Virus record (IMG/VR): IMGVR_UViG_3300048629_000034 | Span: 49,116-113,115 of that record | DNA: 64,000 nt | Reading direction: 5' to 3' (one strand) | From: a virus | Taxonomy: Duplodnaviria > Caudoviricetes | Made by a program: the position numbers and the translations under genes | The notes under the pieces: model-generated | The model's database searches: none | Told to the model about the DNA's origin: nothing | The model's input: the letters and a program-made list of their open reading frames with translations, nothing else | In this document: piece after piece, positions 1 to 64,000 of the stretch | How the letters are laid out: each line of letters starts with the position of its first letter | How positions within the stretch are numbered: position 1 is the stretch's first letter

Positions 1-60
1 TTTTCTTATCTGCTCTCTTACTAAGTCATCTACATCTGACTGATCTAGAAAGTCAGCCAT
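1..60 (-). CDS. 5' fragment of a minus-strand gene running off the window (MADFLDQSDVDDLVREQIRK...), possibly terminase large subunit
   Basis: ATG at 60-58 directly after the stop of the gp69-like gene; identity inferred only from N4 synteny (gp69 precedes terminase). Confidence 0.3.
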   Translation of the reverse strand, partial: MADFLDQSDVDDLVREQIRK

Positions 61-69
61 TAATTATCT

Positions 70-930
70 CTATGTATTGTAGTACTCATCATCATCTATT
101 TCTAGCACATCTGCATCTTGTATCTCTTCGATATCAGCTTTCTCTTTTTTGTAGTGTATCTTCTGAGCATCAGCTATATTTCCACCGGAACCAAATGCAG
201 CCTTTTGATTAGCAATTATGCTAGCCATATTATCATTCATCTTTTGGTATTGCTCCATCATTTTATCACTGTATCCAACCTCTAATTGGATCTGCTTGCT
301 TTCGATCTCATCAGGAGCTTTTGTCATATCATACAAGTTTTTAGCTGCTAACATTTCAACCGTAGGACTAACAGCTTTTCCTGTAGCACTTATACCGTTA
401 GCCAGCTCATATGACTTTTGTATCGCCCACTCATTATAATGAGCAAACTTTATACTTGTATGCACTGCTCTTTGTGCTCTAATGTCCTTCATTAGCTGTC
501 TATTATTATATCTGCTTACATGAACATCGTATGGAGTTTTTGTTATCCCAGCAGCTAAGTCATCATGAATCTTTTTTGTCTTAGCTGGGAATACAACTTC
601 GAATGCCTTGACGTTTGGCATAGTATCACATAATATACAGTATTTTAATGCATTAAGAAAATATTCAATATCGTGCGACTGTCCTATTTTACCCATTAGT
701 CCTGAGTGCGATAATAGTTGCTCTTCGAAATCTTCAACATCAATTCCACATTGAGCTTGTGAGTTTTTAATTATATCTACAACTTCGTCAGTAACCATAT
801 GTAGCATATTCTTAGGTACGAACTTCTTTAGCTTTTCTATCGTTATACTATTAGCAGCTATCTTAGCCTCACGCTCTTTATCTATTCTTGTCTTTTGTAT
901 CTCGGTAACTTGTTTCATATTTGGAACCAA
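70..930 (-). CDS. N4 gp69-like conserved phage protein (packaging region)
   Basis: 286 aa, TTG start with GGAG RBS; pattern NALKY..N.KAF..VFP..HVSRYN..L..AIQK..EL..VSP.V..AA..L..TK.P resembles the N4-like protein encoded upstream of terminase. Confidence 0.6.
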   Translation of the reverse strand: MVPNMKQVTEIQKTRIDKEREAKIAANSITIEKLKKFVPKNMLHMVTDEVVDIIKNSQAQCGIDVEDFEEQLLSHSGLMGKIGQSHDIEYFLNALKYCILCDTMPNVKAFEVVFPAKTKKIHDDLAAGITKTPYDVHVSRYNNRQLMKDIRAQRAVHTSIKFAHYNEWAIQKSYELANGISATGKAVSPTVEMLAAKNLYDMTKAPDEIESKQIQLEVGYSDKMMEQYQKMNDNMASIIANQKAAFGSGGNIADAQKIHYKKEKADIEEIQDADVLEIDDDEYYNT

Positions 931-1092
931 CTATCTCCTAGTCTTTATTTATTTTAGTATATCTAATTGCATATTATTTTTTTATTATATATTTTCATTT
1001 CTTTAATATCATATGCGGTTCTAGTCCATAGCGTTGCCAACCGCTTCGCTAGGCAACTTGGAATCACCACGTGTTGTGAGAGAGGAACTTGT

Positions 1093-1605
1093 TTATTTGA
1101 ACGCCAGAGTTTTAGCAGCTCTTTGCATTAGCAATTCCACATTATCAACCACAGGCTCAGGTTCCGGCTCGTAGTCTGCATATTTATCGAGTAACTTTTC
1201 GTACTCTTCAATCAATCGCTCTTCGCTATTTACATAGAAGAACTCGGTATGCCCACTTATTTTGTCATCCATCATCACAGAACCAGATAACAATAACTGA
1301 TGCATTTCCTTCTCTATCTTGCGGAAGCCTTTCGACATCCTATATCGCTTCACACTAGTCCTTGGTATATATCTCCAATGGTTGAACATCGACATCACAA
1401 CCTCAGATAATCTGTGCTGTACCTTACGACTCGTTATCCCCACCTTATATATCGTAGTTGAACCAACACTATTACCATCAGCATCTTTCTCCAGTATTAT
1501 ATCGTGGAATTTATCTCCGCCCATATCTATGCAGATATCGTGTTGGATCTCAAACTTCATAATATATATAATCTGGTTTTTTGCTGATAACTTCTCTTTA
1601 TTCAT
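1093..1605 (-). CDS. GIY-YIG (T5orf172/MUG113-like) endonuclease domain protein
   Basis: IYIMK...IYKVGITSR..QHRL..IEKEMH..GHTEFF motifs. Confidence 0.65.
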   Translation of the reverse strand: MNKEKLSAKNQIIYIMKFEIQHDICIDMGGDKFHDIILEKDADGNSVGSTTIYKVGITSRKVQHRLSEVVMSMFNHWRYIPRTSVKRYRMSKGFRKIEKEMHQLLLSGSVMMDDKISGHTEFFYVNSEERLIEEYEKLLDKYADYEPEPEPVVDNVELLMQRAAKTLAFK

Positions 1606-1608
1606 ATT

Positions 1609-2310
1609 CTAGAATCTTTTTTCGTATCCAAGTTTTATTCCATACTGAGGCTTGTCTCGACCTTGAGTAGTTGAATAATAACCAGAAGCATCGAAGCCTC
1701 CGTTCTTATATGAACCACCTATTTCATTTTTCTTATTTCCACCTGGGTCTCTGTCGACATCTGCATACATATTGTAACTGACAGGCGTTCCGTCTGGAAG
1801 GTTATATTTATCTCCATACGATACTCTTCCTCCGTAAGCAGCACGCCCTGCGGAATCTGGTCTCATGTATCTTGTATCAACTTTGATATTGCCGAACTTA
1901 TCTCCAGCATGAGCAATCGTCATATCGCCGTCATATCCTCTATCGTTAGTCATCTTTCTTCCGACATTAGCATATGCAGAACCAGACAATGGAGCATTAG
2001 CCTGAACATATAAATCAAGTGCCCGTGATACATCACCACCTTGTTCCAATTCTGGCTCAATGTATTGGATCTCGTTCTTTGGTCCATCGTATCCAGCTTC
2101 AACTGCAGCAAGATAATTAGCCGTATCTTGAGCTACAGCTTCATTATATTGTTCTATCGCAGTTTGAGATGCTATTCTATTTCTGTCTCTAGCCGTAAGT
2201 TCTCCTTTTAACTTACCTAAATCTAATCCAGTGTCATACTGAAATATACCGTTTCTGCTTTTGTCTTTTGTTCTGATTTGCTTCCGCTTTTTATCTACAT
2301 ATACCGACAT
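1609..2310 (-). CDS. hypothetical protein with Gly/Tyr-rich beta-strand C-terminus ending in Phe
   Basis: 233 aa ORF, AAGGA RBS, consensus sigma70 promoter upstream. Confidence 0.75.
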   Translation of the reverse strand: MSVYVDKKRKQIRTKDKSRNGIFQYDTGLDLGKLKGELTARDRNRIASQTAIEQYNEAVAQDTANYLAAVEAGYDGPKNEIQYIEPELEQGGDVSRALDLYVQANAPLSGSAYANVGRKMTNDRGYDGDMTIAHAGDKFGNIKVDTRYMRPDSAGRAAYGGRVSYGDKYNLPDGTPVSYNMYADVDRDPGGNKKNEIGGSYKNGGFDASGYYSTTQGRDKPQYGIKLGYEKRF

Positions 2311-2336
2311 ATAATATCCTTATCTTCATAGAACCA

Positions 2337-2365
2337 ATTATACCTTACCGATATCAATTTGTCAA
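2337..2365 (-). promoter_or_regulatory. host sigma70-type promoter for minus-strand (late) genes
   Basis: perfect TTGACA (2365-2360) - 17 bp - TATAAT (2342-2337) on the minus strand. Confidence 0.8.
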
Positions 2366-2688
2366 CCTTATATCTAGTCCGACCATATTTGGCTCTGACG
2401 GTATTATAATATTTTGGAGATGTTGTGGTATGGATTAGTCCTGTTATCGTCTTGGTGCCCCCGGGTGTGATCATGGGGAGGTGATGTTGGGTTGTTTTAT
2501 TGGAGGGGGAGGTTGAGGGAAAACCATATTTTGGAAATTTGTAGCATGTATGAAAATGTGATGTTCCCCATATACGGAAGCTCGCAATCGAAACATACCC
2601 CGCCCTATCAATTCAAATTCTAATAACGATACTTATATTTCTAGCAGAGTTACTTTCTCTCGGAAATAATCTTCTCCATATACTTTGT

Positions 2689-2720
2689 AATACAGTTCCT
2701 GTATTTTTTCTATCTATTGG
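2689..2720 (+). promoter_or_regulatory. N4-type virion RNAP hairpin promoter P1
   Basis: AATACAG-TTC-CTGTATT (7-bp stem, GAA loop on template strand) + TTTT + CTATCTATTGG. Confidence 0.7.
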
Positions 2721-2793
2721 ATAAATCCGTTATCCGTTTTAACTGTATCATATAGATACAATCACAACCCATATTACTGTAGGAGGTATATTT

Positions 2794-3126
2794 ATGGAAA
2801 ATCTAACTTTATTAATCGTTGTAGCCTTAGTTGGTCTTTATATTGTAAACAGACTTGATTTGTTTGACAATGGTGAAAAGTATGCGAAAGCTACTTTAAG
2901 AAAAGCAGTTATCAAACAAGAAGCTTCTCTTAAGAAGACTGAGGTTTCTGTTGGTAGAAAGAATGCCGAGCTGGCCGAATCTTTAGTTGACAATCCAATA
3001 TTGTCAACTAAAGCACTTGGTTCTGTGGTCAATCAAGCTAGTAATATATATTCACAACAAATTGTTGCTGATATACAATCTAGATTGAAATCAACTACAA
3101 CTGGTAGTAACACACCACCAATGTAG
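2794..3126 (+). CDS. early membrane-anchored coiled-coil protein (C-terminus NTPPM)
   Basis: AGGAGG RBS; N-terminal hydrophobic helix; paralog of 6146-6436. Confidence 0.8.
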   Translation: MENLTLLIVVALVGLYIVNRLDLFDNGEKYAKATLRKAVIKQEASLKKTEVSVGRKNAELAESLVDNPILSTKALGSVVNQASNIYSQQIVADIQSRLKSTTTGSNTPPM

Positions 3127-3144
3127 TTGTAGTTGCTGGGGCTT

Positions 3145-3176
3145 AATTGCCTTCAGCAATTTCTTTTATCTATTGG
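3145..3176 (+). promoter_or_regulatory. N4-type hairpin promoter P2 (overlaps a terminator-like hairpin at 3133-3159)
   Basis: AATTGCC-TTC-AGCAATT + TCTT + TTATCTATTGG, same spacing as P1. Confidence 0.6.
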
Positions 3177-3252
3177 ATACTATATATTGTATCCGTCGTC
3201 TATCTATTGCTCTTCTGAGTTAATCTAATTTATATCTTGAAAGGATATTATA

Positions 3253-3681
3253 ATGGCAAAAAATAAAACTGAATCTAAAAATGTGTTTGTAAACTTAGAC
3301 AATGGGATTTCTCTGAACGGTCTAAAGACTGAACTGTCTGAAGATAAGTTATTCGAATGGGCTGAAGCATCAGTTGGAATGATGTTCAAACTTCATTTCA
3401 AATCTAAATCTGATGGGTATACAGAGTACCCTGGGATTTCTGATATTGAAGCATCACTAGATGCTCTAAACCAATTTAAAGATGCTGCTGGCAACAGCAA
3501 ATTCTTCACCAAATGTCAATCGTCACCTGACATTTGGGCAGCAATTGATGTTGCTGCTGTAAAACAATTAACATTCAATAAGTCTGGAGTATGGATTACT
3601 CTTGGTAGTCCACATATCATCCCAACTGAGGATGAAATCGAGGCTAGCAAAGCAGCTGTAGCTGCCTACCTAGCTGATTAA
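3253..3681 (+). CDS. early hypothetical protein
   Basis: 142 aa, AAGGA RBS, followed by a terminator. Confidence 0.8.
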   Translation: MAKNKTESKNVFVNLDNGISLNGLKTELSEDKLFEWAEASVGMMFKLHFKSKSDGYTEYPGISDIEASLDALNQFKDAAGNSKFFTKCQSSPDIWAAIDVAAVKQLTFNKSGVWITLGSPHIIPTEDEIEASKAAVAAYLAD

Positions 3682-3686
3682 GTTAT

Positions 3687-3724
3687 CCGAGCTTCGGCTT
3701 GGGTTTCTTATTCTTCTTTTTTTT
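3687..3724 (+). terminator. intrinsic terminator
   Basis: CCGAGC-TTCG-GCTTGG hairpin followed by a T-rich tract. Confidence 0.75.
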
Positions 3725-3726
3725 AC

Positions 3727-3842
3727 CTTCTCCATATACATCATTTCACTATCAATCTCATACATCTCAAATCATTACCTTCTCCATACACAGTCTTCTA
3801 TCAATCTAACTTCTACTAATCTATTCTAACTTCTCCATATAC
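3727..3842 (+). repeat. CTTCTCCATAYAC repeats (3727, 3779, 3830; also 2671)
   Basis: 13-bp motif seen four times, three copies at about 52-bp spacing. Confidence 0.75.
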
Positions 3843-3901
3843 TTCAGGGCAGGGGATAGTGTCAAGAGGAAGTACCGTATTACAGATAGTGCAGACCTCT
3901 T

Positions 3902-3933
3902 AATTCTCTTCGAGAATTTTTTCTATCTATTGG
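3902..3933 (+). promoter_or_regulatory. N4-type hairpin promoter P3
   Basis: AATTCTC-TTC-GAGAATT + TTTT + CTATCTATTGG. Confidence 0.7.
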
Positions 3934-3996
3934 TAACTCTATATATGATAGAACCAACAACAACCAGCATTATTATACATTATAAAAGGAAACATT

Positions 3997-4089
3997 ATGG
4001 AATACATACAATTTATATTCGGATGGATATTATTTCTATCTATCGTATTAGGCATACCATTATATATGGCATACCAAGATAGGGGTTAA
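3997..4089 (+). CDS. 30-aa single-TM peptide (MEYIQFIFGWILFLSIVLGIPLYMAYQDRG)
   Basis: AAAGGA RBS, directly downstream of P3; below the ORF-track size cutoff. Confidence 0.6.
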   Translation: MEYIQFIFGWILFLSIVLGIPLYMAYQDRG

Positions 4090-4235
4090 TTATTTGTGTC
4101 AACCGACTCATCATCGAGACATATTCTATGAAACAGACACAAATGCAGTAACGATAGGGCTTATAAAGCTTTATGGCTCAAATATGTGTGTCAGCGACAC
4201 AATTGCAAAAGCTGACTCATTTGTGTCAACCAGAA

Positions 4236-5012
4236 CTAACATTCTGGCTCCTCATCATCATTTACTTCATATAATAAGTCTTTTAGAACTGTCGATATAT
4301 GTGATTTAGATATTTTCAATAGTTTCATATTCGTAACTGCAAGTCTTGTTATCTCATAAGCTTGAGCTAACATTGGATCTCCAGGTTCTTCCTCTTGCTG
4401 ATCATCATTGCTCTCCTTAGCCAGCTTCTCGAGATATTCTATATCTTTACGAATTACAGATAGTACATCAGTTAATCTTCCAGACATAGTCTCATACATT
4501 CCACCTTTAAATAACAGATCCAATACAGTTGGTCTAGTTTTATTAATGTATGAACAATGCACAAGTAACTTCTTACTAACAGAATGTTTCTGAGCAGCCA
4601 TCATTTGATTTATACCTTTGGCTTTATGTTCTCGGAATGCAGTAATAGCTAATATAGTCTTAGTACTATGGACTCTGGTTCTAGTCTGACCTATCATTAC
4701 TTCAAGATCTTCAATCTTAGTATTAGATGGAATTTCAACAGCATATATATCTTCGATACCTGCTTTGATACAACCATCAAGTCTATTACGACCATCAACA
4801 ACAGAAGTTTTACCTCGTTTCTTCCATAACCATATTGGTTCTAATTGACCATCTATCTTAAGTGATTGACCAATAGATTGTCTTTCATCTTCAGATCCAT
4901 ATGGTTGAGTCCAAGTAACTTTGTGGTAATTCTTGATATCCTGTTGATAATGGTCAGCTACTTTTACAAGCTGCCAAGTTTCAGTATTCTTTGCTAATCT
5001 AGCTTTTGTCAT
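4236..5012 (-). CDS. ParB/Srx N-terminal domain + HTH protein
   Basis: SLKIDGQLEPI...VVDGRNRL ParB motif; start moved to ATG 5012 with AGGAG RBS. Confidence 0.8.
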   Translation of the reverse strand: MTKARLAKNTETWQLVKVADHYQQDIKNYHKVTWTQPYGSEDERQSIGQSLKIDGQLEPIWLWKKRGKTSVVDGRNRLDGCIKAGIEDIYAVEIPSNTKIEDLEVMIGQTRTRVHSTKTILAITAFREHKAKGINQMMAAQKHSVSKKLLVHCSYINKTRPTVLDLLFKGGMYETMSGRLTDVLSVIRKDIEYLEKLAKESNDDQQEEEPGDPMLAQAYEITRLAVTNMKLLKISKSHISTVLKDLLYEVNDDEEPEC

Positions 5013-5075
5013 ATTGACTCCTTTATTTATAAGGAAAGTATACAGCAATTATACTTAAAAGTAACTGAATAAGTA

Positions 5076-5336
5076 ACCGAAAGCTATAGCAAATATATAT
5101 TATAGCTTTTATTTCTTGTAAACTACCACAGTTAACATCTTTATAGCTAATAAATATAACAAAAAGAGGGTAAAAGTAACTGTATTTGCACAATTATATT
5201 CCAGTTACTTTTTATACAATTACAGAGGTACGCAGTTCCACTTGTAATACTATAGGGCACTGACTTTTTGGTAAGAACATGTTAACTGTGGTGGCTAGAG
5301 TACCGAAAGCTATAGCATGTTCCAATTATAGCTTTT
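5076..5336. repeat. operator-like repeat array upstream of ParB-like gene
   Basis: ACCGAAAGCTATAGCA-N9-TATAGCTTTT at 5076-5110 and 5302-5336; perfect 14-bp inverted repeat ACCACAGTTAACAT at 5125-5138 / 5279-5292. Confidence 0.75.
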
Positions 5337-5582
5337 GCAGGAATATAAATAGTATTATTTTATATTGCATGGAGTCAATAGTGTGCTCATCCGCTAACGC
5401 TACGAGCACATTCTCCATCACAAATAGGAGAGAAGGAAAATACATAAAACTAGCATAATTTCTTTCCTTCTAAAAAGGACAACCTCCACAGAGCCCATCT
5501 GATGGGGCCTACACGACTATCCACGACCAACTTTGCCACAACAACCTGGCCTATACAGACTCTATATAAAAGGAAGCACAAA

Positions 5583-5795
5583 ATGCACAACCAAACTCAA
5601 TACCAATCAAACCCACTACAGGACTCATTAGACATCCAATTCAGCGAGATTAACCTAATCAACAGTACATCATATGCAGCGGAGCTAAACACCAGTAAAC
5701 TCAAGCTATCGAACAAATACGAACAGCGCATAACTAAGTCAAAGCTATGGCATAATCCTTCAATGGCTGAGCTCATATCTGCGATCAAATCATAA
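5583..5795 (+). CDS. hypothetical protein
   Basis: AAGGA RBS before ATG 5583. Confidence 0.55.
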   Translation: MHNQTQYQSNPLQDSLDIQFSEINLINSTSYAAELNTSKLKLSNKYEQRITKSKLWHNPSMAELISAIKS

Positions 5796-5939
5796 CCATC
5801 TAACCCACAACAGAACCTCTTCCGTTACAGGGTTGGGCTAGCGTCAGCGGTGCCCAACATATCTATTAGAACCAAATAGTCAGAACATGTAATAAATTAA
5901 ATTATAAAAAAAGAAATAGATAACAAACAGCTTCTTTTT

Positions 5940-5971
5940 ACTACGCTTCGCTTCGTTTTTCTATCTATTGG
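5940..5971 (+). promoter_or_regulatory. N4-type hairpin promoter P4 (imperfect stem, GCGAAGC core on template)
   Basis: ACTACGC-TTC-GCTTCGT + TTTT + CTATCTATTGG, identical spacing to P1/P3. Confidence 0.6.
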
Positions 5972-6145
5972 ATATCTTTGCCACTCCTACATTAGGCAAT
6001 TATATCTAGATAACGGAAATTATCCATAACATAACAATAGTAGTTATGGAATATATTTATCGAACCAATGACGACTCCTACAATAGTTGTTGGTTCTATT
6101 AAGTATATATCGCATTATATACAAATCAAATACAAAGGAAACATT

Positions 6146-6436
6146 ATGTTAGAAATAGGAATAGCAATAGCTGCAGGTATATATATCTGGATGAATCGTG
6201 AGAGAGTTAAAACTTACTCATCAACTCAAGAGGAAGCGTCTAAAGTGGCAGCAAAGAAAGCTGAAGTAGATATGCAAGAAGATCTAGCTGAGCTTGAAGA
6301 AGAAGTACTGGAGACAATCCAAAATAATAACGGTAAGTGGCATTCAGTTAAATCAATTGACAAACTAATTAGAGAAGCTAAGAAGAAAACACTAGCTGAC
6401 CTGCAACAAGTACCAACAAATACACCACCAGTGTAA
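6146..6436 (+). CDS. early membrane-anchored coiled-coil protein (C-terminus NTPPV)
   Basis: AAGGA RBS before ATG 6146; TM helix; paralog of 2794-3126. Confidence 0.8.
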   Translation: MLEIGIAIAAGIYIWMNRERVKTYSSTQEEASKVAAKKAEVDMQEDLAELEEEVLETIQNNNGKWHSVKSIDKLIREAKKKTLADLQQVPTNTPPV

Positions 6437-6551
6437 ATTCATAGAACCAATTATCAGTATTGGTTCTGTTGAGTTTATTATATATCGCATAGTAAACCAA
6501 ATCGTTTTATGTATCACAGATAGTGAGAACCAATCATCCAAAGGAAACAAA

Positions 6552-7217
6552 ATGAGTAAATTAACTAAAGAACAACTAATCGCACAAATCGCAGAAGCAG
6601 CTAAAACTAGAGCAATCGAAGCATCAGATAGAATTGAAGAGATCAAACTAACTAATGAATTAACATATATCCAGTCAGATAAATATCTAGATGATCAAGT
6701 TAAGTTAGCCGATGATAAAATTCTGCTGGCTATAACTAAGCCATTGAATGCAATCAGTGATCTATCTTTCACTAGATATAAAGAGTTTATGTTTGGTTCA
6801 CAACTTAATGAATTACTTGGAGCTATCAGAACTGTACAATTCCAGAAGAAAGAGGGCCATGTTCCACTAAATGAAGCTATCCTAACTTCTCCAGAGCTAG
6901 AGCAATTCATTAATATAATCGACCTGCATGGATCTGAATTACCTGAAGCTATGGGCAGACAGACTTACTTTGATAAGTTAACTGGAACTATTGTGTCTGG
7001 TACTATTGGTGATGCTGAGCAAGCAAGAGATATCTTATCTACAATATGTAGAGAACTTGGATTGTGTAATGTATCACTAAGCAAAGTGTCGCATGCGCAC
7101 TTTACATTATTAGAGGACAAAGCTGTAATAAGAGCAAATCAAATGCTGGAAGACAACCAATTATTATCTGGTGAAGCAGTATCAGCTTCTGAAGACATAG
7201 TATACCAAACAGCATAG
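6552..7217 (+). CDS. early hypothetical protein
   Basis: 221 aa, AAGGA RBS. Confidence 0.8.
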   Translation: MSKLTKEQLIAQIAEAAKTRAIEASDRIEEIKLTNELTYIQSDKYLDDQVKLADDKILLAITKPLNAISDLSFTRYKEFMFGSQLNELLGAIRTVQFQKKEGHVPLNEAILTSPELEQFINIIDLHGSELPEAMGRQTYFDKLTGTIVSGTIGDAEQARDILSTICRELGLCNVSLSKVSHAHFTLLEDKAVIRANQMLEDNQLLSGEAVSASEDIVYQTA

Positions 7218-7221
7218 GCTC

Positions 7222-7257
7222 AAGTTAGTGGGGAGTGATCCCTGCTAAACATTTTTT
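7222..7257 (+). terminator. intrinsic terminator
   Basis: TTAGTGGG...CCCTGCTAA hairpin followed by a T run. Confidence 0.55.
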
Positions 7258-7292
7258 AACACTATAATTAACTATAATTGAAAGGATAGTAA

Positions 7293-9194
7293 ATGAGTAA
7301 TAACAACACAATGACAATAAGAGAAAGACTAGCAGAGAGAGTAAGTTTTAGAACACAACTGCAAGAGCATGGAAAGCTTCTATTGCCTTTAGAGATAACG
7401 GATAGACTAACATTCGAACCAAGTGACAGGCTATTACTTATGTGGCAGGCAATCTGGAATAACTACCTAAGGAATCACAGTAGTACACCTACTCCATATT
7501 GGTATGATGAAGTAAACAGTCCAGCAGAATTTAATCAATTTACTAAAGCATGTTGTGATGCTGGTTGGATCAAATCTATAGTGGTACCAACTAGACACTG
7601 GGCTGAACTTGAATTAGTTGAGTCTAAGCTTCATGAATATATCGAACCAGCTATGATACTTCATATGAGAGGACACAAGAAATTCGTTAAATATGTAATG
7701 ACTGAAACTAAAGCCGAATCTAATATCTTCGGAGACACTCCAAGTGAAACAATAACTAAAGCATCTCGTACTAGAGTTAATGGTAAAGTATCTGATACAG
7801 GTATCACTAGAACTGGATTTGCTAAGGCAGGTAAATCTAAATTCAAATTCGATACAGCTAAACTAGTTGAATATTATGATGCAATCATTGCTAATACTAC
7901 TAAAGGTATCGCTAAAGCAGTGGCGAAGCATAACATCAAGCTAGATGGTGCAGATTATCAATCAATCAGTACTGATATAGTAGACTACTATATACATTCT
8001 GATGGAGTATATCAACTGGGTGCTAATATAAATGATTCCCGTGGAAGAGCAATCAGTTCTGCATTAACTAGAGTATTTAATCCAATCGGCTTCAAGGACG
8101 CTAGAGCATTACTATTATTAGAACCAAAGCTAATAACTGATCGACCTGAGTACCTACATGCAATATATCTATTTATAGCTGAACTAAATGGTATCAAGCG
8201 ATGTGAATCAGAACAAGAGAAGGCAAATCTAGGTAAGAAATTCTATATCAACAGAGAATTACCTGAGTTAGATCTAACTGATGAGGAGGACCTAAAAGAT
8301 CTACATGAACTTATTTGGTTGGAACGACTGTATGACGAACTGGACGAGCTTAAATCACTATCTAAAGATGCTGCTTGGAGAACTTGTGTACCTTTAGAAA
8401 ATGACGCCGGAGCTTCACTTCTACAGTTCGATGCAGTATTACTTAATCACAAACCATACATGGAAAGAACCAACTTATTAGTTGAAACTGGTATAACTGA
8501 TCCTTGGTATATCGATGGACTAACTAGACCTCAAGTGAAATTTACTTGTACACCGTATTTGTATGGCTCTAGTCAGACTCCAGAAAAACTATGGTCAAAG
8601 AATAAAGTGCCGTTTATTAAACGTGATGTAGCACTTATGTCGCATCATCTTAGAAACGGTGACTATGCAGTAGCAAACTTATTTAAGAACTTCATAATCG
8701 ATAATGTACAACCTACAGAGTCAATGAAAATCAAAATATGGAATGAAGAATTTACTATTGAATGTAACAGATTCAAGAATGTAGGTGATTATACTAAGAT
8801 ATACAAACTGTATAATTCAACTACGGGTACAATTGAACGAATAGCTCATACACATACACATAAAGTACCTGATTTGGTTCAATTCAGAAGATACTTCAAA
8901 ACACTTCTAACTCATAATCTTGATTCACAAGTAGCTAACAATGTATGTAAGCAATTGGACTGGTCGCTATCTATCCATGATGCATTTGTAACTTATGCTA
9001 CAGATGCGAAGTTGACTAGACAATTATATGCAGAGCAGATTGAGGCAGTATATGCAGACAGACAACAAATCTTAAATGATTTCTTCAAGTCTATCAATCT
9101 TCATCCAAGAGCTATGAAACAATGGAAACAGTTACAAGAGCAAATCATACCGCTAGAAGGTGATTTCAAATGTAATGATATGGCCCTAAAGTAA
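7293..9194 (+). CDS. single-subunit T7/N4-RNAPII-like DNA-directed RNA polymerase
   Basis: DSRGR, motif A (ENDAGASLLQ), motif B (RPQVK..TPYLYG), THNLDSQVA, motif C (SIHDAF). Confidence 0.9.
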   Translation: MSNNNTMTIRERLAERVSFRTQLQEHGKLLLPLEITDRLTFEPSDRLLLMWQAIWNNYLRNHSSTPTPYWYDEVNSPAEFNQFTKACCDAGWIKSIVVPTRHWAELELVESKLHEYIEPAMILHMRGHKKFVKYVMTETKAESNIFGDTPSETITKASRTRVNGKVSDTGITRTGFAKAGKSKFKFDTAKLVEYYDAIIANTTKGIAKAVAKHNIKLDGADYQSISTDIVDYYIHSDGVYQLGANINDSRGRAISSALTRVFNPIGFKDARALLLLEPKLITDRPEYLHAIYLFIAELNGIKRCESEQEKANLGKKFYINRELPELDLTDEEDLKDLHELIWLERLYDELDELKSLSKDAAWRTCVPLENDAGASLLQFDAVLLNHKPYMERTNLLVETGITDPWYIDGLTRPQVKFTCTPYLYGSSQTPEKLWSKNKVPFIKRDVALMSHHLRNGDYAVANLFKNFIIDNVQPTESMKIKIWNEEFTIECNRFKNVGDYTKIYKLYNSTTGTIERIAHTHTHKVPDLVQFRRYFKTLLTHNLDSQVANNVCKQLDWSLSIHDAFVTYATDAKLTRQLYAEQIEAVYADRQQILNDFFKSINLHPRAMKQWKQLQEQIIPLEGDFKCNDMALK

Positions 9195-9210
9195 TCTCAT
9201 TAACTATCTA

Positions 9211-9250
9211 ATTATATCTATACCGAAAGGTGTAGGTATAATTTTTTTTT
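9211..9250 (+). terminator. intrinsic terminator
   Basis: 14-bp stem with GAAA loop followed by a T run. Confidence 0.8.
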
Positions 9251-9330
9251 ACAATGAAAGAAAATGGATAGAATATTATAGGTATAATCTTATGATATCT
9301 ATTTTTTTACGAAAGATAGAAAGGAAAATT

Positions 9331-9465
9331 ATGAACCAATTTATATTAGTTTTGCTATTAATTATTTTTTTGGGATATATTTTATATATATTCATACCTG
9401 TACTAGTAATTGGATACATTATCTACCGAGTATATAAATACAACACACAATGCACTAAGGAATAA
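9331..9465 (+). CDS. small membrane protein (44 aa)
   Basis: AAGGA RBS; hydrophobic; below track cutoff. Confidence 0.6.
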   Translation: MNQFILVLLLIIFLGYILYIFIPVLVIGYIIYRVYKYNTQCTKE

Positions 9466-9468
9466 CAC

Positions 9469-9639
9469 ATGACAATGCTTAACCCAAACTTTAGACTATT
9501 AGTAAACACTATCGGATTAATTATCGTATTTTATATTATGACAATTATATCTGAATATTTTTTTTATTTATTAATCGGGATAGCCGCTTATTGGTTCTAC
9601 AATAATGCAAACACACCATCAGACCAGAGTAAGCTGTAA
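9469..9639 (+). CDS. small two-TM membrane protein (56 aa)
   Basis: AAGGA RBS; hydrophobic; below track cutoff. Confidence 0.6.
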   Translation: MTMLNPNFRLLVNTIGLIIVFYIMTIISEYFFYLLIGIAAYWFYNNANTPSDQSKL

Positions 9640-9641
9640 TC

Positions 9642-10091
9642 ATGGGACTAATAGCAGCAATAGTAATATTAGTAGCATTATTTGAATATTTCAGTAACCA
9701 TACAGACAATCAATACGATGACTACAAATTTACAGCAAGTAAAACTAAATGGTTCAATGAATTAGAAGACAAGAAAGACGAGTATAATGATAAATTATAT
9801 AATTCAACTAATAGTTCTACTCTCATGTACATATCAAAAGAAGACAAACGGGAGTATATGAAATCAAAAAGATGGAAGACACTTAAGCTACTAAAATATT
9901 ATGAAGTAAAAGAAAGATGCGAAATGTGTAACACTAAAGCAGAACCAAATGATCTCGAACTTCATCACAATACTTATGTATCATTAACAAATGAGCCTCT
10001 ATCTCATCTTAATTTGCTCTGCAGATCATGTCACCAAAGCATACATGATAAATACGGATATGATAGATCAACTCTATATCCAATCAATTAA
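9642..10091 (+). CDS. HNH endonuclease with N-terminal TM helix
   Basis: CEMC..LELHH..Y..LNLLCRSCHQSIH. Confidence 0.85.
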   Translation: MGLIAAIVILVALFEYFSNHTDNQYDDYKFTASKTKWFNELEDKKDEYNDKLYNSTNSSTLMYISKEDKREYMKSKRWKTLKLLKYYEVKERCEMCNTKAEPNDLELHHNTYVSLTNEPLSHLNLLCRSCHQSIHDKYGYDRSTLYPIN

Positions 10092-10262
10092 AAACAAACA
10101 AATAAACATAACGTAAATACAATAATCCACATATACAGAAACTATCCTTTCAAGATAATTTCCAAAAAATCCTTACAAATTTTTAACAAAATAAACAACA
10201 AACTCTGTATGTGTGGATCATTGTGTTTACAAACACTTATATTAATAACAAAGGAACCAACT

Positions 10263-10547
10263 ATGGTAAATAGTAAGACAGAAAACAAAATAGTAAAACT
10301 AGACGGTTGTGTATTAGGGCACCTTCAATCAAAAACACCACTTGATCTATATTATGAAACAATGATATGGGACATAGAAGACGACTTCTTAATGCATTTT
10401 GCTCTTATGGGGTTTACCAGCGAAGACCTAATAGAAGTAAATAGAATAGCTAAAGAATCAACTAAAGATGAAGCTATATCAAATATAATGCAAATGGCAG
10501 ATAGATGCAACTGTATGGGTCAAGCATATAAATTTCTTTGCCTATAA
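10263..10547 (+). CDS. hypothetical protein
   Basis: AAGGA RBS before ATG 10263. Confidence 0.7.
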   Translation: MVNSKTENKIVKLDGCVLGHLQSKTPLDLYYETMIWDIEDDFLMHFALMGFTSEDLIEVNRIAKESTKDEAISNIMQMADRCNCMGQAYKFLCL

Positions 10548-10571
10548 TTTTATAACAAAAGGAACCAAACT

Positions 10572-11102
10572 ATGAAACACATATTATCAATCTTACTACT
10601 AACTGTATCTTTATACGCAGTAACAGAGAAACAAGCACTTCAAGAATGGAGAAACTTTTCTCCTGATCAAATGAGAATTATGGTTAAAACTTGGAACTAC
10701 GGTAAGGAACATAACCTACCGTGGAGTTTGACAGCCATTGCTTGGAAAGAGAGTAAATTTGGTTTGGTATGTGTTCCATTAAAACCGAATAAATCATCGG
10801 ATTATGGCATAACTCAGATAAACTTAAATGAGTATTTTAGAAAAAATAAAATTCCAAACACAAGATGGAATAGATCAAAATATGCGACAATGTTTATTCG
10901 AGATGATGAAAAAGCACTTGAAGAAGCTGTTAATATACTAGAATACTATAACAGTATTCGACCAAAAGGATATGGTTGGAGATGGGTCTGGGCCCGATAC
11001 AATCAAGGTCACAACGTTGATTATGTTGGAAAAAAATATGCTCGTGATATCGCAACATATATCAGAGTAATGAAGAAAATTACAAAAGGAGAATATAAAT
11101 GA
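10572..11102 (+). CDS. secreted lytic transglycosylase (SLT/lysozyme-like)
   Basis: signal peptide; AWKESKFG, DYGITQIN, ARYNQG motifs. Confidence 0.8.
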   Translation: MKHILSILLLTVSLYAVTEKQALQEWRNFSPDQMRIMVKTWNYGKEHNLPWSLTAIAWKESKFGLVCVPLKPNKSSDYGITQINLNEYFRKNKIPNTRWNRSKYATMFIRDDEKALEEAVNILEYYNSIRPKGYGWRWVWARYNQGHNVDYVGKKYARDIATYIRVMKKITKGEYK

Positions 11103-11620
11103 AAAGACAATTGTTAGTTAAAGTTACGCAAGAAATATATGATGTTAGAAATAGAATAACTAAAGAGCTTAAATCTCTACCTAATGGGCAAAAGATGAGA
11201 AAATCATACATAGATACATTAGCAATGATGATGTCAGAAGTTGTATGTTTAGATGACTCTCTTGTGGATATGCATAATACATTCGAAAGTGACAAAGTTA
11301 TTGCATTTGATGTTGATGAAGAGATTATTGATAAAGCAAAATCAATAAAAGACTACGAAGGAATTAGCATATCAACTCAATACTCATTAGGAATAGTGGA
11401 ATTAAATAAATTAGATATGGATAGAATTATAGACATTATATATTCAACTATAATTAAAAAAGAAGAAGTTGAAGTGTGTGCAAACACTACATCTAATGAT
11501 GAAAACGATCAAGTATATATTGGTTCTACTAATTTAATAATAATATCAGATATGAAAGAAGCAACTAAACTTGTAGCAAGTTCGGACTATATTATTCATG
11601 GAGTATATATAGAGACATGA
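11099..11620 (+). CDS. hypothetical protein
   Basis: 173 aa, coupled to previous gene. Confidence 0.7.
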   Translation: MKRQLLVKVTQEIYDVRNRITKELKSLPNGQKMRKSYIDTLAMMMSEVVCLDDSLVDMHNTFESDKVIAFDVDEEIIDKAKSIKDYEGISISTQYSLGIVELNKLDMDRIIDIIYSTIIKKEEVEVCANTTSNDENDQVYIGSTNLIIISDMKEATKLVASSDYIIHGVYIET

Positions 11621-11848
11621 TTGTATTACAGAACCAACAATTAGAACAACAACAAATAAGGACCAAAGAATGACGCTAAACAAATTCATGAAGATAAACA
11701 TGGAGACACTAGAAGAGATATACTCTCTGAAACAACCATATAACCAGTTACCATTTAAACAATGGTGCGAAAATATATTTAACTATCCATCGGAAAAAGC
11801 TAAATCTTTCGCTGAAACAAATTTCAATATAGCATGGGGGGATAAGTA

Positions 11849-12052
11849 ATGTCAGTATTTAATTCACCACCATCTGCACCATTTCTTATAAATTTAATTG
11901 AGATATATTCTAATGAACAAAAAGAATATGCAATTCACTCAGAACCATACATAGTTTATACTAGAGTAATTAACGATCTATCTATGATACTAAATGAAAT
12001 ATACAAGGATGTAGGTGGATATGATGTGGAGGCAGTAATATGCGACAAGTAG
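11849..12052 (+). CDS. hypothetical protein
   Basis: ORF in co-oriented gene run. Confidence 0.5.
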   Translation: MSVFNSPPSAPFLINLIEIYSNEQKEYAIHSEPYIVYTRVINDLSMILNEIYKDVGGYDVEAVICDK

Positions 12053-12210
12053 TATTAGAATTTAACTCTGGAATCTTGACAGAATATTTTGCAAATACTG
12101 TAAGATTTCATGGTGAAATATCATCTGAATATTACAACAAATTAATTGATAGACTCGCTAATCTTGGCTATGATATAATCGAAAGACATGTGTAGAAAAA
12201 GGAAATATGA

Positions 12211-12423
12211 ATGGTAACAATGCATGACAAGGACAGCTTTGAATACAAACTTATGCTTGCAAGAAAAAGAAGAATGGCAGTTAGTAATTATTTATTAAGT
12301 GAAGATTTAGATGAATATGGCGAATACTCACACAAGAACTTAACTCGTCTTATTGAAAAAATAGACGCAGAGATAAAATATCTAAAGCCTATATGTATAG
12401 AAAGATATAGAAACAAAGTATAA
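12211..12423 (+). CDS. hypothetical protein
   Basis: AAGGA RBS. Confidence 0.55.
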   Translation: MVTMHDKDSFEYKLMLARKRRMAVSNYLLSEDLDEYGEYSHKNLTRLIEKIDAEIKYLKPICIERYRNKV

Positions 12424-12476
12424 GCTTAGTATTATTTATGTATTATATTGAAAAATAAACAATAAAAAGATAAATA

Positions 12477-12926
12477 ATGAATAGAGAATTAAAAGATCAA
12501 AGAACATATAAGATACTCATATTTAAGAAATTAATAGAGGATTTTATATCCCTAATTGATCCAGAAACCAAACACAAACTATATATAGAGTACACTAATG
12601 GTATTGATGAAAAAAACACAAACAATTTGTATGCACTGTCAAAGAAAATGAATTACCAAAACTGGTCTGAATATATACTATACTCAACCATGCTAGGTAG
12701 GATTTTAAATACAGAATTAACTCAATATCTACCTAAAGTTCTAACATTCGAGGAGATAGCACTACTCTGCAAGACTGGAACAAAGCAACGTGCAGAACAG
12801 TTAACAAAAGGTGCCATAGCGAAGATTAAACATAGTAAAAATTTTGACATATTATCGAATTTTAAATTGAGCTTTGAAACAAGGTACAATTGTGAACAGA
12901 TAAAAGACGTTGATGGCGAACATTAA
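12477..12926 (+). CDS. sigma70 region-4-like HTH protein
   Basis: LTFEEIA...TKQRAEQL..GAIAKIK resembles sigma region 4.2 (TLEEIG..TRERVRQIE..AL.KLR). Confidence 0.6.
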   Translation: MNRELKDQRTYKILIFKKLIEDFISLIDPETKHKLYIEYTNGIDEKNTNNLYALSKKMNYQNWSEYILYSTMLGRILNTELTQYLPKVLTFEEIALLCKTGTKQRAEQLTKGAIAKIKHSKNFDILSNFKLSFETRYNCEQIKDVDGEH

Positions 12927-13296
12927 CTAGTAGCGGGCGCAGTGGATATTACCCGACTATTAAACGTAATTTGTTTATTTTATTTTTCCAAAATATAGTA
13001 GATATGCGACAATTAATATCGACTACATTACAATTCTAATAGGCATTACAATTGTAAAACTCTCATGAACCAACAAAAAACTATAATAAGCAGTGTCTTT
13101 AGCTATTCAATACTTATTGTAGTTCTATTTTGGTTCATATTTTAAATACTCCATATAGACATGCACTCAATATCATACAAACATATAAAGGGGTGCCTTG
13201 TACTAAAATTGCTCCCTGATTTACTATCATAGAAATGCGCACTCTGATACGAGTGTATGTCTATATGGATCACTACAAATAACAAAGGAAATAAAA

Positions 13297-13821
13297 ATGT
13301 CAATATCATTAGCTAAACTTAGCAAATATGTAGGAGAAAATTCTAATTATTTTGCATCTATGAAAACAACATCAATTGAAAAGTTTAATTGGATCTTCTC
13401 GTTCGATACTAAGAACCAAATCACCTCAATAAACATGGCTAGAGACTTCCAGGAAGAAACTTTTAGAATGATATATGAACATTATAATTCGTTCTCTAAA
13501 GACACACACTATGGAACATGGTTAGGAAAGTGTGGTATATACTCAAATAATCTAGATCAACAGGCAAGAAATAGAATAATTTCAATATCAAGAGGGGAAG
13601 CATTATCTATGTTTGGACATAGGTGGAATTTTACGAAAAGCTGTTTAGAAGAAAGAAAACATATAGAAGCGAAAATAGATAATATTAGAAATAATATTTC
13701 AGTAGAAGGAACCAATATATCATTCAACATAAAGGAGTCGGATCAGAAACTAATTCTTTATGTATTATCCAATGCGATGGATGAATTGTCAATAGATATA
13801 CAAAAGGGAGAAAACAAATGA
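13297..13821 (+). CDS. hypothetical protein, paralog of next gene
   Basis: shared LA....NYF..MK...I.K.N....D motif with 13818-14198. Confidence 0.7.
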   Translation: MSISLAKLSKYVGENSNYFASMKTTSIEKFNWIFSFDTKNQITSINMARDFQEETFRMIYEHYNSFSKDTHYGTWLGKCGIYSNNLDQQARNRIISISRGEALSMFGHRWNFTKSCLEERKHIEAKIDNIRNNISVEGTNISFNIKESDQKLILYVLSNAMDELSIDIQKGENK

Positions 13822-14198
13822 CAGATAGAGAATTAGCGTTCAAATGTAATTTAGATGGAAACTACTTTACTATAATGAAATATAGCAATATAAATAAGTA
13901 TAATTATTTTACAAACAGAGATAAAAATAAATACAACTCTGTGATTAAAGCATCAGAGCGAATTGAAATAATGTATCTAGCTGCAGAAAAACTATATTAT
14001 ATGTTCGATTCTGAATATAAATTATCAAAATGGATGCAAAAACACAATATAACTAACGGTTTCAATCATCAATCTGGAAACAGTTTAGGGTTAAGCATAT
14101 TTAGAGTAAAGGATGATGGTTACTTTTCTACAAAATATCCGTTTATTATGAAGCTTGAGAAGATATATAAAGCAATGGAAAGTGAAAATATGCTATAA
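13818..14198 (+). CDS. hypothetical protein, paralog of previous gene
   Basis: same shared motif as 13297-13821. Confidence 0.7.
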   Translation: MTDRELAFKCNLDGNYFTIMKYSNINKYNYFTNRDKNKYNSVIKASERIEIMYLAAEKLYYMFDSEYKLSKWMQKHNITNGFNHQSGNSLGLSIFRVKDDGYFSTKYPFIMKLEKIYKAMESENML

Positions 14199-14521
14199 TA
14201 AAGCAATTATACGCACACAAAGTATTCATATTATCAAGCTTATCGGTTTATCGAAAAAGTACGGCGTAGCATCTCCGTTAAGATGCTAAAATAATTAAAA
14301 TTATGATTTTTACGAATGGTAAAAACAAAATAATTAAAGTTCAACTTTTAAAGAATAAAGTTCAATGTTTAATGATCATAAGTTTATAATTTTAAAGAAT
14401 AAAGTTTAACCTCTGTATAAATCTGGAATAAATAGCATAAGGAATTACTTTTCCTAGATAAAGCTACCAGCAGATAAGTTTGATAATGTGAATACATAAC
14501 TACAAATTAAAAGGAATTAAA

Positions 14522-15133
14522 ATGGAAAAAATAAGTTTAACGAGATTACTAGCAAAAATTAAAATGTATAATAAACGATTAGCTAAGGTACAATTTTCTC
14601 CAGCTTTGCTGGCTAAAGGAAATAAAGAATTAGTAGAATTATCAAAAGAAAATGAGACATGTTTAGATGAATTGACTTCATACACCTCTATTTATGATAA
14701 CACCAACAATTTAAAAATTGTATTGAATGATGCAAATAATACAACTAAATTTGATGCAGGTCCACTTGGAAAAATTAGTATTGCACAAGCGATTATTATT
14801 AAAAATAATGTTGATAAATTAGTAATTATTAATAACCAATTAAAAGGTGAGTTAGCAACAGCTCAATATCACAGGGACGAACATAATGAGAATTTAAATG
14901 CTAAAATTGAAAGATTAATGTCTTCGAAAGCATCATCTGGATCAAATGATAAAAAGTTTATTTCAGAAATTACTAATAGTTTAAATAGTATTGAAAAAGC
15001 TGCTATTGTAAATGAAGACAAAATTAAAGAAAAAATTGAAGAATTACAAAAAGATATTGATTTTATTAAGGATGAACTAGATATGTATTTATCTGAAGTT
15101 AATGCAAGTACTTTTGTTGAAGTTGAATCATGA
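14522..15133 (+). CDS. conserved coiled-coil protein (ISLTRLLAKIK...LSEVNASTFVEV family)
   Basis: 203 aa, AAGGA RBS; terminal motifs recognised from a widespread phage/bacterial hypothetical family. Confidence 0.65.
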   Translation: MEKISLTRLLAKIKMYNKRLAKVQFSPALLAKGNKELVELSKENETCLDELTSYTSIYDNTNNLKIVLNDANNTTKFDAGPLGKISIAQAIIIKNNVDKLVIINNQLKGELATAQYHRDEHNENLNAKIERLMSSKASSGSNDKKFISEITNSLNSIEKAAIVNEDKIKEKIEELQKDIDFIKDELDMYLSEVNASTFVEVES

Positions 15134-15360
15134 AAATAAAACAAACGAAATCGGACAATTATAAGTTAATATTAAGTAAACGTGAGTTATTATTATTACA
15201 AGAAATCTTAAATAACAGTGATGTAACATTAGATGAAGGTTTTGATTTATGCATCATAAATAATGAATTATGCCCAAACGAAAAATATGAAAATGTTATG
15301 TTAGCAGAGGAAAAATCTACACGAATGTGGAAACAAATTAAAAATATAACAAGCATATAA
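15130..15360 (+). CDS. hypothetical protein
   Basis: ATGA overlap with previous gene. Confidence 0.6.
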   Translation: MKIKQTKSDNYKLILSKRELLLLQEILNNSDVTLDEGFDLCIINNELCPNEKYENVMLAEEKSTRMWKQIKNITSI

Positions 15361-15727
15361 ATAAAAATGCTGCCCTGATATTCTCTAGGGTAGAATTGTT
15401 TCGAATGTGAATATTCGATGGACAATACCTGAGGCTGATGAAGTATAGGGACAGCCCATGACACGAGGTGAATCGATGAAACTGTGTCGTACTAGAGTTG
15501 CATATGACAGTATTTTAATACTAAGTCAGAGTGATGACTGTGTTATATGTTCTAGTAACTTAAATAAAAAGGATTATGTATGAGAAGTAATGAATGGCCA
15601 TCGTGCGATGAATTAAACGGTGTTGGTGGGATTTAATATTAATTAAGGATATTATTGATTCAATTATAGGAGCAATGTATTGTAATTGGATCTGTAGTAT
15701 TCTTAATTAATATTAAAAGGGCAATAA

Positions 15728-15988
15728 ATGAATCAAGTAAAATTAGAACATTTATCATCGAAAAATGATAATCAATATTTCTGGATGATTTCAAATGAAA
15801 ATCTTCAGACAAAAGTGATGCAATATCATAATAATGAATACACACCAAATGCTTATTTTGGTGACAATCAGTTATGGTGTCATGAAGATAATAATCAAGC
15901 GATGGATAAATATGATATTTTTGGACCATTATTACCACCAGAAAGAATGATTGAAAATTCTAAAAAAGAAAGGAAAATAAATGAGTAA
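15728..15988 (+). CDS. hypothetical protein
   Basis: AAGG RBS. Confidence 0.55.
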   Translation: MNQVKLEHLSSKNDNQYFWMISNENLQTKVMQYHNNEYTPNAYFGDNQLWCHEDNNQAMDKYDIFGPLLPPERMIENSKKERKINE

Positions 15989-16150
15989 TAATTTTAATAT
16001 TATATTTACTAGTATCGTGATGCCTACAGTGTTTATAGTGCTTGTGTTTACTAGTGAAACATCAGACTCTGATGATACGTTCTTAATATGTTCAACTTTA
16101 TGGGCTGTCACAGGGGTTATTATGGGGTTCATCGATAGAAATTTTGTAAA

Positions 16151-16348
16151 ATGATAAAAAATGAAAAATTCAAATTAACATTATTCATAATATACACAAT
16201 ATTATACGAATGTTTGATTTGGGGTCTTGTTGCAAGCTCAATTTATTACTTGGAATGGAGCGAATGGACTGTTGTCATTGGAATATTAATGTCAGGAGTC
16301 CAATTAGACCCATCTTATTTCGGACTTGATTATGAAATAAAGGAATAA
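16151..16348 (+). CDS. small membrane protein
   Basis: two hydrophobic segments. Confidence 0.55.
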   Translation: MIKNEKFKLTLFIIYTILYECLIWGLVASSIYYLEWSEWTVVIGILMSGVQLDPSYFGLDYEIKE

Positions 16349-16660
16349 TGTGGTACAATTAATTAACATTTTAGATATTTACATAATTGGATTTTTATTT
16401 ACTTTACTGTTTTTAGAAATAATTGTTGCCTGATATTTGTGCGTCACTCTGACCTAAACTGGAGACTAATCCACTGAAGTCTTTAAAGTCGCTGAGGTAA
16501 CCAATCCGTCATCCTATGGCTCATCCATATTAAAATTTTTGAAGTAGTGGGCGACTTCAAGCGAGCTACTACCATAAGCAGTGTAACAAACAGTTAGTCT
16601 CTACTAGAACGTATTGTACGGTCTATGTAAGCTAACCTTTTTATACATCTATAATTTGTG

Positions 16661-16747
16661 TGATCAAATAGCTCAATGGATAGAGCGCTCATAGTTCGCT
16701 TGCAAGCATTATGAGAGATTAGAGTTCGACTCTCGTTTGATCAACTA
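16661..16747 (+). tRNA. tRNA-like gene with enlarged anticodon loop (identity unassignable)
   Basis: acceptor TGATCAA/TTGATCA, D-arm GCTC-AATGGATA-GAGC, anticodon stem CTCAT/ATGAG around an 18-nt loop, GTTCGACTC T-loop; ends in CTA rather than CCA. Confidence 0.55.
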
Positions 16748-17187
16748 AAAGACAGGAGCCAGCAATGTAAGTATCAGTTTGATATGAATCACTGGAAACC
16801 CTACACTAGGGGAGATAGTCTTTAAAAATAAAATACAGTGAGTTAGTTACGGGATAAGCTCCGTACACGGTTGGATATTTTATACCAAGAATAGAAATAT
16901 TGCTATTAGTGAATTAGTAGTAAGTGTACATGTTGAAAGTTACACAATTCGCTAGACAGGTTACGCTTACCTGCCGACACCGACCCGTTGGTTTATATAA
17001 GACGACGGTCTATAAAAGAACCTTATTATTGTGTATTAGATTGATGCACGCGCAACTAATTGTGTGAATTTTAGAGGGAGAAGTCTAGCGAGACTTAACA
17101 CCAAAGAGTATCCTTGAGATCAATAAAAAAGCTAGTAGAGTCTAATCAACTTTATGTATTCGGTCTCCTTTTGTCGGAGGCCAGTAT

Positions 17188-17263
17188 AAACAGTATAGCG
17201 TAATGGTTGGCGTGCTGAGTTTGTCTCAGAGTTTATTGGTTCAAATCCAATTACTGTTTACCA
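17188..17263 (+). tRNA. atypical tRNA, Gln(TTG)-like, with shortened anticodon loop
   Basis: 8-bp acceptor AAACAGTA/TACTGTTT + A-CCA; T-arm ATTGG-TTCAAAT-CCAAT; anticodon arm CTGAG-TTTGT-CTCAG. Confidence 0.6.
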
Positions 17264-17269
17264 CTTTAA

Positions 17270-17343
17270 GCTTGTTTCGATTAATGGTAAATCAGCAGTC
17301 TGGTAGTTTGCAGCCGAGGGATCGATACCCTCAACAAGCCCCA
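17270..17343 (+). tRNA. atypical tRNA-Thr(GGT)
   Basis: acceptor GCTTGTT/AACAAGC + C-CCA; D-arm GATT/AATC; loop CTGGTAG; T-arm GAGGG-ATCGATA-CCCTC. Confidence 0.6.
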
Positions 17344-17508
17344 CATTAAAAATAAACACTGATGAAAGTTTATCGCGTACGACTAGATGCAAATCAGTCC
17401 TTTGTGCTACGATCAGAGACGGACATATTAATTTAAAGTAACTATTAGCAATGAAATAATTGTTACTTTTTATTAAACTTCAAATACAACAAATCAACAT
17501 ACAATCAC

Positions 17509-17856
17509 ATGAAAACAAAGGCAGACTCAATGAAATTAAATGTAATCAAAATATATTCTGATGGAGATTTCAAAGTACCAAACTCTATTACAATAGGATA
17601 CGACTCATACATAGTTACTACGAATGTAGAAGAAACATTATCTCAATTATTAATTGAAACAACACAATCCATTGATCCAACAAACTACAGAACAGAGTAT
17701 CTACCTGATTTAATAGCTTATTTCTTTAAATTAACAGGACCGATGTCTTCAGGAGTGGCATTGTCTGGAAATCACAGTATAGAATCAAAAGAAGTAGAAG
17801 TTAAATCGCATCAAGAAATTACAGACGCAATTAAATTAGTAAGTCAATTCATATAA
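17509..17856 (+). CDS. hypothetical protein
   Basis: 115 aa ORF. Confidence 0.65.
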   Translation: MKTKADSMKLNVIKIYSDGDFKVPNSITIGYDSYIVTTNVEETLSQLLIETTQSIDPTNYRTEYLPDLIAYFFKLTGPMSSGVALSGNHSIESKEVEVKSHQEITDAIKLVSQFI

Positions 17857-17975
17857 CAATCACAACATCAATTAATATATGCAAGTCTATATGTAATTAG
17901 ACTTATCCCTCTGAGAACCATATAGACTTACATATATTAATTAAACACATAATCAAAAGGAAGAAGGAGAACAAA

Positions 17976-18374
17976 ATGTACGCAATATTACATGCAGGAA
18001 AGAAAATTAAACATAATCAAAAGGAGATACACGAAATATTTCTATCTATCTTGAGTGGAGAAAATATCGAAGAAGAAGAGGCAAATAAAAATATAGCATT
18101 AGGTGATGAATTGGAACTAACCTTACTTGTGAATGAATTTTTCGAGACGAAAGAAGATGCAAAAAAATATCTTGATGAGTTTGGGAAAGATCTATCAATT
18201 AGAGCTACCTTAAAAGAATTGTCTGTAAATGGAACACCAACAATTAATCAATTGAACAAATTAAATATTGATGATAATGATACGATAGGCGGGCTAGCTG
18301 CTTTCATTATTGAAGTACCATTTATTGCATCATACACAACAACACTAGAAGAATTGAAGAACCACATAAACTAA
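17976..18374 (+). CDS. hypothetical protein
   Basis: AAGGAG RBS. Confidence 0.75.
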   Translation: MYAILHAGKKIKHNQKEIHEIFLSILSGENIEEEEANKNIALGDELELTLLVNEFFETKEDAKKYLDEFGKDLSIRATLKELSVNGTPTINQLNKLNIDDNDTIGGLAAFIIEVPFIASYTTTLEELKNHIN

Positions 18375-18386
18375 AAGGAGTAAAAG

Positions 18387-18935
18387 ATGAAAGATAAAAT
18401 ATGCAGAGATAAGCCATTAGATTTTGATTGTACACAAAAATTAGAAAATATTACAAAGGGAATGCATCTACAATCAATAGCAAACATAACAAGTGTTGTA
18501 TGTTTAGTTATCGACTGTAGAGGCGAATATAATATAGGTGCAGTATTGAACCACTTAACAACAGTTATGGGAAAAAAAATAAACTATTATTTTAATGCAT
18601 CTGAAATAATAGCATCAGAAGTAATAGGGATATATGCTCATGGTTTATTTCCAAGAGGGGATGATGATATGAATAAAATATCAGGAATAGAATATTTACA
18701 CAAATATGCATATACACATAATCCAGTGTCAATACAAAACAAGCATGTAGAAAAAACACTATTATCTCTAAAAAAAGAACAACTTCATGCACTTGGTCTC
18801 ACGAAAGAAGCCTTTGCTAAAAACATAAAAACTATAGATGGTACTCACAGGGAGTATTATAAAGGATACTCTGATGCAATGAAAAAAACATTTTCAAGTC
18901 TAGAACTAGCGCTTATTCAGGGAAAGCATCGATAA
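18387..18935 (+). CDS. hypothetical protein
   Basis: AAGGAG RBS. Confidence 0.75.
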   Translation: MKDKICRDKPLDFDCTQKLENITKGMHLQSIANITSVVCLVIDCRGEYNIGAVLNHLTTVMGKKINYYFNASEIIASEVIGIYAHGLFPRGDDDMNKISGIEYLHKYAYTHNPVSIQNKHVEKTLLSLKKEQLHALGLTKEAFAKNIKTIDGTHREYYKGYSDAMKKTFSSLELALIQGKHR

Positions 18936-18945
18936 AGGAAAAAGC

Positions 18946-19713
18946 ATGAGAATTAAACAATTAGGGAATGGTGGAGGTTTAAATCCTCAACTGACAAACA
19001 GTAGCTTCTTAATAGAATATACATCAAATCAGTTTTTATTGTTTGATTGCGGATTCAATATTATGGATCGATTAATAAAATTAGAAGAAGACTCAGTTAA
19101 ACACGATGCATCATTCAGAATATCTAAAATAGATATAGTTTTTGTTAGTCATACAGATGATGATCATATAGGTAACTTACAAACATTGATCTACTGGAAT
19201 TATTTTAAGAACCAAAAGAAGATGGAAATCATTTCACACAATGAAGTATTTGATATTATTGATAAAATGAATACTATTAAAACAGCAGGTATTGTTGAAG
19301 ATTTTAAATACTTCATTAAAATAGATATTTCAAACAGAAAAGAAGTGTATTATAATCTTGTTTCTGACTCTATGCTTAAATTGACGTTCATTAAGGCATA
19401 CCACGGATCTAGAAAATGTTATGGATTACTTGCAATCAAAAGCAACAAAGCAATATATATATCAGGAGATACTGTAGCGCATCCTTCAATAGAGAATACA
19501 GTAACAAAAGAAATTAAGTTACAACAAAACATTTCCGGATCAAATCTAAACTCAATTATGTTTCATGATTATAGCCACTGGGATTGTCCAAGTAAAAATG
19601 TTCATGCTTGTAAAACAAACTTCGAGGAAGAATACAGTAAAGAATTTAGAGATAAATTAATCAAGTATCATACAGGTGAGGATGACTTCAATAAAGACTG
19701 GAGAATACTATAA
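18946..19713 (+). CDS. metallo-beta-lactamase-fold hydrolase (RNase Z / Apyc1-like)
   Basis: LG.GG, LLFDCG, SHTDDDHIG, AYHG, ISGDT, FHD, VHA, KYH motifs. Confidence 0.85.
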   Translation: MRIKQLGNGGGLNPQLTNSSFLIEYTSNQFLLFDCGFNIMDRLIKLEEDSVKHDASFRISKIDIVFVSHTDDDHIGNLQTLIYWNYFKNQKKMEIISHNEVFDIIDKMNTIKTAGIVEDFKYFIKIDISNRKEVYYNLVSDSMLKLTFIKAYHGSRKCYGLLAIKSNKAIYISGDTVAHPSIENTVTKEIKLQQNISGSNLNSIMFHDYSHWDCPSKNVHACKTNFEEEYSKEFRDKLIKYHTGEDDFNKDWRIL

Positions 19714-19883
19714 TGCCAAGACAAGCTCAATCACTAAAACGTGCTACAACTAAGTTTGTAGCTAGAACAGCAACAACTAGAACAATTAATCATTTATTTG
19801 GATCTAGTCTTATTGGTTCTATAGCCAAAACGATAGCTAATCACTTAATTAAGTCAGCAGATCAGAAAATATCTCAATCGTAA
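19713..19883 (+). CDS. 56-aa basic/amphipathic peptide (MPRQAQSLKR...KISQS)
   Basis: TAATG stop/start overlap with the MBL gene, GGAG RBS; below track cutoff. Confidence 0.5.
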   Translation: MPRQAQSLKRATTKFVARTATTRTINHLFGSSLIGSIAKTIANHLIKSADQKISQS

Positions 19884-19988
19884 AACATTTGACCGCAATG
19901 TCATAAAACTACAATAGTTCAATTGAGATATTGGTGACCATAGTATTTGGTTTAACAACACAAACAAAAAAAAGAGGAAACAAACAAA

Positions 19989-20483
19989 ATGGAAAAAACA
20001 TTCACAGCACAAGAGGTGCAAGCTATAGCTACACAAGCAGTTGAAAATCACGTATCAAACGGAGGAAACGGTATCGTTTCTAAAGCATTAGATGGTGTAA
20101 CAGCAACAGGAAGAGCAATCGCAGAGGAAACTCAAGCAAACGCTAAAAGAGAAGCTGGTAGAAGACTATACGATAACATTGAGGAGTTAATTAACAGCTA
20201 TATTCTATCTAAAATGAATTTCATGCAAAGATGGTTAACTTCGGATAAAACTAAAAGAATGGCAGTATTAGTTGGTACATATACAGTTATTCACGCTATT
20301 AAATCTGGTGGTTTCGGATTAACTAATTATAGAATAAATCACGCTATGTTAGATTTATTATCATCTGAATGTAATGCAAGAATCATGTCATCTGTACTAG
20401 GTGGATTTGACACAAATATTGCTAAAGCATTATTTACTAAACCTGAAGTTACTGAAGTAGTTTCAGAAGTAGCAGGAGCATAA
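19989..20483 (+). CDS. hypothetical protein
   Basis: 164 aa, GAGG RBS. Confidence 0.8.
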   Translation: MEKTFTAQEVQAIATQAVENHVSNGGNGIVSKALDGVTATGRAIAEETQANAKREAGRRLYDNIEELINSYILSKMNFMQRWLTSDKTKRMAVLVGTYTVIHAIKSGGFGLTNYRINHAMLDLLSSECNARIMSSVLGGFDTNIAKALFTKPEVTEVVSEVAGA

Positions 20484-20485
20484 TT

Positions 20486-20620
20486 ATGGCAGCACAATCA
20501 GTATCAGATGCTGTAGCTGCTGCATTAGCGGCTGCAGGTACAACAACTACATCAGGAACTACTCCTACAGTGACAACTACGGACTCAGAAACTCTATCTG
20601 TATCTAGTAAAGGTCAATAA
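20486..20620 (+). CDS. 44-aa peptide MAAQSVSDAVAAALAAAGTTTTSGTTPTVTTTDSETLSVSSKGQ, candidate minimal ubiquitin-like modifier
   Basis: AGGAG RBS at 20474-20478; ends KG-Q just upstream of E1/E2/JAB genes; below track cutoff. Confidence 0.7.
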   Translation: MAAQSVSDAVAAALAAAGTTTTSGTTPTVTTTDSETLSVSSKGQ

Positions 20621-20705
20621 ACTAAATCATAGTATTTAGATAGATGGTTCTTAATATTCTGTTATTAGAACCATCTAGTGTGTATACTATACAAAGGAAC
20701 CGATC

Positions 20706-21122
20706 ATGACAATAAACAAAGATTATATTTTAGACCTGCTTAATAATCCAGATAATGGAAACAGAGAGTACCAACTCATAGTATTCATTCTAAAAAGTGC
20801 TGACGAACTAGATAAACTTTATTCTAAACTATTTAGCTGTGTAAAAAGTTACGAAAGGCACAGAGCGGCAGACGTAGTATCATTCAAAAACTCATTAAAA
20901 CAACATGCAAAAAATAAAGAAGACTTCTGCTTGTTTATAAGGTTAACTTCGAACAACACTAAATTAGGCTCAATATCTCATAGTGACTTCGATTATTTCA
21001 ATAATCTCTGTGACAAAATTGATGGATATGTATATTATCAGGACTTAAAAACATTAATAATAAGAGACATACCTCGACTTCTACATGAACCAAATGCATT
21101 CATACTACATGATACTAACTAA
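20706..21122 (+). CDS. LHDTN-tail family protein 1
   Basis: ends NAFILHDTN; immediately upstream of E1. Confidence 0.85.
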   Translation: MTINKDYILDLLNNPDNGNREYQLIVFILKSADELDKLYSKLFSCVKSYERHRAADVVSFKNSLKQHAKNKEDFCLFIRLTSNNTKLGSISHSDFDYFNNLCDKIDGYVYYQDLKTLIIRDIPRLLHEPNAFILHDTN

Positions 21123-21152
21123 CAAAACAATCTCAATAAAAAGGATAAACAA

Positions 21153-22157
21153 ATGACACAAGAAAACATAAACTTTAGCAAAAACTATTTAGCAGAACAA
21201 ATCAAATCACGATATGCTATGTTTCCACGAATTAGAGATGGTAAGTCTAATCTAATTATAGACTCTATAGCTCCACATTGGATATACAATAAATTAAAAC
21301 AAGAGCATCTAGATGATAATGGTAGAGCAACTATAGGCGATAAAAAACCTAAAACAGCATATGCTATATCAGCATACTTTGCAGATATCTTTAGAGTACC
21401 TAAAGTGCCACTAGCTGATCTACTTGACATACTTGGATATAAACCAAAAGAAATAAATTCTCTTCTATACAAAGTTGCAAAGAAGAAACATGATATTTGT
21501 TTAGTTGGATATGGTGGATCTGGACAAAACTTCACTTACTGGCTAACTGAAATGGCTGGATTACTTGGTAAACAGAATTTATTTGAATCATTAACTATAT
21601 ATGAGAAAGAACATGTTGAGTATTCAAACATCCTTAGATTTCCAAAAAATGTATTAAATCACAAAAATGGAACTACTCACAAACTTCATACAATGACAAA
21701 TGAAGGAATATTGGCTAGAGCAACAAATTTAATTCCAGATTATATAGACCAAGAAGGCGTAGACAAATTATTAGAGGATAAACCAAACACTATATTCTAT
21801 GGTGGTGGATCTATACCTACTATGGAAATGTTGTCTAACTACAATTTTGTATCTGCAACTCATGGAAACAATGACTGTACTTTAATTGTTAAGCCAGTAC
21901 AGGACAGTAGAATTCAAATCGAATCTTATGGAGTAATTATGCTATCTTCATTCTTTATGAACCAACTTAGAATGACTATAGGTTTTCTTGAGTTCTTGGC
22001 TCAGGATGATATTGATTGGACTCAAAGAGTATATCTTGACTATAACTTTACTACAGCAGAAACTAGAAGAGATAAGCACAAATATAACTGGCAACTAGAA
22101 CATAGTCAAACAATTGGACTAGAAGAAAATGACGAAGGAGACACTAATGTTAACTAA
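21153..22157 (+). CDS. E1/ThiF-family adenylyltransferase (ubiquitin-activating-like)
   Basis: ICLVGYGGSG (GxGGxG), YEKEHVEYSNILR (D.D.VE.SNL.R equivalent), downstream conserved Lys. Confidence 0.8.
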   Translation: MTQENINFSKNYLAEQIKSRYAMFPRIRDGKSNLIIDSIAPHWIYNKLKQEHLDDNGRATIGDKKPKTAYAISAYFADIFRVPKVPLADLLDILGYKPKEINSLLYKVAKKKHDICLVGYGGSGQNFTYWLTEMAGLLGKQNLFESLTIYEKEHVEYSNILRFPKNVLNHKNGTTHKLHTMTNEGILARATNLIPDYIDQEGVDKLLEDKPNTIFYGGGSIPTMEMLSNYNFVSATHGNNDCTLIVKPVQDSRIQIESYGVIMLSSFFMNQLRMTIGFLEFLAQDDIDWTQRVYLDYNFTTAETRRDKHKYNWQLEHSQTIGLEENDEGDTNVN

Positions 22158-23568
22158 TGACAAAAAATTAGAACAACTATTATTTGAAGAGGAAGCTGGT
22201 AATTTCTATGATATCTATTCTAAAGAGGAAAATGTAGGAGAAGATGATATAGACAAGAATCTTCATAATAATTGCGAGATAATATTTACAACAAAGTATA
22301 ACATACAGCAAACTCAAGACTTACTTACAGCAGGTAAATTTATTATGGATATAGATCCATTAATGGATAATTATAGCAATGAATATTTTAGTGATATTAC
22401 CTCGAAACTTGATGGAGACGATTTTTTAAATAATATTCTTAGGACCTCAGTTGAAATTGAAGGACAATATTCTTTTGCAGATGCAATAAATATTATAGCA
22501 AATGTAAAAATACAAATGGGTGATGAGTTTTATGGTGCATTGTTAATAGAACCAAATAAACAATACACATTTAATCCTCTACATCATTTAGTAGCGGTTG
22601 AGTATCTAAAGCACAGAGATGATAATGACACATTTAATGTATTTATATTTAGCAATTCTAATGTAGACAAATTTAATCTTGAAGACAATGCTAAGGAAAG
22701 AGCAAAAAACAATATCATTAATCAATTGGGAATGTATGCAATCAGAGGAATTGTTAAAAGCAGAAGAATTATTGACGAGTCAAGACAATCATTTATTGAT
22801 AATGTACTTGAAAATGATAAACACGTGCTTAAAACAAAAATATCTTATTCTGCAGAGAGAAATGACAATGGAGACGAAATATATGTAGTGCCACAACAAC
22901 TTCTAACGAGTGGCTTAGCAATACCGTATTATGGAACAACATTGTACAAAGTAACAACAAATTCATCAGGAGACAGAAGTTCGTATGGTTCACACATTAC
23001 ACCAATGCTTGGAGTAAATACAGCATCTGGATGGTCAGGGAGAAAAGTAGATCATGCAAAAGATATTACTTTTGACTCTGTTTGTACAGGAAACGAAGTT
23101 TCAACAACTATCAAAGGAATTTTAACGCATAATCATTCTAATCTTTCATCTCCATATTTTAGTAATTGTGTAATGGAAGGGTGGCATGAATTATCGCAGG
23201 AGGCAATAAATACATCACTAATGATATATAAGGATCTTCTTAACAAGGATACATGTAACAAGCTTGGATTTGATTGTGATGAGGCTCATAAATTAAACAC
23301 AAGCAGCGACAATACTGACAAAGCGGAAAATGAAAAGTTAATTGAATCATGGTCAAGCTGTCCATTTAATGACATATCATCTTCAGAGCCGTGTCCAGCA
23401 CTGGTATCTTTAAAAGAATATACAGATTACTTGATTGGAGATTCACTATCTAATTTAACAGCTGGAGAAATATTACTTAGATACAGAGAAGCAAATAAAT
23501 ACCTATCTGGAATCGATACAGACTACACAACGCCAGATGGTGCTAAATGCGAACCATGTACAGAATAA
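22147..23568 (+). CDS. protein with C-terminal-half prokaryotic E2-like domain
   Basis: HITPM.GVN...SVCTGN...NHSNLSSPY matches the E2 pattern P..N..xC.G and N..SP; located between E1 and JAB; start moved to ATG 22147 (AAGGAG RBS). Confidence 0.6.
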   Translation: MLTNDKKLEQLLFEEEAGNFYDIYSKEENVGEDDIDKNLHNNCEIIFTTKYNIQQTQDLLTAGKFIMDIDPLMDNYSNEYFSDITSKLDGDDFLNNILRTSVEIEGQYSFADAINIIANVKIQMGDEFYGALLIEPNKQYTFNPLHHLVAVEYLKHRDDNDTFNVFIFSNSNVDKFNLEDNAKERAKNNIINQLGMYAIRGIVKSRRIIDESRQSFIDNVLENDKHVLKTKISYSAERNDNGDEIYVVPQQLLTSGLAIPYYGTTLYKVTTNSSGDRSSYGSHITPMLGVNTASGWSGRKVDHAKDITFDSVCTGNEVSTTIKGILTHNHSNLSSPYFSNCVMEGWHELSQEAINTSLMIYKDLLNKDTCNKLGFDCDEAHKLNTSSDNTDKAENEKLIESWSSCPFNDISSSEPCPALVSLKEYTDYLIGDSLSNLTAGEILLRYREANKYLSGIDTDYTTPDGAKCEPCTE

Positions 23569-23584
23569 AAAAAAAGGAATACAA

Positions 23585-24814
23585 ATGAAAAAACAAACAT
23601 ATAGACAACCTAAGCCGCAAGCCCAATTTGACTATCTAACTAGACAATTTAAAACTAGACAAAAAGATTTAATTAAGGATAATAAATCAACAAATAACTA
23701 TGGTATATTATTATTGAACCAACAAAACCTGGACAACATCAGACATAAATCAGAGGTAAATATTACAACTCATGATGAATATGGATTTCATTACAGAGCT
23801 TTAGTAGCTAGAGTTGTAACTGGATCGGGGAATACATCTGAGTTTCTTGACATTTGTATTCCAACTGTATATTATAATTACAAACAAGAAGTGTCTGGAG
23901 GAGAAGTTGAATTTCATTTAGCGGATGTTGAAGCAGCGGCAAACGAAGTAAAACCTCTATCAGATATGATGGTTAACAAACTATTTGAATCTGACATTTC
24001 ACTGGGGACTAGACTTAATAATCTATTTAATGAATTGAAGATAAAAGCAGAGTATTTCGATGTAGGGGTTAACTCTATTCATATGCATCCAGCAGGACTA
24101 CATAGATTCTCTGGTGGAGACCTTGACACTGATCATACTAATCCTGGAATTTGTTTTCCTCTTAGTAAAGCAGAAAAAGAAACTAATTTTGCATCTATTG
24201 TAACTAGACGAGGTAAAGGAGTTATTCTTGGACATACTGAATATAGAATTGCAGATGGCGATGTATCTACAAATGAACCAATCAATTACTATCACGGTAA
24301 ATCAATTACTTTAGTAAAAGGATATGCTCCAACAGACGATAGAACTACTATGCAAAAGTTACTTGGATTTAAAGTAGATGAACCAATTAAATCATATACT
24401 GTATCTGACGGTTTAGACTTGTCTGACTTTGCAAACAAAGTAAATGAACTATTCAATGAGTCTGATTATGTTGCATTTGATGATACTGTAATTTCAGATA
24501 ATGTATCTAAATATGTATACAAACCAAAGCCAGTAGCAAAAAAGAAACCAGCAATTGCAGCTTCTAAGCAAAAAACTATTACAGCCAAACATGTAGAACT
24601 AAAGATAGTATATACAGATAAAACCACTGGAGATAAATATACTCAAGATGATATTGATGACATAATTGAAGAACTAATGTATTCGAGTACTGGAGTAAGC
24701 AAAGCAGAACTTATGCAACTAGAATACAAAGAGCTAGTAGATAGATATGAAGAATATATTATGAGACCAGGAAGCTACTCTTTTGGAGGATTTGGGTATG
24801 ATTATGACTATTAA
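23585..24814 (+). CDS. JAB/MPN+ metallo-isopeptidase
   Basis: HDEYG (catalytic E), QEVSGGEV, SIHMHP..HRFSGGD (HxH..S..D); start moved to ATG 23585. Confidence 0.8.
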   Translation: MKKQTYRQPKPQAQFDYLTRQFKTRQKDLIKDNKSTNNYGILLLNQQNLDNIRHKSEVNITTHDEYGFHYRALVARVVTGSGNTSEFLDICIPTVYYNYKQEVSGGEVEFHLADVEAAANEVKPLSDMMVNKLFESDISLGTRLNNLFNELKIKAEYFDVGVNSIHMHPAGLHRFSGGDLDTDHTNPGICFPLSKAEKETNFASIVTRRGKGVILGHTEYRIADGDVSTNEPINYYHGKSITLVKGYAPTDDRTTMQKLLGFKVDEPIKSYTVSDGLDLSDFANKVNELFNESDYVAFDDTVISDNVSKYVYKPKPVAKKKPAIAASKQKTITAKHVELKIVYTDKTTGDKYTQDDIDDIIEELMYSSTGVSKAELMQLEYKELVDRYEEYIMRPGSYSFGGFGYDYDY

Positions 24815-24831
24815 AAACAAAGGAAACCACA

Positions 24832-25698
24832 ATGGAAATTAAATTCGACGATTATGTATCAGCAGCAGAGCATTTGCCAGAGAAAGCAGATAACACTTTC
24901 TTTATCAGTCCATCTGCATTTTATGATTTTATAGATAAAAAGCATCTTTGGTTCAGACAACAATTTATGAAGGAAGATCAATTTGAAGGTAATACTGGAT
25001 CCAATCTTGGTAACATAATTCACAAAGCATGTGAAATGTACACACAAGAAGTAGATGTAACTGATGAGCAAATTAATGAGTATATTGATTCATTACCAGA
25101 TAATGATGAGATAGACAAACAAACAATCAGAGATAACTACAGATCAATGATTGATACTGTATTGACTAGATTTTTAATGGATACGAATATTGATGAGACA
25201 GAACAATTTATTGGCTATGATTTATCTGAACATGTAACTGTGGGTGGAACTTTCGATTACACTAGAACAGATAGATCTGGCAGACAAATTATTGGCGATT
25301 ACAAGACTACAGCAAGTAAGTTACCTCCAAAGAAAATCGAACAGAAACATAAAATGCAAGCATTAATATATGCATATATTATGGATAAATCAGATCTATA
25401 CATGCGACCAGATATGTTAGAGATTGTATATATCACAAGGCATCATGATCCAGTTATCAGCGAGAAAACAGGCAAGCCAGGCAAAGAATATTTTCCAGAT
25501 GTATCTGTACTTCAATATGAAATTACAGATAATGATATGGCATATATTGATTCATTAATGAGATTATGCGCGGAAACTATGCATTTCTTCTTTGACAATC
25601 CAGATAAAGCATATATCATATTTACTGACTACAGACTAAAGGGTGAATTTTTCGAAACATATAAATATACTGAAGAACAGGAACAACCACTGTTCTAG
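24832..25698 (+). CDS. PD-(D/E)xK (Cas4/RecB-like) exonuclease
   Basis: ISPS, GNIIHKACE, GGTFD, IIGDYKT, QALIYA. Confidence 0.85.
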   Translation: MEIKFDDYVSAAEHLPEKADNTFFISPSAFYDFIDKKHLWFRQQFMKEDQFEGNTGSNLGNIIHKACEMYTQEVDVTDEQINEYIDSLPDNDEIDKQTIRDNYRSMIDTVLTRFLMDTNIDETEQFIGYDLSEHVTVGGTFDYTRTDRSGRQIIGDYKTTASKLPPKKIEQKHKMQALIYAYIMDKSDLYMRPDMLEIVYITRHHDPVISEKTGKPGKEYFPDVSVLQYEITDNDMAYIDSLMRLCAETMHFFFDNPDKAYIIFTDYRLKGEFFETYKYTEEQEQPLF

Positions 25699-25711
25699 AA
25701 AGGAGAGCAAA

Positions 25712-25990
25712 ATGTATTCAGATGATACAATAAATGGAATGACTTATGAAGAGTATTATAGAGCATCTGTAAACGAAGGGTTAATTGAGTCTGGTTATAT
25801 TTTAATCAATAAACAAAGCAAATATATACATCCAATATCATTCAAATTTATGAATAAATATTATTCGTCTAACCACAAAAGAGTTGATAAGTATTCATAC
25901 AAGAATGAATATTGGATAAAACATACACAGCAGTCAGATCTGTATAAAATATATATGATTTTAACTAATAAAGTACACAGGATAATTTAA
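25712..25990 (+). CDS. hypothetical protein
   Basis: AAGGAG RBS before ATG 25712. Confidence 0.6.
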   Translation: MYSDDTINGMTYEEYYRASVNEGLIESGYILINKQSKYIHPISFKFMNKYYSSNHKRVDKYSYKNEYWIKHTQQSDLYKIYMILTNKVHRII

Positions 25991-25992
25991 TT

Positions 25993-26202
25993 ATGATTTC
26001 AAATTTAACACATAAGTTTCTAGATATAACAAACATGTGGATGATATATGGTTTCTATGGTAAATTCACTCGAACAACTTCACATACCTGGTTCTATCAG
26101 GAATACGAACAATTAGGTGGACTATACTCTAATACAACAATAACCCCAAAATCAACACTACATTGGTGGAAATTATGGCTACTAGGAGACAGTAATGACT
26201 AA
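25993..26202 (+). CDS. hypothetical protein
   Basis: ORF in operon. Confidence 0.5.
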   Translation: MISNLTHKFLDITNMWMIYGFYGKFTRTTSHTWFYQEYEQLGGLYSNTTITPKSTLHWWKLWLLGDSND

Positions 26203-26887
26203 TGAAATACCAGCACATATATTGGTTAAAGACCCATTGTATATATATTATTACTTACAAGAACCAAAAGACTCTAATAATGTATTCGAGAGAACAGCAG
26301 AGTTAGTATCTGATGAAAAAAGTCACAATACTATAGCAACAATCAGATGCTCAACGATTAAGAGAAGTGTTTTAAATAATAATACAATTATACGTGGATC
26401 ATATGACAGTTATATAGACACTTACGATAACTCTATTCATAAAGTATCACTTATCTCATCTAAAACATTAGCAATTGAATCTAAAGATAATTCAAGCACA
26501 CATCTAGAGTTAGCTATTGTAAATTGGTTATTGCAAGATGATTCATACAAACTTCAGTTAGATGCAATAGTAAAAGACGCAAGTTATTATAATCCGGATG
26601 CTGGACCATCAGAGCAAACTGTATATTTTGAACCAATACCTGATATAGAGCAATATATTACTAATAAATTAAACAAAGTTCAGGCATACATTGATAATCC
26701 GAATACTATAGAAGAATGTAAAGATCTTAGATGGTATAAGAATAAGCAGGGAATTACGAAGAAAGTTGCATGTGAATTATGCCAATACAATTCTGTATGT
26801 AAATTTTACAATAAATCTAAATCAATCAGCAACAGAAAAGCTAAATCAAATATAGCAAACAGACTAAAGAATTTGAAGAATCTATAA
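26195..26887 (+). CDS. degenerate Cas4-like PD-(D/E)xK protein
   Basis: IRGSYD strand; C-terminal C...W...CELCQYNSVC cluster; no D/E-x-K motif seen. Confidence 0.5.
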   Translation: MTNEIPAHILVKDPLYIYYYLQEPKDSNNVFERTAELVSDEKSHNTIATIRCSTIKRSVLNNNTIIRGSYDSYIDTYDNSIHKVSLISSKTLAIESKDNSSTHLELAIVNWLLQDDSYKLQLDAIVKDASYYNPDAGPSEQTVYFEPIPDIEQYITNKLNKVQAYIDNPNTIEECKDLRWYKNKQGITKKVACELCQYNSVCKFYNKSKSISNRKAKSNIANRLKNLKNL

Positions 26888-26976
26888 CTGGTTCTTCAAA
26901 TTCAATACATATAAAAGAAATTTACTATATTTTTTATATGTATTGAACAACCAGATAAGCAAATAATGAATAGGAG

Positions 26977-27369
26977 ATGAGTATAAAAAGACAAAATAAC
27001 AAAACATTTATTTGTGAGATAGGGATGGAACTAAATAGACTTCCAAGGAATGGATATTTACTTATGCAAGCTTCCAATAATAATGAATGGCTACAACTTA
27101 CTAGCACTTTACGTGAAAATCATAAATATTTAGGCGTGCCACTGTCTAAAGAAATGCTAAATTTATTTGAGGACACAAGAAATAAAGACTTTTTTATGTT
27201 ATGTATTCAAAAAAATCAACACCACGAATTAAAGTTATCATTAGTATCTAAACTTTACGTAAACAGTTTAAGTTTTAAAAAAATGAATTATATATATAAG
27301 ATATTTGACATTTCTACATTCTTTAAAAAAACAACAACAAATCAATTCATACTACACGACACTAATTAA
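26977..27369 (+). CDS. LHDTN-tail family protein 2
   Basis: ends NQFILHDTN. Confidence 0.85.
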   Translation: MSIKRQNNKTFICEIGMELNRLPRNGYLLMQASNNNEWLQLTSTLRENHKYLGVPLSKEMLNLFEDTRNKDFFMLCIQKNQHHELKLSLVSKLYVNSLSFKKMNYIYKIFDISTFFKKTTTNQFILHDTN

Positions 27370-27388
27370 TTAATATAAAGGAGAATGA

Positions 27389-27730
27389 ATGCTAAGAAAA
27401 ATATCAGAATGCAAAATACTAAGCGAACTTGAAAAAGTAATTGACAACAACAGAAGAGTTGTAATACTAGCTGATAATAAAGAAGAGTGGGATGATATTT
27501 TACGGTTTATATTTTCTCAACAAAAGTATGAATTAACAGCATCAACTTCTAAATTAGACACTTGGTTGCCATATTATGTAAAGTATAAAAGAGACGCAAT
27601 AGTAATCACAAGGTTAAACGACACATTGAGACTTACTCACACAGAGCGTATATATGCCAAAGAAAGCTCTGATATTATAATAAGCATAAACAGAAGAGAT
27701 AACCAATTCATACTGCACGACACAAATTAA
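27389..27730 (+). CDS. LHDTN-tail family protein 3
   Basis: ends NQFILHDTN. Confidence 0.85.
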   Translation: MLRKISECKILSELEKVIDNNRRVVILADNKEEWDDILRFIFSQQKYELTASTSKLDTWLPYYVKYKRDAIVITRLNDTLRLTHTERIYAKESSDIIISINRRDNQFILHDTN

Positions 27731-27739
27731 GGACATTAT

Positions 27740-28076
27740 ATGCTAGACAAATCATCGCAATATAAAATATTAAATGAGCTAAAGCAAGTTATAAATGACG
27801 ACGAAATAGTAATCATATATACAAGGAGCAAAGAAGAAATGGGAAGAAGCCATAAAATTTATATATTCTCAGCAAAAATATAGTTTTTATAAAACGGGTT
27901 CACTATTAGAATGGATAAGTTATTATAATGTAAAAAGTAGTTTTTGTATATTCTTGTACAGAAAAAACGAAAAACAATTCTATATAAAACATGGAGTCCT
28001 TAAGTATAAAACGAAATATAATACGATAATTAAAGTAAACAAAAACAGTAATTTTATCTTACATGACACAAACTAA
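27740..28076 (+). pseudogene. LHDTN-tail family protein 4, frameshifted by one extra A at about 27837-27839
   Basis: removing one A gives a 111-aa ORF MLDKSSQYKILNELKQVI..KEEWEEAIKFIYSQQKY..SNFILHDTN, a close paralog of 27389-27730. Confidence 0.8.
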
Positions 28077-28109
28077 AAAATAATACATATAAAAGAGGAG
28101 ATTGATTAA

Positions 28110-28427
28110 ATGAAAACAAAAATTACGAAAAATATATTAACAAAACAAGAATTATTTGAAGAAGTAGAGAATAGATACAACTATCATAATGAGAAGCCTG
28201 CAAAATGTACTGATACAACAAATAATGTTGCATGCAAGTCTAAAAAACTATACCTTCATTATCTAGAAAAATACGATAAAAACAAAGATTCAAATTTATT
28301 CGATTATTTCAAATGGTTGAGAACACAACGAGCAGAAGTATTTAATCTACCTAAAACTACAATCAAAAGAAGGACAAGAATATGGGAAGTGAATGCAAAG
28401 ACAACACTGAACTATCTAGACCATTAA
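28110..28427 (+). CDS. hypothetical protein
   Basis: GAGGAG RBS. Confidence 0.7.
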   Translation: MKTKITKNILTKQELFEEVENRYNYHNEKPAKCTDTTNNVACKSKKLYLHYLEKYDKNKDSNLFDYFKWLRTQRAEVFNLPKTTIKRRTRIWEVNAKTTLNYLDH

Positions 28428-28444
28428 CAAAATAAAGGAACCAA

Positions 28445-29689
28445 ATGACATACAACAGTAAGCAGATACAAGCAATAAATATGGCATCAAGCCTAAAACA
28501 TAAGGTGTGCTACATATCAGGAGCTCCAGGAACTGGTAAATCTACATGCCTTAAACAAATCATTGAGAACATAGGAGCTAATGGTTCTGAAATAGTTGTA
28601 ATGGCTCCGTCTCACAAAGCTAAACAAGTAATTGAAAAAACAATAGACGATAAGTCACTTGAGTATATGACAGTGCAGAAATATTGTGGACTTAAACCAA
28701 AAATAAATAGTAAAACAGGAATCCAGACTTTTGTAGAAGAGTTTAATCCGAAGGAACAGACATGCGATGTTGCAGTAGTAGATGAAGCTAGCATGTTGAC
28801 GCAGAAAATGCTAGACAAAGTTATGAGAACAAGCAATCATGTAATTCTATTAGGAGACATTCATCAGCTTGAAGCAATAGAGGATCCAATACCTGAACAA
28901 ACTTTGTCAGATATACCAGTAATAGAATTAACTGAGCAGATGAGACAGAAATCAATCCATTCTGATCTGTATAAAGTTATTCAGATTTTTCTTAAGCGTA
29001 AGAATAACAATACAACTCGTACATTTAATTTTGATACTGAGTCTGATGGATCTATCATTGTGCACAAAGATCTAAGCGATTTTATAGATACATTTATTGA
29101 ATCTAAATCTACAAGCAAGAGAATCATTGGATTCAGAAATGTATCAATTGACTATATTAATTCTGAAATTAGATCAAAACTATCACTACCTGATTATCCA
29201 ATAGTTGGAGATATTATAGTACTTCAGCAACCTATAACTAGACGAGGGAAGAAGAATAATAGAGTAGTTAAGGAGATTGTGTATAACAATGGGGATGAAT
29301 TAACAATCAAGAAAATCACACCAGTCGATAATAACACTGACTATCCAACATTCATGATGGCAGAATGTATCAGACACGGAGATATGGAAACTAGAGAAAT
29401 CAAAATACCATATGACTCAATCAAGTTTAATAACAATCTGCAGAAATTAGCAAATTCAATCAACAATGGAACAAACAAGAGATTATGGACAGAGAAATAT
29501 TATCCATTGAAAGAATCTGTAGCCCACTACAAATTCAACTACTGTGGAACTACACACAAAGCTCAAGGAAGTACTTATGACGAAGTATATATCTTGCATA
29601 AGGACATGATTGTAGCCGGAGATAATTATAACAGACTTATGTATGTTGCAATTTCGAGAGCTAAGACTGTAGCACATATAAAGGATTAA
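28445..29689 (+). CDS. SF1B DNA helicase (Dda/RecD-like)
   Basis: GAPGTGKS, APSHKA, VVDEASM, GDIHQL, LTEQMRQ, TTHKAQGST, YVAISRA. Confidence 0.92.
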   Translation: MTYNSKQIQAINMASSLKHKVCYISGAPGTGKSTCLKQIIENIGANGSEIVVMAPSHKAKQVIEKTIDDKSLEYMTVQKYCGLKPKINSKTGIQTFVEEFNPKEQTCDVAVVDEASMLTQKMLDKVMRTSNHVILLGDIHQLEAIEDPIPEQTLSDIPVIELTEQMRQKSIHSDLYKVIQIFLKRKNNNTTRTFNFDTESDGSIIVHKDLSDFIDTFIESKSTSKRIIGFRNVSIDYINSEIRSKLSLPDYPIVGDIIVLQQPITRRGKKNNRVVKEIVYNNGDELTIKKITPVDNNTDYPTFMMAECIRHGDMETREIKIPYDSIKFNNNLQKLANSINNGTNKRLWTEKYYPLKESVAHYKFNYCGTTHKAQGSTYDEVYILHKDMIVAGDNYNRLMYVAISRAKTVAHIKD

Positions 29690-29691
29690 TT

Positions 29692-30096
29692 ATGGATAAG
29701 CTTCTATTGCATAACCAAAACTGGAACAACATAGAAAAACTAGCAGTAAAAGAAAACGACAAATTAATAATATTCATAAATATAAATAATTTAAATACAT
29801 TTAATACAATAACGGATCTATTCGGAAGACAAATAGGATCGATGGATGATATGCGTTATTATTTTACTGAAGATAAACAATACGTATCTTTGTATTTACA
29901 CAAAGATCGCAATGGAGATCCCTCTCAAGGATGGACAGGTACTAAAGAGATAGATCTACATGCGGATATTATAAAGGTATTAAACAATGAGTTCTATTCA
30001 AACATTTATCCAGCAGCCATAAAATGCATTATTGACGCTAGGCATATATCAAATATAAATACAGACCAGAGGATAATTTTACATGACACAAATTAA
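29692..30096 (+). CDS. LHDTN-tail family protein 5
   Basis: ends QRIILHDTN. Confidence 0.85.
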   Translation: MDKLLLHNQNWNNIEKLAVKENDKLIIFININNLNTFNTITDLFGRQIGSMDDMRYYFTEDKQYVSLYLHKDRNGDPSQGWTGTKEIDLHADIIKVLNNEFYSNIYPAAIKCIIDARHISNINTDQRIILHDTN

Positions 30097-30457
30097 CGAA
30101 AAAGCATTAGCTAATTTTCTTAAATATCAAGCAGATGGAGACAACATAGACAAAGATGTAATTATTGTTGAATCTATTGATGAATGGAATAAGATATTTG
30201 AATGTCTATATAAATATAAAATATACGGACAGAGATCTGGTCTGTCGTTAAAAGAATGGGAAAGTGTATATAGAAGATGCAATAATAATAATGGGGATTA
30301 TGCGCTAAGGTTAGCTAGTGAAATAAACCTAAATCATTCAAGTTCTGATTGGATGATAGCGAACTACATTGAAGACACAAACGGCAAAGCAATACATTTC
30401 AAGGATATACCTGGAGTACACAGATTGAATCAATTTATTCTGTACGATACAAATTAA
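30083..30457 (+). CDS. LHDTN-tail family protein 6
   Basis: ends NQFILYDTN. Confidence 0.85.
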   Translation: MTQINEKALANFLKYQADGDNIDKDVIIVESIDEWNKIFECLYKYKIYGQRSGLSLKEWESVYRRCNNNNGDYALRLASEINLNHSSSDWMIANYIEDTNGKAIHFKDIPGVHRLNQFILYDTN

Positions 30458-30476
30458 TACACAAGGAGGCGCTATA

Positions 30477-30872
30477 GTGAAAGATATTAATTCAATAAAT
30501 AATATTGACGAACAACAATTAAGTGGCTTAATGAAAGAATTAAAGTCAAACACCAATAATAGCTTTGATGCTCTATTTATATATAATATTAAAGATTCAG
30601 ATAGTTTTCATGATATTATGAAGTTGTGGGGAAGAGGAGACATTTGTGGAAAAGATCACATTGGATATCCTCGGGCATTAAGTCTCGAACAGGATGGAAC
30701 ACAAGGATGGGAAGAACAATTTAAATATAGCATTACTACGAATGATCAGATATTACGTCAAGCTGAAGTTTTTTATATTAAATGGAAAAAAATGTATTCG
30801 CTAGACTACAATACGCTATTAGATGGCAAAAATAATAATCTAAATCAATTTACATTATACGATACAAACTAA
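30477..30872 (+). CDS. LHDTN-tail family protein 7
   Basis: GTG start, AGGAGG RBS; ends NQFTLYDTN. Confidence 0.85.
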   Translation: MKDINSINNIDEQQLSGLMKELKSNTNNSFDALFIYNIKDSDSFHDIMKLWGRGDICGKDHIGYPRALSLEQDGTQGWEEQFKYSITTNDQILRQAEVFYIKWKKMYSLDYNTLLDGKNNNLNQFTLYDTN

Positions 30873-30896
30873 TCAACACACAGAAGGAGAACCAAT

Positions 30897-32708
30897 ATGA
30901 CACAAGAATATAAACTCAGAGATTATCAACAGGAAGCTGTAGACGAAATAGACGCTGGATTTTCATTTGGAGAAGATGAAATCATACTTGAAGCATGTAC
31001 ATCATTCGGCAAAACAAGTGTAATATGTGAACTAGCTAGAGTACATAAGAAGTCAGTTACTATTCTTGTGTCATTAACTCCATTAGTCCAACAAATAAGC
31101 AATACACTAACACTTATGGGAGTTGATCATTCAATCATTAAAGCAGGTCGTGATAGTGAATTTGATCCAAATGCACGAGTGCATCTTGCTATGGCTCAAA
31201 CATTGCATTCACGAATCAAAGCAGATAAGATGGAATTTACAACTAATTTGCTTATTCAGGATGAATATCATATATCTTATAATACCAAGCGTACAGATGA
31301 AATCAAGCAGGTACTTAAACCTAATAAGATATTGGGTCTAACTGCAACTCCATACGATGCTAGAGGATACAGATTATCTAATACAGCAGAGATTGTGGCT
31401 ACAGCACACGAGAAGGATCTTGAGTCTCAGGGTTTCCTAGCTCCAGTCAAATACTATATACCAGAATGGTCTGAAAAAGTAGATTATGATAGAGTAAAGA
31501 AGAACGGTGGTGATTATACTGGTACAGCATTGAATGAAATTGTAAATACAGAGACTCATATAGAACAAGTAATTCAGTCAATGAATAAACTTAATGCACA
31601 AAACAAGAAAACTATTGTATTTTGTTCTACAATTGAGCAGTGTGATTATATTACAAATAGATTAAAACAGCATGGATATTTAGCTGAATCATTTCATAGT
31701 AAAATTGGTAAGCAAAACTCAGAACTAATGCTTGATGTATTTACAAATAATGCTGATAATTATATTGAAACAGGACCAAAGAAAAAACTATCTGAGCTTG
31801 AATCTGGTTCTTTATTTGACGACAAACCAGTCAAACCTCAGCCTAGAGCAGTCAAATGTTTAGTATCGGTGAGTAGACTAACAACGGGCTTCTCTGTTGA
31901 AGACATACAACTTGGAGTAGCAGTCTCTAAAACTTTAGTTAGATCTAAATTTGTACAAATGGCTGGCAGATTGCGTAGAATACATCCAGATAAGCAATTT
32001 GGTGAATTTCTTGATTGCGCTCAACTTATATCTACACATGGATTTCCTGATGAAATATATGTTCCTCCACCTAGAATTGGAATATCATTAGCAGATAAGA
32101 AGGCATTAGCTGATGCAACTAAGAGTATACCTGATATCAGAATTGTATGCGATGACGAATTATCAGAACCAATTACATTAGATAAATATAATCTTCGTTT
32201 GGTTGAATTAAAGAACACAAAGAAACGTCTAACTCAAATGGATGTTCCTGAGCTTAGAGATAAACTATTAGTTGAATCTGATTTGCTAACTACATTCTCT
32301 ATTATTACTGTATTATTTGATAAAGTATTATGTGAGCCTATGCCTGACAAATGGGGAAACGACTCAAGGGGTTATGTAGCTTCAAATGGTAAAACAGTTG
32401 TTGGCTTCGTTAATCCCCGTACAATCGAATGGATAGCGTCTAAATGGATGGAAGCATACGAAACTCTACCACAGTATTTTAAAGATAAATATCTTAGAGC
32501 ACTTAAGACTAGATCTATTAATGCAATCAAACAGAATAAATCTATATATTCTCTTGGATTCTTTATTGAATTTCTTATGGAGCAAGACTCATTTGACCTT
32601 GAGATTGAAGATAGTACGACTAAAGAAGAACCAAATATATATGATAATGATCATACTGACAATGCAGATGATTATGAAATTGATGAGGATGGAGATATTC
32701 CATTCTAA
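30897..32708 (+). CDS. SF2 DExH-box helicase (UvsW/YejH-like)
   Basis: LRDYQ, TSFGKT, QDEYH, GLTATP, LTTGFS, QMAGRLRR. Confidence 0.9.
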   Translation: MTQEYKLRDYQQEAVDEIDAGFSFGEDEIILEACTSFGKTSVICELARVHKKSVTILVSLTPLVQQISNTLTLMGVDHSIIKAGRDSEFDPNARVHLAMAQTLHSRIKADKMEFTTNLLIQDEYHISYNTKRTDEIKQVLKPNKILGLTATPYDARGYRLSNTAEIVATAHEKDLESQGFLAPVKYYIPEWSEKVDYDRVKKNGGDYTGTALNEIVNTETHIEQVIQSMNKLNAQNKKTIVFCSTIEQCDYITNRLKQHGYLAESFHSKIGKQNSELMLDVFTNNADNYIETGPKKKLSELESGSLFDDKPVKPQPRAVKCLVSVSRLTTGFSVEDIQLGVAVSKTLVRSKFVQMAGRLRRIHPDKQFGEFLDCAQLISTHGFPDEIYVPPPRIGISLADKKALADATKSIPDIRIVCDDELSEPITLDKYNLRLVELKNTKKRLTQMDVPELRDKLLVESDLLTTFSIITVLFDKVLCEPMPDKWGNDSRGYVASNGKTVVGFVNPRTIEWIASKWMEAYETLPQYFKDKYLRALKTRSINAIKQNKSIYSLGFFIEFLMEQDSFDLEIEDSTTKEEPNIYDNDHTDNADDYEIDEDGDIPF

Positions 32709-32723
32709 TATAAAGGAAATACT

Positions 32724-33182
32724 ATGAGAGAAATAAATTTTTTATTACAAATAAACGACATGGATCCATCAGGACAAATAAGAAGAATCTCTAGAGAAAT
32801 AGAATGTGATAATTACGACAAAATGTCAGTACCAAGATATGTTGATTTCTTCAAAAACGAAATAAAAAAAGCATTAAATATTAAACTAGCTCCAAAGTTA
32901 TTTAGTGACAAAACACATCGTAAGTTCACTATAAAGACAAAAGATCTATTTATAAACCATGCTAATATATCAAGAGATCCATATGCCATGAACAATGAAA
33001 TATGGGCAGCAATGACTTTATTTATAGAAGATGATAGAGATAACCCTCATATCGATAGTTTAAATTATTACAAATCACATAATAGTGATGATGCAGTTCA
33101 ATTGTTGTATAAAGCAATAGCAAGAAACACAGATACTACAGAAACTATTACAGATAGGATAATTTTACATGACACAAACTAG
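32724..33182 (+). CDS. LHDTN-tail family protein 8
   Basis: ends DRIILHDTN. Confidence 0.85.
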   Translation: MREINFLLQINDMDPSGQIRRISREIECDNYDKMSVPRYVDFFKNEIKKALNIKLAPKLFSDKTHRKFTIKTKDLFINHANISRDPYAMNNEIWAAMTLFIEDDRDNPHIDSLNYYKSHNSDDAVQLLYKAIARNTDTTETITDRIILHDTN

Positions 33183-33540
33183 AATTATAGACACTAATAA
33201 ACTAATAAATTACATAAATAATAAAGCAAGCAATAAGCATGAGTGCATAATCAAAGTAAATTCTAATGATCACTGGATCAGATTAATTTTCTCAATATTT
33301 GATAATGGTAGTGATATTGGTTTATCACATAGAAATTCTAGTAGAAACCTATGGGCCACTTACTTTAGTAAAGAATCTCATACAAATAATTGCATATATT
33401 TATTTATTGACAAAAGTAAGTGGCTTTCGTATTCAGAAGAAGGTTTCATAAATGAGCACAATTTAAACGATCATGTAGTTGATTTTAAATACTTTCTAGT
33501 TGAAGACAAACCTAACTTCAAATTACATGATACAAACTAA
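33169..33540 (+). CDS. LHDTN-tail family protein 9
   Basis: ends PNFKLHDTN. Confidence 0.85.
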   Translation: MTQTRIIDTNKLINYINNKASNKHECIIKVNSNDHWIRLIFSIFDNGSDIGLSHRNSSRNLWATYFSKESHTNNCIYLFIDKSKWLSYSEEGFINEHNLNDHVVDFKYFLVEDKPNFKLHDTN

Positions 33541-33551
33541 AAGGATACAAC

Positions 33552-33926
33552 ATGACAGAAAGAGAAATTCTACTTAAATTCGTAAAGAATGAACTAAAGA
33601 AGAATATATCAGATAGAAAAGTAATTATTTGCGAATCATTCATTGAATATTCAAACTTTCTTCATTGGACGGATGCACATAAAGTAATAACAAATATAAA
33701 TGACTCAAGAAATGATATGGATGAATGGATAGCGGAATTTGAATTCTACAAAGACACAGGAAAGATAGTAATCTTTTTAGAACTAAATGACTCTATAGCT
33801 ATAGACAGTATGAAGTATTTAGAAATGTGCGACCAATACGATGACAGAAGGACAATATATTCTGAAATAATTTCATCATGCAACAAGGAAAACAAAGATA
33901 TGTTTATATTACACGACACAAATTAA
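33552..33926 (+). CDS. LHDTN-tail family protein 10
   Basis: ends DMFILHDTN. Confidence 0.85.
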   Translation: MTEREILLKFVKNELKKNISDRKVIICESFIEYSNFLHWTDAHKVITNINDSRNDMDEWIAEFEFYKDTGKIVIFLELNDSIAIDSMKYLEMCDQYDDRRTIYSEIISSCNKENKDMFILHDTN

Positions 33927-33935
33927 GGAGAACCA

Positions 33936-34313
33936 ATGACAACATACAAACAATTAGAAAAACAATGTCAATCTATAGCAAATGACTTATCAAATGGTAT
34001 AGAAGTGACAGAAGATAATGTAGATTACTATCCAGATCTATCTATTGGAGATAATGTCTCTGGACATGATTATTTATCACATGATACACAAGATGATTGG
34101 ACATATACAATAAGTAGATCAGGGGACTATAGATCAGGAGAAGTAGCAATGGCTTTAGGTGGTCCAAGTATATGGATAAATACAAATACAAGAACCGTAG
34201 AAGGCTATTGGGGCTCAGATAGAGTAACTATACCATATATTGATAATATTGGCTTAGATGATGCTCTATGTGAGTTTTACGAATGCGGAATAGGAATGAA
34301 TCTAAATAAGTAA
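33936..34313 (+). CDS. acidic hypothetical phage protein
   Basis: AAGGAG RBS; ALGGPSIWINT..VEGYWG. Confidence 0.75.
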   Translation: MTTYKQLEKQCQSIANDLSNGIEVTEDNVDYYPDLSIGDNVSGHDYLSHDTQDDWTYTISRSGDYRSGEVAMALGGPSIWINTNTRTVEGYWGSDRVTIPYIDNIGLDDALCEFYECGIGMNLNK

Positions 34314-34342
34314 CAAATGATAGACAAAAAAAGGAGAACAAT

Positions 34343-34777
34343 ATGGGACGATATTACAGGGACACGATAAATGACGAATTTTCAGGTAAATTTTATTTTG
34401 GAACACAAGATAGTGATGCAGCAGATAGATTTGGAACAACAGCTAATGAACCACAATTCATATATTATTATTATGGCGAAGACGACTTAGAAGAGGTACA
34501 AGGTGAGTTAAACAATATAGAAGAGTATCTATTGAATGAAATTGGTTCGGAACTATTTGTCAAATACAATATAGCTTCACTAAGAGGAACCAAGACAGAA
34601 ACACACATAGATAAGAGATTTAATAATATGTGGGATTTTATGAATAATGATATCGACAAATGTGAGCATATAGATAAAAACAAATTTATTTCTGAATTTG
34701 CTGATTTTGAACTAGGAGCTAAAATCGAATATGCAATATTAACAAATGGAGAATGTGAACTGGAGTGTGAGTTGTAA
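34343..34777 (+). CDS. acidic hypothetical phage protein
   Basis: MGRYY..GKFYFG.Q.SDAADRFG. Confidence 0.75.
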   Translation: MGRYYRDTINDEFSGKFYFGTQDSDAADRFGTTANEPQFIYYYYGEDDLEEVQGELNNIEEYLLNEIGSELFVKYNIASLRGTKTETHIDKRFNNMWDFMNNDIDKCEHIDKNKFISEFADFELGAKIEYAILTNGECELECEL

Positions 34778-34980
34778 TGGGAAATATATTAATCACAAAC
34801 AAAACAGACACACACTTGCTATCTGACAATACAGATCATATTGATATTCATTTAGATGAAGGCAAATATGTAAATATCGTAACAGCAAACAAGAAATACA
34901 TTGTTATGGTAGAGAATGGTTCTATATCAGTATATGACGAATCTGATACATTTTTGAATGGAATTGAACTAGGAGAATAA
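34777..34980 (+). CDS. hypothetical protein
   Basis: TAATG overlap with previous gene. Confidence 0.6.
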   Translation: MGNILITNKTDTHLLSDNTDHIDIHLDEGKYVNIVTANKKYIVMVENGSISVYDESDTFLNGIELGE

Positions 34981-34982
34981 CT

Positions 34983-35930
34983 ATGTTGCAAACAGCAAAT
35001 GATGCACCAAACTTTACAATAGTGTTGCCAGTTGATTGTCAGGCAGATTGTGTATTTTGCTCATGGAGAACTAGCAATCAGGACAAACAGAAAATGGACG
35101 ATGATAAATTTTTCAAAGCAATTATTCATACATTGAATAATTTGCCATCTAATTGTACAGAATTAACAATTAGTGGGGGAGAACCAACAACATATCCATA
35201 TTTAGAGCAAGTATTAAAACTAATACAACTACATAAGAAAGAGAACATTAAAAAAGTAGTATTTACTACAAATGGACAGAATCTATATTCCTGGGCTAAG
35301 GACAGTCTATTTTTAGATGTAGTGGATTATGTAAACATAAGCAGACATCACTATATCCAAGAAGACAACGACAGAATAATGAGAATACGAACTATAAATT
35401 GGAATACTATATGTTCAGTATCGGATAGATTATCTAAAGCTGGAATTAGAACCAATATCAATTGTATATTAAGTACATCTGTAATGAAAGAATACGATTA
35501 TGAATTTTTAGCTTGTTTCATAGATTATGCTAGAAATCATAGTATTAATTCTATAACATTTAGAAAAGATTATGATGATGGATTCGGAATGCATTATCTG
35601 GAACAGGAAATACAAGAAACATATAAACCATTGCATATTGGAGAATGCCCTGTATGTAGAAAATCTAAATACCTTATTAATGGTATGGAAGTATTATTTA
35701 CTACATCAGAATTTGAACCAACAGCATACTATGGATCACAATCTATATATGAATTTATACTTCAACCTAACGGAAATCTAACATCAGATTGGGAAGGAAA
35801 TAGTACAGTTGAGCTAGATACGAAACCTAAACTTAAACAATGTACTGATAATACTTCTAATCTGAATCTAACTTCTAGAGGATATTTAGCAGGCTCTGGT
35901 AGAGGATGTGGAAGCAGTGGATGTAGATAA
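34983..35930 (+). CDS. radical SAM enzyme
   Basis: CQADCVFC (CxxxCxxC), ISGGEPT, TTNG, NISRH; extra CPVC and C-terminal GCGSSGC. Confidence 0.9.
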   Translation: MLQTANDAPNFTIVLPVDCQADCVFCSWRTSNQDKQKMDDDKFFKAIIHTLNNLPSNCTELTISGGEPTTYPYLEQVLKLIQLHKKENIKKVVFTTNGQNLYSWAKDSLFLDVVDYVNISRHHYIQEDNDRIMRIRTINWNTICSVSDRLSKAGIRTNINCILSTSVMKEYDYEFLACFIDYARNHSINSITFRKDYDDGFGMHYLEQEIQETYKPLHIGECPVCRKSKYLINGMEVLFTTSEFEPTAYYGSQSIYEFILQPNGNLTSDWEGNSTVELDTKPKLKQCTDNTSNLNLTSRGYLAGSGRGCGSSGCR

Positions 35931-35957
35931 ACATATAATAGCATTAGGAGAATAATT

Positions 35958-36296
35958 ATGCCATTCAAACACGAATCTATGCATATACCAGCTAAACACG
36001 ATAAGAGGGTTAAACTATCTGATCAGGATAAGGCAGATATCAAGCGTTTATACTTTAGTGACGACAATCTGAGCCAAAGAGATTTAGCAAGAATGTATAA
36101 TGTATCTCGCAGATCTATTATATTTGCTATATATCCTGAGCGTAGAATTGCTAATTATCAAGCTCGTGTAGCTAGAGGTGGAAGCAAACAGTACTATGAC
36201 AAGGATAAGCATACGGAAGCTATGAGAACTCATAGGAAACATAAACAGGAATTATACCTTGACGGTAAATTAATTGAACAAACTATAGGAGAATAA
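35958..36296 (+). CDS. HTH DNA-binding protein
   Basis: KLS...I..LY....SQRDLARMYNVSRRSI. Confidence 0.75.
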   Translation: MPFKHESMHIPAKHDKRVKLSDQDKADIKRLYFSDDNLSQRDLARMYNVSRRSIIFAIYPERRIANYQARVARGGSKQYYDKDKHTEAMRTHRKHKQELYLDGKLIEQTIGE

Positions 36297-36297
36297 A

Positions 36298-37122
36298 ATG
36301 GGCTGCTGGAACGGGACTTGCGGAATAAGTCAGATGAGTATAAATGCAGGTGATCCTGTAAAAGTAATTATGATACAAAATCAGATATATGTAGGAGAGG
36401 CTGCAGGGTATTGTTATCCAACAGGAAATGCATTGCCTATCTCATTCGCTTTTGATGCTGTATATGATGACTATGGATCATTTGAAGACATGAATAATGG
36501 ATTAGGATTCAAATTATTTGAAGAATATTTCAATCATCAATTAAATGTCAGAGATGGTATCAGAATAACAGCAGATGCATTTGGTGACAAGCATCTCGGA
36601 ATACCTGAACATGACCATAGTAATCTTACTTCAAAGCAAATTATTGGACTTATCGAACGAGATAGAGTTCTAACTAAAGATGCATATGGAGATAAAGATG
36701 GTGTACTTATGGGATTTATGTTTATACATAAAGATATATATGACAGTGTAATTAGAACCAATCAACACATACACGACATGTGCAGTAAAGAGTTAACAGA
36801 ACGAAGCACAAGCTGGAGATATGAATACAACGGTCACTCTGTGTTTAATAGTATGAGTAATGTAAATACCCATGCATTTGAATATTATTTTGAATTATAC
36901 TCACAGAACCAAGATCAATATGATCTATCAGAATTTGCTGAGTTGATGTCTGAATTTGTATCTATTACCAAAGCTATGGATATGCTTCGTAAATCATGGG
37001 GTGGACAATCTGGTAAAGGCAGTCAATCTTGTGATTTTGAATATACTAAACGATTAATCGATGGTATGCAAAGACTAATCAAACGATATGAAGATGAATA
37101 TAATCACATTAATGAAGAGTAA
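36298..37122 (+). CDS. conserved hypothetical phage protein
   Basis: MGCWNGTCGIS...YDDYG...GSQ. Confidence 0.75.
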   Translation: MGCWNGTCGISQMSINAGDPVKVIMIQNQIYVGEAAGYCYPTGNALPISFAFDAVYDDYGSFEDMNNGLGFKLFEEYFNHQLNVRDGIRITADAFGDKHLGIPEHDHSNLTSKQIIGLIERDRVLTKDAYGDKDGVLMGFMFIHKDIYDSVIRTNQHIHDMCSKELTERSTSWRYEYNGHSVFNSMSNVNTHAFEYYFELYSQNQDQYDLSEFAELMSEFVSITKAMDMLRKSWGGQSGKGSQSCDFEYTKRLIDGMQRLIKRYEDEYNHINEE

Positions 37123-37194
37123 TTTTATTTGCTTATGTATTGGAGGCACCATACCGTAGTTGATACGATATGTTTCATATTGTATCATTAGAGC

Positions 37195-37224
37195 TTGACA
37201 AAGTGTAACCGTTTACGATACAAT
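37195..37224 (+). promoter_or_regulatory. sigma70-type promoter
   Basis: TTGACA-18-TACAAT upstream of 37262. Confidence 0.55.
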
Positions 37225-37261
37225 ATGATTGAAGTAAATAAACAATCAAAGGACTATCTAT

Positions 37262-37783
37262 ATGAATGATATTATATCTAAAGCAGTATCTGTTGTCAAT
37301 CCAGACACAGGGGAAGTCAATGAATACAGTAATGTACTTATTGAGAACAACAAGAAATTCATACAATATAAACGAGGATGGACACGAATGTATAGAGACG
37401 GAACCAATCACAATATACAACTAGAAAAAGGCAAAGTTATTGAGAAATTTGAGATAGGATATGATGGAATTGTGAGGGAATTACGAAGCCCATTGGAACA
37501 TGATATATTTACGGCAATAAGAGATTCGTATATACCAAGAACCAATACAATAATATTTAACCAAACCAAATTAGCTAAAAAATTAAATACAAGCAGAGTT
37601 ACGGTTGCTAGAGTAGTTAGAAAATTGAAGGACATGAGTTTTATTCGAATTGATGACGATACATTAAAAATGAATCCATTTATTTGGATAGCTCCTAATC
37701 TGTCGAACGATGATATACATATATTACAAGAAGACTGGAAACGATTAATTGGGTATGAATACATGCAATCACTACAATCATAG
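37262..37783 (+). CDS. winged-HTH protein (RepL-like)
   Basis: VNPDTGEV; NQTKLAKKLNTSRVTVARVVRKL..MNP. Confidence 0.7.
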   Translation: MNDIISKAVSVVNPDTGEVNEYSNVLIENNKKFIQYKRGWTRMYRDGTNHNIQLEKGKVIEKFEIGYDGIVRELRSPLEHDIFTAIRDSYIPRTNTIIFNQTKLAKKLNTSRVTVARVVRKLKDMSFIRIDDDTLKMNPFIWIAPNLSNDDIHILQEDWKRLIGYEYMQSLQS

Positions 37784-38010
37784 CAAAAGCAACCCAGCTC
37801 CTGAATTATATTTCCAAGCACGACGGGCTACGAAATGGAGTCTGAAACTTTCCCAACGAGGAGCGTAGCGACGGTAGTTGGTTGGGAAAGTTCTAAGCGA
37901 AATGAAGTCAGTCCGTATGTGCATATGGATTGGTAAATAAATTTGAATCTGAATATATAAAAAGAAAATACAGTCCAATGAATATATTGGTTCTAGCAAA
38001 GGAGAATTAA

Positions 38011-38472
38011 ATGAATGATTTATCACACTATCATTATGATAGCAGAGACTACGGTGAAGATGATTATGACTATGTCAAATCTAAAGCAGACGAGATACTA
38101 GAGTCGTGTGACTTTATATATATTATTGGTTCTAGGCAAAGATGGAACGGTACTAGTAATATTACATATATAATAGAACCAATGAGTCTAACTGGAATAT
38201 TTCATGATTTTATAGAAGTGTCTGAATTGGTTCTAAATGTATATGAAAATTCAGTTAAAATTGATAATATACATAATGATGGAACTAATAGATATGAGTT
38301 TATTCCAGTATGTAGCAATAATGCAACAGAAAAGTACCTAGAAGGCATTATCTCATCTTATTCGACTGATTGTATGGATGAATATAAAGAATGGCTTATA
38401 GAGGAAGAGAACCAACACAACAAAGACAAAGACAATATGATTGAATATATCTTATCTGAGTTAATTGAGTAG
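38011..38472 (+). CDS. acidic hypothetical protein
   Basis: AAGGAG RBS; D/E-rich. Confidence 0.7.
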   Translation: MNDLSHYHYDSRDYGEDDYDYVKSKADEILESCDFIYIIGSRQRWNGTSNITYIIEPMSLTGIFHDFIEVSELVLNVYENSVKIDNIHNDGTNRYEFIPVCSNNATEKYLEGIISSYSTDCMDEYKEWLIEEENQHNKDKDNMIEYILSELIE

Positions 38473-38640
38473 GTTAACATCAGGTGCTGGACTACGTCCA
38501 TCAATTCGCTTCGCTCATATCCTGCGGAGCTTTGTCCTTCTGACAGACCAATAGAGGGGAAACAGGGGCTTGCAGCCCCTATCTCCCCTGTTTTGGATTT
38601 TCACCCCTCAACCCCAGCTATTGTTATACAGGAATTATGG

Positions 38641-38823
38641 AATCGCACAAAGTATATATATTATATAAAGAGCGATTTGTATAAATGATCAAAATATTAC
38701 AAATCATAAAATCATAAACAGCACATTAATGTGCGATTTATCAATTATTTTTAGCACATATGTGTGATTTATGTAAAATATCGCACATATTTAAGTCAAC
38801 TTTAAGTAGTTTACTTGTATAAT
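38641..38823 (+). promoter_or_regulatory. operator-like AATCGCACA repeats/palindromes plus Campylobacterota-type promoter
   Basis: AATCGCACA-type copies at 38641, 38730, 38761, 38780; palindrome GCACATTAATGTGC at 38721-38734; TTAAGT..TATAAT (38818-38823). Confidence 0.6.
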
Positions 38824-38860
38824 TCTTATGTAGACAAAACAACACAAAAAAGGAATTAAT

Positions 38861-39640
38861 ATGACATTTAAAAATGGAGTCAAAATATTAGAACAGAATA
38901 AATCATTTGAAATAAATGAAGAGCTAGCAGGTGTAGTACCAATGGCGCTACCCGATGATCAGTTAGCATTAAACCATGATATAGCGGTAAATGGACAATT
39001 AGACCCAATTATATTATGGAGAGGAAAAATTGTTGACGGTAGATGTCGTCAAAAGGCATGTTTATCTTGTAATGAAAGAATTAAATATAAAGAATTAGTA
39101 GATGAAATGACAGAAGATGAAGTTAAGTCATTTGTAAAATCAGTAAACACTAGAAGAAATTTAACTATGACACAGAAAGTAATTGTAGCATTAAGGGATT
39201 ACTTAGACAAAAAAAACACTGGCAAAAAAGGAGTATCGTTTCCTAAGATAGCAAAAGAATGGGGAGTGAGCGCCAATATAGTAAAAAATGCAAAATACAT
39301 TAGTGAGCATATGCCAGAGCTATTAGAACCATTATTTAATGGACAATCTGTTTCTATAGAAAATTCAAGTGGAAAAGAGATAAAGACAACCAAAATAACT
39401 AGCATATATGCATATATTAGAAAAATAAACGAAAACGCTACATTAAATGATATTCATGCTTGGGATGAAGATTCTTACATACTTACTCAAGAAGGTAAGG
39501 AATGGTACTATAAGCAATTAAAATTATGCGGATTAACAGACGTACCACTACAAATAAAAATGAATTATGCGGAATTAGCTAATTATAAATTCCATAGCAA
39601 ACTAAATAGCTTAACTGGTGAAATAATATGTCAAAATTAA
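38861..39640 (+). CDS. ParB/Srx N-terminal domain + HTH protein
   Basis: DIAVNGQLDPI..IVDGRCRQKAC..N.RRNLT..QK. Confidence 0.85.
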   Translation: MTFKNGVKILEQNKSFEINEELAGVVPMALPDDQLALNHDIAVNGQLDPIILWRGKIVDGRCRQKACLSCNERIKYKELVDEMTEDEVKSFVKSVNTRRNLTMTQKVIVALRDYLDKKNTGKKGVSFPKIAKEWGVSANIVKNAKYISEHMPELLEPLFNGQSVSIENSSGKEIKTTKITSIYAYIRKINENATLNDIHAWDEDSYILTQEGKEWYYKQLKLCGLTDVPLQIKMNYAELANYKFHSKLNSLTGEIICQN

Positions 39641-40416
39641 CTAAAATCACAGAACTAAAAAAAGATAGTAAAGGAGCGTTAGTAGTAAAAACTTATAAGA
39701 CATATTACACAATATATAGGATACTTTTTGTTGATGAAACAATGTACATAGGCAAAACATTGAACATAAAAGAAAGACAAAATACGCACAATAATAAATG
39801 GGGAAAAAATCAAATAAAATCATTTAAAATTTTATTCGGAAAAGAAGAAGATTCATCAAAAGAAAAGAAAATGATAATCAGATATATAGATAAATTTGGA
39901 AAAGAAAACATAAGAAATATAAATATTAATCCACAAACAACAATAGCACCTGAAGAGTTAAAAACATTTCCTATATGGGAACATGAAACAGCATCTCAAC
40001 TTGCTATACGAGCATGGTATTATTATATTGAACCTACAAATACGTGTACAATGGCAGAAGCTGCAAAGAAATTTGGAGCTTCAATAGCAAACATTAAACG
40101 TGCAAACAAAATAGGTGGAACGAAATCAAAACATTTTAAGAGACCAGATATTCTTGACATGATTTTTCATGGAGAAAAATTTACGATAGAGCATACTAAA
40201 ACAGACTCTTTAGCTACGATTCAAAATTTCCTAGAACAACAATACCTTGACAGAAAAAGTGAAGAGACAGGAATAAAGTTATCAGAAGACAACTTGTCAG
40301 AAACAGAAGAAGAATTTGTCACAGCAATATTCTTAAAAGTATCAAAAGAATCAATAAGAGTACAAAAAGCAATAGCAAAAAGAATTTACTCGTCATCAAT
40401 TAAATCTGAAGACTAA
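39628..40416 (+). CDS. GIY-YIG domain + HTH protein
   Basis: IYRI..MYIGKT..IKERQ..H..E; C-terminal half homologous to the HTH part of the ParB-like proteins. Confidence 0.7.
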   Translation: MSKLTKITELKKDSKGALVVKTYKTYYTIYRILFVDETMYIGKTLNIKERQNTHNNKWGKNQIKSFKILFGKEEDSSKEKKMIIRYIDKFGKENIRNININPQTTIAPEELKTFPIWEHETASQLAIRAWYYYIEPTNTCTMAEAAKKFGASIANIKRANKIGGTKSKHFKRPDILDMIFHGEKFTIEHTKTDSLATIQNFLEQQYLDRKSEETGIKLSEDNLSETEEEFVTAIFLKVSKESIRVQKAIAKRIYSSSIKSED

Positions 40417-40480
40417 ATAACACTTAGAACCAAACAATACTGACTAATAGCATATGTTTGGTTCTACACAATAAAGGAGA

Positions 40481-40726
40481 ATGAATATGACTAAGAGAGA
40501 ATTATTTAATGACATACATGAATTTGATTGCATGAACAACTCATCAATATATGGACTAGTACACGATATAGTGGATAGAACAATTGATTACTGTAAATCA
40601 CAGACTTGTAGTAATTGCAATTGGTATCATACTGAAGTATGCTGTAACGACAGTAGCCCATTATGCGCAGATTTTGTAGATGAGAATTATGGGTGTAATT
40701 TATGGGAACAAGTAAAGGAGAAATAA
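40481..40726 (+). CDS. small Cys-rich protein
   Basis: CSNC..CC..C..C. Confidence 0.6.
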   Translation: MNMTKRELFNDIHEFDCMNNSSIYGLVHDIVDRTIDYCKSQTCSNCNWYHTEVCCNDSSPLCADFVDENYGCNLWEQVKEK

Positions 40727-40860
40727 ATGACACGAGTACTAGATAAATTAATTGATAAGCTAATACAACTTAACAACTATTTGAAGAGAAAGTATCCAGA
40801 CAAAGACAAGCAAGCAAGAGGCAAGAAAATATTATTAGATATGATAGAGGAGATGCAAAA

Positions 40861-41061
40861 ATGATAGAAATGTATGCAAATATAGTAATGGAATCGGTAT
40901 CGATATTATTAAAATTTATAAAATATGCAATATATATTATGTTCTTTGCTTATATGATTTGGTTCTCGTTCATATACAGATTCGAACATACAAAACTTAC
41001 TGAGACAGAATTACTAAGTGATTTTATCTCAATACCAATAAACAAATTAAAGGCGAAATAA
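40861..41061 (+). CDS. small membrane protein
   Basis: hydrophobic segment. Confidence 0.5.
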   Translation: MIEMYANIVMESVSILLKFIKYAIYIMFFAYMIWFSFIYRFEHTKLTETELLSDFISIPINKLKAK

Positions 41062-41414
41062 TGAATATTTTTACTAAAATAATAAATTGTATAGCACCAA
41101 AACAATTAGATACTGAAATAAAATACACACCATCGAATAAATTTAAATTAACAATAACTTCGAATGGATCAATAAGAATTAAAATTCCTGAAGGGATGAA
41201 TTCAAATCAAGAGAGAGTTTGGGTTGAGCGTTGTAAATCAATTGGACAACACTTCTTAAAACATCCATTTGAATACACATTACGAACAGATGCTCGAATT
41301 CCTATGTCTGATATGGTATTAAGAACCAGTGATAAACATCGACAGTTTTTGGTTCGAAATCACAAAGTAACATTAATTGATAAGAAGGAGAAAATAAAAT
41401 GGAAAGAAAATTAG
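41061..41414 (+). CDS. hypothetical protein
   Basis: ORF in operon. Confidence 0.6.
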   Translation: MNIFTKIINCIAPKQLDTEIKYTPSNKFKLTITSNGSIRIKIPEGMNSNQERVWVERCKSIGQHFLKHPFEYTLRTDARIPMSDMVLRTSDKHRQFLVRNHKVTLIDKKEKIKWKEN

Positions 41415-42508
41415 CAAGTGTTCAAATAATAAAAGAAATCAGACCAATTCCAGGAGCAGATGCAATTGAATTATGCATTGTGAAGGGTTGGCAATGTGTA
41501 TCAAAAAAGGGAGAATTTAAAGTTGGAGACACATGTGTTTATTTCGAAATTGATTCTTTTTTACCAATTGAGGATAAATATGAATTCTTGAGAAAATCAT
41601 CATATAAATCTATAAAAAGACCAGATGATTCTATTATGGAAGAAGGTTTTAGATTAAAAACAATTAAATTAAGAGGACAAATTTCTCAGGGTTTAGTTTT
41701 ACCTATTGATATATTAGAGCTTGGTGGGAATGATACTGAATTTCAAATAGGAGAAAATGTTACTGAAAAACTTAATGTAACTAAATATGACCCACCTCTT
41801 CCAGCTCAACTAACAGGCCAAGTTAAAGGAAATTTTCCAAGTTATATTAAAAAAACAGATCAAGAAAGAATCCAAAATATTTTTGATGAATTAAAAGAAA
41901 CAGATAACGACACAGAGTGGGAGGTTTCTATTAAATTAGATGGAACTTCTTGTACCTACTTTATTGTAGACCCTGAAGATTTAGATAAATACGATTGTAA
42001 AATTAATTTAGAAGACCCAAAAGAAGTTGAGGAATCAAGAAGATTTGGATATGTTGGTCATTGTAGTAGAAACCTTGAAACAAAAGACACAGGATCAACT
42101 CCTTGGAAAATAGGAAGACCTATTTTAGATTCATTACAGTCTGAATTTTTTGGAAGTTTTGCTATTCAAGGTGAACTTATTGGATCTGGTATTCAAAAAA
42201 ATAATGAAGGATTAAAAAACCAAGAATTTTATTGTTTTGATATTTGGGATATAGATAAACAAGAATATATGAGTAAAGAACGTCGAGACAAAATTTGTAA
42301 CAGTTGCACGACTTTATCTATTAAACAGGTTCCAATTTTAGGTATTCATAAATTATCAGAATTTGATACAATTGAAGATATTTTGGCGTTTGCTGATGGA
42401 CCAAGTTTAAATCCTAATTCTAAAAGAGAAGGTGTTGTGTTTAAGAGTCTAGATGGTAAAAAATCATTTAAGGTTATTAGCAATAAATGGTTACTGAAAA
42501 ATGATTAA
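41399..42508 (+). CDS. RNA ligase, DRB0094 family
   Basis: RKLAS..I.GADAIE OB-fold N-terminus, KTDQERIQN, KLDGTS, QGELIG, FDIWD, REGVVFK, FKVISN. Confidence 0.9.
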   Translation: MERKLASVQIIKEIRPIPGADAIELCIVKGWQCVSKKGEFKVGDTCVYFEIDSFLPIEDKYEFLRKSSYKSIKRPDDSIMEEGFRLKTIKLRGQISQGLVLPIDILELGGNDTEFQIGENVTEKLNVTKYDPPLPAQLTGQVKGNFPSYIKKTDQERIQNIFDELKETDNDTEWEVSIKLDGTSCTYFIVDPEDLDKYDCKINLEDPKEVEESRRFGYVGHCSRNLETKDTGSTPWKIGRPILDSLQSEFFGSFAIQGELIGSGIQKNNEGLKNQEFYCFDIWDIDKQEYMSKERRDKICNSCTTLSIKQVPILGIHKLSEFDTIEDILAFADGPSLNPNSKREGVVFKSLDGKKSFKVISNKWLLKND

Positions 42509-42737
42509 AATATTTTTAACATTGATGTTCTGTGTATCTTTATATGCAGAACAAACAACAATACATTTAAATAAAAATTACTATGCTAAAGATATATCAT
42601 CTTTTGGATTTTCCAATGATTACTATAAGTTAATATGTATAAATAATATAATATATATTGATGGTATTAGACAATTAGCGGTATATATTGATTACAGAAC
42701 ACTAAAACCCGTTAGATGTAATTTAAAGGAGAAATAA
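42501..42737 (+). CDS. small secreted protein
   Basis: signal peptide; Cys pair. Confidence 0.55.
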   Translation: MIKIFLTLMFCVSLYAEQTTIHLNKNYYAKDISSFGFSNDYYKLICINNIIYIDGIRQLAVYIDYRTLKPVRCNLKEK

Positions 42738-43106
42738 ATGAATATTAGTAAAGAATTATTATGTGAGATATCGGATATTGAAAAAAGTACAATACAAAAA
42801 ATTCACTTTGAAGATAATCAAATAGTTGTGAATTGTAGTAGATTCGATAGTACCGGAGTTACTGGAAATCATTGGACAAGACGTATCAACATATATGAAT
42901 TACAACATAAAATTAAAGAGTGGGCTTTTAAAAACGGATACAATGTTTTATCTGGATATGACCAAGATGATAATATATGGGCATTAATTAACCATATCTA
43001 TGGTGAAGGTGGGTGTCAAGCTCAAGAAGAATTTAATGCTCCAACTGAATTTGAAGCAGTCGTTAAAGCTGCAGACTATATTTTAGAGAAACTACAGGAA
43101 AAATAA
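42738..43106 (+). CDS. hypothetical protein
   Basis: AAGGAG RBS. Confidence 0.7.
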   Translation: MNISKELLCEISDIEKSTIQKIHFEDNQIVVNCSRFDSTGVTGNHWTRRINIYELQHKIKEWAFKNGYNVLSGYDQDDNIWALINHIYGEGGCQAQEEFNAPTEFEAVVKAADYILEKLQEK

Positions 43107-43107
43107 A

Positions 43108-43308
43108 ATGGAAACTAAATGTCCCAACTGTAAACAATATCAAGAACTAAATAATCACAAAATAAAAAAAGCTGCAAAGTTAAACGAAGTAAAACAATTT
43201 TCTTGTGACAACTGTGGATTTTCAACAAGAATAATGTGCAAAATACAAGAAAAAGATAGAATTGTTGTATTTTATGCAATGTCAGATATCGAAATCAAAC
43301 AAAATTAA
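43108..43308 (+). CDS. zinc-ribbon protein
   Basis: CPNC...CDNC. Confidence 0.6.
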   Translation: METKCPNCKQYQELNNHKIKKAAKLNEVKQFSCDNCGFSTRIMCKIQEKDRIVVFYAMSDIEIKQN

Positions 43309-43322
43309 AAGGAGACACAAAG

Positions 43323-43559
43323 ATGATAATTAATTTTAAACAAGTAGGTGGATCTTCACATGATTTCATGAATGATGTTGCAAACAAACTAGGTACAGAA
43401 CCAACATATGAAAATCTAGAGAGGTATTTATCTTGGTATGAGGATGGAGATACAATGGTATATACATTTAAAGCAGTATTGATCTCTAGTAAAGAGGAAC
43501 AATCTAGACTAGACAATATTGACTTAGTTGACAGAATAAAGGAGATATCAAATGACTGA
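43323..43559 (+). CDS. hypothetical protein
   Basis: AAGGAG RBS. Confidence 0.6.
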   Translation: MIINFKQVGGSSHDFMNDVANKLGTEPTYENLERYLSWYEDGDTMVYTFKAVLISSKEEQSRLDNIDLVDRIKEISND

Positions 43560-43764
43560 TACAGATGCAAATACACATGCAATGAATGAGTACTTAAACA
43601 AACAACAGGAACGAGAAGAAGCTTTTGATAATCTATTAAGTGAAACTCTGTCGGACAGAATACAACTAGAGGGCATAATTGAAGAAATTAAACTTACAGC
43701 TAAAGACTATAGTGGATATGACTTCACAGAAGACATAGAAGAGATGATAAAGGATATGTTGTAA
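43552..43764 (+). CDS. acidic hypothetical protein
   Basis: AAGGAG RBS. Confidence 0.6.
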   Translation: MTDTDANTHAMNEYLNKQQEREEAFDNLLSETLSDRIQLEGIIEEIKLTAKDYSGYDFTEDIEEMIKDML

Positions 43765-43802
43765 CGCATAAGCAGACATATTAAACAAGAAAGGAGAACA
43801 GT

Positions 43803-45917
43803 ATGAAAATACAGGCAATGATAGATGAACTATGCACTATGGGTAAACGAAAGAATGATCCATTAATGATTGAAACAATATTATATTACTTTGGTTCTAT
43901 TATGTTAAATAAGTATAAGCTCCGTAAGGGATTACCTGGAATGAAGCCATATGTGCGTTATTATACAGTATTTTTTGGAAACTCAGGATTAGGAAAATCA
44001 TTTAATACTAAGCAAATAGAGAAACTGTGTGGATTAAATACATACAGCGAACTTATGCATAATTCATTTATATCTAAACTACAGAAGATGCCAGACAGAC
44101 CAGACGGAATTGAAACTACTATGCGATACATACCTAAATCAGTTACAATTGGTCTTGAGGGATCTAAAGAGGGATTATTCAGTGTTGTTGAAGCTCAGGC
44201 TTTTAGTGACTTTGGTTCGTTGAATCTTATATCCGAGGAGTTTGGAGAGGCCGTATCATCATCATCAGAAATGATGTCTAAACTGAAGCAATTATATGAT
44301 ACTGAATATCAAGCGAAAGTTGTAAAAGGTAATAGCGAAACTGGAGGAATGAATCACGATGTAAACAATATTATATGTAACTTTATGGGACTTGGATCTA
44401 GAGAAGGATTTGATGTAGAAGCAGAAAAGGAATTATATAGAATAGTAACATCTGGATTGTATAGACGATCAATTATTATTGAATCTAACTTGTATGTTGA
44501 GAAGAACGAATTCGAAACAGATTTCGTGAAGACAGCACTATGGATTGAAGACATAAATAAGATATTCAGAGAAGATGCAATTGCTAGAGTAGATTCATCT
44601 ACAAATTATATGATGGATCGAGAATTTGACTATGAAAATGACTATATTGACTATATAGAGCAAATAGATGATGCACTAGTTGATGATGCGGTAGATGATA
44701 GACTAAATAAATTTAAGCAGTATTCAACTGGATCTCTCGAATTAATTATTGATATATCTCATATCATTGCATTCTATGAGGGCAAGCTTGTTGTTACATC
44801 TGACCATCTGGCTCAAGCATATAATTTCTTTACTCGAACCAGAGAGACTGTAATCGATACGTTCTCGCCTAAACTACCGTATAAGCTAATGTATGAACTT
44901 CTGAAGAAGAAGAATAATCTAACCGTATCTGAGATGTGTGAATTAGAACCAAATATACCATCAGCAGCAACTAAAATCAAAGACAACTTATCTTTATTGG
45001 ATGAATTATGTTATAGACGTGATGAAGTGTTGGTTCGGCATGAAGGAAAAGTATTACGATTCTCTATTGAACCATTACCTGAGACAGACTTAAATAAACT
45101 TAGGATATCTGTATCAAACGATGGAAAGATGGAGAAAGCAGTTAATTTTGTACCATATGAAATCAATTGGAGCGACCTAAAGAAAGTATGTATATCTGAA
45201 AATATTGATTCATTTTGTTTGTGTCACTTTGATGATAGTGCACAAGCTCCAGATGGACACCGTAAGCGTGACAAATTCATCGAAGGACAGAATGTTATAG
45301 CATTTGATATAGACGACGATAAGCTATCTATAAAGGACGCTCAGGCACTATTGCATGAATACACTTACTTCATTTATACAACTAAGTCTCACCAGAAGGA
45401 GAAGACTGGAGCTGCAGCATGTGACCGATACAGAATTGTAATTCCTACAAAGAACCAATTCTATGTGTCACCTGAAGCACACAAGCAGCTATATATCAAT
45501 CTAGAGGAGTTTTTGTGCATACACAATAATGATACACAAACACGAAATGTAAGTAGACTTTGGTTCACTAATTCAAACAATTCGCAGACGTTCGAAAACT
45601 CTGGTGAACTATTTGATGTGACACCATTTATACCTGATACGGATAAGTCTGATAAGTTCAAACAAACCTTTAATCAAGCAACTTCTAACGTTGATTTTGA
45701 TACAATGGACATACGAGAAGCTGGAATGCTTAAGTGGTTTATAGCCAACACATCAAATGGAAATCGACATCACAATTTAACCAAATTGTACTACTTTTAT
45801 CGTGACCTTGGATCTAACAATATCGATCAGAAGGTAGCAAATGCAAATGCATTATTATCGGAACCAATGAATGATAGAGATATGAAAAATATATATTCAA
45901 TAGGGAGAAAATCATAA
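43803..45917 (+). CDS. N4 gp43-like primase: N-terminal P-loop ATPase + C-terminal AEP primase/PriCT
   Basis: GNSGLGKS; IAFDIDD, YTTKSH, RYRIVIP, GNRHHNL. Confidence 0.8.
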   Translation: MKIQAMIDELCTMGKRKNDPLMIETILYYFGSIMLNKYKLRKGLPGMKPYVRYYTVFFGNSGLGKSFNTKQIEKLCGLNTYSELMHNSFISKLQKMPDRPDGIETTMRYIPKSVTIGLEGSKEGLFSVVEAQAFSDFGSLNLISEEFGEAVSSSSEMMSKLKQLYDTEYQAKVVKGNSETGGMNHDVNNIICNFMGLGSREGFDVEAEKELYRIVTSGLYRRSIIIESNLYVEKNEFETDFVKTALWIEDINKIFREDAIARVDSSTNYMMDREFDYENDYIDYIEQIDDALVDDAVDDRLNKFKQYSTGSLELIIDISHIIAFYEGKLVVTSDHLAQAYNFFTRTRETVIDTFSPKLPYKLMYELLKKKNNLTVSEMCELEPNIPSAATKIKDNLSLLDELCYRRDEVLVRHEGKVLRFSIEPLPETDLNKLRISVSNDGKMEKAVNFVPYEINWSDLKKVCISENIDSFCLCHFDDSAQAPDGHRKRDKFIEGQNVIAFDIDDDKLSIKDAQALLHEYTYFIYTTKSHQKEKTGAAACDRYRIVIPTKNQFYVSPEAHKQLYINLEEFLCIHNNDTQTRNVSRLWFTNSNNSQTFENSGELFDVTPFIPDTDKSDKFKQTFNQATSNVDFDTMDIREAGMLKWFIANTSNGNRHHNLTKLYYFYRDLGSNNIDQKVANANALLSEPMNDRDMKNIYSIGRKS

Positions 45918-46151
45918 ATGAATTTAAGCGAACTACTTGTATTCATAATGTTAATAGTTATGATGATACTACTAACTGGATGTGGATACGATAGAAACGA
46001 AGATGGAGTATATATGACTAGTTTTAATGCTAATCGTAGAATATGTGTAGACGGCTTTACATATGTAGAACTAGCGAGAGGAATAACGGTTGTGCTAGAT
46101 AAGACTGGACATACAATTCCATGCTCGATGATACCAAAAAAAGGAGAATAA
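45918..46151 (+). CDS. putative lipoprotein
   Basis: hydrophobic leader + LTGC lipobox. Confidence 0.65.
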   Translation: MNLSELLVFIMLIVMMILLTGCGYDRNEDGVYMTSFNANRRICVDGFTYVELARGITVVLDKTGHTIPCSMIPKKGE

Positions 46152-46152
46152 A

Positions 46153-46407
46153 ATGAAGAAAATATTAATAGTATCACTATTAAGTGCAGGAGCATATGCG
46201 GGAAACTTATTTAGTACAATAAGTGGAATGGGTATGGAAGAAGTTAAAACTAATTCTTATACAATTGATACAGTGGGTATTAATCCTAGAGTTTATCAAT
46301 TTAATCCGAAAGACAATAAAGATTATTTATGCGTTATTGTCTTTCCAAATAGTGATGGTGAACATACAGCAGCTGTGCCAGCGATGCAATGTTTTAAAGT
46401 TAAATAA
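46153..46407 (+). CDS. small secreted protein
   Basis: signal peptide MKKILIVSLLSAGAYA. Confidence 0.65.
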   Translation: MKKILIVSLLSAGAYAGNLFSTISGMGMEEVKTNSYTIDTVGINPRVYQFNPKDNKDYLCVIVFPNSDGEHTAAVPAMQCFKVK

Positions 46408-46600
46408 TGATTGGCATAATGGATGGACTAGTATATATGGTTCTATTGACTGGATGGCTGCTTGGAATAGTAGTATCAACTGGTTTTTGGTCAGTGTTAT
46501 TTGCTGTTACAGTACCACCATATGCTATATATTTAGTAATAGAGCGTGTTGTACTTAAGTACGGATTATTATAAATAAAAACAAATAAAAAGGAATTAAA

Positions 46601-47281
46601 ATGGCAATACAGCTACATAAAGCAGGAGACACTGCAAACAAACAAATAAAATTACTTTTATGGGGGGCATCTGGCTGTGGAAAAACTAGATTCTCAACTG
46701 GATTTGATGATGGATTTGTAATCGATTATGAATCAGGAACAGCATCAGCGGCAAATAAGGATATTACAGTATATAATGCTAAGACTGCTAGAAACTTTAC
46801 TGAAGCAATAGAGCATATGATTGAGAATGAATCTGAATATTCAACTGTAATTGTTGATTCTCTTACCGTGTATGGGGAGAAGTTATTCTTGGCTCTTAAG
46901 CAAATGTACCCAGAAAAGAAGGACGGAATGAACCTTTGGAGCGATTTTGACTACCATTTGAGACAAAAGCATGATGAATTATTAAACCTAAACCAAGATA
47001 TCATCACAATCACGCTAGAGGAGAATATCATCGAGAATATGGTTGCAAAGAAATTCTTAATGTTAAAAGCGAAGAAATTTAAAGAAACTATTCCTGCACA
47101 ATATGACCTTGTTGGATATATTGGATTTAATGACGAAGGTAAACGGTTCATTGATTTCAAAGGAACAGATGAAAGAATAGGAAAAAATAGATATTCTGAT
47201 ATCGGACTACCTGATTTAATCACTGAAGATGATGAATTATTTTCAGCTAAAGCAATCTTTGAATTTATTCGAAGTAAATAA
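46601..47281 (+). CDS. AAA_24/Sak4-like ATPase (N4 gp44-like)
   Basis: WGASGCGKT, IDYESG, VIVDSLT, YDLVGY, GKNR. Confidence 0.85.
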   Translation: MAIQLHKAGDTANKQIKLLLWGASGCGKTRFSTGFDDGFVIDYESGTASAANKDITVYNAKTARNFTEAIEHMIENESEYSTVIVDSLTVYGEKLFLALKQMYPEKKDGMNLWSDFDYHLRQKHDELLNLNQDIITITLEENIIENMVAKKFLMLKAKKFKETIPAQYDLVGYIGFNDEGKRFIDFKGTDERIGKNRYSDIGLPDLITEDDELFSAKAIFEFIRSK

Positions 47282-47441
47282 AAGTAAACACTTTGGCTAT
47301 ATGCAAATGTATATGTAAGTCCAAAGATTAAATTATGAACTGATTGTTAGTATCATTGGTTCTAGACAAAGTAGTACAGCGTCGCAGAGTTAATCTTTGC
47401 AATATATACGTGCAACCAAGCACACAACTAAAGGAGAAAAA

Positions 47442-48068
47442 ATGGGAATTTTAGGAACATTAAATATTAATAAGAACGAAGTAGCAGATCAAGAAGTATT
47501 TGCAGGTAATGGTGGAGTATGGGAATCTAACTTATATGATGTAATCGTACAAGAAGCATATTTATTCAAAACTCAGAATGGATTAACTAAATTACAAATT
47601 AAAGTAGGCGACACTACAACTGAAGATAAATCAACATTTGAGGGTATCTTATTACTTGATGCAGATGGTAATCCATATAAAGCTAAACAAGGTGGATGGA
47701 CTTCTACTGATAAATTAACTCATCTAATTACTGCTTGTGGACTTGAAGATTCAGACCAAAAAGAAGGCGTAATTAAAATGGGCGACAATGAAGTTAAGGT
47801 TATCATTCTATCTGATGTAGTAGGTAAGCAATTAACAGTAGGTGTAAGAAAATGTGAAGATGACTATAAAGAAACTGTACCTTATATTAATGCATTTGAG
47901 CAATTCTTCACTAAAGGATACGCAAATAATCCAGCAGAGAAAGAAAGAGCAGATGCATTCTTGGAGATGATTAAGAAAGCTCCAATTAAGAAAAAGAAAG
48001 CTAAAAAAGCATCTGCAGGTACAACTGACGCATCTTCAGCACAAGCAGATATCAAGAATTTATTATAA
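47442..48068 (+). CDS. single-stranded DNA-binding protein (N4 gp45-like)
   Basis: position after Sak4/AAA; GGVWES.LY.V.V.EAY; start at ATG 47442 with AAGGAG RBS. Confidence 0.6.
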   Translation: MGILGTLNINKNEVADQEVFAGNGGVWESNLYDVIVQEAYLFKTQNGLTKLQIKVGDTTTEDKSTFEGILLLDADGNPYKAKQGGWTSTDKLTHLITACGLEDSDQKEGVIKMGDNEVKVIILSDVVGKQLTVGVRKCEDDYKETVPYINAFEQFFTKGYANNPAEKERADAFLEMIKKAPIKKKKAKKASAGTTDASSAQADIKNLL

Positions 48069-48086
48069 TACAAAAAAAGGATTACT

Positions 48087-48695
48087 ATGGATGGACATTC
48101 AAGTATGATACAAAGGAGTAGTCCGCATCCATTAATTTTGGGTGTGGATATTTAAGTTGGATTATCTGGAGGTATATCTGATGGGGAAACTCATTGGGAT
48201 ATGCCTACAACCAAAGTATTAATTAAGGAAGCTGTAACTGTATTGGATCTTGATAACAAAGGCAAGAAGCAGATATATAAGTCAGGTAAGCATAAAGGCT
48301 ATCCTAAGATGAAAATCAAGTCTCCTGCTAAGTATCGAACAGAAATTGACATACACAAACTATGCGATATATTTAACAAGTATGACACTATCTGTATCGA
48401 GTCGCAGGGAGCAACTGTAGGTAATTCAGCCAGAAGTAGTCGTACTACATCATTCAATGCAGGAATAATCCATGCGGTAGCTACTATGTGTAATTTAACT
48501 ATACATTATGTAGCTCCACATAAATGGAAGAAGGATTTGCGGTTATCTAAAGATAAACTTCAATCAATTGAATTGGCTGAGGAATTATCTGGAAGTACAT
48601 TTAGAACCAATAGAGGCAGACTTGAAGATGGTAAAGCTGAAGCATATCTGATTAGGCATTGGTTCTTAAATCACAAGGAGATAGACGATGATTAG
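48087..48695 (+). pseudogene. ruvC: RuvC-like Holliday junction resolvase interrupted by in-frame TAA at 48153-48155
   Basis: ILGVD-I-*-VGLSGG, then IESQ, P..WKK, DGKAEAYLI; ATG 48087 with AAGGA RBS is in frame with the 48201 ORF. Confidence 0.75.
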
Positions 48696-48960
48696 CATTA
48701 TATTTACATTAAATTTAATAATGTTTCTTTATTTATTTTTTATAACATTTGACGGTATACTAAATGAATCGAGCATTAAAAAATATCATACATTGTTTAT
48801 AATTGAATTAATGCCTAATATAGAATTAACATTTTTAGGCAAGTTATTCTGGTTAATTGGATTAATAACAGTTTCGCCAGCCGTATTCGCTGTATTATTG
48901 ATATATTACACTTTTAATATATTAATAAGAGCAATAAAATATTTATTAATAAAGGAATAA
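48688..48960 (+). CDS. membrane protein
   Basis: multiple hydrophobic segments. Confidence 0.6.
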   Translation: MISIIFTLNLIMFLYLFFITFDGILNESSIKKYHTLFIIELMPNIELTFLGKLFWLIGLITVSPAVFAVLLIYYTFNILIRAIKYLLIKE

Positions 48961-48961
48961 A

Positions 48962-49261
48962 GTGAGTTTACAAACAACAGAAGATATGATACAAGATAAA
49001 GGTTTAAATGCACCTAGATTGACACCAGATATGATTAATGAGACAATAGTTAAAAAAGAATTTCATAAATTAACAGAAAGAATGACTATTTGTGTATTAA
49101 CGCTACAAAATGGTTTTGAGACTACAGGTGAAAGTACTTGTGTTAGTCCAGAAAATTATGATAGAGAAATTGGTGAGAAAATAGCATTTGAAAATGCTCG
49201 AGAGAAGATTTGGCTACTTGAAGGTTATTTATTAAAGCAAAGATTGTTTGAGGAAAAATAA
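48962..49261 (+). CDS. Gp49 (Phage_gp49_66) family protein, candidate nucleotide-sponge anti-defence
   Basis: APRLT..I..TICVLTL.NGF..TGES.CVSPENYD.EIG..IA..NA..KIW.LEGYLLK. Confidence 0.8.
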   Translation: MSLQTTEDMIQDKGLNAPRLTPDMINETIVKKEFHKLTERMTICVLTLQNGFETTGESTCVSPENYDREIGEKIAFENAREKIWLLEGYLLKQRLFEEK

Positions 49262-49262
49262 A

Positions 49263-49760
49263 ATGAAAATAATTAGAAAACAAGAAGCCGACGCAACATC
49301 AATGACTAGATTAGAATATAATAAGTTCAGAGGATGGGAATTACCTGATGATGAAAATGGTGATGACAAAGGATACAAATTAGTATCAGGTGACCATGTT
49401 AGTTGGATACCAGAAGAGATATTCCAAAAGGAATGTGTTGCTGAATCGAATTCAAAATCTTTAGGAAATACTGATGCAAATGGTGCTACTAAAAATGTAA
49501 AAGATATACAATTTTGGGGTGATGGAGATACATTTAAATTGATTTCAAAAGCATCTAGTCAAAATGAGGCATGGATGAAAAGCACAAAAGCTATGCAAAT
49601 TGATAATGTTGGTTGTGTAGTTCAAGTAACGACACAGCAAGGATCAAATGTTGCTGAAGCAGTTAATTTTGTCCCAGGTGTAAAAATTGAAGATATAATT
49701 GAAACAGATGAAGATTCTGAAGATGGAAAAATTATTGGTAGAAAATTAGTAGCTATCTAA
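49263..49760 (+). CDS. conserved two-domain phage protein
   Basis: MTR.EYN.FRGW.LP.DEN..D.GY...SW.P..F N-domain + WMKSTKAM..GCVVQVTTQQ domain. Confidence 0.7.
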   Translation: MKIIRKQEADATSMTRLEYNKFRGWELPDDENGDDKGYKLVSGDHVSWIPEEIFQKECVAESNSKSLGNTDANGATKNVKDIQFWGDGDTFKLISKASSQNEAWMKSTKAMQIDNVGCVVQVTTQQGSNVAEAVNFVPGVKIEDIIETDEDSEDGKIIGRKLVAI

Positions 49761-49793
49761 AAAACATAAGCATATAACATAGAAAGGAGATTA

Positions 49794-51272
49794 TTGGCAT
49801 TAACAAAAGAGCAACAAGCAGTAATTGATGAATTGAAAGAGGAAGGCTCAGATCTGGTACTTGTATCAGCTGTAGCTGGCTCGGGAAAGACGTTCACAAT
49901 TATAGAAGCAGTAAAAGCTTTGAATCCAAAGCATGGTAGGTACCTTGCATACAACAAGAAAATTGTAGAGGAAGTATTGCCTAAACTAAATGGAACCAAT
50001 GTTGGTGCCAGTACAATTCATTCTATGGCATATCAAGCAGTAATCTCTCGGAATAATCCATTAGTTAATGGCAAGAAGAGGCACATTGGTTCATTCAGAG
50101 AGTATGTGATTCGTAGGCATTTTCCTTCATTGGATCAATTTCAGCAAATCAAATGTGTAACAGAGATTAATAAATTTTGTTTATCAAAGTACACATCATT
50201 TCACGATTATGTTGACTACACATGGGATAATGACGCATTAGATGTAATTATCGAGCCATGCGTACAACTACTGCGAATGATGAAGACAGGAGAAATTGCA
50301 TGTACTCATGAGTTTTATCTGAAGCTATATCACCTATTATTGAAGTCTGGAGGAATCAAGCCTCCAGAAGAAGATCTAATTATTATAGATGAATTTGGAG
50401 ATATAACAGAAGTATCTCTTGAGATATTTATGTTGCTACCAGCTAAGAAGAAATTAGTAGCAGGAGATGAGCGACAAGCAATCTATACTTTTGCAGGAAC
50501 AGTAAATGGATTTGAGCGACTGAAGGGTCAGGGAGTGTTGCTTGGTCTAACAAAGACATTCAGAGTGTCAGCTCCAATTGCAGAAGCAATACAGAAGTTC
50601 TGTAATCTGCATATCGATCCTGATATGAAGTTCATTGGCGTGGATATTCCTGATGATACAATCGAATCCAGAATGTATATCACACGAGGTAATTCACAAT
50701 TAATCGGTAAGATCATTGAGTTGAATAATCAGGGGCAGGACTACATATTAGCACGTGAGGCAGATAGGATATTTGAGCTATTAATTACTCTATTATTTCT
50801 TAAGCCAGGTCGTGAAGTATTTTCGAAGGATTATAAATTCCTAGAGAAGGATGCTATGGAGTGGGATGGTTCTGCTGCATTGAAACTACAATACAAGTCA
50901 CTTAGAGGCTATATCGCATCTAAACATAGTATGGATGTATCAATCAAGTCAGCAATAACTATATTAGCTAAGTATTCTGCAGAGGAAATATTGGAAGCTA
51001 AGCGAATGGCTAAAGAGCATGAAACGAAGAATCTTGAGTCAGCTAGAGGCTATGTTTTAGGGACTTCGTTTAGCCTGAAAGGGCTTCAAAGTGACCATGT
51101 AGAGATAGCAGATGATTTAAATAACGCAGTAGAGAAAGTACTAGCCAAGAAGCCACATGAACGTTCTGCTGATGACAAAACGATGTTGCTTCTTTATTAT
51201 GTAGCGGTATCTAGAGTAAAGAAGAAGTTAATTAATGCAAAATTCATTGACGTTCCATTGGAGTGTCTATAA
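49794..51272 (+). CDS. UvrD/Rep-like SF1 helicase
   Basis: AVAGSGKT, LAYNK, STIHS, IDEFGD, GDERQAIY.F.G, LTKTFR, YVAVSR. Confidence 0.9.
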   Translation: MALTKEQQAVIDELKEEGSDLVLVSAVAGSGKTFTIIEAVKALNPKHGRYLAYNKKIVEEVLPKLNGTNVGASTIHSMAYQAVISRNNPLVNGKKRHIGSFREYVIRRHFPSLDQFQQIKCVTEINKFCLSKYTSFHDYVDYTWDNDALDVIIEPCVQLLRMMKTGEIACTHEFYLKLYHLLLKSGGIKPPEEDLIIIDEFGDITEVSLEIFMLLPAKKKLVAGDERQAIYTFAGTVNGFERLKGQGVLLGLTKTFRVSAPIAEAIQKFCNLHIDPDMKFIGVDIPDDTIESRMYITRGNSQLIGKIIELNNQGQDYILAREADRIFELLITLLFLKPGREVFSKDYKFLEKDAMEWDGSAALKLQYKSLRGYIASKHSMDVSIKSAITILAKYSAEEILEAKRMAKEHETKNLESARGYVLGTSFSLKGLQSDHVEIADDLNNAVEKVLAKKPHERSADDKTMLLLYYVAVSRVKKKLINAKFIDVPLECL

Positions 51273-51362
51273 TGGCAATTATATGCAATAAATGCAAACA
51301 ACACAACATCTACATGAATGAATATTGCTGTAGATGTGGAAATAAACTAAAGGAAGAAAATA

Positions 51363-54300
51363 ATGAGTAATATTATGATCAAGAAGAGAGACGGTTCCGT
51401 ACAGCCTCTCAATGTTGAGAATATTAGAAAGCAAACAATACCAGCATGCGAAGGATTATCTGGTGTATCATATGAAGATCTAGAACTATCTGCGCATATA
51501 TCATTTGTAGATGGTATGAAATCATCAGATATACAAGAATTGCTAATTAAGACTGCATTATCTAAAGTAGATGTAGATGGACCTAACTGGACATTTGTTG
51601 CAGAACGACTAGCTTTGTATGAATTATATCATGCAATCAAAAGAGAGTATGATAAAGTTGGTTCTGGTGATGTGTATACAAGAGTAACTCTATTTGATTA
51701 TTTCAACAAATGTAGAGATACATTTAGTGATTTTATTGATAAGTACACAGCAGACGACATTTGGGAATTGAATAAAATTATAGATCCAGATAGGGATTTA
51801 TTATTTGATTATGCTGGATTTGAAGCATGTAGAGACAGATATCTACACAGAATTGAGGGTAGAATAGTTGAATTGCCTCAACATATGCATATGGCAATTG
51901 CTATGTTCATGGCATCAGTTGAAGAACCAAATGACAGACTTGAATATGCAAAACAATTCTATAATGCAACTTCAACATTAAAATTTATCAACGCAACTCC
52001 AATCAACTCTAACGGCAGAATCAAGAATGGTTCAACTGCATCTTGTATGGTTACGTCTATCCCTGATAATCTTAATGGAATTTTTGATGGAGCTAAACTT
52101 GTAGCTCAAGGTAGCAAATCTGGAGCAGGTTGGGGTATCGACTGGACTAGGCTTAGAGCATCTGGATCAACTATCAACGGTAGACCAAATAGTTCTAATG
52201 GACCAGTACCATTTCTGAAGATATTTAATGATATAGCGATAGCAGTTAATCAAGGTGGAAGACGAGCTGGAGCATTTGCTGTATATATGGAAACATGGCA
52301 TATTGATATATTTGATTTTCTTGATATGACGAAGAAGTCTGGAGAAGAAAGACTTAGAGCACAGGATTTATTCCTTGTGGTATCTGCTTCCGACTTGTTT
52401 ATGAATAGGGTTAAAAATGACGAATTGTTTACATTATTTGATCCATACGACACTCCTGAGTTAACAGAATGTTACGGTGATGAGTTTGAACATGTATATT
52501 GTGATTACGAATCACAATTTCTAGCTAATCCAAGCAAGTTTAATGTCAAAACTAAGCAGATCAAAGCGAAAGATTTAATGAGAAAACTTGTAGTATCGTA
52601 CTTTGAAGAGGGTCAGCCTTGGTGGTTCTTTAAAGACACTACGAACAGATATCATAATAACCCAGAAATGGGAATTATTAGATCATCAAATTTATGTGTA
52701 ACTGGAGATACTAAAGTACTAACTAAAAAATATGGATACATTCCAATTCAAGATGCAGCTGGAAAAACACTAAAATGTTGGGATGGGAAACAGTGGACAA
52801 AAACAAAGTTATTTAAGACATCTGATGGACAGCAAGTAGATGAAGTGTTTCTATCTAATGGATTTTCAATAAAAGCTACTCCATACCATAAATGGTATAA
52901 AATACTTCAAGACAAAAGAGGAAAACTGCTTGGGTCAAAAGAAGTCAGAACACACGAGCTATGTGTAGGAGATAAATTAATAAAGTTTAATATAGAACCA
53001 GTAACCCACGGAACAAAGAAACTGAATTACGCATATGAAAATGGGTTTTTGTCAGGAGATGGAATAGATGTAAATAAGTCAACAAAAAGAATAGCATTGT
53101 ATAACGAAAAGAAAGAATTATTATCTTCATTTTCGAACTATGATTTTGTATCAGAAAATAATACAGGTAATAAGTCTGGTGGAACTAGATTTAATTTAAC
53201 ATATAAAGACAAACTTAAAAGAAAATACTATGTGCCATCAAGCAAATACAGTGTAGATTCAAGACTGAAATGGCTAGCTGGATTATTCGATGCTGATGGA
53301 ACGCTAACTACAAATAATGGCACAGAATCGATACAAATAGCATCTATAGAGCACAGCTTTTTAAAGAAAGTATATTTATTACTACAAGAATTAGGAATAC
53401 AAGCGAAAGTAGTAGGTGGAATAGAAGAAGGATTTAGGGTATTGCCAAAAAACAATGGAACCGGCGAGTCCAAAGAATATTGGTGCAAAGAAACTAAAAG
53501 ACTAATTATACCACATTCTGAGTTGAACAAATTGCTTTCAATTGGATACAAGGCAAACAGAGTTATGCCGAACTACAAGGATCTAAACAGAGAAGCAAAA
53601 CAATTTATCAAAATAACAAAGATAACTGAAATAGAAGAATTAGTGCCAACTTACTGCGGAGAAACAAGAAGCAAAGAACACAAACTTATGTTTAATGGTG
53701 TTCTAACTGGGAACTGTACAGAATTTATGAATCCAACAACAGAGGATGAAGTGGCAGTATGTAATCTTGGTTCAATTAATCTTGCTAGAATTGTAGACGA
53801 AGATGACTTAATTTACATATCTAAATTAGCAACACGTATGTTAGACAATGTAGTATCAGTTACTGATTATCCAAATAAAGAATCAGAGCAGACACAACTA
53901 AGTAGACGTTCAATTGGAATTGGACTATTAGGAGAAGCTCAAGTAGTTGCAAACAATCAAATCTATTATACTTCTGATGCTCACGAACAAATCATTCATG
54001 AAATATATGGAACGGCATCTGGAGCAATCCAGGAGGCTACAGAGGAACTTGCACAGGAAAAGGGTGCATTAGCTAACAAATCAGTTAGAAATGCATATAC
54101 AATGTGTGTAGCACCAAATTCTACATCTGGATTATTTGCAGGAACAACTAATTCTCATGAACCAACTTATGATAGAGTATGGATCGAAGAGAATAAACTT
54201 GGTAACATTAAGATGACAGCACCTGGAATTTGTCCAGAAAATTGGGAATATTACCAAAATCCATATGAATTGGATCAGAAGAAGATGATAGATATGACTG

Positions 54301-54503
54301 CAATTAGACAGCAGTACATTGATATGGGAATCTCTCATAATCTATTCTTCGACCCAGAACAAACTACAGCAAAAGATATACTTGATGCAATTATGCATGC
54401 ATGGGACAAGGGACTTAAATCATTATACTATTTAAGATCTCAACCACCATCAAACAATAAGATCAAGGAAACAAAAATATCTTGTGTTGGATGTGAAAAC
54501 TAA
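51363..54503 (+). CDS. nrdA: class Ia ribonucleotide reductase alpha subunit with intein
   Basis: ATP-cone (IKKRDG), ATP..N, SC, QGGRRAGA, SNL|C-TE, CNLGSINL, APNSTS, KSLYY, C-terminal CVGC. Confidence 0.95.
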   Translation: MSNIMIKKRDGSVQPLNVENIRKQTIPACEGLSGVSYEDLELSAHISFVDGMKSSDIQELLIKTALSKVDVDGPNWTFVAERLALYELYHAIKREYDKVGSGDVYTRVTLFDYFNKCRDTFSDFIDKYTADDIWELNKIIDPDRDLLFDYAGFEACRDRYLHRIEGRIVELPQHMHMAIAMFMASVEEPNDRLEYAKQFYNATSTLKFINATPINSNGRIKNGSTASCMVTSIPDNLNGIFDGAKLVAQGSKSGAGWGIDWTRLRASGSTINGRPNSSNGPVPFLKIFNDIAIAVNQGGRRAGAFAVYMETWHIDIFDFLDMTKKSGEERLRAQDLFLVVSASDLFMNRVKNDELFTLFDPYDTPELTECYGDEFEHVYCDYESQFLANPSKFNVKTKQIKAKDLMRKLVVSYFEEGQPWWFFKDTTNRYHNNPEMGIIRSSNLCVTGDTKVLTKKYGYIPIQDAAGKTLKCWDGKQWTKTKLFKTSDGQQVDEVFLSNGFSIKATPYHKWYKILQDKRGKLLGSKEVRTHELCVGDKLIKFNIEPVTHGTKKLNYAYENGFLSGDGIDVNKSTKRIALYNEKKELLSSFSNYDFVSENNTGNKSGGTRFNLTYKDKLKRKYYVPSSKYSVDSRLKWLAGLFDADGTLTTNNGTESIQIASIEHSFLKKVYLLLQELGIQAKVVGGIEEGFRVLPKNNGTGESKEYWCKETKRLIIPHSELNKLLSIGYKANRVMPNYKDLNREAKQFIKITKITEIEELVPTYCGETRSKEHKLMFNGVLTGNCTEFMNPTTEDEVAVCNLGSINLARIVDEDDLIYISKLATRMLDNVVSVTDYPNKESEQTQLSRRSIGIGLLGEAQVVANNQIYYTSDAHEQIIHEIYGTASGAIQEATEELAQEKGALANKSVRNAYTMCVAPNSTSGLFAGTTNSHEPTYDRVWIEENKLGNIKMTAPGICPENWEYYQNPYELDQKKMIDMTAIRQQYIDMGISHNLFFDPEQTTAKDILDAIMHAWDKGLKSLYYLRSQPPSNNKIKETKISCVGCEN
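52695..53714 (+). mobile_element. 340-aa intein with LAGLIDADG homing endonuclease
   Basis: begins CVTGDT after SNL, ends LTGN before catalytic C-TE; ENGFLSGDG and WLAGLFDADG motifs. Confidence 0.92.
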
Positions 54504-54513
54504 AAGGAGAATT

Positions 54514-55548
54514 ATGAATAAAAAGAAAATATTTAACTTAGACTCTAAGGAGCAATTCAACGGGGCTACCATTTTAAATGGTGACCCTAGTGGAATCTTT
54601 AGTTTCAATCAAACGAACCATTTATGGGCAAATACTCTATATGAGAATATGTTGGCACGTACTTGGTTTCCTAAGCAGGTAAATGTAGCAGTTGATAAGA
54701 CAAACTATAACAACTTAATTGACTCAGAAAAGCGCATGTATGATCTAGTATTAGCTCAATTAATTACTAATGATTCAATCCAGACAAATCAACTAATGGA
54801 TTCAATCAATCAATATATTACAAGTCCAATTGTGAATGCTTGTATAGCACGTCAAACTTTTGAAGAGAGCCTCCATTCTCAGTCTTATGCAGTTATGGCA
54901 GAAGATATATGTGGAGACACGGACAGAATTTACGATATGCATAATCACGATAATGAATTATTTATGAAGAATAAAGCAGTTCAGGATATGTATGGTTCTT
55001 TATATTCTGGTGATAATCCATCTGATGAAGATATCTTGGTTGCATTTGGGGCTAATCAGATACTAGAAGAATTAGTATTTCCAGGTGGATTTGTAGCATT
55101 ATTTAGTCTTGATAAGAAGATGCCTGGAACAGTGTCTATGATAGTTGAGATCGCTAAAGATGAGACCCTCTCGCATGTACCTCTATTCAAAAACATTTTT
55201 AGAGCGGCTATATCTGAGTCTTTTGATGGGGTAGTTCCTGCAGACGTTCAGAAACGAATTACTAACATGGTAATTGCTATGACAAATGCAGAAAAAAGAT
55301 GGACAAAGTATGTAACAAAAGGCGTTCTTGGGTTCAGTGATAATTCTATTGACATCTTCGTAGAAAGCAAAGCAAATTCAGTAATGAAAAACCTTGGATT
55401 ACCATTGATCTATAGAGAAGCAGAAAATAATCCGTTAGGAGATTTATTAAATAAATTTATTAGAGGTGGAGACATCAAAACCAGAAGCGCATTCTTTGAG
55501 AAAAATGTAGTTGATTACAGCAAAGGCACTCTTGAGGTTGACTTCTAA
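54514..55548 (+). CDS. nrdB: ribonucleotide reductase beta subunit
   Basis: WFP, DSIQ, EESLHSQSY, LEELVF..GF, DETLSH; ATG 54514 with AGGAG RBS. Confidence 0.93.
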   Translation: MNKKKIFNLDSKEQFNGATILNGDPSGIFSFNQTNHLWANTLYENMLARTWFPKQVNVAVDKTNYNNLIDSEKRMYDLVLAQLITNDSIQTNQLMDSINQYITSPIVNACIARQTFEESLHSQSYAVMAEDICGDTDRIYDMHNHDNELFMKNKAVQDMYGSLYSGDNPSDEDILVAFGANQILEELVFPGGFVALFSLDKKMPGTVSMIVEIAKDETLSHVPLFKNIFRAAISESFDGVVPADVQKRITNMVIAMTNAEKRWTKYVTKGVLGFSDNSIDIFVESKANSVMKNLGLPLIYREAENNPLGDLLNKFIRGGDIKTRSAFFEKNVVDYSKGTLEVDF

Positions 55549-55757
55549 TGAAAACGCCAGAAGAAGTTAGAGATATAATCAGACAAGTTAAATCAGGAGA
55601 GATTTATCTCTCTTGCTTTGATTGTGGAGATAAATATCGAATCAAAGACATATATGATGGAACTTTTACATGCAGAATAGCTAAATGCGGTATATGCGGT
55701 GAAGAAAAAGAAGTATCATCTGCAAAGAAGATATTTGGATATCATAGATTTTTATAA
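55548..55757 (+). CDS. zinc-finger protein
   Basis: CFDC...CGIC. Confidence 0.6.
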   Translation: MKTPEEVRDIIRQVKSGEIYLSCFDCGDKYRIKDIYDGTFTCRIAKCGICGEEKEVSSAKKIFGYHRFL

Positions 55758-55769
55758 AAAGGAGAATTA

Positions 55770-56114
55770 ATGAGTAGTGCAGAATATGCGATAATGGAAG
55801 CACAAATGGAAAACGAGAGACTGAAGCAAATAAATGAAGATACAGCATTAGCAATGAGATTATATGAATCTGTAGATTCAAATCAGAGTGATAATAATGG
55901 AGGTTCAACTTCGTATTATGAATTACCTAATGGAGCATCGGAGCTTCAGGATCTAATTGAGCACAATAATATGAGCTGGAACCAAGCAAATGTATTTAAA
56001 GCTATGTATCGATACGGTAGATGTGGTCATAGTGATCAGATAAGAGATGTGAATAAGTGTATTTGGTTCTTGAAGAGAGAGCTGATATTGCTAACAAAGA
56101 ATAGTGATGGATAA
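55770..56114 (+). CDS. DUF3310-like phage protein
   Basis: GGSTSYY..LQDLIE..ANVFKA.YR.G..D..K..WF. Confidence 0.7.
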   Translation: MSSAEYAIMEAQMENERLKQINEDTALAMRLYESVDSNQSDNNGGSTSYYELPNGASELQDLIEHNNMSWNQANVFKAMYRYGRCGHSDQIRDVNKCIWFLKRELILLTKNSDG

Positions 56115-56210
56115 CACAGAATATCTTTTTTATACTGCAGAATTTGCAATAATAATTAACACTATAATTCAAGTAAGTTGGTTTTATATTACAGTATTGA
56201 GGAAGAAATA

Positions 56211-56690
56211 ATGTTTCCTGAGCGCTTTATCTCGCCATTTGAGTATAAGCCTAAGCTAATTACGTCATATGACTCACAGACAGATGATGATGAATGGTTA
56301 TCTGGTATAATTTCTTATGCAGACATTTATCTTGGATTTAACCTTAATGAAGAACCAACTAGAATGGTATACAGTGAAAACATTCAGGATCACTGGACAA
56401 GAGCTAATTCTTTGTATGATGTTATTGAATATATTGGTTCTGATGTAACTAGAATTGATGTGTACGATAAGCATACAGATATATTTATTGAGAATAAACC
56501 AGCTATAGAAATAAAACCACTAAATCAAAGAACCGACAACAAGATAATTGAGTATATAATCTCTGAGTATTGTGTTGGTCTCGATGAGTATCTTGGATAC
56601 AGAAGAACAACGTTTGGAAAGAAGTTTAGTGATAAAATAATCAAGCAGGAATTACTTGATTATTTATGGAAACTATCAGAACGAAAATAA
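56211..56690 (+). CDS. hypothetical protein
   Basis: GAGG RBS before ATG 56211. Confidence 0.6.
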   Translation: MFPERFISPFEYKPKLITSYDSQTDDDEWLSGIISYADIYLGFNLNEEPTRMVYSENIQDHWTRANSLYDVIEYIGSDVTRIDVYDKHTDIFIENKPAIEIKPLNQRTDNKIIEYIISEYCVGLDEYLGYRRTTFGKKFSDKIIKQELLDYLWKLSERK

Positions 56691-56703
56691 AAAAGGAGAA
56701 ACA

Positions 56704-57348
56704 ATGAAAGTAAAATTAAAGAATATAACCCCACTGGTATTGTGTAGTAATGCAATAAGACAGTGTCATAACACTCTAGATAAATCAGACAATGGTGGAG
56801 AAAAAGATTTGGCACTTATAAACAGAGTGGGATGTAAAATGAAACATGAGTCTACTATTGAAATGATTATTGTTCATCTTGATATCTCTGGTATCAGCAG
56901 ATCTCTACTTCAAGAGTGGTCAAGAACACGAATAATGAGCCAAACAGTTAAGAGTAGCAGATACACTCTTGGTGAATTGAAAAACGAAGAGTCTTTCTTG
57001 CCGAATACTACAGAAAATACAAACAGAGCAAAACAATATATAGTATTTACAGGCGTTCAGTCTGTTGATTATATGTCAACATTAGCATTAGAAAATCTTA
57101 GATTGTTGGTTCAGCAAGGTATATCTAATGACAAACTAAAGTATGCTATGCCAGAGTCATTTAAAACTTCATTATCCTGCTGTTTTAACTTCCGTTCACT
57201 ACGGAATATGCTAAGTCTTAGATCTGGGAAATCGGCACTATGGGAGTACAGACTACTTGCTAGAGCTATATATGAAGCGATACCATCTGAATATCATTTT
57301 CTGCTTGAGGACTGCATGAATGATCAAGACTTATATGGAGAAAATTGA
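56704..57348 (+). CDS. thyX: FAD-dependent thymidylate synthase
   Basis: HESTIE, SRSLLQEWSRTR..SQTVKSSRY, NFRSLRNMLSLR, ALWEYR. Confidence 0.88.
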   Translation: MKVKLKNITPLVLCSNAIRQCHNTLDKSDNGGEKDLALINRVGCKMKHESTIEMIIVHLDISGISRSLLQEWSRTRIMSQTVKSSRYTLGELKNEESFLPNTTENTNRAKQYIVFTGVQSVDYMSTLALENLRLLVQQGISNDKLKYAMPESFKTSLSCCFNFRSLRNMLSLRSGKSALWEYRLLARAIYEAIPSEYHFLLEDCMNDQDLYGEN

Positions 57349-57605
57349 TGAAGGCTTTAATGGTACATGAAAAGAATTGGCAACCATATATAGATATATG
57401 TGACAATGATAATAAAGAGAATAATCCGGCACTATATATAGAATGGACAAATGACTTAGGAGAATATGAGCTTAGAATAGAAGTAACTGAACTATCAGAA
57501 AATGCAGTAAATGATTTAGAAGAACTGTATTACGATAACTTAGTTTCGATAGGTGACAAGTATGAACCATTAAATGATTTTGAATATCTAATTCTTTGGA
57601 AGTAG
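57345..57605 (+). CDS. acidic hypothetical protein
   Basis: overlapping start, GGAG RBS. Confidence 0.6.
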   Translation: MMKALMVHEKNWQPYIDICDNDNKENNPALYIEWTNDLGEYELRIEVTELSENAVNDLEELYYDNLVSIGDKYEPLNDFEYLILWK

Positions 57606-57718
57606 TATAATAGTTGTGCGTGTGCGATATGCTCAAACTGCGCCCGAGACACTGGAGCCAAGATGCACTCCAGGAGAGCACGCACGTAAGTCATCATATA
57701 AACATTAAGGAAATAACA

Positions 57719-58006
57719 ATGAATAAAAGAACAACAAAAAAAGATTTTGCAGCTAAATTAGCTGAAGCTTGCGACATGAAGAAAACAGAAGCAGAGAACG
57801 TAGTAAATGCATTTTTAGATACATTAACAAATGAGCTTAAAGATGGAAATAAAGTACAGTTTATTGGATTTGGTTCTTTTGAATCAAAAACTAGAGCAGC
57901 TAGAGAAGGTAGAAATCCATCAACTGGAGCTACTATGACGATTCCAGCACATAATACAGTTAAGTTTTCTGTTGGATCTGATCTTAAAGGAGCAATTAAT
58001 GGCTAG
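57719..58006 (+). CDS. hup: HU family DNA-binding protein
   Basis: KVQFIGFGSF..RAAREGRNPSTG..I.A..VKF; ATG 57719 with AAGGA RBS. Confidence 0.93.
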   Translation: MNKRTTKKDFAAKLAEACDMKKTEAENVVNAFLDTLTNELKDGNKVQFIGFGSFESKTRAAREGRNPSTGATMTIPAHNTVKFSVGSDLKGAING

Positions 58007-58292
58007 TGAATACAAATCAATCAGAATAGGAACATTAGAAGATTTAGTTGAAGATCTTGGTAAAATGAGAAATATTGTAGAAGAATCTGTAAATGAATTT
58101 ATGGAAAAATCAACTGATAATGAAGATTGTGAATGCGATGCGGAGGATTGTACAAATGGAGTTGGTCAAATTGAAGCAGCAATTGACAATATTCTTGTAC
58201 AGATTGCAAATGAGAAAGCATCAAGTAATTTAAAGAACCAAACGATGGCATTCAAGAACATGATGGAAGCACTTTCTTTAGCAGGCAGATAA
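57999..58292 (+). CDS. hypothetical protein
   Basis: AAGGAG RBS before ATG 57999. Confidence 0.65.
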   Translation: MASEYKSIRIGTLEDLVEDLGKMRNIVEESVNEFMEKSTDNEDCECDAEDCTNGVGQIEAAIDNILVQIANEKASSNLKNQTMAFKNMMEALSLAGR

Positions 58293-58715
58293 ATGACGAA
58301 TAAGAAGCAATTATTTGAAACAGTAGAAGGTATTTGTGAATTGAATAATAAATGGGGCAATACGCATGGCACACATGATGCTAAGCTTGGAGCCTCATTA
58401 TTAATCGAGGAAGCGTTAGAAGGCATATGTGTAGTCAATGCGAAGGAAGTATCACGTAATATTGTATCCAAGTACTATCTTGCTGATCCTGAGCCTGTTG
58501 ATTCGTTCGATTCTGCGTGCGATGCAATATACATTTCTATCGGAAATCTACATAAGATGGGATTAACTCCACATCAGATAGCAGATGGATTAGCAGCTGT
58601 ACATAAATGCAATCTAGCTAAATCTGGCACACAAGACAGTCACGGTAAGATTACTAAGCCTACTGATTTTGTAGGCCCTGAGGACAAACTTCAGTCAATA
58701 ATTGACAATCATTAA
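58293..58715 (+). CDS. MazG-like / HAD-PRA-PH-type NTP pyrophosphohydrolase
   Basis: EEALE, DSACDAIY..IG, VH.CN..K, GKI.KP..F..P. Confidence 0.75.
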   Translation: MTNKKQLFETVEGICELNNKWGNTHGTHDAKLGASLLIEEALEGICVVNAKEVSRNIVSKYYLADPEPVDSFDSACDAIYISIGNLHKMGLTPHQIADGLAAVHKCNLAKSGTQDSHGKITKPTDFVGPEDKLQSIIDNH

Positions 58716-58726
58716 TTAGTATATAT

Positions 58727-58763
58727 AGAACCAACACAGATATCATTAGTCTATGTTGGTTCT
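58727..58763. terminator. hairpin between convergent middle and late genes (probable bidirectional terminator)
   Basis: AGAACCAACA / TGTTGGTTCT inverted repeat. Confidence 0.55.
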
Positions 58764-58771
58764 GGTATGTA

Positions 58772-61700
58772 TTAGAAACTATTTACAACCCTATCTGTTC
58801 TCAGCACTATGGGAACAATCGAATTATACAATATATCGTACACTTGTGGAGTATATGGACCATCTAATGCTTTGTCTGTGATATCATCTAGCTCATACCC
58901 TGCGACTTCTTGAGCAAGTACTGATAGCATGAATCTAACTGGATGTCTAGCTATACCGTTTTTCCATACCCTTTGGATCCTAACTACATACTTAGTAAAT
59001 GCTACGAATCCCAAGTCGTTTAGCCATTGAAGCACTGCACTATCTGGTTTATTGTAGTTTATATAAGCATCTCTTGTAGCAATTAGCACTTTCTTTTCGT
59101 ATGCAGCTAATTCTGTAGCAGACGGCTCCATTTTGTGCTTCTTCTTGTAATTTCGTTTATACCTATCCATCATAAATGTATAGTGGGCATATCTAGCTGC
59201 GAAGTCACTATATGCTGTGATCTTTTGCATTTCTTGTAATGCAGTAGTCTTCTCACTCATATATACAATATTACCAGCAGTTCTGATGAACTTACCACCT
59301 GGAATATTTTCAAGCTTATCATCAATCCAATTTGATATTAGATTTGAACTCTTTATGTCTTTCAAGTCTATATCAGCCATAATACTTTGGTACAGGTCCG
59401 CATCTATTAACGCTGATACTGGACTATTGTCAAGTGTAGACATTAGTCTCTTCATTTCTTCAATTTTCTTCTTATCTTCTTTTGATAATTCGCTCTCTGG
59501 TTTATTCATTACACCTTTAGCAATTAATTCAGTCTCTAATTTTGATATCTTTTTTCTATCTTCTAAGTAATCATTTAATGCAACTGCACCATCTTTCTTT
59601 CTTTGGACTACTGTTGACATATCTCCACCTAGCTGAACCAATTCTATAGCATTTGACACTATATTTGAGTACAGTACGCCTGGTAATCTAAGTATCGTAT
59701 CAATTTTGAATATAGCAACTAACGCTTTTATGAAGTCTTCTGCTCCTTTTATTGCTTGTCGAACTGATTTTGGTAGCTTATTAATTCCTAATCCATTAGC
59801 CAAACTCAAGCTTTTGAATCCAAATGCATCCAGTAGCCCATCTCTACGTACCCACAATCCATTTGGCATAGCTAGTATCTTCTTCTTCATCTTGCTTGGG
59901 ATAACTCTCCAGATGTCCTGTATGTGTTTATTCTTATTACTTGGATGTATTAGTACGTAGCTATGTAAATTGTCACCAGTAACATCTATCTCATCCTCAA
60001 TTTCATTCAAATCAAATATCTTTTTATCGTTCATTATCACATATGGAACTTTTTCTGTATCCAAATCAATTTCTAACTCACTCTGCGATATATTATCATT
60101 CATATCTGTAACTAGTTCGTCTAGTAGTGCATCGTTTAATGCATCAGTAGTAGCTCTATCTAGTTGACCTCCTGACATTGTACCAAGTATCACTGCTGGA
60201 TGTTGCTCAACCGATAAGTATTTATCTTTTTCTGTTTGGTTCAATGGGTATACATAATTCTTAACTTTACCATTTTCCCCTCTAATTGCAATTATACTTC
60301 TCTTAATTGTAGCTCCAAGCTTACCACCTTTTCTTGCACTATCAACTAATCTGTCATCAACTTCCTTGAATATTCTCATAGTCCTAGCATATGTCTCTTT
60401 GTTCTCTGGATTAGTACTAGCAGCTAAGCTTCCTAGATGTTTTTGACTATTTGTAATTCCCATAGCAGATGTATTGAATGTAGTCTCTAGGCTATTTTTC
60501 ATTATGTATAGTGTTTGCTTACCATGAATTTTATCTTCAATTATTCTATCCAAATGTATCATCTTATAACCTAGTTTCTCCATTCTATCTTTGTCTTTTA
60601 TTGGAGCTATTTTACTTTTTTTACTGTCAGTCATATGTTCGTCTATGTAACCTTTTAACTCTTGATATTGAGTTAGTACGTTTTCTTGCTTAACTGATTG
60701 ATGTATGAATGCATTTGATACTATTGCGTCTATATTTTCTTTAGCCAATTCAGACATTACTTTCTTCACATCGTTGCTTTGGTTCTTCATCGCCTTTAAT
60801 GTAACTAATCTGTCAACTGCATTAATTAATTCAGCAGTCTTGTCATCACCTAATTCACGAAGCATTTTCGCAGTAGCAGCTTCATATTTAGTGCCTGGAG
60901 CTCGAACTATATTGTGTGCATTCATTTGTTGGATCGATATTGCTTCACTATTAACTAGGTATTTAGCTAGTCCATCTACTTGCATATCTACATAATTCTT
61001 CATTTCTATATCTGAACCAATTATTGAACCAATGGTATTACTTTCATCGCTGATTGCTTTGTCCAATTCAATTTCATTTCTTAGTATTTTTTTTACATCA
61101 TTGTTATCATATTTGCCATCTTTTAGTAGTGCATACATCTCTGTTTTTAGTACTGCTGATGTAACTGATTTTGCTTCTGACTTTGTTAATCTTCGACCCC
61201 AAGCAGACTTTAGTACTGATTGAATTGTAGTTGATGCATCTTTTCTTCGTTGCTCGATTGTACCCCTTTTACCACCCAATTCCTCTAATCTTAATTGATA
61301 TTGGTCTGACTCACTCAAGTGTTTGAATATAGTTTGCAGGAATCCCTCTGGATTTAGGAACCCCATACCCATTGATTGCATATAGTTACTAATTAATGGT
61401 CTAGTCTTTTGGTTCGTCCATAGTTTGTATCCATTTTTCAGTATCCATACTGTCTTTTCAACTCTAGTACCTTTTTGTGGATATGTCTTTAGCAACACGA
61501 CATCATTTACTCCGAACTTGTCTTGTAGCTCATCTACTTTCTCTACCCACTTGTCTTCAATTTTATCTATTCCATCACGAATCTTATTCATTGTATTGTT
61601 GACTATCGAGTCGTTCCATCCATCTTTGCCACTAACTACTGATCTGTTTATATCCATTAGTTCATGAGTTAATTTAACTAACAGTTTATCTCCATGTATA

Positions 61701-63799
61701 CCGTTACCTTCTTTTTTGTATGTTCTAAACACGAAATCGAACATTCTACCTGCATACTCGTATACTTTCTCCATCATCGACATTTTCTTGGTGTCTTTTG
61801 GTTCTCTCTTCATGCTTATACCAGATAGTATGTCGTTAACTCTTTTGTTAGTCATAGCAATTGCCAGGAATTCTTCTAGTGAATTTTTACCATGATTCAT
61901 GTAGTCGAATTGAGCTTTAGCTATCTTTTCCTCTTCGTCTTTATTGATCGATACTTCTGGCATCAAATCTTGCCATGTTATCTTTTTCATAGCAGCATTA
62001 TGCAGTCTTTTTAGCCTATGTATAGCGGGTGCACTTTTGTGTCCACCATAATTAATTGCAAAGAATGTAACAGCATGAACTAATTCGTGTACATATCGTT
62101 CTGCAACTGATAAGTCATTATTGGCTCTTGGTATTCCTTCGCTGGCATTCAGGTATATACCGAATCCCTTCCTGCCGAAGTTAATTGCACCTCCGTTTTT
62201 ATCAGCTTTGTCATCTAAGTACACCTTCATTTTACTACCATATTGTTTAATTGGATCTGCAATCAAATCAATCACATTCATTAGTAGTTTCTTCTCTCCA
62301 GTACTAATTTCTACCTTATCTATGTCTATCAACTTCTCTACGAATTTCTTGATATGCTCTGGATTGTTGATCAAATCACCATCTTTAATTTCTCTGTAGT
62401 CATCTATATTTTTACCTACTGTTGAGCTATCGCTTCTAGTGGAACCACGTTTAGCACTATTCGTATCATTCTTCAGTGCAGATATCTCAGCATCTATCTT
62501 CCACTTAGCCATTTTCTGTTTTGTATCCACTAATAACGGGAACTCTTTTGAACCAGATATACCATCAGTAATCGTATACGTATCTTTACCTGATTTGATT
62601 TGTATTATAGCGTCAGCATTAATTGCTTTACCATTAGCTACAGAAGCAATTGTATGCGATCGTATATTTTGCTTCTTCTTGTCTTCGTAATCTTTAGCTA
62701 TTGCAGACACACTATCTACTACTAATTCGTATATGTTGTTTTTTGTTGGATTATTGATTCCTAGCATTTTATATATCACTTCTAATACTTTATCCATTAA
62801 GCTGAATTTACCATCTTCTTTACTTTGTATATTGCTTAGTGCATGTATTAACGCAGGATTACTCATAGCTTCAGCTATAAACTCATGCAAATCTTGAGTC
62901 CAGTAGTGATTCTGCGTATCATTAGCACTGGCCATATCTTCTATTTCTGCTCTATGACTAATCGCCTCTACGTATAGCTTCTTTAACCTATTTAATATTG
63001 CCTTATCTCTTTTTGTTGAGCTCGGATCATTTTCTACTCTATTTATGAATCGTGATGTACCAGCATGAACTAATTCGTGAGCTAATGCTTTCTTGCCACC
63101 GTGTTGTGCTATTTCAACCATTGCCTCTACAATTATTAGCTGTTCTTCTTTTGGCATTAATTTACTGTCTATTGACATTCTTTTTACCATATCTTCTAGC
63201 TGTTTTTTGGTTGGTTCAGAGCCCATAGCTACCACATGTTTCTCTATATTGTATAATCCTTGCATTATGTATCCATCAGGACCTGGATTATTTGTAGCTA
63301 ATCCATCTAATTCCTTGATATCTGGATTGAATGTTCTGTTCAGTAAGTGCGCTAACTTGCCTAAGTACTTGTTATGTCCGTGTTTTCTTGGATATGTCAT
63401 CACATCATTAACAACTACTTCGTCTGGACTAGTAGCATATGTTTGTGAATCTTTATATCCATCACCCAGTACATCTTTTAGCGCTTTCTTTACTTCTGAA
63501 CCGCCATTCTTTGACCATTCAGTATTAACTACATCAAGTTTTGACTCTACGTATTCGATTGAGTCTACGGTAATTGTGCCTTTCTTTCCATTCTGTACAT
63601 ATTCTATTTCGCTACCAGTTGGAAATCTGTGCTTCAGAGCCGCATCGTATACAGGTTTATCTATATGCTCTAATCCACTATGTAGTATCTCAGCTTTATC
63701 TGATTCGCTTAGTATGTTGTCATCTGTGATGCCAGTTGCATTTCTCTCTAGTATATTTAGTGCAGGCTCCGACCATCTTTTTCTTGTCTTACAATTCAT
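58772..63799 (-). CDS. large virion protein resembling the C-terminal part of N4-like virion RNA polymerase, with two zincin-like HELVH modules
   Basis: 1675 aa; two HELVHA...EF.A.AM.N repeats; C-terminus SDF.ARY..INY..L..L.DLG..FTKY..RIQ; first late gene after the middle region, as for N4 vRNAP; no RNAP catalytic motifs seen. Confidence 0.55.
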   Translation of the reverse strand: MNCKTRKRWSEPALNILERNATGITDDNILSESDKAEILHSGLEHIDKPVYDAALKHRFPTGSEIEYVQNGKKGTITVDSIEYVESKLDVVNTEWSKNGGSEVKKALKDVLGDGYKDSQTYATSPDEVVVNDVMTYPRKHGHNKYLGKLAHLLNRTFNPDIKELDGLATNNPGPDGYIMQGLYNIEKHVVAMGSEPTKKQLEDMVKRMSIDSKLMPKEEQLIIVEAMVEIAQHGGKKALAHELVHAGTSRFINRVENDPSSTKRDKAILNRLKKLYVEAISHRAEIEDMASANDTQNHYWTQDLHEFIAEAMSNPALIHALSNIQSKEDGKFSLMDKVLEVIYKMLGINNPTKNNIYELVVDSVSAIAKDYEDKKKQNIRSHTIASVANGKAINADAIIQIKSGKDTYTITDGISGSKEFPLLVDTKQKMAKWKIDAEISALKNDTNSAKRGSTRSDSSTVGKNIDDYREIKDGDLINNPEHIKKFVEKLIDIDKVEISTGEKKLLMNVIDLIADPIKQYGSKMKVYLDDKADKNGGAINFGRKGFGIYLNASEGIPRANNDLSVAERYVHELVHAVTFFAINYGGHKSAPAIHRLKRLHNAAMKKITWQDLMPEVSINKDEEEKIAKAQFDYMNHGKNSLEEFLAIAMTNKRVNDILSGISMKREPKDTKKMSMMEKVYEYAGRMFDFVFRTYKKEGNGIHGDKLLVKLTHELMDINRSVVSGKDGWNDSIVNNTMNKIRDGIDKIEDKWVEKVDELQDKFGVNDVVLLKTYPQKGTRVEKTVWILKNGYKLWTNQKTRPLISNYMQSMGMGFLNPEGFLQTIFKHLSESDQYQLRLEELGGKRGTIEQRRKDASTTIQSVLKSAWGRRLTKSEAKSVTSAVLKTEMYALLKDGKYDNNDVKKILRNEIELDKAISDESNTIGSIIGSDIEMKNYVDMQVDGLAKYLVNSEAISIQQMNAHNIVRAPGTKYEAATAKMLRELGDDKTAELINAVDRLVTLKAMKNQSNDVKKVMSELAKENIDAIVSNAFIHQSVKQENVLTQYQELKGYIDEHMTDSKKSKIAPIKDKDRMEKLGYKMIHLDRIIEDKIHGKQTLYIMKNSLETTFNTSAMGITNSQKHLGSLAASTNPENKETYARTMRIFKEVDDRLVDSARKGGKLGATIKRSIIAIRGENGKVKNYVYPLNQTEKDKYLSVEQHPAVILGTMSGGQLDRATTDALNDALLDELVTDMNDNISQSELEIDLDTEKVPYVIMNDKKIFDLNEIEDEIDVTGDNLHSYVLIHPSNKNKHIQDIWRVIPSKMKKKILAMPNGLWVRRDGLLDAFGFKSLSLANGLGINKLPKSVRQAIKGAEDFIKALVAIFKIDTILRLPGVLYSNIVSNAIELVQLGGDMSTVVQRKKDGAVALNDYLEDRKKISKLETELIAKGVMNKPESELSKEDKKKIEEMKRLMSTLDNSPVSALIDADLYQSIMADIDLKDIKSSNLISNWIDDKLENIPGGKFIRTAGNIVYMSEKTTALQEMQKITAYSDFAARYAHYTFMMDRYKRNYKKKHKMEPSATELAAYEKKVLIATRDAYINYNKPDSAVLQWLNDLGFVAFTKYVVRIQRVWKNGIARHPVRFMLSVLAQEVAGYELDDITDKALDGPYTPQVYDILYNSIVPIVLRTDRVVNSF

Positions 63800-64000
63800 T
63801 TGGTTCCTTCTATTGTTATATTTTGTATCTTAGCATAATTCTGTTTTGGTATTACTTTTTAGCATCCATCCGAGAAATTTTTATCATTGTCTATATTTTC
63901 AAGCAATCTTGCTGAAGCACTATTTATATCAAAAATCATTTGTTCTATATTTTTATTGTGTTCTTCTATATTGTCGTGTTTTTTATATTAATTTGTTAGG

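Follow-up and report, generated by a model that had tools for sequence, protein, structure and literature searches.

A conserved phage gene module encoding a micro-peptide with E1-, E2- and JAB-like proteins, a candidate peptide-conjugation system

The locus and its spread among phages

The locus was analyzed within a 64,000-nt stretch of viral DNA (hereafter the window; IMG/VR record IMGVR_UViG_3300048629_000034, positions 49,116 to 113,115). As shown in Table 1, the gene of a 44-aa peptide is followed on the same strand by an RNA hairpin, a gene with an LHDTN tail and three genes for E1-, E2- and JAB-like proteins. The five open reading frames given in a preliminary description of this DNA, and all the motifs quoted in it, are present where it had placed them, and no beta-grasp Ubl was found in the window, as it had noted. 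Its assignment to the N4-like phages is also supported, since the N4-type virion RNA polymerase (phrog_2206) is matched by an ORF of 1675 aa (3.5e-121) and the primase shows 23-26% identity to N4-like phages.

Table 1. Positions of the features in the window.
Feature	Position	Strand	Remark
164-aa protein	19989..20483	+	Stop 2 nt before the peptide ATG
44-aa peptide, candidate modifier/E1 substrate	20486..20620	+	Ends SSKGQ
RNA hairpin just past the peptide stop codon	20629..20690	+	MFE -23.3 kcal/mol
LHDTN-tailed paralog between peptide/hairpin and E1	20706..21122	+	Homologous to other tail genes
E1-like adenylation-domain protein, ThiF/MoeB/Cap2 superfamily	21153..22157	+	Fold and ATP-site residues
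E2-like protein	22129..23568	+	UBC-type structure matches, invariant Cys319
Putative JAB/JAMM metallopeptidase domain (~residues 40-265)	23537..24814	+	Invariant JAMM motif
PD-(D/E)XK nuclease, downstream of triad	24832..25698	+	Pfam PDDEXK_1 1.2e-11
Tail paralog	26977-27369	+	L(H/Y)DTN end
Tail paralog	27389-27730	+	L(H/Y)DTN end
Tail paralog	27954-28076	+	L(H/Y)DTN end
Tail paralog	29692-30096	+	L(H/Y)DTN end
Tail paralog	30083-30457	+	L(H/Y)DTN end
Tail paralog	30477-30872	+	L(H/Y)DTN end
Tail paralog	32724-33182	+	L(H/Y)DTN end
Tail paralog	33169-33540	+	L(H/Y)DTN end
Tail paralog	33552-33926	+	L(H/Y)DTN end

The order E1, E2, JAB was kept in all 15 distinct loci examined, and the whole succession of peptide, hairpin, E1, E2-like and JAB genes recurs in 14 distinct loci of uncultured phages. 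None of the three enzymes has a significant match to any GenBank phage, Pfam or PHROG family, or reaches a curated Pfam threshold, and a search of 185,579 prokaryote genomes with the E1 patterns gave no match. The co-linear triad with a tiny candidate modifier that had been proposed is supported: it is a conserved phage module in its gene content, folds, motifs, strict synteny and peptide conservation.

The PD-(D/E)XK nuclease occupies the same downstream position in the closest relative (L002) and in L004 and L006. The region around the module is one of nucleotide and DNA metabolism, with ThyX nearby in relatives and a radical SAM enzyme and RNR nearby here. An Apyc1-like MBL, an anti-defence candidate, lies 1 kb upstream in this phage and in L002. 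No CD-NTase or effector gene was found near the module.

The three enzymes

The E1-like protein carries the motifs GYGG (21507-21518) and NILR (21627-21638), and its AlphaFold model has a pLDDT of 77 and a pTM of 0.81. With this model 50 Foldseek matches reached E<=1e-3, and those listed were all E1-superfamily enzymes, the best being MccB (2.6e-5), with PaaA and AclA also among them. By VIA, with 228 chains at Z>=8, the closest structure was the E1 domain of Cap2 (Z 13.0, 182 aa, rmsd 3.7), followed by the Bil E1 (8tz0, Z 11.6) and by Uba1, MoeB, ThiF and MccB (Z around 11; MccB 11.0). An hhalign comparison with MoeB and ThiF gave an E of 8.8e-4 with the ATP-binding residues aligned, in such a way that G119xGG pairs with G38xGG of MoeB, E151/E153 with D62/D64, N159 with N70, R162 with R73 and K177 with K86. 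Close to the N-terminus, R20-Y21 resembles the RYxRQ motif and is followed by an insert of about 75 residues, and weak matches to Pfam ThiF were found in four of nine family members. The predicted E1/ThiF fold proposed earlier is thus borne out, and we consider the E1 assignment, as judged on the model, solid. Competence for adenylation is nevertheless not assured, because D130 of MoeB, the canonical Mg-binding Asp, pairs with Gly219 (Pro in the family consensus), and because this phage and L002 have YGGGS vs YGAPD in most relatives. The family has no invariant Cys.

The E2-like protein shows the motifs SVCTG and HSNLSSP, with the codon of Cys319 at 23083-23085. Among 19 full-length sequences (alignment A4) the residues N149, H152, Q257, P266, Y268, G269, N297, C319, G321, H336 and N338 are invariant, and they are kept in at least 90% of the 146 sequences, fragments included, of alignment A7. 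In a wide VIA search UBC/UEV folds made up 22 of the top 50 chains (Z 3.1-4.2, ~95 aa, rmsd 3.2-3.6), and in a second structure search the top 14 were all UBC/UEV. The models suggest that the protein probably consists of a UBC-type core split by an inserted domain (around residues 95-205), which is well conserved and contains the motifs G..FYGALL and NPLHP. The E2 identity proposed from the letters is weakly supported, by the UBC folds that top both structure searches and by the invariant Cys319, but an HPN motif is missing, and nothing in Pfam or PDB and no E2 family is matched at the sequence level. With Z of at most 4.2 and a model of mean pLDDT 56, the E2 assignment is weak but consistent.

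In the JAB-like protein the motif consists of E81 and HMHPAGLHRFSGGD at 24080-24121, and E81, H182, H184, S192 and D195 (E...HxHx7SxxD) are invariant in 16 sequences. When the profile of the domain was compared with PDB, six of the seven matches, with AMSH-LP, STAMBP and BubCD among them (E 0.16-1.7), were either JAMM enzymes or a fusion that contains a JAB domain, and in these the alignment ran over the motif; its nearest named Atlas clusters were Prok-JAB. The C-terminal region is variable and partly coiled-coil. On the motif and on the specific PDB and Atlas neighbours, which are all JAB proteins, the proposed JAB/JAMM identity is good.

The peptide and the tailed proteins

The peptide gene is preceded, 8 nt upstream, by an AGGAG ribosome-binding site, and its product is rich in Ala, Thr and Ser, as its 44 residues include 11 Thr, 9 Ala and 7 Ser. 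Homologues of 38-50 aa lie directly upstream of E1 in 14 of the 14 loci in which that region is present. They have in common an N-terminal helix motif (..IAAA.AG..) and a C-terminal motif (SL.T.S.SG) with a variable end, in such a way that in 13 of 14 peptides a Gly precedes the last 1-9 residues, which are not conserved, as would be expected of a precursor that undergoes trimming. The peptide of L002 has Glu in place of this Gly, and the terminal Gln of the 44-aa peptide is not kept in its relatives. The hairpin (z -4.1) has its equivalent, of unrelated sequence, in each of the 13 loci that were folded, always just after the peptide gene, and is likely an attenuator or a transcript-stabilising element.

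Upstream of the peptide, L002 and L004 have homologues of the 164-aa protein in the same position, and L006, L017 and L018 have proteins with a DUF7566 C-terminal domain (Pfam 1.5e-30); the two types are joined by a weak profile-profile link (hhalign E 0.016, prob 2.9%). The 164-aa protein is the positional counterpart of these small DUF7566-type proteins and may be a partner or a target of the module.

Ten ORFs of the + strand, spread over 20706 to 33926, have L(H/Y)DTN-stop as their end, which confirms the tail reported for the gene inside the module and nine others. In the whole genome, L-x-x-T-N-stop was found 11 times forward vs 2-4 times for a reversed control. The codons of the tail vary synonymously (ATA/ATC/ATT, CTA/CTG/TTA, CAT/CAC, GAT/GAC, ACT/ACA, AAC/AAT), supporting a constraint on the peptide and not a DNA element. 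The nine further genes are interspersed with helicase genes. The ten different effector heads of the preliminary description did not hold up, as many of the proteins align over their full length (for instance 3e-8 over 113 aa and 1e-13 over 83 aa) and, judged from these alignments, are diverged paralogs of each other.

The L..TN tail family was found only in this phage and in L002, where the tail reads L(A/T/E)QTN, in such a way that HD is replaced by AQ and T-N-stop is fixed in both. In five whole genomes in which the triad is present, the pattern is no more frequent than by chance, so that the suggested test of co-occurrence of the triad with a family sharing a C-terminal tag in related phages showed the two to be decoupled. 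In L002 some 100 nt separate the peptide from E1 and contain no tail gene, indicating that the gene at 20706-21122 was inserted here; it is absent from this place in all other relatives too. Besides this phage, a single IMG/VR contig has an exact FILHDTN-stop, at the end of a lone frame of 53 codons that has no triad near it. By these sequence comparisons the inserted gene is outside the conserved module, and the tail genes form a paralog family of their own that is specific to this lineage.

Proposed function and comparison with known systems

As the triad and the peptide occur without the tail family, with the tail gene of the module inserted and its paralogs ordinary diverged copies, the peptide is favoured as the modifier, an alternative already named in the preliminary description and the one that fits the comparative data best. 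We see about an even chance that the module activates its micro-peptide in a ubiquitin-like manner and attaches the peptide itself to a target; the chemical steps, the cleavage site and the target are inferred. The peptide would be made in excess, from a gene translationally coupled to the upstream one and followed by the hairpin, and JAB would cut off the short variable tail past the conserved ..S-(K/S)-G, which here would remove the final Gln. The E1-like enzyme would then adenylate the exposed C-terminal carboxylate. As this enzyme lacks a conserved Cys, a condition with precedent in Bub pathways (PMC11601596), the E2-like protein would attack the acyl-adenylate directly with its invariant Cys319. 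It would then hand the peptide on to a nucleophile of the target, in the host or the phage, an attachment that JAB could reverse. This would match the logic of Cap2/Cap3 in type II CBASS, in which E1-E2 activate a flexible C-terminal tail that ends in a single Gly/Ala and belongs to a substrate that is not a beta-grasp domain, and JAB cuts at this C-terminus (Jenson et al. 2023, PMC10097602).

The E1-like enzyme could instead adenylate or cyclise the peptide C-terminus, as MccB, PaaA and AclA do, in a RiPP-type or peptide-nucleotide pathway in which JAB would act as a leader or tail peptidase and the product would be a free toxin, signal or inhibitor and not a protein tag. The Foldseek ranking of MccB and the presence of PaaA and AclA, the E1 without invariant Cys and the conserved N-terminal helix, which could act as a leader, speak for it, as does the layout of short precursor gene, hairpin and enzymes, presumably similar to the mccA-mccB arrangement. 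However, Cap2, Bil E1 and the Uba enzymes outscore MccB by VIA (13.0 and 11.6 vs 11.0), the last residue of the peptide is not Asn, the neighbouring genes included none for export or immunity, and ThiF-like RiPP clusters are not known to have an E2-like Cys protein, here strictly co-inherited; we regard this pathway as unlikely. The same holds for a role in counter-defence, in which the three enzymes would target conjugation-based host immunity (CBASS type II, Bil, Bub), for instance by stripping or mis-directing its conjugates, and the peptide would be a decoy or inhibitor. The likeness of E1 to Cap2 and then to the bacterial Bil E1, the phage-only distribution and the MBL candidate agree with such a role, but the MBL gene is not kept beside the module in other relatives, the sequence divergence from Cap2/Cap3 is extreme, without a sequence match in Pfam or PDB, and the strictly conserved, co-transcribed peptide, with its trimmed-precursor look, points to a substrate of the module's own.

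Conversion of the adenylated, trimmed peptide to a C-terminal thiocarboxylate, as in ThiS, MoaD, CysO and QbsE, with JAB trimming the tail like QbsD or Mec+ and the Cys protein relaying a persulfide to yield thio-modified phage DNA, tRNA or cofactor, seems to us very unlikely. MoeB and ThiF, both strong structural matches, also lack the catalytic Cys, JAB proteins are paired with small carriers bearing extra C-terminal residues (Iyer et al. 2006, PMC1779556), and the metabolic surroundings of the module would suit this outcome; yet no rhodanese, cysteine desulfurase or sulfurtransferase domain was found in the module or its conserved neighbours, and known sulfur carriers are all beta-grasp proteins ending in GG, not peptides with a single Gly and a tail. 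Least probable of all, and largely refuted by the decoupling of triad and tails in the sequences compared, is the reading put forward at first, in which E1 and E2 would attach the ten LHDTN-tailed proteins through their tails; the E1 would here be MccB-like and act on the C-terminal Asn. The protein-level constraint on a tail that ends in the residue MccB modifies, its co-variation between two phages and the tail gene inside the module had favoured it, but against it stand at least 12 other lineages that have the triad and peptide and lack the family, the inserted position of that gene, the ordinary paralogy of the proteins and the near-absence of the exact tail elsewhere in IMG/VR.

Among known systems, QbsE/QbsD, CysO/Mec+ and the E1/JAB neighbourhoods of Iyer et al. 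2006 combine a JAB, a small carrier and an E1-like enzyme, as proposed for the phage peptide, but with beta-grasp carriers and sulfur-transfer domains, neither seen in the phage module; there, exposure of the carrier's C-terminal Gly by JAB, either known or predicted, comes before adenylation of the carrier by the E1-like enzyme (PMC1779556). MccB/MccA and PaaA/AclA also have a short precursor gene directly upstream of a ThiF-fold enzyme without catalytic Cys; however, MccA is a heptapeptide ending in Asn, whereas the phage peptide ends in Gly plus a variable tail, and the MccB, PaaA and AclA clusters are not known to have an E2-like or JAB partner. Pup, which is small and disordered, is ligated as a modifier after processing of its C-terminal Gly-Gly-Gln/Glu, a likeness in concept to the phage peptide ending K-G-Q, but pupylation depends on the glutamine-synthetase-like PafA and on Dop, not on E1/E2/JAB, and the terminal Gln is variable among the phage peptides. 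The Bil (BilA-D) and Bub (BubA-E) operons also join E1, E2 and peptidase genes, and the few PDB profile matches of the phage JAB domain include BubCD, in which JAB and E1 are fused; both operon types encode Ubls with 1-3 beta-grasp domains, unlike the phage module, and Bub works through oxyester (Ser) intermediates and with a serine protease of the DUF6527 type, in contrast to the invariant Cys and JAMM site here. Type II CBASS differs in that Cap2 is an E1-E2 fusion that uses an E1 Cys, whereas the phage E1 and E2 are separate genes, in that it has no sequence-level similarity to the phage enzymes, and in that the phage candidate substrate is a free peptide of about 40 aa in lytic-type phages, away from bacterial defence islands and CD-NTase or effector genes; the E1, E2 and JAB set is common to both, and the phage E1 is closest to the E1 domain of Cap2.

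Genome setting and gene order

The window comes from an IMG/VR virus record of 113 kb, of which it forms the right-hand 64 kb, and has a G+C content near 32%. Its description as N4-like holds, though only at a distance, because one ORF, of 1675 aa, gives a match to the virion RNA polymerase of the N4 type (phrog_2206, 3.5e-121) and the primase matches those of N4-like phages with 23–26% identity. All the ORFs and motifs quoted in the preliminary description were found where it had placed them, and the gene order around the module is shown in the table. The module sits in the replication and nucleotide-metabolism arm, surrounded by Dda-like and DEAD helicases, a PD-(D/E)XK nuclease, an RNA ligase and ribonucleotide reductase (RNR) genes. 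A scan for sigma-70 promoters and terminators gave no signal above the shuffle level and was uninformative.

Features of the module and its flanks, in order along the window
Feature	Position	Placement
164-aa protein	19989-20483	first in order, upstream of the peptide
44-aa peptide	20486-20620	AGGAG 8 nt upstream
Hairpin	20629-20690	between the peptide and the LHDTN-tailed gene
LHDTN-tailed gene	20706-21122	between the hairpin and the E1-like gene
E1-like	21153-22157	after the LHDTN-tailed gene
E2-like	22129-23568	after the E1-like gene
JAB-like	23537-24814	after the E2-like gene
PD-(D/E)XK nuclease		downstream of the JAB-like gene, last in order

Several neighbouring genes have features of their own. 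An MBL-fold hydrolase is encoded at 18946-19713 (Lactamase_B_2 6.8e-10, with a weak Apyc1 match), and its counterpart in L002, the closest of the related uncultured-phage loci that carry the E1-E2-JAB triad, is an outright member of the Anti-Pycsar Apyc1 family. This gene, 1 kb upstream of the module and not kept beside it in relatives other than L002, is a candidate cyclic-nucleotide-degrading anti-defence gene. The RNR large subunit (51363-54503, 1046 aa) matches PHROGs over residues 2-451 and 906-1045, and the insert of about 450 residues is possibly an intein. In the related locus L004, a reverse-transcriptase gene (RVT_1, 15688-16437) lies downstream of the helicase.

The three enzyme-like proteins

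The E1-like protein is an E1-superfamily adenylation domain, judging mainly from its AlphaFold (AF2) model (pLDDT 77, pTM 0.81), which has the Rossmann-like adenylation-domain fold of the E1/ThiF-MoeB superfamily (PF00899); its catalytic competence is probable but not assured. The ThiF-type fold proposed earlier was borne out by Foldseek, in such a way that all the matches listed at E ≤ 1e-3, a level reached by 50, belong to the E1 superfamily, the best being MccB (2.6e-5), followed by ThiF, MoeB, Uba4, Atg7, UBA5, PaaA, AclA and TcdA. By VIA-align the best match was Cap2 (Z 13.0 over 182 aa, rmsd 3.7), then a Bil E1 (Z 11.6) and, at about 11, Uba6, Uba1, MoeB, ThiF and MccB, with 228 chains in total at Z ≥ 8. 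Searches of Pfam, PHROGs and PDB sequences, with single sequences or with profiles of the three enzymes, gave no significant match, and the Pfam gathering threshold for ThiF (PF00899) was not reached, as the window's E1-like protein had no match and four of nine relatives matched with a best E of 0.02.

The initial homologue search recovered only nine homologues, whose alignment carries the motifs GYGGTG and E.D.VE.SNLLRFP. Alignment to E. coli MoeB and ThiF with hhalign (E 8.8e-4) paired G119xGG with G38xGG of MoeB, E151 and E153 with D62 and D64, N159 with N70, R162 with R73 and K177 with K86, so that the nucleotide-binding residues (GxGxxG, the acidic end of beta2, SN..R and the Lys) are all present. 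The paired Gly, Asn, Arg and Lys are invariant in 16 E1-like sequences; E151 and E153 vary (consensus IxExDxVE). The Mg-binding Asp (D130 in MoeB) is replaced by Gly219 here and by Pro in the consensus YGAPD, at a position aligned with an hhalign probability of 23% and where a shift of one or two residues is possible. Most relatives have an Asp one residue past it, and this phage and L002 have YGGGS instead. No Cys that could form an E1~Ubl thioester, as in Uba1, Cap2 and BilD, is invariant in the 16 sequences, and the only two Cys residues of the window protein, Cys116 and Cys242, are both variable. A complex prediction with two E1 copies and the peptide scored 0.00, with a peptide pLDDT below 50, and speaks neither for nor against binding.

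The E2-like protein belongs to a large family. An exhaustive profile search of a library of 1.84 billion proteins clustered at 50% identity returned 373 representatives at E ≤ 1e-3, 188 of them at E ≤ 1e-30. Against Pfam and PDB sequences no match was found, even with a 146-sequence profile; Foldseek with the model (mean pLDDT 56, pTM 0.61) gave nothing below E about 0.9, and feature and shape searches of the ESM Atlas returned only unrelated low-TM rows. In the VIA wide search, which covered 48,161 representatives, 22 of the 50 best-scoring chains were UBC/UEV folds, these rows having Z of 3.1-4.2 and rmsd of 3.2-3.6 over about 95 aa (E2 residues ~20-146) and coming from a model with mean pLDDT 56. 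A second-look structure search with the same mediocre model (pLDDT 56) placed UBC/UEV folds in all of the top 14 rows. Over both searches the Z values were only 3.0-4.2 and the rmsd 3.2-4.2, with one second-look row at 7.7 Å. The parts of the model that aligned to UBC folds were residues ~39-90 and ~240-345, so an insert, itself a highly conserved domain (G..FYGALL, NPLHP), would interrupt the UBC-like core. A true E2 fold is, on this model, the probable assignment and the least certain of the three enzyme calls.

Conservation in this protein includes N149, H152, Q257, P266, Y268, G269, N297, C319, G321, H336 and N338. All 19 full-length sequences aligned have Cys319, which is also kept in at least 90% of a wider alignment of 146 that includes fragments. 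There is no HPN motif upstream of this Cys, the sole conserved upstream Asn being N297, 22 residues before the Cys. The inserted alpha/beta domain (residues ~95-205) is the best-conserved and best-modelled part (pLDDT 70-91); it has invariant G136, N149 and H152, the motif being NPLHP, and gave no convincing structural match.

In the JAB-like protein, E81, H182, H184, S192 and D195 form the JAMM signature E...HxHx7SxxD, the zinc-binding and catalytic motif of JAB/JAMM metallopeptidases (PF14464, PF01398), and do not vary among 16 sequences whose overall identity is 25-52%. Of seven PDB matches obtained with a profile restricted to the domain, six were to JAMM enzymes or a JAB fusion (AMSH-LP three times, STAMBP twice and Citrobacter BubCD; E 0.16-1.7), all aligned at the motif. 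Prok-JAB clusters were nearest in the ESM Atlas on two measures, with feature scores of 0.86-0.88, which is under the 0.9 mark, and with a TM of 0.44 in the shape comparison, which used the Atlas's low-confidence model. The Pfam gathering threshold was not reached, and neither seven members searched at E ≤ 1 nor a six-frame genome search gave a JAB-family match. The JAB assignment is likely because the motif combines with the PDB profile and the Atlas neighbours, each of them weak alone. Matches to PI3K p85 were rejected as spurious, drawn in by the C-terminal coiled-coil region. In one relative (L009/L010) the JAB gene is in two ORFs, 12044-12478 and 12834-13760, about 355 nt apart, for which an insertion, an intron or a frameshift could be the cause.

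The upstream peptide and the LHDTN-tailed proteins

With HMMs of the three proteins, the order E1, E2, JAB was found in every related locus fetched (L002/L003, L004-L014 and L016-L018). Directly before E1, an ORF of 38-50 aa is present in all 14 distinct loci that include the upstream region, several of these ORFs having escaped the gene callers. The peptides are rich in Ala, Thr and Ser and have in common an N-terminal segment, ..(D/E).IAAA.AG.., and a C-terminal motif, SL.T.(K/S)S.SG. As in ubiquitin-like modifiers, a C-terminal Gly is conserved, followed by 1-9 variable residues in 13 of the 14, and the exception is L002, with Glu in its place. The residues after the motif (Q, GI, GK, GY, LV, AK, NR, FSC, IAV, VAA, LVA, F, DNSDRLDC) show no conservation. 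From their size, the peptides appear too short for any beta-grasp domain and probably lack that fold of such modifiers. Past the peptide stop there is a stable hairpin in 13 of 13 loci, with unrelated sequences and z from -1.5 to -7.6.

The peptide gene begins right next to the stop of the gene before it, or overlaps that stop, an arrangement that suggests co-production of the upstream protein and the peptide in excess over the enzymes. This upstream gene differs by lineage: it encodes a 160-178-aa protein in this phage, L002 and L004, a small DUF7566 C-terminal-domain protein in L006, L017 and L018, and an unrelated protein of 81-107 aa in L005 and L007-L013. A relationship between the 160-178-aa proteins and DUF7566-type proteins is only suggestive (hhalign E 0.016). 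The small peptide-adjacent proteins (for example L006 3344-3706) correspond to the C-terminal third of DUF7566, which in full length is a hypothetical protein of ~316 aa from the early region of T5-like phages, near A1/A2 (MK770119.1 107289-108239), and which matches 491 GenBank phage records. The protein that replaces the 164-aa one in L005 and L007-L013 carries the motif KY.I.VNG ... VY.LEG, and its C-terminus is not conserved; a ThiS match (E 0.11) was seen in one member only, and the protein may be a small partner resembling beta-grasp proteins. The E1 proteins of these same loci have an N-terminal extension of 100-300 residues.

The tail noted earlier as common to ten genes is confirmed, as L(H/Y)DTN-stop closes ten plus-strand ORFs in the stretch from 20706 to 33926. 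Its codons vary synonymously, so the tail is selected at the protein level, and a DNA-level element overlapping the ORF ends, such as a promoter or terminator, is ruled out by the same variation. Many tail proteins can be aligned over their full length (for example at 3e-8, 1e-13 and 5e-7), and by these alignments they are a fast-diverging paralog array and not unrelated heads. An analogous family was found only in L002 (E1 63% identical), where five ORFs end in F.L(A/T/E)QTN; its copies lie at 8370-15236, in positions not equivalent to those of the window, which suggests frequent insertion or duplication of copies. The last seven residues are fixed within each phage and shift in concert between the two (HD versus AQ), while both keep F, L, T and N-stop, a pattern that suggests a shared reader that binds the tail.

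The peptide and E1 of L002 are separated by only about 100 nt, so the tailed gene between them in this phage is, by this comparison, an insertion. No recurrent C-terminal tag was found in the triad loci other than the window and L002. L..TN-stop was at control level in five whole triad-carrying genomes, as against 11 forward occurrences versus 2-4 in the control in this genome, and the exact FILHDTN-stop appeared elsewhere in IMG/VR on one contig only, where the frame is short and isolated and no triad lies close to it. The co-occurrence of the triad with a shared C-terminal-tag family thus does not extend beyond L002, and the favoured proposal of the preliminary description, that E1 and E2 attach ten effector heads through the tail, is not supported, because there are triad genomes without the family, the tailed gene is inserted and the heads are paralogs. 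The L..TN family is, in its own right, a clear case of paralogs in an array that diversify fast and are united by a seven-residue C-terminus.

Proposed mechanism, alternatives and known systems

The best-supported reading, in which we have about as much confidence as doubt, is that the micro-peptide is the substrate of a cascade like that of Cap2/Cap3. The JAB-like protein would trim the variable tail of the peptide to expose the Gly, which the Cys-less E1 would adenylate; Cys319 of the E2-like protein would then take the peptide as a thioester and pass it to a target, and JAB could undo the attachment. Type II CBASS provides a precedent in cGAS, a substrate that has no beta-grasp fold and ends in a single Gly or Ala (PMC10097602), and E1s without a catalytic Cys are known in Bub systems (PMC11601596). 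Tentatively, the ~40-aa peptide may be a true beta-grasp-free "micro-ubiquitin" of N4-like and related uncultured phages, matured by the JAMM protein, activated by the Cys-less E1, loaded on the split UBC-like protein and conjugated to host or phage proteins during infection; we consider this possible but doubtful.

Against the cascade stand several other readings. It is unlikely that the module makes a RiPP or a peptide-nucleotide product, and about equally unlikely that it serves a host-directed counter-defence. That the peptide acts as a sulfur carrier is quite improbable, and conjugation through the LHDTN tail is the most improbable of all, the Asn-ending family being decoupled from the module. 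The probability left over after the five named readings goes to something else.

Neither tblastn of E1, E2 and JAB against 50,697 GenBank phage records nor blastn of the module region against GenBank phages gave a match; a scan of 185,579 prokaryote genomes with the E1-family pattern found no relative, and full-text literature searches turned up no account of an E1/E2/JAB set that is carried by a phage together with a peptide. To our knowledge, bacterial E1/E2/JAB cascades have so far been described as systems with which hosts resist phages (CBASS type II, Bil, Bub). In the present case what appears to be the same enzyme set, too diverged for Pfam and PHROGs, forms a core module that is conserved across a widespread group of uncultured phages, and its strictly linked partner is a micro-peptide in place of a ubiquitin fold. 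Should the peptide be conjugated, a flexible tail would be all that an E1-activated tag requires and phages would use ubiquitin-like tagging offensively; the system would be categorically new only in that case. If the micro-ubiquitin reading is true, no complete conjugation cascade encoded by a virus would have been known in bacteria before this one, and no E1-activated tag known so far would be smaller. Since the module is small, with five genes and one 44-aa substrate, it is directly testable in vitro.

The module differs from the known systems in several respects. In the MccA/MccB pair of microcin C the substrate ends in Asn, whereas none of the 14 module peptides does. Type II CBASS operons include CD-NTase and effector genes, whereas the neighbours of the phage module are a DUF7566-like protein, a PD-(D/E)XK nuclease and helicases. 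Finally, Cap2 is an E1-E2 fusion, whereas the E1 and E2 of the phage module are encoded by separate ORFs in all loci.

Follow-up and report, generated by a model that had tools for sequence, protein, structure and literature searches.

What does it mean that ten small phage proteins, otherwise divergent, end in one and the same peptide down to the last residue? In the window (the whole 64,000-nucleotide stretch analysed), ten plus-strand ORFs between positions 20706 and 33926 terminate in L-[H/Y]-D-T-N-stop, each with the end and the tail that the initial annotation had assigned to it, and the consensus of the ten genes is F-x-L-[H/Y]-D-T-N at the extreme C-terminus (T1 to T10, Table 1). When all six frames of the whole 113,115-bp genome are scanned, L[HY]DTN-stop turns up at ten sites only, every one on the plus strand, and in the 190 ORFs with 60 aa or more, no C-terminal tripeptide other than DTN occurs more than twice (DTN nine times, plus a frameshifted copy). 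Nine of the ten copies are intact; the one ending at 28076 (T4), listed with the others as an ORF, requires a 1-nt frameshift. Its 32 N-terminal codons (from the ATG at 27740) lie in a different frame from the tail-bearing part; a single additional base within a GAAGAAA run near 27836-27839 parts the two frames. The break reflects pseudogene decay, an error of assembly or programmed frameshifting.

Selection acts on the tail peptide. Over the last seven codons, the majority base has a frequency of 0.93 at codon positions 1 and 2 and of 0.60 at position 3, as against 0.59 and 0.60, respectively, over the seven codons preceding the tail. The synonymous variation reported at the outset is confirmed, with Leu as CTA, CTG or TTA, His as CAT or CAC, Asp as GAT or GAC, Thr as ACT or ACA, Asn as AAC or AAT, and the stop as TAA or TAG. 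Conservation could instead lie in the DNA, as a promoter, a recombination site or translational coupling, with the peptide incidental. The R-I-I tail variant, found in T5 (end 30096) and T8 (end 33182), is indeed dual-coded, its AGG/AGGA being the Shine-Dalgarno (SD) sequence of the next family gene, and the cATGac of the His-Asp codons in T5 and T8 contains the start of that gene, giving an overlap of 14 nt; in a related phage (see below), the last 12 nt, CAAACAAATTAA, are identical in five of six copies. However, the third codon position of the window's tails is as variable as in the flanking codons while the first two are conserved, Leu is written both as CTN and as TTA, and only two of the ten copies overlap a downstream start. 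Because of these codon statistics the DNA-level reading is largely refuted, and we consider it almost certainly wrong.

Table 1 Tail-family genes (T1 to T10) and neighbouring genes in the window.
Feature	Position	Strand	Remarks
T1, 138 aa, tail AFILHDTN	20706..21122	+	between conserved micro-ORF and E1-like gene; SD-like AAAGGAA upstream
T2, 130 aa, tail QFILHDTN	26977..27369	+	opens triplet 1
T3, 113 aa, tail QFILHDTN	27389..27730	+	T4 paralog, blastp E 9e-8
T4, frameshifted copy, tail NFILHDTN	27740..28076	+	1-nt frame break near 27836-27839
T5, 134 aa, tail RIILHDTN	29692..30096	+	T6 SD and ATG inside tail codons
T6, 124 aa, tail QFILYDTN	30083..30457	+	modelled copy, pLDDT 70.9
T7, 131 aa, GTG start, tail QFTLYDTN	30477..30872	+	
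T8, 152 aa, tail RIILHDTN, TAG stop	32724..33182	+	T9 SD and ATG inside tail codons
T9, 123 aa, tail NFKLHDTN	33169..33540	+	
T10, 124 aa, tail MFILHDTN	33552..33926	+	
Micro-ORF, 44 aa, conserved, end ...SVSSKG-Q	20486..20620	+	
E1-like adenylation-fold protein (predicted), 334 aa, candidate tail receptor	21153..22157	+	
Conserved 479-aa protein with invariant NPxH, VCTG (Cys319), H-x-N...P	22129..23568	+	
425-aa protein with conserved JAMM/MPN+ motif H-x-H-P-x5-7-F-S-x-x-D	23537..24814	+	
Dda/RecD-like SF1 helicase	28445..29689	+	triplets 1 and 2 on either side
SF2 helicase, SSB-like tip ...DGDIPF	30897..32708	+	triplets 2 and 3 on either side

The bodies that carry the tail are mostly unrelated by sequence. 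The strand-helix motif that the initial annotation had seen in most of them holds for five copies (ending at 27730, 28076, 30457, 33540 and 33926), which are similar over their N-terminal halves (hhalign probability 69%, E 4e-5), but not for the other bodies, among which no similarity is detectable. The bodies have no match in Pfam, PHROG, PDB or BFVD, and a Pfam scan of 15 family members matched none of them. In the one T-protein model that we made, that of T6 (pLDDT 70.9), the body is predicted as an alpha/beta domain with residues 116-124, which include the tail, as coil outside the fold; against 48,161 PDB chains its best Z is 3.8, with no ubiquitin-like protein among the matches listed. 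The terminal residue of the T proteins is Asn, not the Gly of ubiquitin-like beta-grasp modifiers.

The sole close relative, a 113.8-kb metagenomic phage, carries six tail-family genes, all of which end exactly in F-x-L-x-Q-T-N-stop, i.e., with x-Q where the window phage has [HY]-D, position -4 being A, T, E or Q. Across all 16 members in the two phages (78-152 aa), L(-5), T(-2) and the terminal Asn are invariant. The description of the family as variable heads on a constant tail, which was to fall if homologs lacked the terminus or extended past Asn, is thus supported and extended by six members: the homologs retain the terminus and none runs past Asn. In both phages, family genes lie on either side of an operon encoding an E1-like protein (E1 operon). 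The relative has three members just upstream of this operon, two just downstream and the sixth directly after a UvrD-type helicase; in the window, 30 nt separate the end of T1 from the E1-like gene that follows it, and the other nine copies adjoin helicase genes, 5 to 12 kb away from the E1-like gene. The tail is probably a recognition handle that depends on a free Asn end, that is, a short linear element that would function only as a free C-terminus, borne by what appear to be lineage-specific, rapidly diversifying small cytoplasmic phage proteins expressed alongside replication genes.

Alternatively, the tail might serve as a C-terminal degron, recognised by a protease of the host or the phage, that imposes a common, timed turnover on the set. 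Exact C-terminal placement, as in ssrA-type tags, the presence of the motif on otherwise unrelated heads, and the difference in tail between two phages whose hosts possibly differ are all compatible with this; however, the tip here is D/Q-T-N whereas bacterial C-degrons known so far mostly have non-polar tips, the family has no linked protease gene, and the change in an E1 motif described below would go unexplained, making a degron improbable. Shared terminal targeting peptides are also found on T4 internal proteins and encapsulin cargo, a precedent for a virion or capsid loading signal by which the proteins would be packaged for injection. We hold this to be highly improbable, as the T genes lie on the plus strand within the replication module, with SD sites of their own, rather than among the large minus-strand structural genes at the window ends, and have no link to capsid genes.

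The best candidate receptor for the tail is an unusually altered E1-like enzyme encoded in a conserved operon of micro-ORF, E1-like protein, Cys-bearing protein and JAMM-motif protein. This 334-aa neighbour is predicted to have an E1 adenylation fold (model pLDDT 76.7). MccB chains are its top Foldseek matches (E 2.6e-5), while by VIA its best match is Cap2 (7to3; Z 13.0, rmsd 3.7 over 182 residues), and Uba6, BilD-type 8tz0 (a bacterial E1-E2-Ubl complex, Z 11.6), MoeB, ThiF and MccB (Z 11.0, residues 97-300) follow at Z 11.0-11.7 over residues ~97-304 of the model, with Uba1 also in the range of 11-13. As in MccB, an N-terminal domain of ~96 aa is present; the Foldseek alignments to MccB span 243-294 columns, and the VIA alignment begins at residue 97. 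GxGGxG and E-x-S-N-x-L-R are conserved, and across 80 aligned sequences the E1-like family has no conserved Cys, as is the case for MccB, MoeB and ThiF. The protein's own C-terminus reads ...GDTNVN. A [YF]GAP....R motif is kept in all 78 other E1-like sequences (as [YF]GAP[DNGST]xxxR), and in the 80-sequence alignment its A218, P219 and R224 are lost only in the two tail-bearing phages, in which the segment reads YGGGSIPTM (window phage) and YGGGSVETA. Judged by motif order only, this segment may correspond to the D-N-x-x-x-R segment that canonical E1 enzymes have next to the adenylation site; by the same equivalence, the family has no invariant Asp at the canonical Mg-binding D-N position, so that the adenylating activity is itself putative.

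At least 11 other phage contigs also carry the E1-like/Cys-protein/JAMM operon, none with the tail family within ~10 kb. Of the 11 other loci examined, 10 have an equivalent of the micro-ORF (38-50 aa, ending ...S-x-S-G plus 1-8 aa) ahead of the E1-like gene; the micro-ORF is likely the universal substrate of the operon, and its ...S-G end with an extension looks like a more orthodox substrate than the T tails. The 479-aa Cys-bearing protein, which has no match in Pfam, PHROG or PDB, is a possible thioester carrier. The JAMM motif H-x-H-P...F-S-x-x-D is conserved across five homologs of the 425-aa protein, for which Pfam returns no match, with Prok-JAB as a weak lead only. Among 20 neighbouring proteins, Pfam matched none as a transporter, MccE-like or MccF-like, and the neighbours scanned showed no genes for export or immunity.

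Our leading, though tentative, reading is that the tail is a handle for this neighbouring E1-like machinery, working by an MccB-like or Cap2-like logic. The F-x-L segment would dock as an extended strand, [D/Q]-T-N and the free carboxylate would enter the adenylation pocket, and the enzyme would then use ATP to activate the terminal Asn. An MccB-type outcome would be a C-terminal succinimide or nucleotidyl-isoAsn; in a Cap2-type outcome, the whole protein would be transferred to a target, perhaps via the invariant Cys of the 479-aa protein, and the JAMM protein would reverse the transfer. The conserved residues at -7, -5, -3 and -1, together with T at -2, would suit a peptide that docks as a strand and whose last three residues are enclosed in a pocket, and the position of the tail outside the fold in the T6 model also counts in favour. 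The handle reading gains circumstantial support because the neighbour has a predicted E1 fold, family genes flank the operon and the E1 motif is lost in just these two phages. It is weakened because the operon exists elsewhere without the family and has a micro-ORF of its own. Further points count against it. The E1 motif change and the tail family go back to one lineage, so that finding them together amounts to a single evolutionary event; nine of the ten window copies are distant from the E1-like gene; the family lacks a conserved Mg-binding Asp; the VIA alignment begins only after the N-terminal domain that may correspond to the MccB peptide clamp (RRE); and the candidate substrates are folded proteins far larger than any MccA, in a neighbourhood where the scan showed no export or immunity genes. 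A more specific version, which we find doubtful, is that, by an active-site change (YGAP..R to YGGG..M/A), the phage retooled a widespread E1-like enzyme to activate the C-terminal Asn of a whole folded-protein family, as protein-sized MccA-like substrates or Cap2-like self-conjugating effectors. If true, this would be a new ATP-driven protein-tagging chemistry during infection (a C-terminal cyclic imide, a nucleotidyl-isoAsn or an Asn-linked conjugate), with the heads diversifying in an arms race.

Docking at a hub without a covalent bond is nearly as likely as the E1-handle reading. As a possible alternative, the tail would bind a hub other than the E1 machinery, with each head bringing a different activity to the hub or blocking it; this hub might belong to the phage, as part of its replisome or helicase, or to the host, for instance as its sliding clamp, RNA polymerase or a protein that interacts with SSB, and the free carboxylate and T-N tip would be read like the SSB C-terminal tip or the T7 gp2.5/gp4 tails. 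Such docking suits the interleaving of nine of the ten copies with two helicase genes, the helicase next to the relative's sixth member and the tail lying outside the T6 fold, and it accounts for E1 operons elsewhere that have no tail family. The SSB-like ...DIPF end of the phage's SF2 helicase suggests that docking by C-terminal tips is already in use in the module. The bacterial clamp-binding motif is Q-L-x-L-F (also of the Q-L-[SD]-L-F type), which Q-F-x-L-[HY], present in four of the ten window copies, loosely resembles. However, no candidate hub or clamp was identified, the most conserved residues are the terminal T-N rather than the Q/L/F positions that define clamp-binding motifs (with A/T/E/Q at -4 in the relative), and the lineage-specific E1 motif change is left unexplained.

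The facts of linkage and E1 remodelling apply equally to an adaptor model, in which the micro-ORF peptide would be the modifier and the T proteins either preferred targets or exchangeable adaptors for substrates; through the constant tail they would connect to the E1/Cys-protein/JAMM machine, and their variable heads would choose host proteins for tagging, analogous to F-box or poxvirus PRANC adaptors. The S-G end plus extension of the micro-ORF would fit a JAMM-matured modifier, and the lineage-specific expansion, fast head divergence and movement between intergenic slots would fit an arms-race set. The model is nevertheless wholly inferential and quite unlikely, as no E3-like docking domain was identified and a strict last-residue Asn would be unexpected for a mere docking box.

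Among known systems, the E1-handle reading is closest in logic to MccA-MccB and Cap2. The MccB family is the one E1-like group with Asn-ending substrates, which are 7 to 56 aa long; ~20 C-terminal residues suffice for recognition, and substrate genes are duplicated in Synechococcus (PMC11118369, PMC4010828, PMC12596934). Our locus shares with it an E1/ThiF-fold enzyme (here predicted) that needs no thioester Cys, an invariant last Asn on gene-encoded (here putative) substrates, a candidate substrate gene directly upstream of the enzyme gene, and MccB chains at the top of the Foldseek list. In contrast, the candidate substrates here are 78-152 aa long and number 16 over two phages, MccC-, MccD-, MccE- or MccF-type genes are not seen, the E1-like protein is by Z-score no nearer to MccB than to Cap2, Uba1, MoeB or ThiF, and the genes sit in the replication module of a lytic-type phage, with JAMM and Cys-bearing proteins alongside. 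The Cap2 E1 activates by adenylation the disordered, conserved C-terminal tail of a non-ubiquitin-like protein and conjugates that protein to targets, and a JAB peptidase reverses the reaction (10.1101/2022.03.31.486616). Like type II CBASS (Cap2-CD-NTase-Cap3), the locus combines an E1 domain and a JAB peptidase in one operon, the Prok-JAB lead here being weak. Cap2 tails, however, end in Gly or Ala and T tails in Asn; the substrate there is a CD-NTase, while none of the 15 members scanned here has a Pfam match; Cap2 fuses E1 and E2 and has catalytic cysteines, whereas the E1-like family has no conserved Cys and its 479-aa neighbour carries the VCTG Cys; and one substrate per Cap2 operon, in host defence, stands against ten here, in a phage module. 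Bil/Bub systems share the operon logic of a small modifier with E1, E2 and JAB deubiquitinase, and 8tz0 matches the E1-like model, but their modifiers are beta-grasp proteins ending in Gly, whereas the matches listed for the T6 model include no beta-grasp protein and its tail ends in Asn. Encapsulin cargo-loading peptides, the T4 capsid-targeting sequence and the poxvirus PRANC box likewise set variable heads on one constant terminal peptide; they differ in that sequence similarity and a capsid-gene link are absent here and the strict terminal Asn is unparalleled. Replisome tip docking (SSB ...DDDIPF; the acidic tails of T7 gp2.5 and gp4) differs in sequence, F-x-L-x-[DQ]-T-N with a final Asn as against an aromatic residue, and in number, ten carriers being far above known cases, but it shares with the T tails an extreme C-terminal motif with a free carboxylate, by which several carriers meet at one hub, and the T genes lie in a replication module whose own SF2 helicase bears such a tip.

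The ten small plus-strand genes T1-T10 end at the coordinates given for them in the initial annotation and carry the tails it described. In a six-frame scan of the whole genome, L[HY]DTN-stop is confined to these ten sites, and in the set of 190 ORFs 60 aa or longer other C-terminal tripeptides occur at most twice. The silent-site variation claimed for the tail is present at every tail codon, each in at least two synonymous forms. Over the last seven codons, the majority base has a frequency of 0.93 at codon positions 1 and 2 and 0.60 at position 3, against 0.59 and 0.60, respectively, in the seven codons preceding the tail. Because the tail codons keep positions 1 and 2 and leave position 3 free, it is the peptide and the place of its stop codon that are under selection, and the reading of the tail as a DNA-level element is extremely improbable. 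A degenerate DNA pattern for FILHDTN-stop found one isolated match in IMG/VR, a 53-codon ORF that we take as chance. Dual coding accounts for the R-I-I variants of T5 and T8: T6 and T9 overlap them and have their SD sequence and ATG within these tail codons. A correctly spaced SD-like sequence precedes each T gene, and GGAGAACCAAT(AT)G occurs as SD plus spacer at the start sites in 30873-30899 and 33927-33938. The ends and tails of all ten ORFs hold, but T4 does not lie in one frame: joining its first 32 codons to the tail-bearing frame requires skipping one base near 27836-27839, in a GAAGAAA run. This 1-nt break could mean that T4 is a pseudogene, that the assembly is wrong here or that frameshifting is programmed.

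Profile searches for the family (profiles A1 and A5; 5.8 billion protein clusters) returned matches only in this phage and in one relative, a 113.8-kb metagenomic phage found in several samples, one of them a hydrothermal-vent metagenome, whose E1-like protein is 63% identical to that of the window. Six small genes of the relative end in F-x-L-[A/T/E/Q]-Q-T-N-stop. The gap between its Dda-like and SF2 helicase genes holds no member, whereas the window has a triplet there, so the family moves between intergenic slots. Numbering from the C-terminus, all 16 proteins of the two phages have L at -5, T at -2 and N at -1, while position -7 is F, I or L, and position -3 is D or Q according to lineage. 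Extension of homologs beyond the Asn had been named among the observations that would count against the proposal; none of the 16 (0/16) runs past it, so the proposal withstands this comparison.

Location of the features discussed in the window, in the close relative and in other phage loci (L numbers)
Feature	Position	Remarks
T1-T10, small genes with constant tail	ends 21122, 27369, 27730, 28076, 30096, 30457, 30872, 33182, 33540, 33926	+ strand; T4 spans 27740-28076
Relative's members 1-3		tandem, directly upstream of E1 operon
Relative's member		after JAMM gene
Relative's member		after PD-(D/E)XK gene
Relative's member		directly 3' of intein-bearing UvrD-type helicase
E1-like protein	21153-22157	334 aa
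E1-like protein, segment at variant motif	21798-21824	residues 216-224
E1-like protein, C-terminus	22137-22157	low-pLDDT tail
Cys-bearing protein	22129-23568	479 aa
JAMM-motif protein	23537-24814	425 aa
Relative's JAMM protein, C-terminus	L002 13647-13664
Micro-ORF, window	20486-20620	ends ...SSKG-Q
Micro-ORF, relative	L002 9764-9901	Gly replaced, ...SSKSESTI
Micro-ORFs elsewhere	L009 9794-9922; L005 8504-8626; L006 3710-3841; L012 9748-9864; L019 4410-4547
Metallo-beta-lactamase-fold protein	18946-19713	relative's ortholog matches Pfam Anti-Pycsar_Apyc1
SF2 helicase, C-terminus	32694-32708	...DEDGDIPF
Radical SAM protein (CxxxCxxC)	34983-35930	directly downstream of last T triplet
UvrD-type helicase, window copy	49794-51272	492 aa, without intein
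UvrD-type helicase, relative	L020 15774-18242	intein-bearing
Ribonucleotide reductase large subunit	51363-54503	carries LAGLIDADG-type insertion (intein)

A body motif shared by most members had also been claimed; T3, T4, T6, T9 and T10 are indeed alike (T3-T4 blastp E 9e-8; T3/T4 versus T6/T9/T10 by hhalign, probability 69%, E 4e-5), but the other bodies are unrelated by sequence. The pI of the bodies ranges from 4.8 to 9.5, and Pfam and PHROG scans of 15 members gave none above threshold. In the AlphaFold model of T6 (pLDDT 70.9), the body folds as a small alpha/beta domain, with the nine-residue tail left outside as coil. This model matches nothing significantly in BFVD (best E 1.3) and reaches at best Z 3.8 among 48,161 PDB chains. 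Its ESM Atlas matches have TM 0.37-0.54 and include several RecA-like domains of helicases, no more than a weak lead. The tail family is new, with homologs confined to two phages, no known fold and no annotation. That the tail acts as a degron, or that the T proteins are adaptors, is in either case improbable, and a role of the tail in virion loading is more improbable still. Three further candidates were dropped: a beta-grasp modifier, which the T6 model does not resemble; an intein-type terminal Asn, as the stop directly after Asn leaves no C-extein; and a sortase-type L-x-x-T-N / NPQTN signal, there being neither a signal peptide nor a membrane anchor beyond the motif.

The E1-like protein, encoded next to T1, has no sequence match in Pfam, PHROG or the PDB. 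Querying PDB sequences with each of the three operon proteins and with E1-like profiles gave nothing significant; the best was the ThiF-type 9egc (E 0.59), matched on the D-x-V-E-x-S-N-L-x-R motif. The model of the E1-like protein (pLDDT 76.7) shows an E1 adenylation domain. By VIA structure comparison, residues ~97-304 match the CBASS E1 Cap2 with Z 13.0, and Uba6, a bacterial E1-E2-Ubl complex, MoeB, ThiF and the microcin C enzyme MccB with Z 11.0-11.7; in Foldseek, MccB chains rank top. The family (358 clusters at 50% identity) keeps GxGGxG and E-x-S-N-x-L-R-F-P-K and has no conserved Cys. In an 80-sequence alignment, [YF]GAP....R is present in 78 of the 78 other sequences, and the only two that lack it, reading YGGGSIPTM in the window and YGGGSVETA in the relative, belong to the two phages that alone have the tail family. 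Judged by the order and spacing of motifs, this segment would be the counterpart of the D-N-x-x-x-R stretch that lies next to the adenylation site in canonical E1 enzymes. K109 and T123 deviate as well. Since all other family invariants are retained, the enzyme looks remodelled, not decayed. The motif change and the tail family represent one evolutionary event, which alone proves nothing; even so, reshaping of the pocket to take a new, bulkier terminal residue would be expected to leave such a change. A complex prediction with two E1-like chains, ATP, Mg and T6, using alignments, scored 0.01 and weighs neither way on binding. The window E1-like protein itself ends in ...GDTNVN and the JAMM protein of the relative in ...DFISTN; these ends could be cis pseudo-substrates or chance.

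We tentatively rank first the reading of the tail as a handle for the E1-like machinery, because the MccB and Cap2 precedents make an E1 its natural reader. [quoted passage not shown] In the Cap2 system, a protein that is not ubiquitin-like is adenylated by Cap2 on its disordered C-terminal tail, and a JAB enzyme undoes the conjugation (10.1101/2022.03.31.486616). For the T proteins, the hydrophobic residues at -7 and -5 would allow a strand to dock, the three fully constrained last residues with their obligatory free end would place the tip in an enclosed site, and the product would likely be a C-terminal imide, a nucleotidyl-isoAsn or a conjugate. That this amounts to a new Asn-directed protein-tagging chemistry is rather unlikely.

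At least 11 other phage contigs carry the same operon with PD-(D/E)XK and helicase genes after it, and all of these 11 or more lack a repeated C-terminal tail within ~10 kb, so the operon has a core role for which the tail family is not needed. Alignments show invariant NPxH, VCTG and H-x-N...P in the 479-aa protein and a retained JAMM motif in the third gene product; ESM Atlas models of both are of low confidence, and Prok-JAB is only a lead. Immediately 5' of the E1-like gene, 10 of 11 other loci examined carry a micro-ORF of 38-50 aa that starts Ala-rich and ends Ser/Thr-rich, with ...S-L-x-T-x-S-x-S-G followed by 1-8 residues. Its product has the look of a RiPP precursor or of a peptide modifier matured by JAMM cleavage; as the JAMM protein would trim it to a terminal Gly, it would be the operon's most orthodox substrate.

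The window occupies bases 49116-113115 of a single 113,115-bp contig (GC ~32%), which is a phage; nearly all genes of the central 50 kb are on the + strand. Its relatives are viral contigs of IMG/VR, and megablast of 20000-34000 against 50,697 phage records gave no match. The gene content includes an RNA ligase, a GIY-YIG protein, several helicases and PD-(D/E)XK nucleases, and the metallo-beta-lactamase-fold protein is suggestive of an anti-defence nuclease for cyclic nucleotides. The ...DIPF end of the SF2 helicase is identical to the C-terminal tip of bacterial SSB; the ortholog in locus L009 ends in ...DPDIPF. Non-covalent docking of the tail to another hub is a close second to the E1 handle, possible if doubtful: the T genes adjoin helicase genes, and the phage's own SF2 helicase has the SSB-like tip.

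If the tail is a docking peptide, it would define a new hub-and-tail module in the phage replication region, and its ten clients would be promising as host-takeover or anti-defence candidates. If the E1 handle is true, no E1-like enzyme before this one would have acted on proteins, as opposed to peptides, that end in Asn, and no earlier phage-encoded system would have had many tagged effectors; the case would connect ubiquitin-like tagging with the chemistries of microcin C and CBASS cGASylation, providing a natural orthogonal set of C-terminal ligation tags. On either reading, the tail peptide is a simple experimental hook into a family unexplained by sequence and fold searches. The architecture of variable heads on a constant terminal handle is precedented, as are both candidate mechanisms; without precedent is the combination of ten folded proteins whose handle strictly ends in Asn with a remodelled E1-like enzyme next to them.

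Follow-up and report, generated by a model that had tools for sequence, protein, structure and literature searches.

Which substrate, if any, would be activated by an E1-like enzyme that appears to have no catalytic cysteine? This question is raised by a 334-residue ORF located at 21153–22157 of the window, the 64,000-nucleotide stretch of a 113,115-bp Caudoviricetes genome that we analysed. All features described here lie on the + strand and are given in window coordinates. A sequence-only reading of this DNA had noted that the enzyme seemed to lack the usual thioester Cys, and had proposed that it acts, in the manner of MccB, on the terminal Asn of proteins ending in LHDTN. The ThiF-family enzyme MccB acts on a C-terminal Asn via a succinimide, giving P–N adenylated microcin C; ubiquitin-like (Ubl) systems normally need a C-terminal Gly.

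The ORF returned no match in Pfam, PHROG or PADLOC, nor in the PDB by sequence (phmmer). In the AF2 model (pLDDT 76.7, pTM 0.81), residues from about 97 to 304 match E1/ThiF domains by VIA structural comparison. The best match is Cap2 (7to3_A; Z 13.0, rmsd 3.7, 182 residues aligned), and Uba1, UBA6, MoeB, ThiF and MccB score between Z 10.8 and 11.7 (MccB, 11.0). Foldseek gave 50 matches at E ≤ 1e-3; the matches listed belong to the E1/ThiF superfamily, with MccB (3h5a, E 2.6e-5) as the best. For the family of this enzyme, we collected 302 representatives at E ≤ 1e-3, corresponding to at least 302 clusters at 50% identity; conservation counts refer to an alignment of 154 representatives, to which E. 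coli MoeB and ThiF were added with MAFFT for residue mapping. Pfam ThiF was matched weakly by 12 of 41 relatives (best E 4.2e-5), and a local hhalign comparison of the family with E. coli MoeB and ThiF gave a probability of 72% (E 3.4e-5). A PDB profile search with the family yielded non-significant rows only, the sole E1 among them being MccB (E 0.73). Based on the fold match, the family search and residue mapping to MoeB, ThiF and MccB, the ORF is a deeply diverged ThiF/E1-superfamily protein. MccB is among its nearest solved relatives, but the Asn chemistry proposed in the sequence-only reading is unsupported, the conserved neighbour peptide ending in Gly plus a short tail.

The E1-like domain is preceded by an N-terminal region of ~96 residues, and alignments with MccB span residues 96/97 to 300/304 of the model and 93/94 to 328/331 of MccB. 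The VIA comparison of the full model showed no clamp-like or RRE-type match for residues 1–96. Rather than a compact RRE, many members of the family have N-terminal extensions that are long and variable.

The enzyme contains exactly two cysteines, C116 (in DICL) and C242 (in NDCT), as had been read from the sequence. C116 is located inside strand β1, immediately ahead of the GxGG loop, and is Cys in 13 of the 154 family members. C242 aligns to a Gly at the start of a β-strand once MoeB and ThiF are added to the family alignment; this position is Cys in 120/154 and Ala in 21. The canonical thioester Cys position (C187 of MoeB, C184 of ThiF) corresponds to Ile256, within the IQIESYG stretch that had been singled out earlier as the usual Cys region, and is occupied by Val, Ile or Thr across the family. 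The adenylation domain is free of any Cys, insertions included, in 9/154 members, and only 2/154 have a Cys in the crossover-loop segment, neither at the ThiF position. The absence of the thioester Cys is thus true of this E1 and of its whole family. The crossover-loop motif Q255-I-E-S-Y-G260 (21915–21932) retains three residues that are invariant in 154/154 sequences, E257, Y259 and G260, of which Y259 lies three residues past the canonical Cys position. Residues 252–259 of this loop have low pLDDT in the AF2 model.

The GxGG, SNLxR Asn/Arg and Lys elements of the superfamily ATP site are present. The nucleotide loop G119-x-G-G-x-x-x-N126 (21507–21530) aligns to the GxGGxG loop of MoeB, ThiF and MccB, with G119, G121, G122 and N126 fully or almost fully conserved across the 154 sequences. 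The counterpart of the ThiF motif SNLxRQ reads SNILRFP (21624–21644); its N159 and R162, aligned to MoeB N70 and R73, are invariant (154/154). K177 (21681–21683), aligned to MoeB K86, is invariant or nearly so, and the RY of an N-terminal RYxRQ-like motif is retained in 141–149 of the 154 members. The RY helix is followed by an insertion of ~75 residues relative to MoeB and ThiF, and the alignment shows no Zn-binding CxxC motifs of the MoeB/ThiF type in the family. The Mg-binding Asp at the end of strand β4 (MoeB D130, ThiF D127) also appears to be replaced, MAFFT and hhalign placing D130 opposite Tyr216 or Phe215 by alignment only. A nearby Asp220 is found in only 67/154 sequences and is Ser in the window E1; together with the alignment to Tyr216, this means that even adenylation is not assured. 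A lineage-specific feature was identified next to these residues in the family alignment: the family motif YGAPDIxTR takes the form YGGGSIPTM (21798–21824). Here A218 and P219 are both Gly in the E1s of the window and of its closest relative, locus L001, and R224, which is Arg in 152/154 members, is Met in the window and Ala in L001, the only two exceptions. A nucleotide-binding role for the enzyme, predicted from its fold and conserved ATP-site residues, is the best explanation, and we put the picture of which it forms part somewhat above even.

The E1 gene belongs to a cassette whose order, a micro-peptide of 38–50 aa, E1, p479 (a 479-aa protein) and a JAMM peptidase, is conserved in 13 distinct phage loci; the E1–p479–JAMM triad is present in every locus examined. 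A micro-ORF of this size with a Shine-Dalgarno site is found directly 5′ of E1 in all 13. The window copy (20486–20620) encodes a 44-aa peptide ending SSKG-Q, which we regard as the conserved candidate substrate of E1. The micro-peptides of all loci have an Ala-rich N-terminal helix and a Ser/Thr-rich middle, and in 12/13 the C-terminus reads (K/S)(S/T/A)G followed by 1–8 residues; in L001, Ser takes the place of the conserved Gly. The peptide is not a β-grasp Ubl. The pairing of a Cys-less ThiF-like enzyme with a short peptide gene immediately 5′ of it is also the arrangement of mccA–mccB, a layout that we checked on the plasmid locus L018.

Upstream, p164 (19989–20483) is translationally coupled to the micro-ORF, and homologues occupy the position directly 5′ of the micro-ORF in L001 (69% identity) and L003 (47%). 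In L014 the position is taken by a DUF7566 protein, and most other loci have a protein of 80–107 aa instead. We do not assign the latter to ThiS: their VNG motif is ThiS-like by eye, but Pfam ThiS gave E 0.11 in one of eight only. No significant match was obtained for p164 in Pfam, PHROGs or PADLOC, no cassette protein has a Pfam match, and blastn/tblastn of the cassette and of E1 against 50,697 phage records gave no match. A literature search found no description of this phage cassette.

The gene for p479 (22129–23568), which had been labelled E2 in the sequence-only reading, follows E1 in all loci. Its invariant residues are C319, H336, N338, S341 and P342. Cys319 precedes the invariant H336-x-N338, whereas in canonical UBC/E2 proteins the catalytic Cys comes after the HPN-like motif. 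The p479 model (pLDDT 72) has no convincing PDB fold match: the best E2 row in the structure comparison is 3bzh at Z 3.5, the best VIA-wide score (Z 5.0) covers a small C-terminal helical bundle only, and Foldseek had no match with E under 0.2. No usable lead came from the Atlas for this protein, and there was no significant Pfam, PHROGs or PADLOC match. The last cassette gene (23537–24814), likewise present in all loci, encodes a 425-aa JAMM/MPN+ metallopeptidase recognised by its signature residues. The signature is complete, with E81, H182-x-H184, S192 and D195 invariant in 11 homologues; searches of Pfam, PHROGs and PADLOC gave no match for it, and the Atlas gave weak Prok-JAB leads only.

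The proteins ending in LHDTN proved to be real, ten ORFs terminating in L[H/Y]DTN-stop. In a six-frame translation of the whole 113,115-bp genome, each of the ten occurrences of L[HY]DTN directly precedes a stop, and all lie on the + strand at 20.7–33.9 kb of the window. Each of the L, H, D, T and N codons shows third-position variation that leaves the residue unchanged, and the protein bodies, with tails removed, show no significant pairwise similarity. Taken together, these observations identify a peptide motif under selection rather than a DNA motif or a chance match. We rejected a role for the tail as a promoter, terminator or recombination site in the DNA, the variation being 3-nt periodic and confined to synonymous positions, with no conservation of the downstream DNA and a promoter/terminator scan whose result equalled that of its shuffles; the dissimilar bodies also led us to reject a relic of recent duplication. 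One tail gene (20706–21122), for a 138-aa protein ending FILHDTN, lies between the micro-ORF and E1, where the other 12 loci have no gene. Two more (26977–27369 and 27389–27730) are accompanied by a split paralogue (27740–27883 and 27954–28076); its 47-aa piece matches the N-terminus of the 113-aa paralogue at 41% identity (E 3e-7), and its tail-bearing piece is in another frame. Three are located between Dda-like and SF2 helicases (29692–30872; ends RIILHDTN, QFILYDTN and QFTLYDTN) and three after the SF2 helicase (32724–33926; ends RIILHDTN, NFKLHDTN and MFILHDTN). This SF2 helicase shows <28% identity to any cultured phage.

L001 carries comparable genes, three just upstream and two just downstream of its cassette. 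Across 14 tail proteins from the two phages, the consensus is Φ-x-L-x-[D/Q]-T-N, with Leu(−5), Thr(−2) and the C-terminal Asn invariant; the tail differs between the genomes (HDTN in the window, AQTN in L001) and is uniform inside each. TN-tailed proteins occur in these two of the 13 loci and are absent in the other 11, and searching a 5.8-billion-protein database for the tail brought up no genome beyond that of the window and the L001 contig. In the related phage L015, the tail family is a basic one with no relation to the TN tails. The tail proteins gave no significant match in Pfam, PHROGs or PADLOC. Complex prediction with two copies of E1, two ATP and the last 40 residues of the tail family scored 0.00 (mark 0.32), which is evidence neither way. 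The best explanation, held as a whole with slightly better than even confidence, is that the L[H/Y]DTN proteins form a family of their own, lineage-restricted and made up of small accessory early proteins that share a selected C-terminal tag. The L[H/Y]DTN/xQTN tails are a clean case of strong selection on a C-terminal tag that is portable, carried as it is by small phage proteins with no other relationship, and the receptor of the tail, once found, would account for an entire block of orphan early genes.

The proposal that these proteins are E1 substrates through their terminal Asn is unsupported, since the cassette occurs in 13 loci and the TN tails in two, and the neighbour peptide is Gly-tailed. 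With a Gly-tailed cassette peptide in 12/13 loci, Gly-terminal activation of the micro-peptide is most likely. We therefore favour, with modest confidence in the whole, a Cys-less E1 of a conserved cassette that activates the C-terminal Gly of the micro-peptide without an E1 thioester. According to this model, the JAMM peptidase would trim the 1–8 residues past the conserved (K/S)xG, and E1 would adenylate the exposed Gly. The acyl-adenylate could then be resolved without an E1 Cys by one of three routes: formation of an oxyester on the invariant crossover-loop Tyr259 (with Glu257), as in BubCD; direct attack by a p479 nucleophile; or intramolecular resolution, as in RiPP ThiF-like enzymes. 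The tail gene at 20706–21122 would merely happen to sit between the micro-ORF and E1. One precedent is BubCD, the Cys-less E1 of the Bub (bacterial ubiquitination-like, “6E”) pathways, in which the crossover loop has a Tyr (Y370) that is both essential and invariant and a JAMM is present as well (PMC11601596). Others are MccB, PaaA and GrcB, Cys-less ThiF-like enzymes that act on an adjacent small peptide (PMC12250964). Several observations speak against the favoured model: the alignment of the Mg-binding Asp to Tyr216 with Asp220 poorly conserved, a micro-peptide that is not a β-grasp Ubl and that has lost its Gly in L001, the lack of a recognisable E2 fold in p479, and the loss of Arg224 with GG for AP uniquely in the window and L001 E1s. 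Because the same two genomes carry the TN tails, a substrate change in this lineage is conceivable.

Such a change would amount to an E1 that activates the C-terminal Asn of the Φ-x-L-x-[D/Q]-T-N proteins, either in the manner of MccB (acyl-adenylate, succinimide, N–P adenylate) or by non-glycine conjugation via the p479 Cys. The enzyme would have been retuned by the loss of Arg224 and the AP-to-GG change near the active site, and the tag on these 80–150-aa proteins would be a portable “activate me” signal; we consider both this retuning and Asn activation itself very improbable. The invariant tail residues with synonymous codon variation in the window, the interleaving of tail genes with the cassette in both genomes and the loss of Gly from the L001 micro-peptide are in line with this reading. 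The absence of Arg224 in exactly the TN-tail genomes is weakly compatible with it, MccB also having no Arg at the position aligned to MoeB R138, and the uniformity of HDTN or AQTN per genome is what co-evolution with one genome-encoded partner would produce. However, the two genomes are mutually closest relatives, so all of these co-occurrences count as one evolutionary event. The cassette, Gly-tailed peptide included, is moreover kept in 11 further loci devoid of TN tails, and nine of the ten window tail genes lie 5–12 kb away, among helicase genes. The basic tails of L015 show that small genes can share a tail that does not involve Asn. MccB also holds its substrate, a 7-residue formylated peptide, by an N-terminal clamp (PMC12250964), for which E1 residues 1–96 gave no match in the full-model comparison. 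The Asn reading, if true, would represent MccB-like or non-glycine ubiquitin-like chemistry on full-length proteins.

Three further explanations retain the micro-peptide or dispense with activation. In a RiPP-like pathway, the micro-peptide would be a helical leader with a C-terminal core, the ThiF-like enzyme would activate the C-terminus for cyclisation or nucleotide attachment, and the JAMM would remove the leader or follower to give a small-molecule product. The layout is that of ThiF-like RiPP enzymes, a peptide gene directly 5′ of an enzyme that lacks the Cys but has ~96 additional N-terminal residues. MccB is the top Foldseek match, and the peptide combines a conserved helix at its N-terminus with a conserved motif at its C-terminus. 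We nevertheless judge this pathway unlikely: the N-terminal region has no RRE-type match and is long and variable in many relatives, no exporter or immunity genes were detected by Pfam, and a JAMM with a Gly bearing a trimmable tail is a hallmark of Ubl-type systems. E1-like domains of cyclodehydratases and inactive adenylation domains of Uba1 provide parallels for a pseudo-enzyme, an ATP-binding but non-adenylating scaffold with the chemistry left to p479 and JAMM. The family-wide replacement of the Mg-binding Asp, the variable Asp220 and the missing Arg224 of the window enzyme would fit. Inactive domains, however, normally lose the very residues (nucleotide loop, N159, R162, K177 and RY) that are wholly or largely kept here across 154 diverse sequences, and this makes a scaffold improbable. 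Finally, E1 could adenylate the micro-peptide Gly, exposed by JAMM, for conversion to a thiocarboxylate as in ThiS, MoaD, CysO and QbsE, with the sulfur passing into nucleic-acid or cofactor modification. MoeB/ThiF-type E1s need no thioester, and JAMM trimming of sulfur carriers has precedent in CysO/Mec+ and QbsE/QbsD. A JAB–ThiS/MoaD gene link has also been described (PMC1779556), and the cassette has nucleotide-metabolism and replication genes around it (helicases, a radical-SAM gene at 34983–35930 and, in relatives, ThyX). We give this possibility the least credence, as there is no β-grasp carrier, rhodanese, cysteine desulfurase or recognisable sulfurtransferase, and the E1 family is devoid of the Zn-binding CxxC motifs.

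To our knowledge, the bacterial ubiquitin-like conjugation systems characterised to date (type II CBASS, Bil and Bub) are without exception encoded by the host, and most have a link to defence. By contrast, the large E1-like family described here lies within phage genomes and is invisible to Pfam, PHROGs and PADLOC. In its cassette, the Cys-less E1-like enzyme is joined by a JAMM peptidase, an invariant-Cys protein and a Gly-tailed micro-peptide. Should it conjugate, the cassette would give phages a tagging or counter-defence system of their own, built on the smallest modifier known, and would join Bub as a second and independent example of E1 chemistry that needs no thioester.

Comparison with known systems places the enzyme apart from canonical Ubl E1s (Uba1, UBA5, Cap2 and BilD), which carry their catalytic Cys either in the crossover loop or within an inserted Cys domain; this E1 has neither. 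With E. coli MoeB and ThiF it shares a minimal E1 domain, alignable GxGG, SNLxR, Lys and RY motifs and, as predicted, an adenylation reaction that needs no thioester, but it differs in the Mg-binding Asp (Tyr216), the Zn CxxC pairs, Cys184 of ThiF and the ~75-residue insertion, and it is not linked to ThiS/MoaD-type carriers. Cap2, the E2–E1 of type II CBASS, is the best structural match, is similarly paired with a JAMM peptidase (Cap3) and acts on the C-terminus of a non-Ubl protein, as the candidate substrate here would be. Cap2, however, has catalytic cysteines, a fused recognisable E2 and a CD-NTase substrate, and we recognised no CD-NTase or E2 domain in the phage system. MccB, PaaA, GrcB and EnfB share the Cys-less ThiF fold, the short peptide gene directly upstream and ~90–100 extra N-terminal residues. 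Unlike the MccB system, the phage cassette has an adjacent peptide ending in Gly plus a variable tail rather than an obligatory C-terminal Asn, an N-terminal region that does not align to the peptide clamp, and JAMM and p479 in place of mccC–F-type genes; the Mg-binding Asp and CxxC Zn site are absent from the phage enzyme by alignment.

Bub differs in having its JAMM fused to the E1 (a separate 425-aa protein here), a β-grasp Ubl as modifier (here a ~40-aa low-complexity peptide) and an E2 with catalytic Ser/His, in contrast to p479 with its invariant Cys, no recognisable E2 fold and no evident Ser-x-His dyad. The phage cassette also has no DUF6527/BubE protease and is encoded by phages rather than by defence islands. 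Yet BubCD and the phage E1 share the E1/ThiF adenylation fold and a Cys-less crossover loop with an invariant Tyr (Y370 and Y259, respectively); both systems include a JAMM peptidase, here predicted to expose the modifier C-terminus, and a second protein that carries the next nucleophile, a putative role for p479. The likeness to Bub rests on fold, loop Tyr and JAMM rather than on sequence similarity.

The phage E1, a 334-residue protein encoded at positions 21153-22157 of the window (+ strand), gave zero matches by sequence methods in Pfam, PHROGs, PADLOC and a phmmer search of the PDB. Its own family is large, since an exhaustive HMMER search found 302 cluster representatives at E<=1e-3, 143 of them at E<=1e-30. 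An AF2 model for which nine homologues served as input (pLDDT 76.7, pTM 0.81) matched E1/ThiF adenylation domains over residues ~97-304. By VIA, the model matched Cap2 (7to3_A) with Z 13.0 (rmsd 3.7, 182 aligned) and on Uba1, UBA6, a BilD-type E1, MoeB, ThiF, AclA, UBA5 and MccB with Z 10.8-11.7. Foldseek ranked MccB first (E 2.6e-5, low TM), whereas in VIA MccB was no nearer to the phage enzyme than other E1s were, and the aligned part comprised its adenylation domain only. The assignment from fold gains independent support from Pfam ThiF matches, weak in each case, in 12 of 41 relatives (best E 4.2e-5) and from hhalign against E. coli MoeB and ThiF (probability 72%, E 3.4e-5).

Residues 1-96 (window positions 21153-21440) contain a conserved insertion of ~75 residues that MoeB and ThiF do not have; it follows the RY helix and precedes the Rossmann core. 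Its invariant residues are D37, P66 and S73, and it may be a peptide- or partner-binding module. Many relatives carry long and variable N-terminal extensions of a further 100-400 residues.

To the family alignment we added E. coli moeB and thiF and one plasmid mccB, verified by mccA (MRTGNAN-stop) directly upstream and MFS, methyltransferase, GNAT and S66 genes downstream. In this alignment G119xGG corresponds to the GxGG loop, R20-Y21 to the RY of the RYxRQ motif, N159, R162 and K177 to MoeB N70, R73 and K86, respectively, and the R224 position to MoeB R138. Y216 aligns with MoeB D130; by alignment the Mg-binding Asp is lost. The Zn-binding CxxC insert is absent. N159, R162, G217, H237, E257, Y259 and G260 were invariant over 154 family sequences. 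The sequence-only reading had placed the IQIESYG stretch where the catalytic Cys usually sits, and the alignment agrees: this stretch is the crossover loop, holds an invariant Glu and Tyr, and presents I256 at the canonical position (MoeB C187, ThiF C184). C242 aligned with a Gly at a strand start, a non-catalytic position, where 120 of the 154 sequences have Cys and 21 have Ala; in nine members the domain has no Cys at all. The suspected lack of the thioester Cys is therefore confirmed and holds more broadly than had been proposed: no E1 thioester can be required in the family as a whole.

The cassette was compared across 13 distinct loci (the window and the 12 related phage contigs L001, L003, L005-L008 and L010-L015; E1 identities 30-63%). 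At every locus the E1 gene is followed by a homologue of p479 (479 residues; 22129-23568) and then of the 425-residue protein (23537-24814), except that one contig (L014) stops within p479. The JAMM signature of the 425-residue protein (E81, H182xH184, S192xxD195) was invariant in 11 aligned homologues. p479 has invariant C319, H336, N338, S341 and P342; nothing in the PDB matched its model (pLDDT 72) convincingly, with Z 3.5 for the best E2 row, so its designation as a putative "E2" is unproven.

In all 13 loci an ORF of 38-50 codons with a Shine-Dalgarno site, translationally coupled to its upstream gene, precedes E1 (44 residues in the window; 20486-20620). The encoded micro-peptide is alignable throughout, with an N-terminal Ala-rich helix and a Ser/Thr-rich middle, and in 12 of the 13 loci it ends in (K/S)(S/T/A)G plus a variable stretch of 1-8 residues. 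A Gly with a short disposable tail beside a JAMM protein and an E1 classically marks a modifier or carrier whose trimming is followed by activation at the Gly. By its conservation, this Gly-tailed micro-peptide is the predicted partner of the phage E1. The upstream gene to which the micro-ORF is coupled encodes, in most relatives, an 80-107-residue protein with a K-Y-I-I-x-V-N-G motif that recalls ThiS/MoaD (L005:8179-8502, L006:6586-6873, L007:7488-7745, L011:6525-6770, L015:6831-7070); Pfam support for a ThiS identity was negligible (E 0.11, one protein). The same position is held by p164 in the window, L001 and L003, and by a DUF7566 protein in L014.

The window covers bases 49116-113115 of a phage-like contig of 113,115 bp (GC ~32%), for which searches with the cassette, E1 and SF2 helicase found no close cultured relative. 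Its genes between ~6 and 58 kb lie on the + strand. Upstream of E1 lie p164 (164 residues), the micro-ORF and a 138-residue protein ending in LHDTN; a PD-(D/E)XK nuclease and then Dda-like and SF2 helicases, interleaved with further small genes, are also nearby. Just upstream of the cassette, 18946-19713 encodes a metallo-beta-lactamase-fold hydrolase that weakly matches Apyc1, an anti-Pycsar protein, and whose homologues in L001 and L002 are listed under PF23023; this suggests an anti-defence neighbourhood.

Six-frame translation of the entire genome contains L[HY]DTN ten times, always directly before a stop. The codons for L, H, D, T and N differ at third positions and the residues are constant. 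The tail is borne by at least two body types, and the tail-stripped bodies showed no significant similarity among them. L001, the closest relative (E1s 63% identical), has around its cassette five genes for small proteins whose C-termini read F-x-L-[A/T/E]-Q-T-N-stop. The 14 tails from the two genomes all share Leu(-5), Thr(-2) and Asn(-1). Since the tail is uniform within each genome and different between them, one tail partner per genome is suggested.

One copy is frameshift-split (27740-27883 and 27954-28076): a 47-residue N-terminal piece is 41% identical (E 3e-7) to its paralogue, the 113-residue tail protein, and a 40-residue piece in a different frame bears NFILHDTN; the copy is a pseudogene or, alternatively, a gene with a frameshift. 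At 30083-30096 and 33169-33182, one tail gene starts (MTQ...) in another frame inside the RIILHDTN-coding end of the tail gene before it. Right after the last tail genes, a 315-residue ORF (34983-35930) contains C-Q-A-D-C-V-F-C, a CxxxCxxC motif of the kind that radical-SAM enzymes typically have. The E1's own C-terminus, G-D-T-N-V-N-stop (22137-22157), contains DTN; it is not conserved in L001, so this is probably coincidence.

The proposal that the LHDTN proteins are E1 substrates found no support. Among 5.8 billion proteins searched with a profile, the tail family turned up in the window genome and L001 only, no TN-tailed protein occurred within 6-10 kb at any of the 11 more distant cassette loci, and the site between micro-ORF and E1 that holds the 138-residue tail gene in the window is empty of genes at every other locus. 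Common tails on small accessory genes also recur in this phage group without an Asn link: L015 (E1 42% identical) has five otherwise unrelated small genes (3582-3845, 5198-5500, 6367-6654, 12820-13128, 14184-14507) near its cassette whose products share, C-terminally or close to the C-terminus, the tail NPRRQRPKRK (pattern N-[P/T]-R-R-Q-R-[P/S/K]-[K/G]-[R/K]-K), a second genome-specific family. Altered C-terminal specificity in the window/L001 lineage is nevertheless conceivable, because only these two of 154 E1s lack Arg224 (Met and Ala, respectively), both have Gly-Gly for the Ala-Pro that all others present in the motif YGAPDIxTR, and the L001 micro-peptide has Ser for the conserved Gly. 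The motif coincides with the site of the Mg-binding Asp and DNxxxR helix of canonical E1s, and MccB likewise aligns without Arg at the R224 position. However, the two genomes are sister lineages, so these co-occurrences count as a single evolutionary event; a changed E1 pocket could equally follow a changed micro-peptide, and proximity in two sister genomes is the only tie between Asn tails and E1. We consider activation of a terminal Asn in this lineage very improbable. We lean towards the Gly-tailed micro-peptide as the E1 substrate, and a RiPP-type outcome, a sulfur carrier and a pseudo-enzyme share the remaining probability.

The suggested kinship with MccB stands in part: the phage enzyme is a Cys-less E1/ThiF relative, MccB-like in its fold and adjoining peptide gene, but the peptide conserved beside it is Gly-tailed and does not end in Asn. 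RiPP ThiF-like enzymes use an RRE, and MccB additionally needs an obligatory C-terminal Asn (PMC12250964); the phage E1 resembles them in being Cys-less and adjacent to a small peptide. In Bub pathways, the E1 is homodimeric and its crossover loop has no Cys, Tyr370 is the sole invariant loop residue and is essential, the pathway runs through oxyester intermediates on Tyr and Ser, and the Ubl is matured by a JAMM domain (PMC11601596). The phage E1 family is like Bub in having a JAMM partner and a crossover loop that lacks Cys but holds an invariant Tyr, and differs from it in gene architecture, in the modifier and in its unrecognisable second protein, p479.
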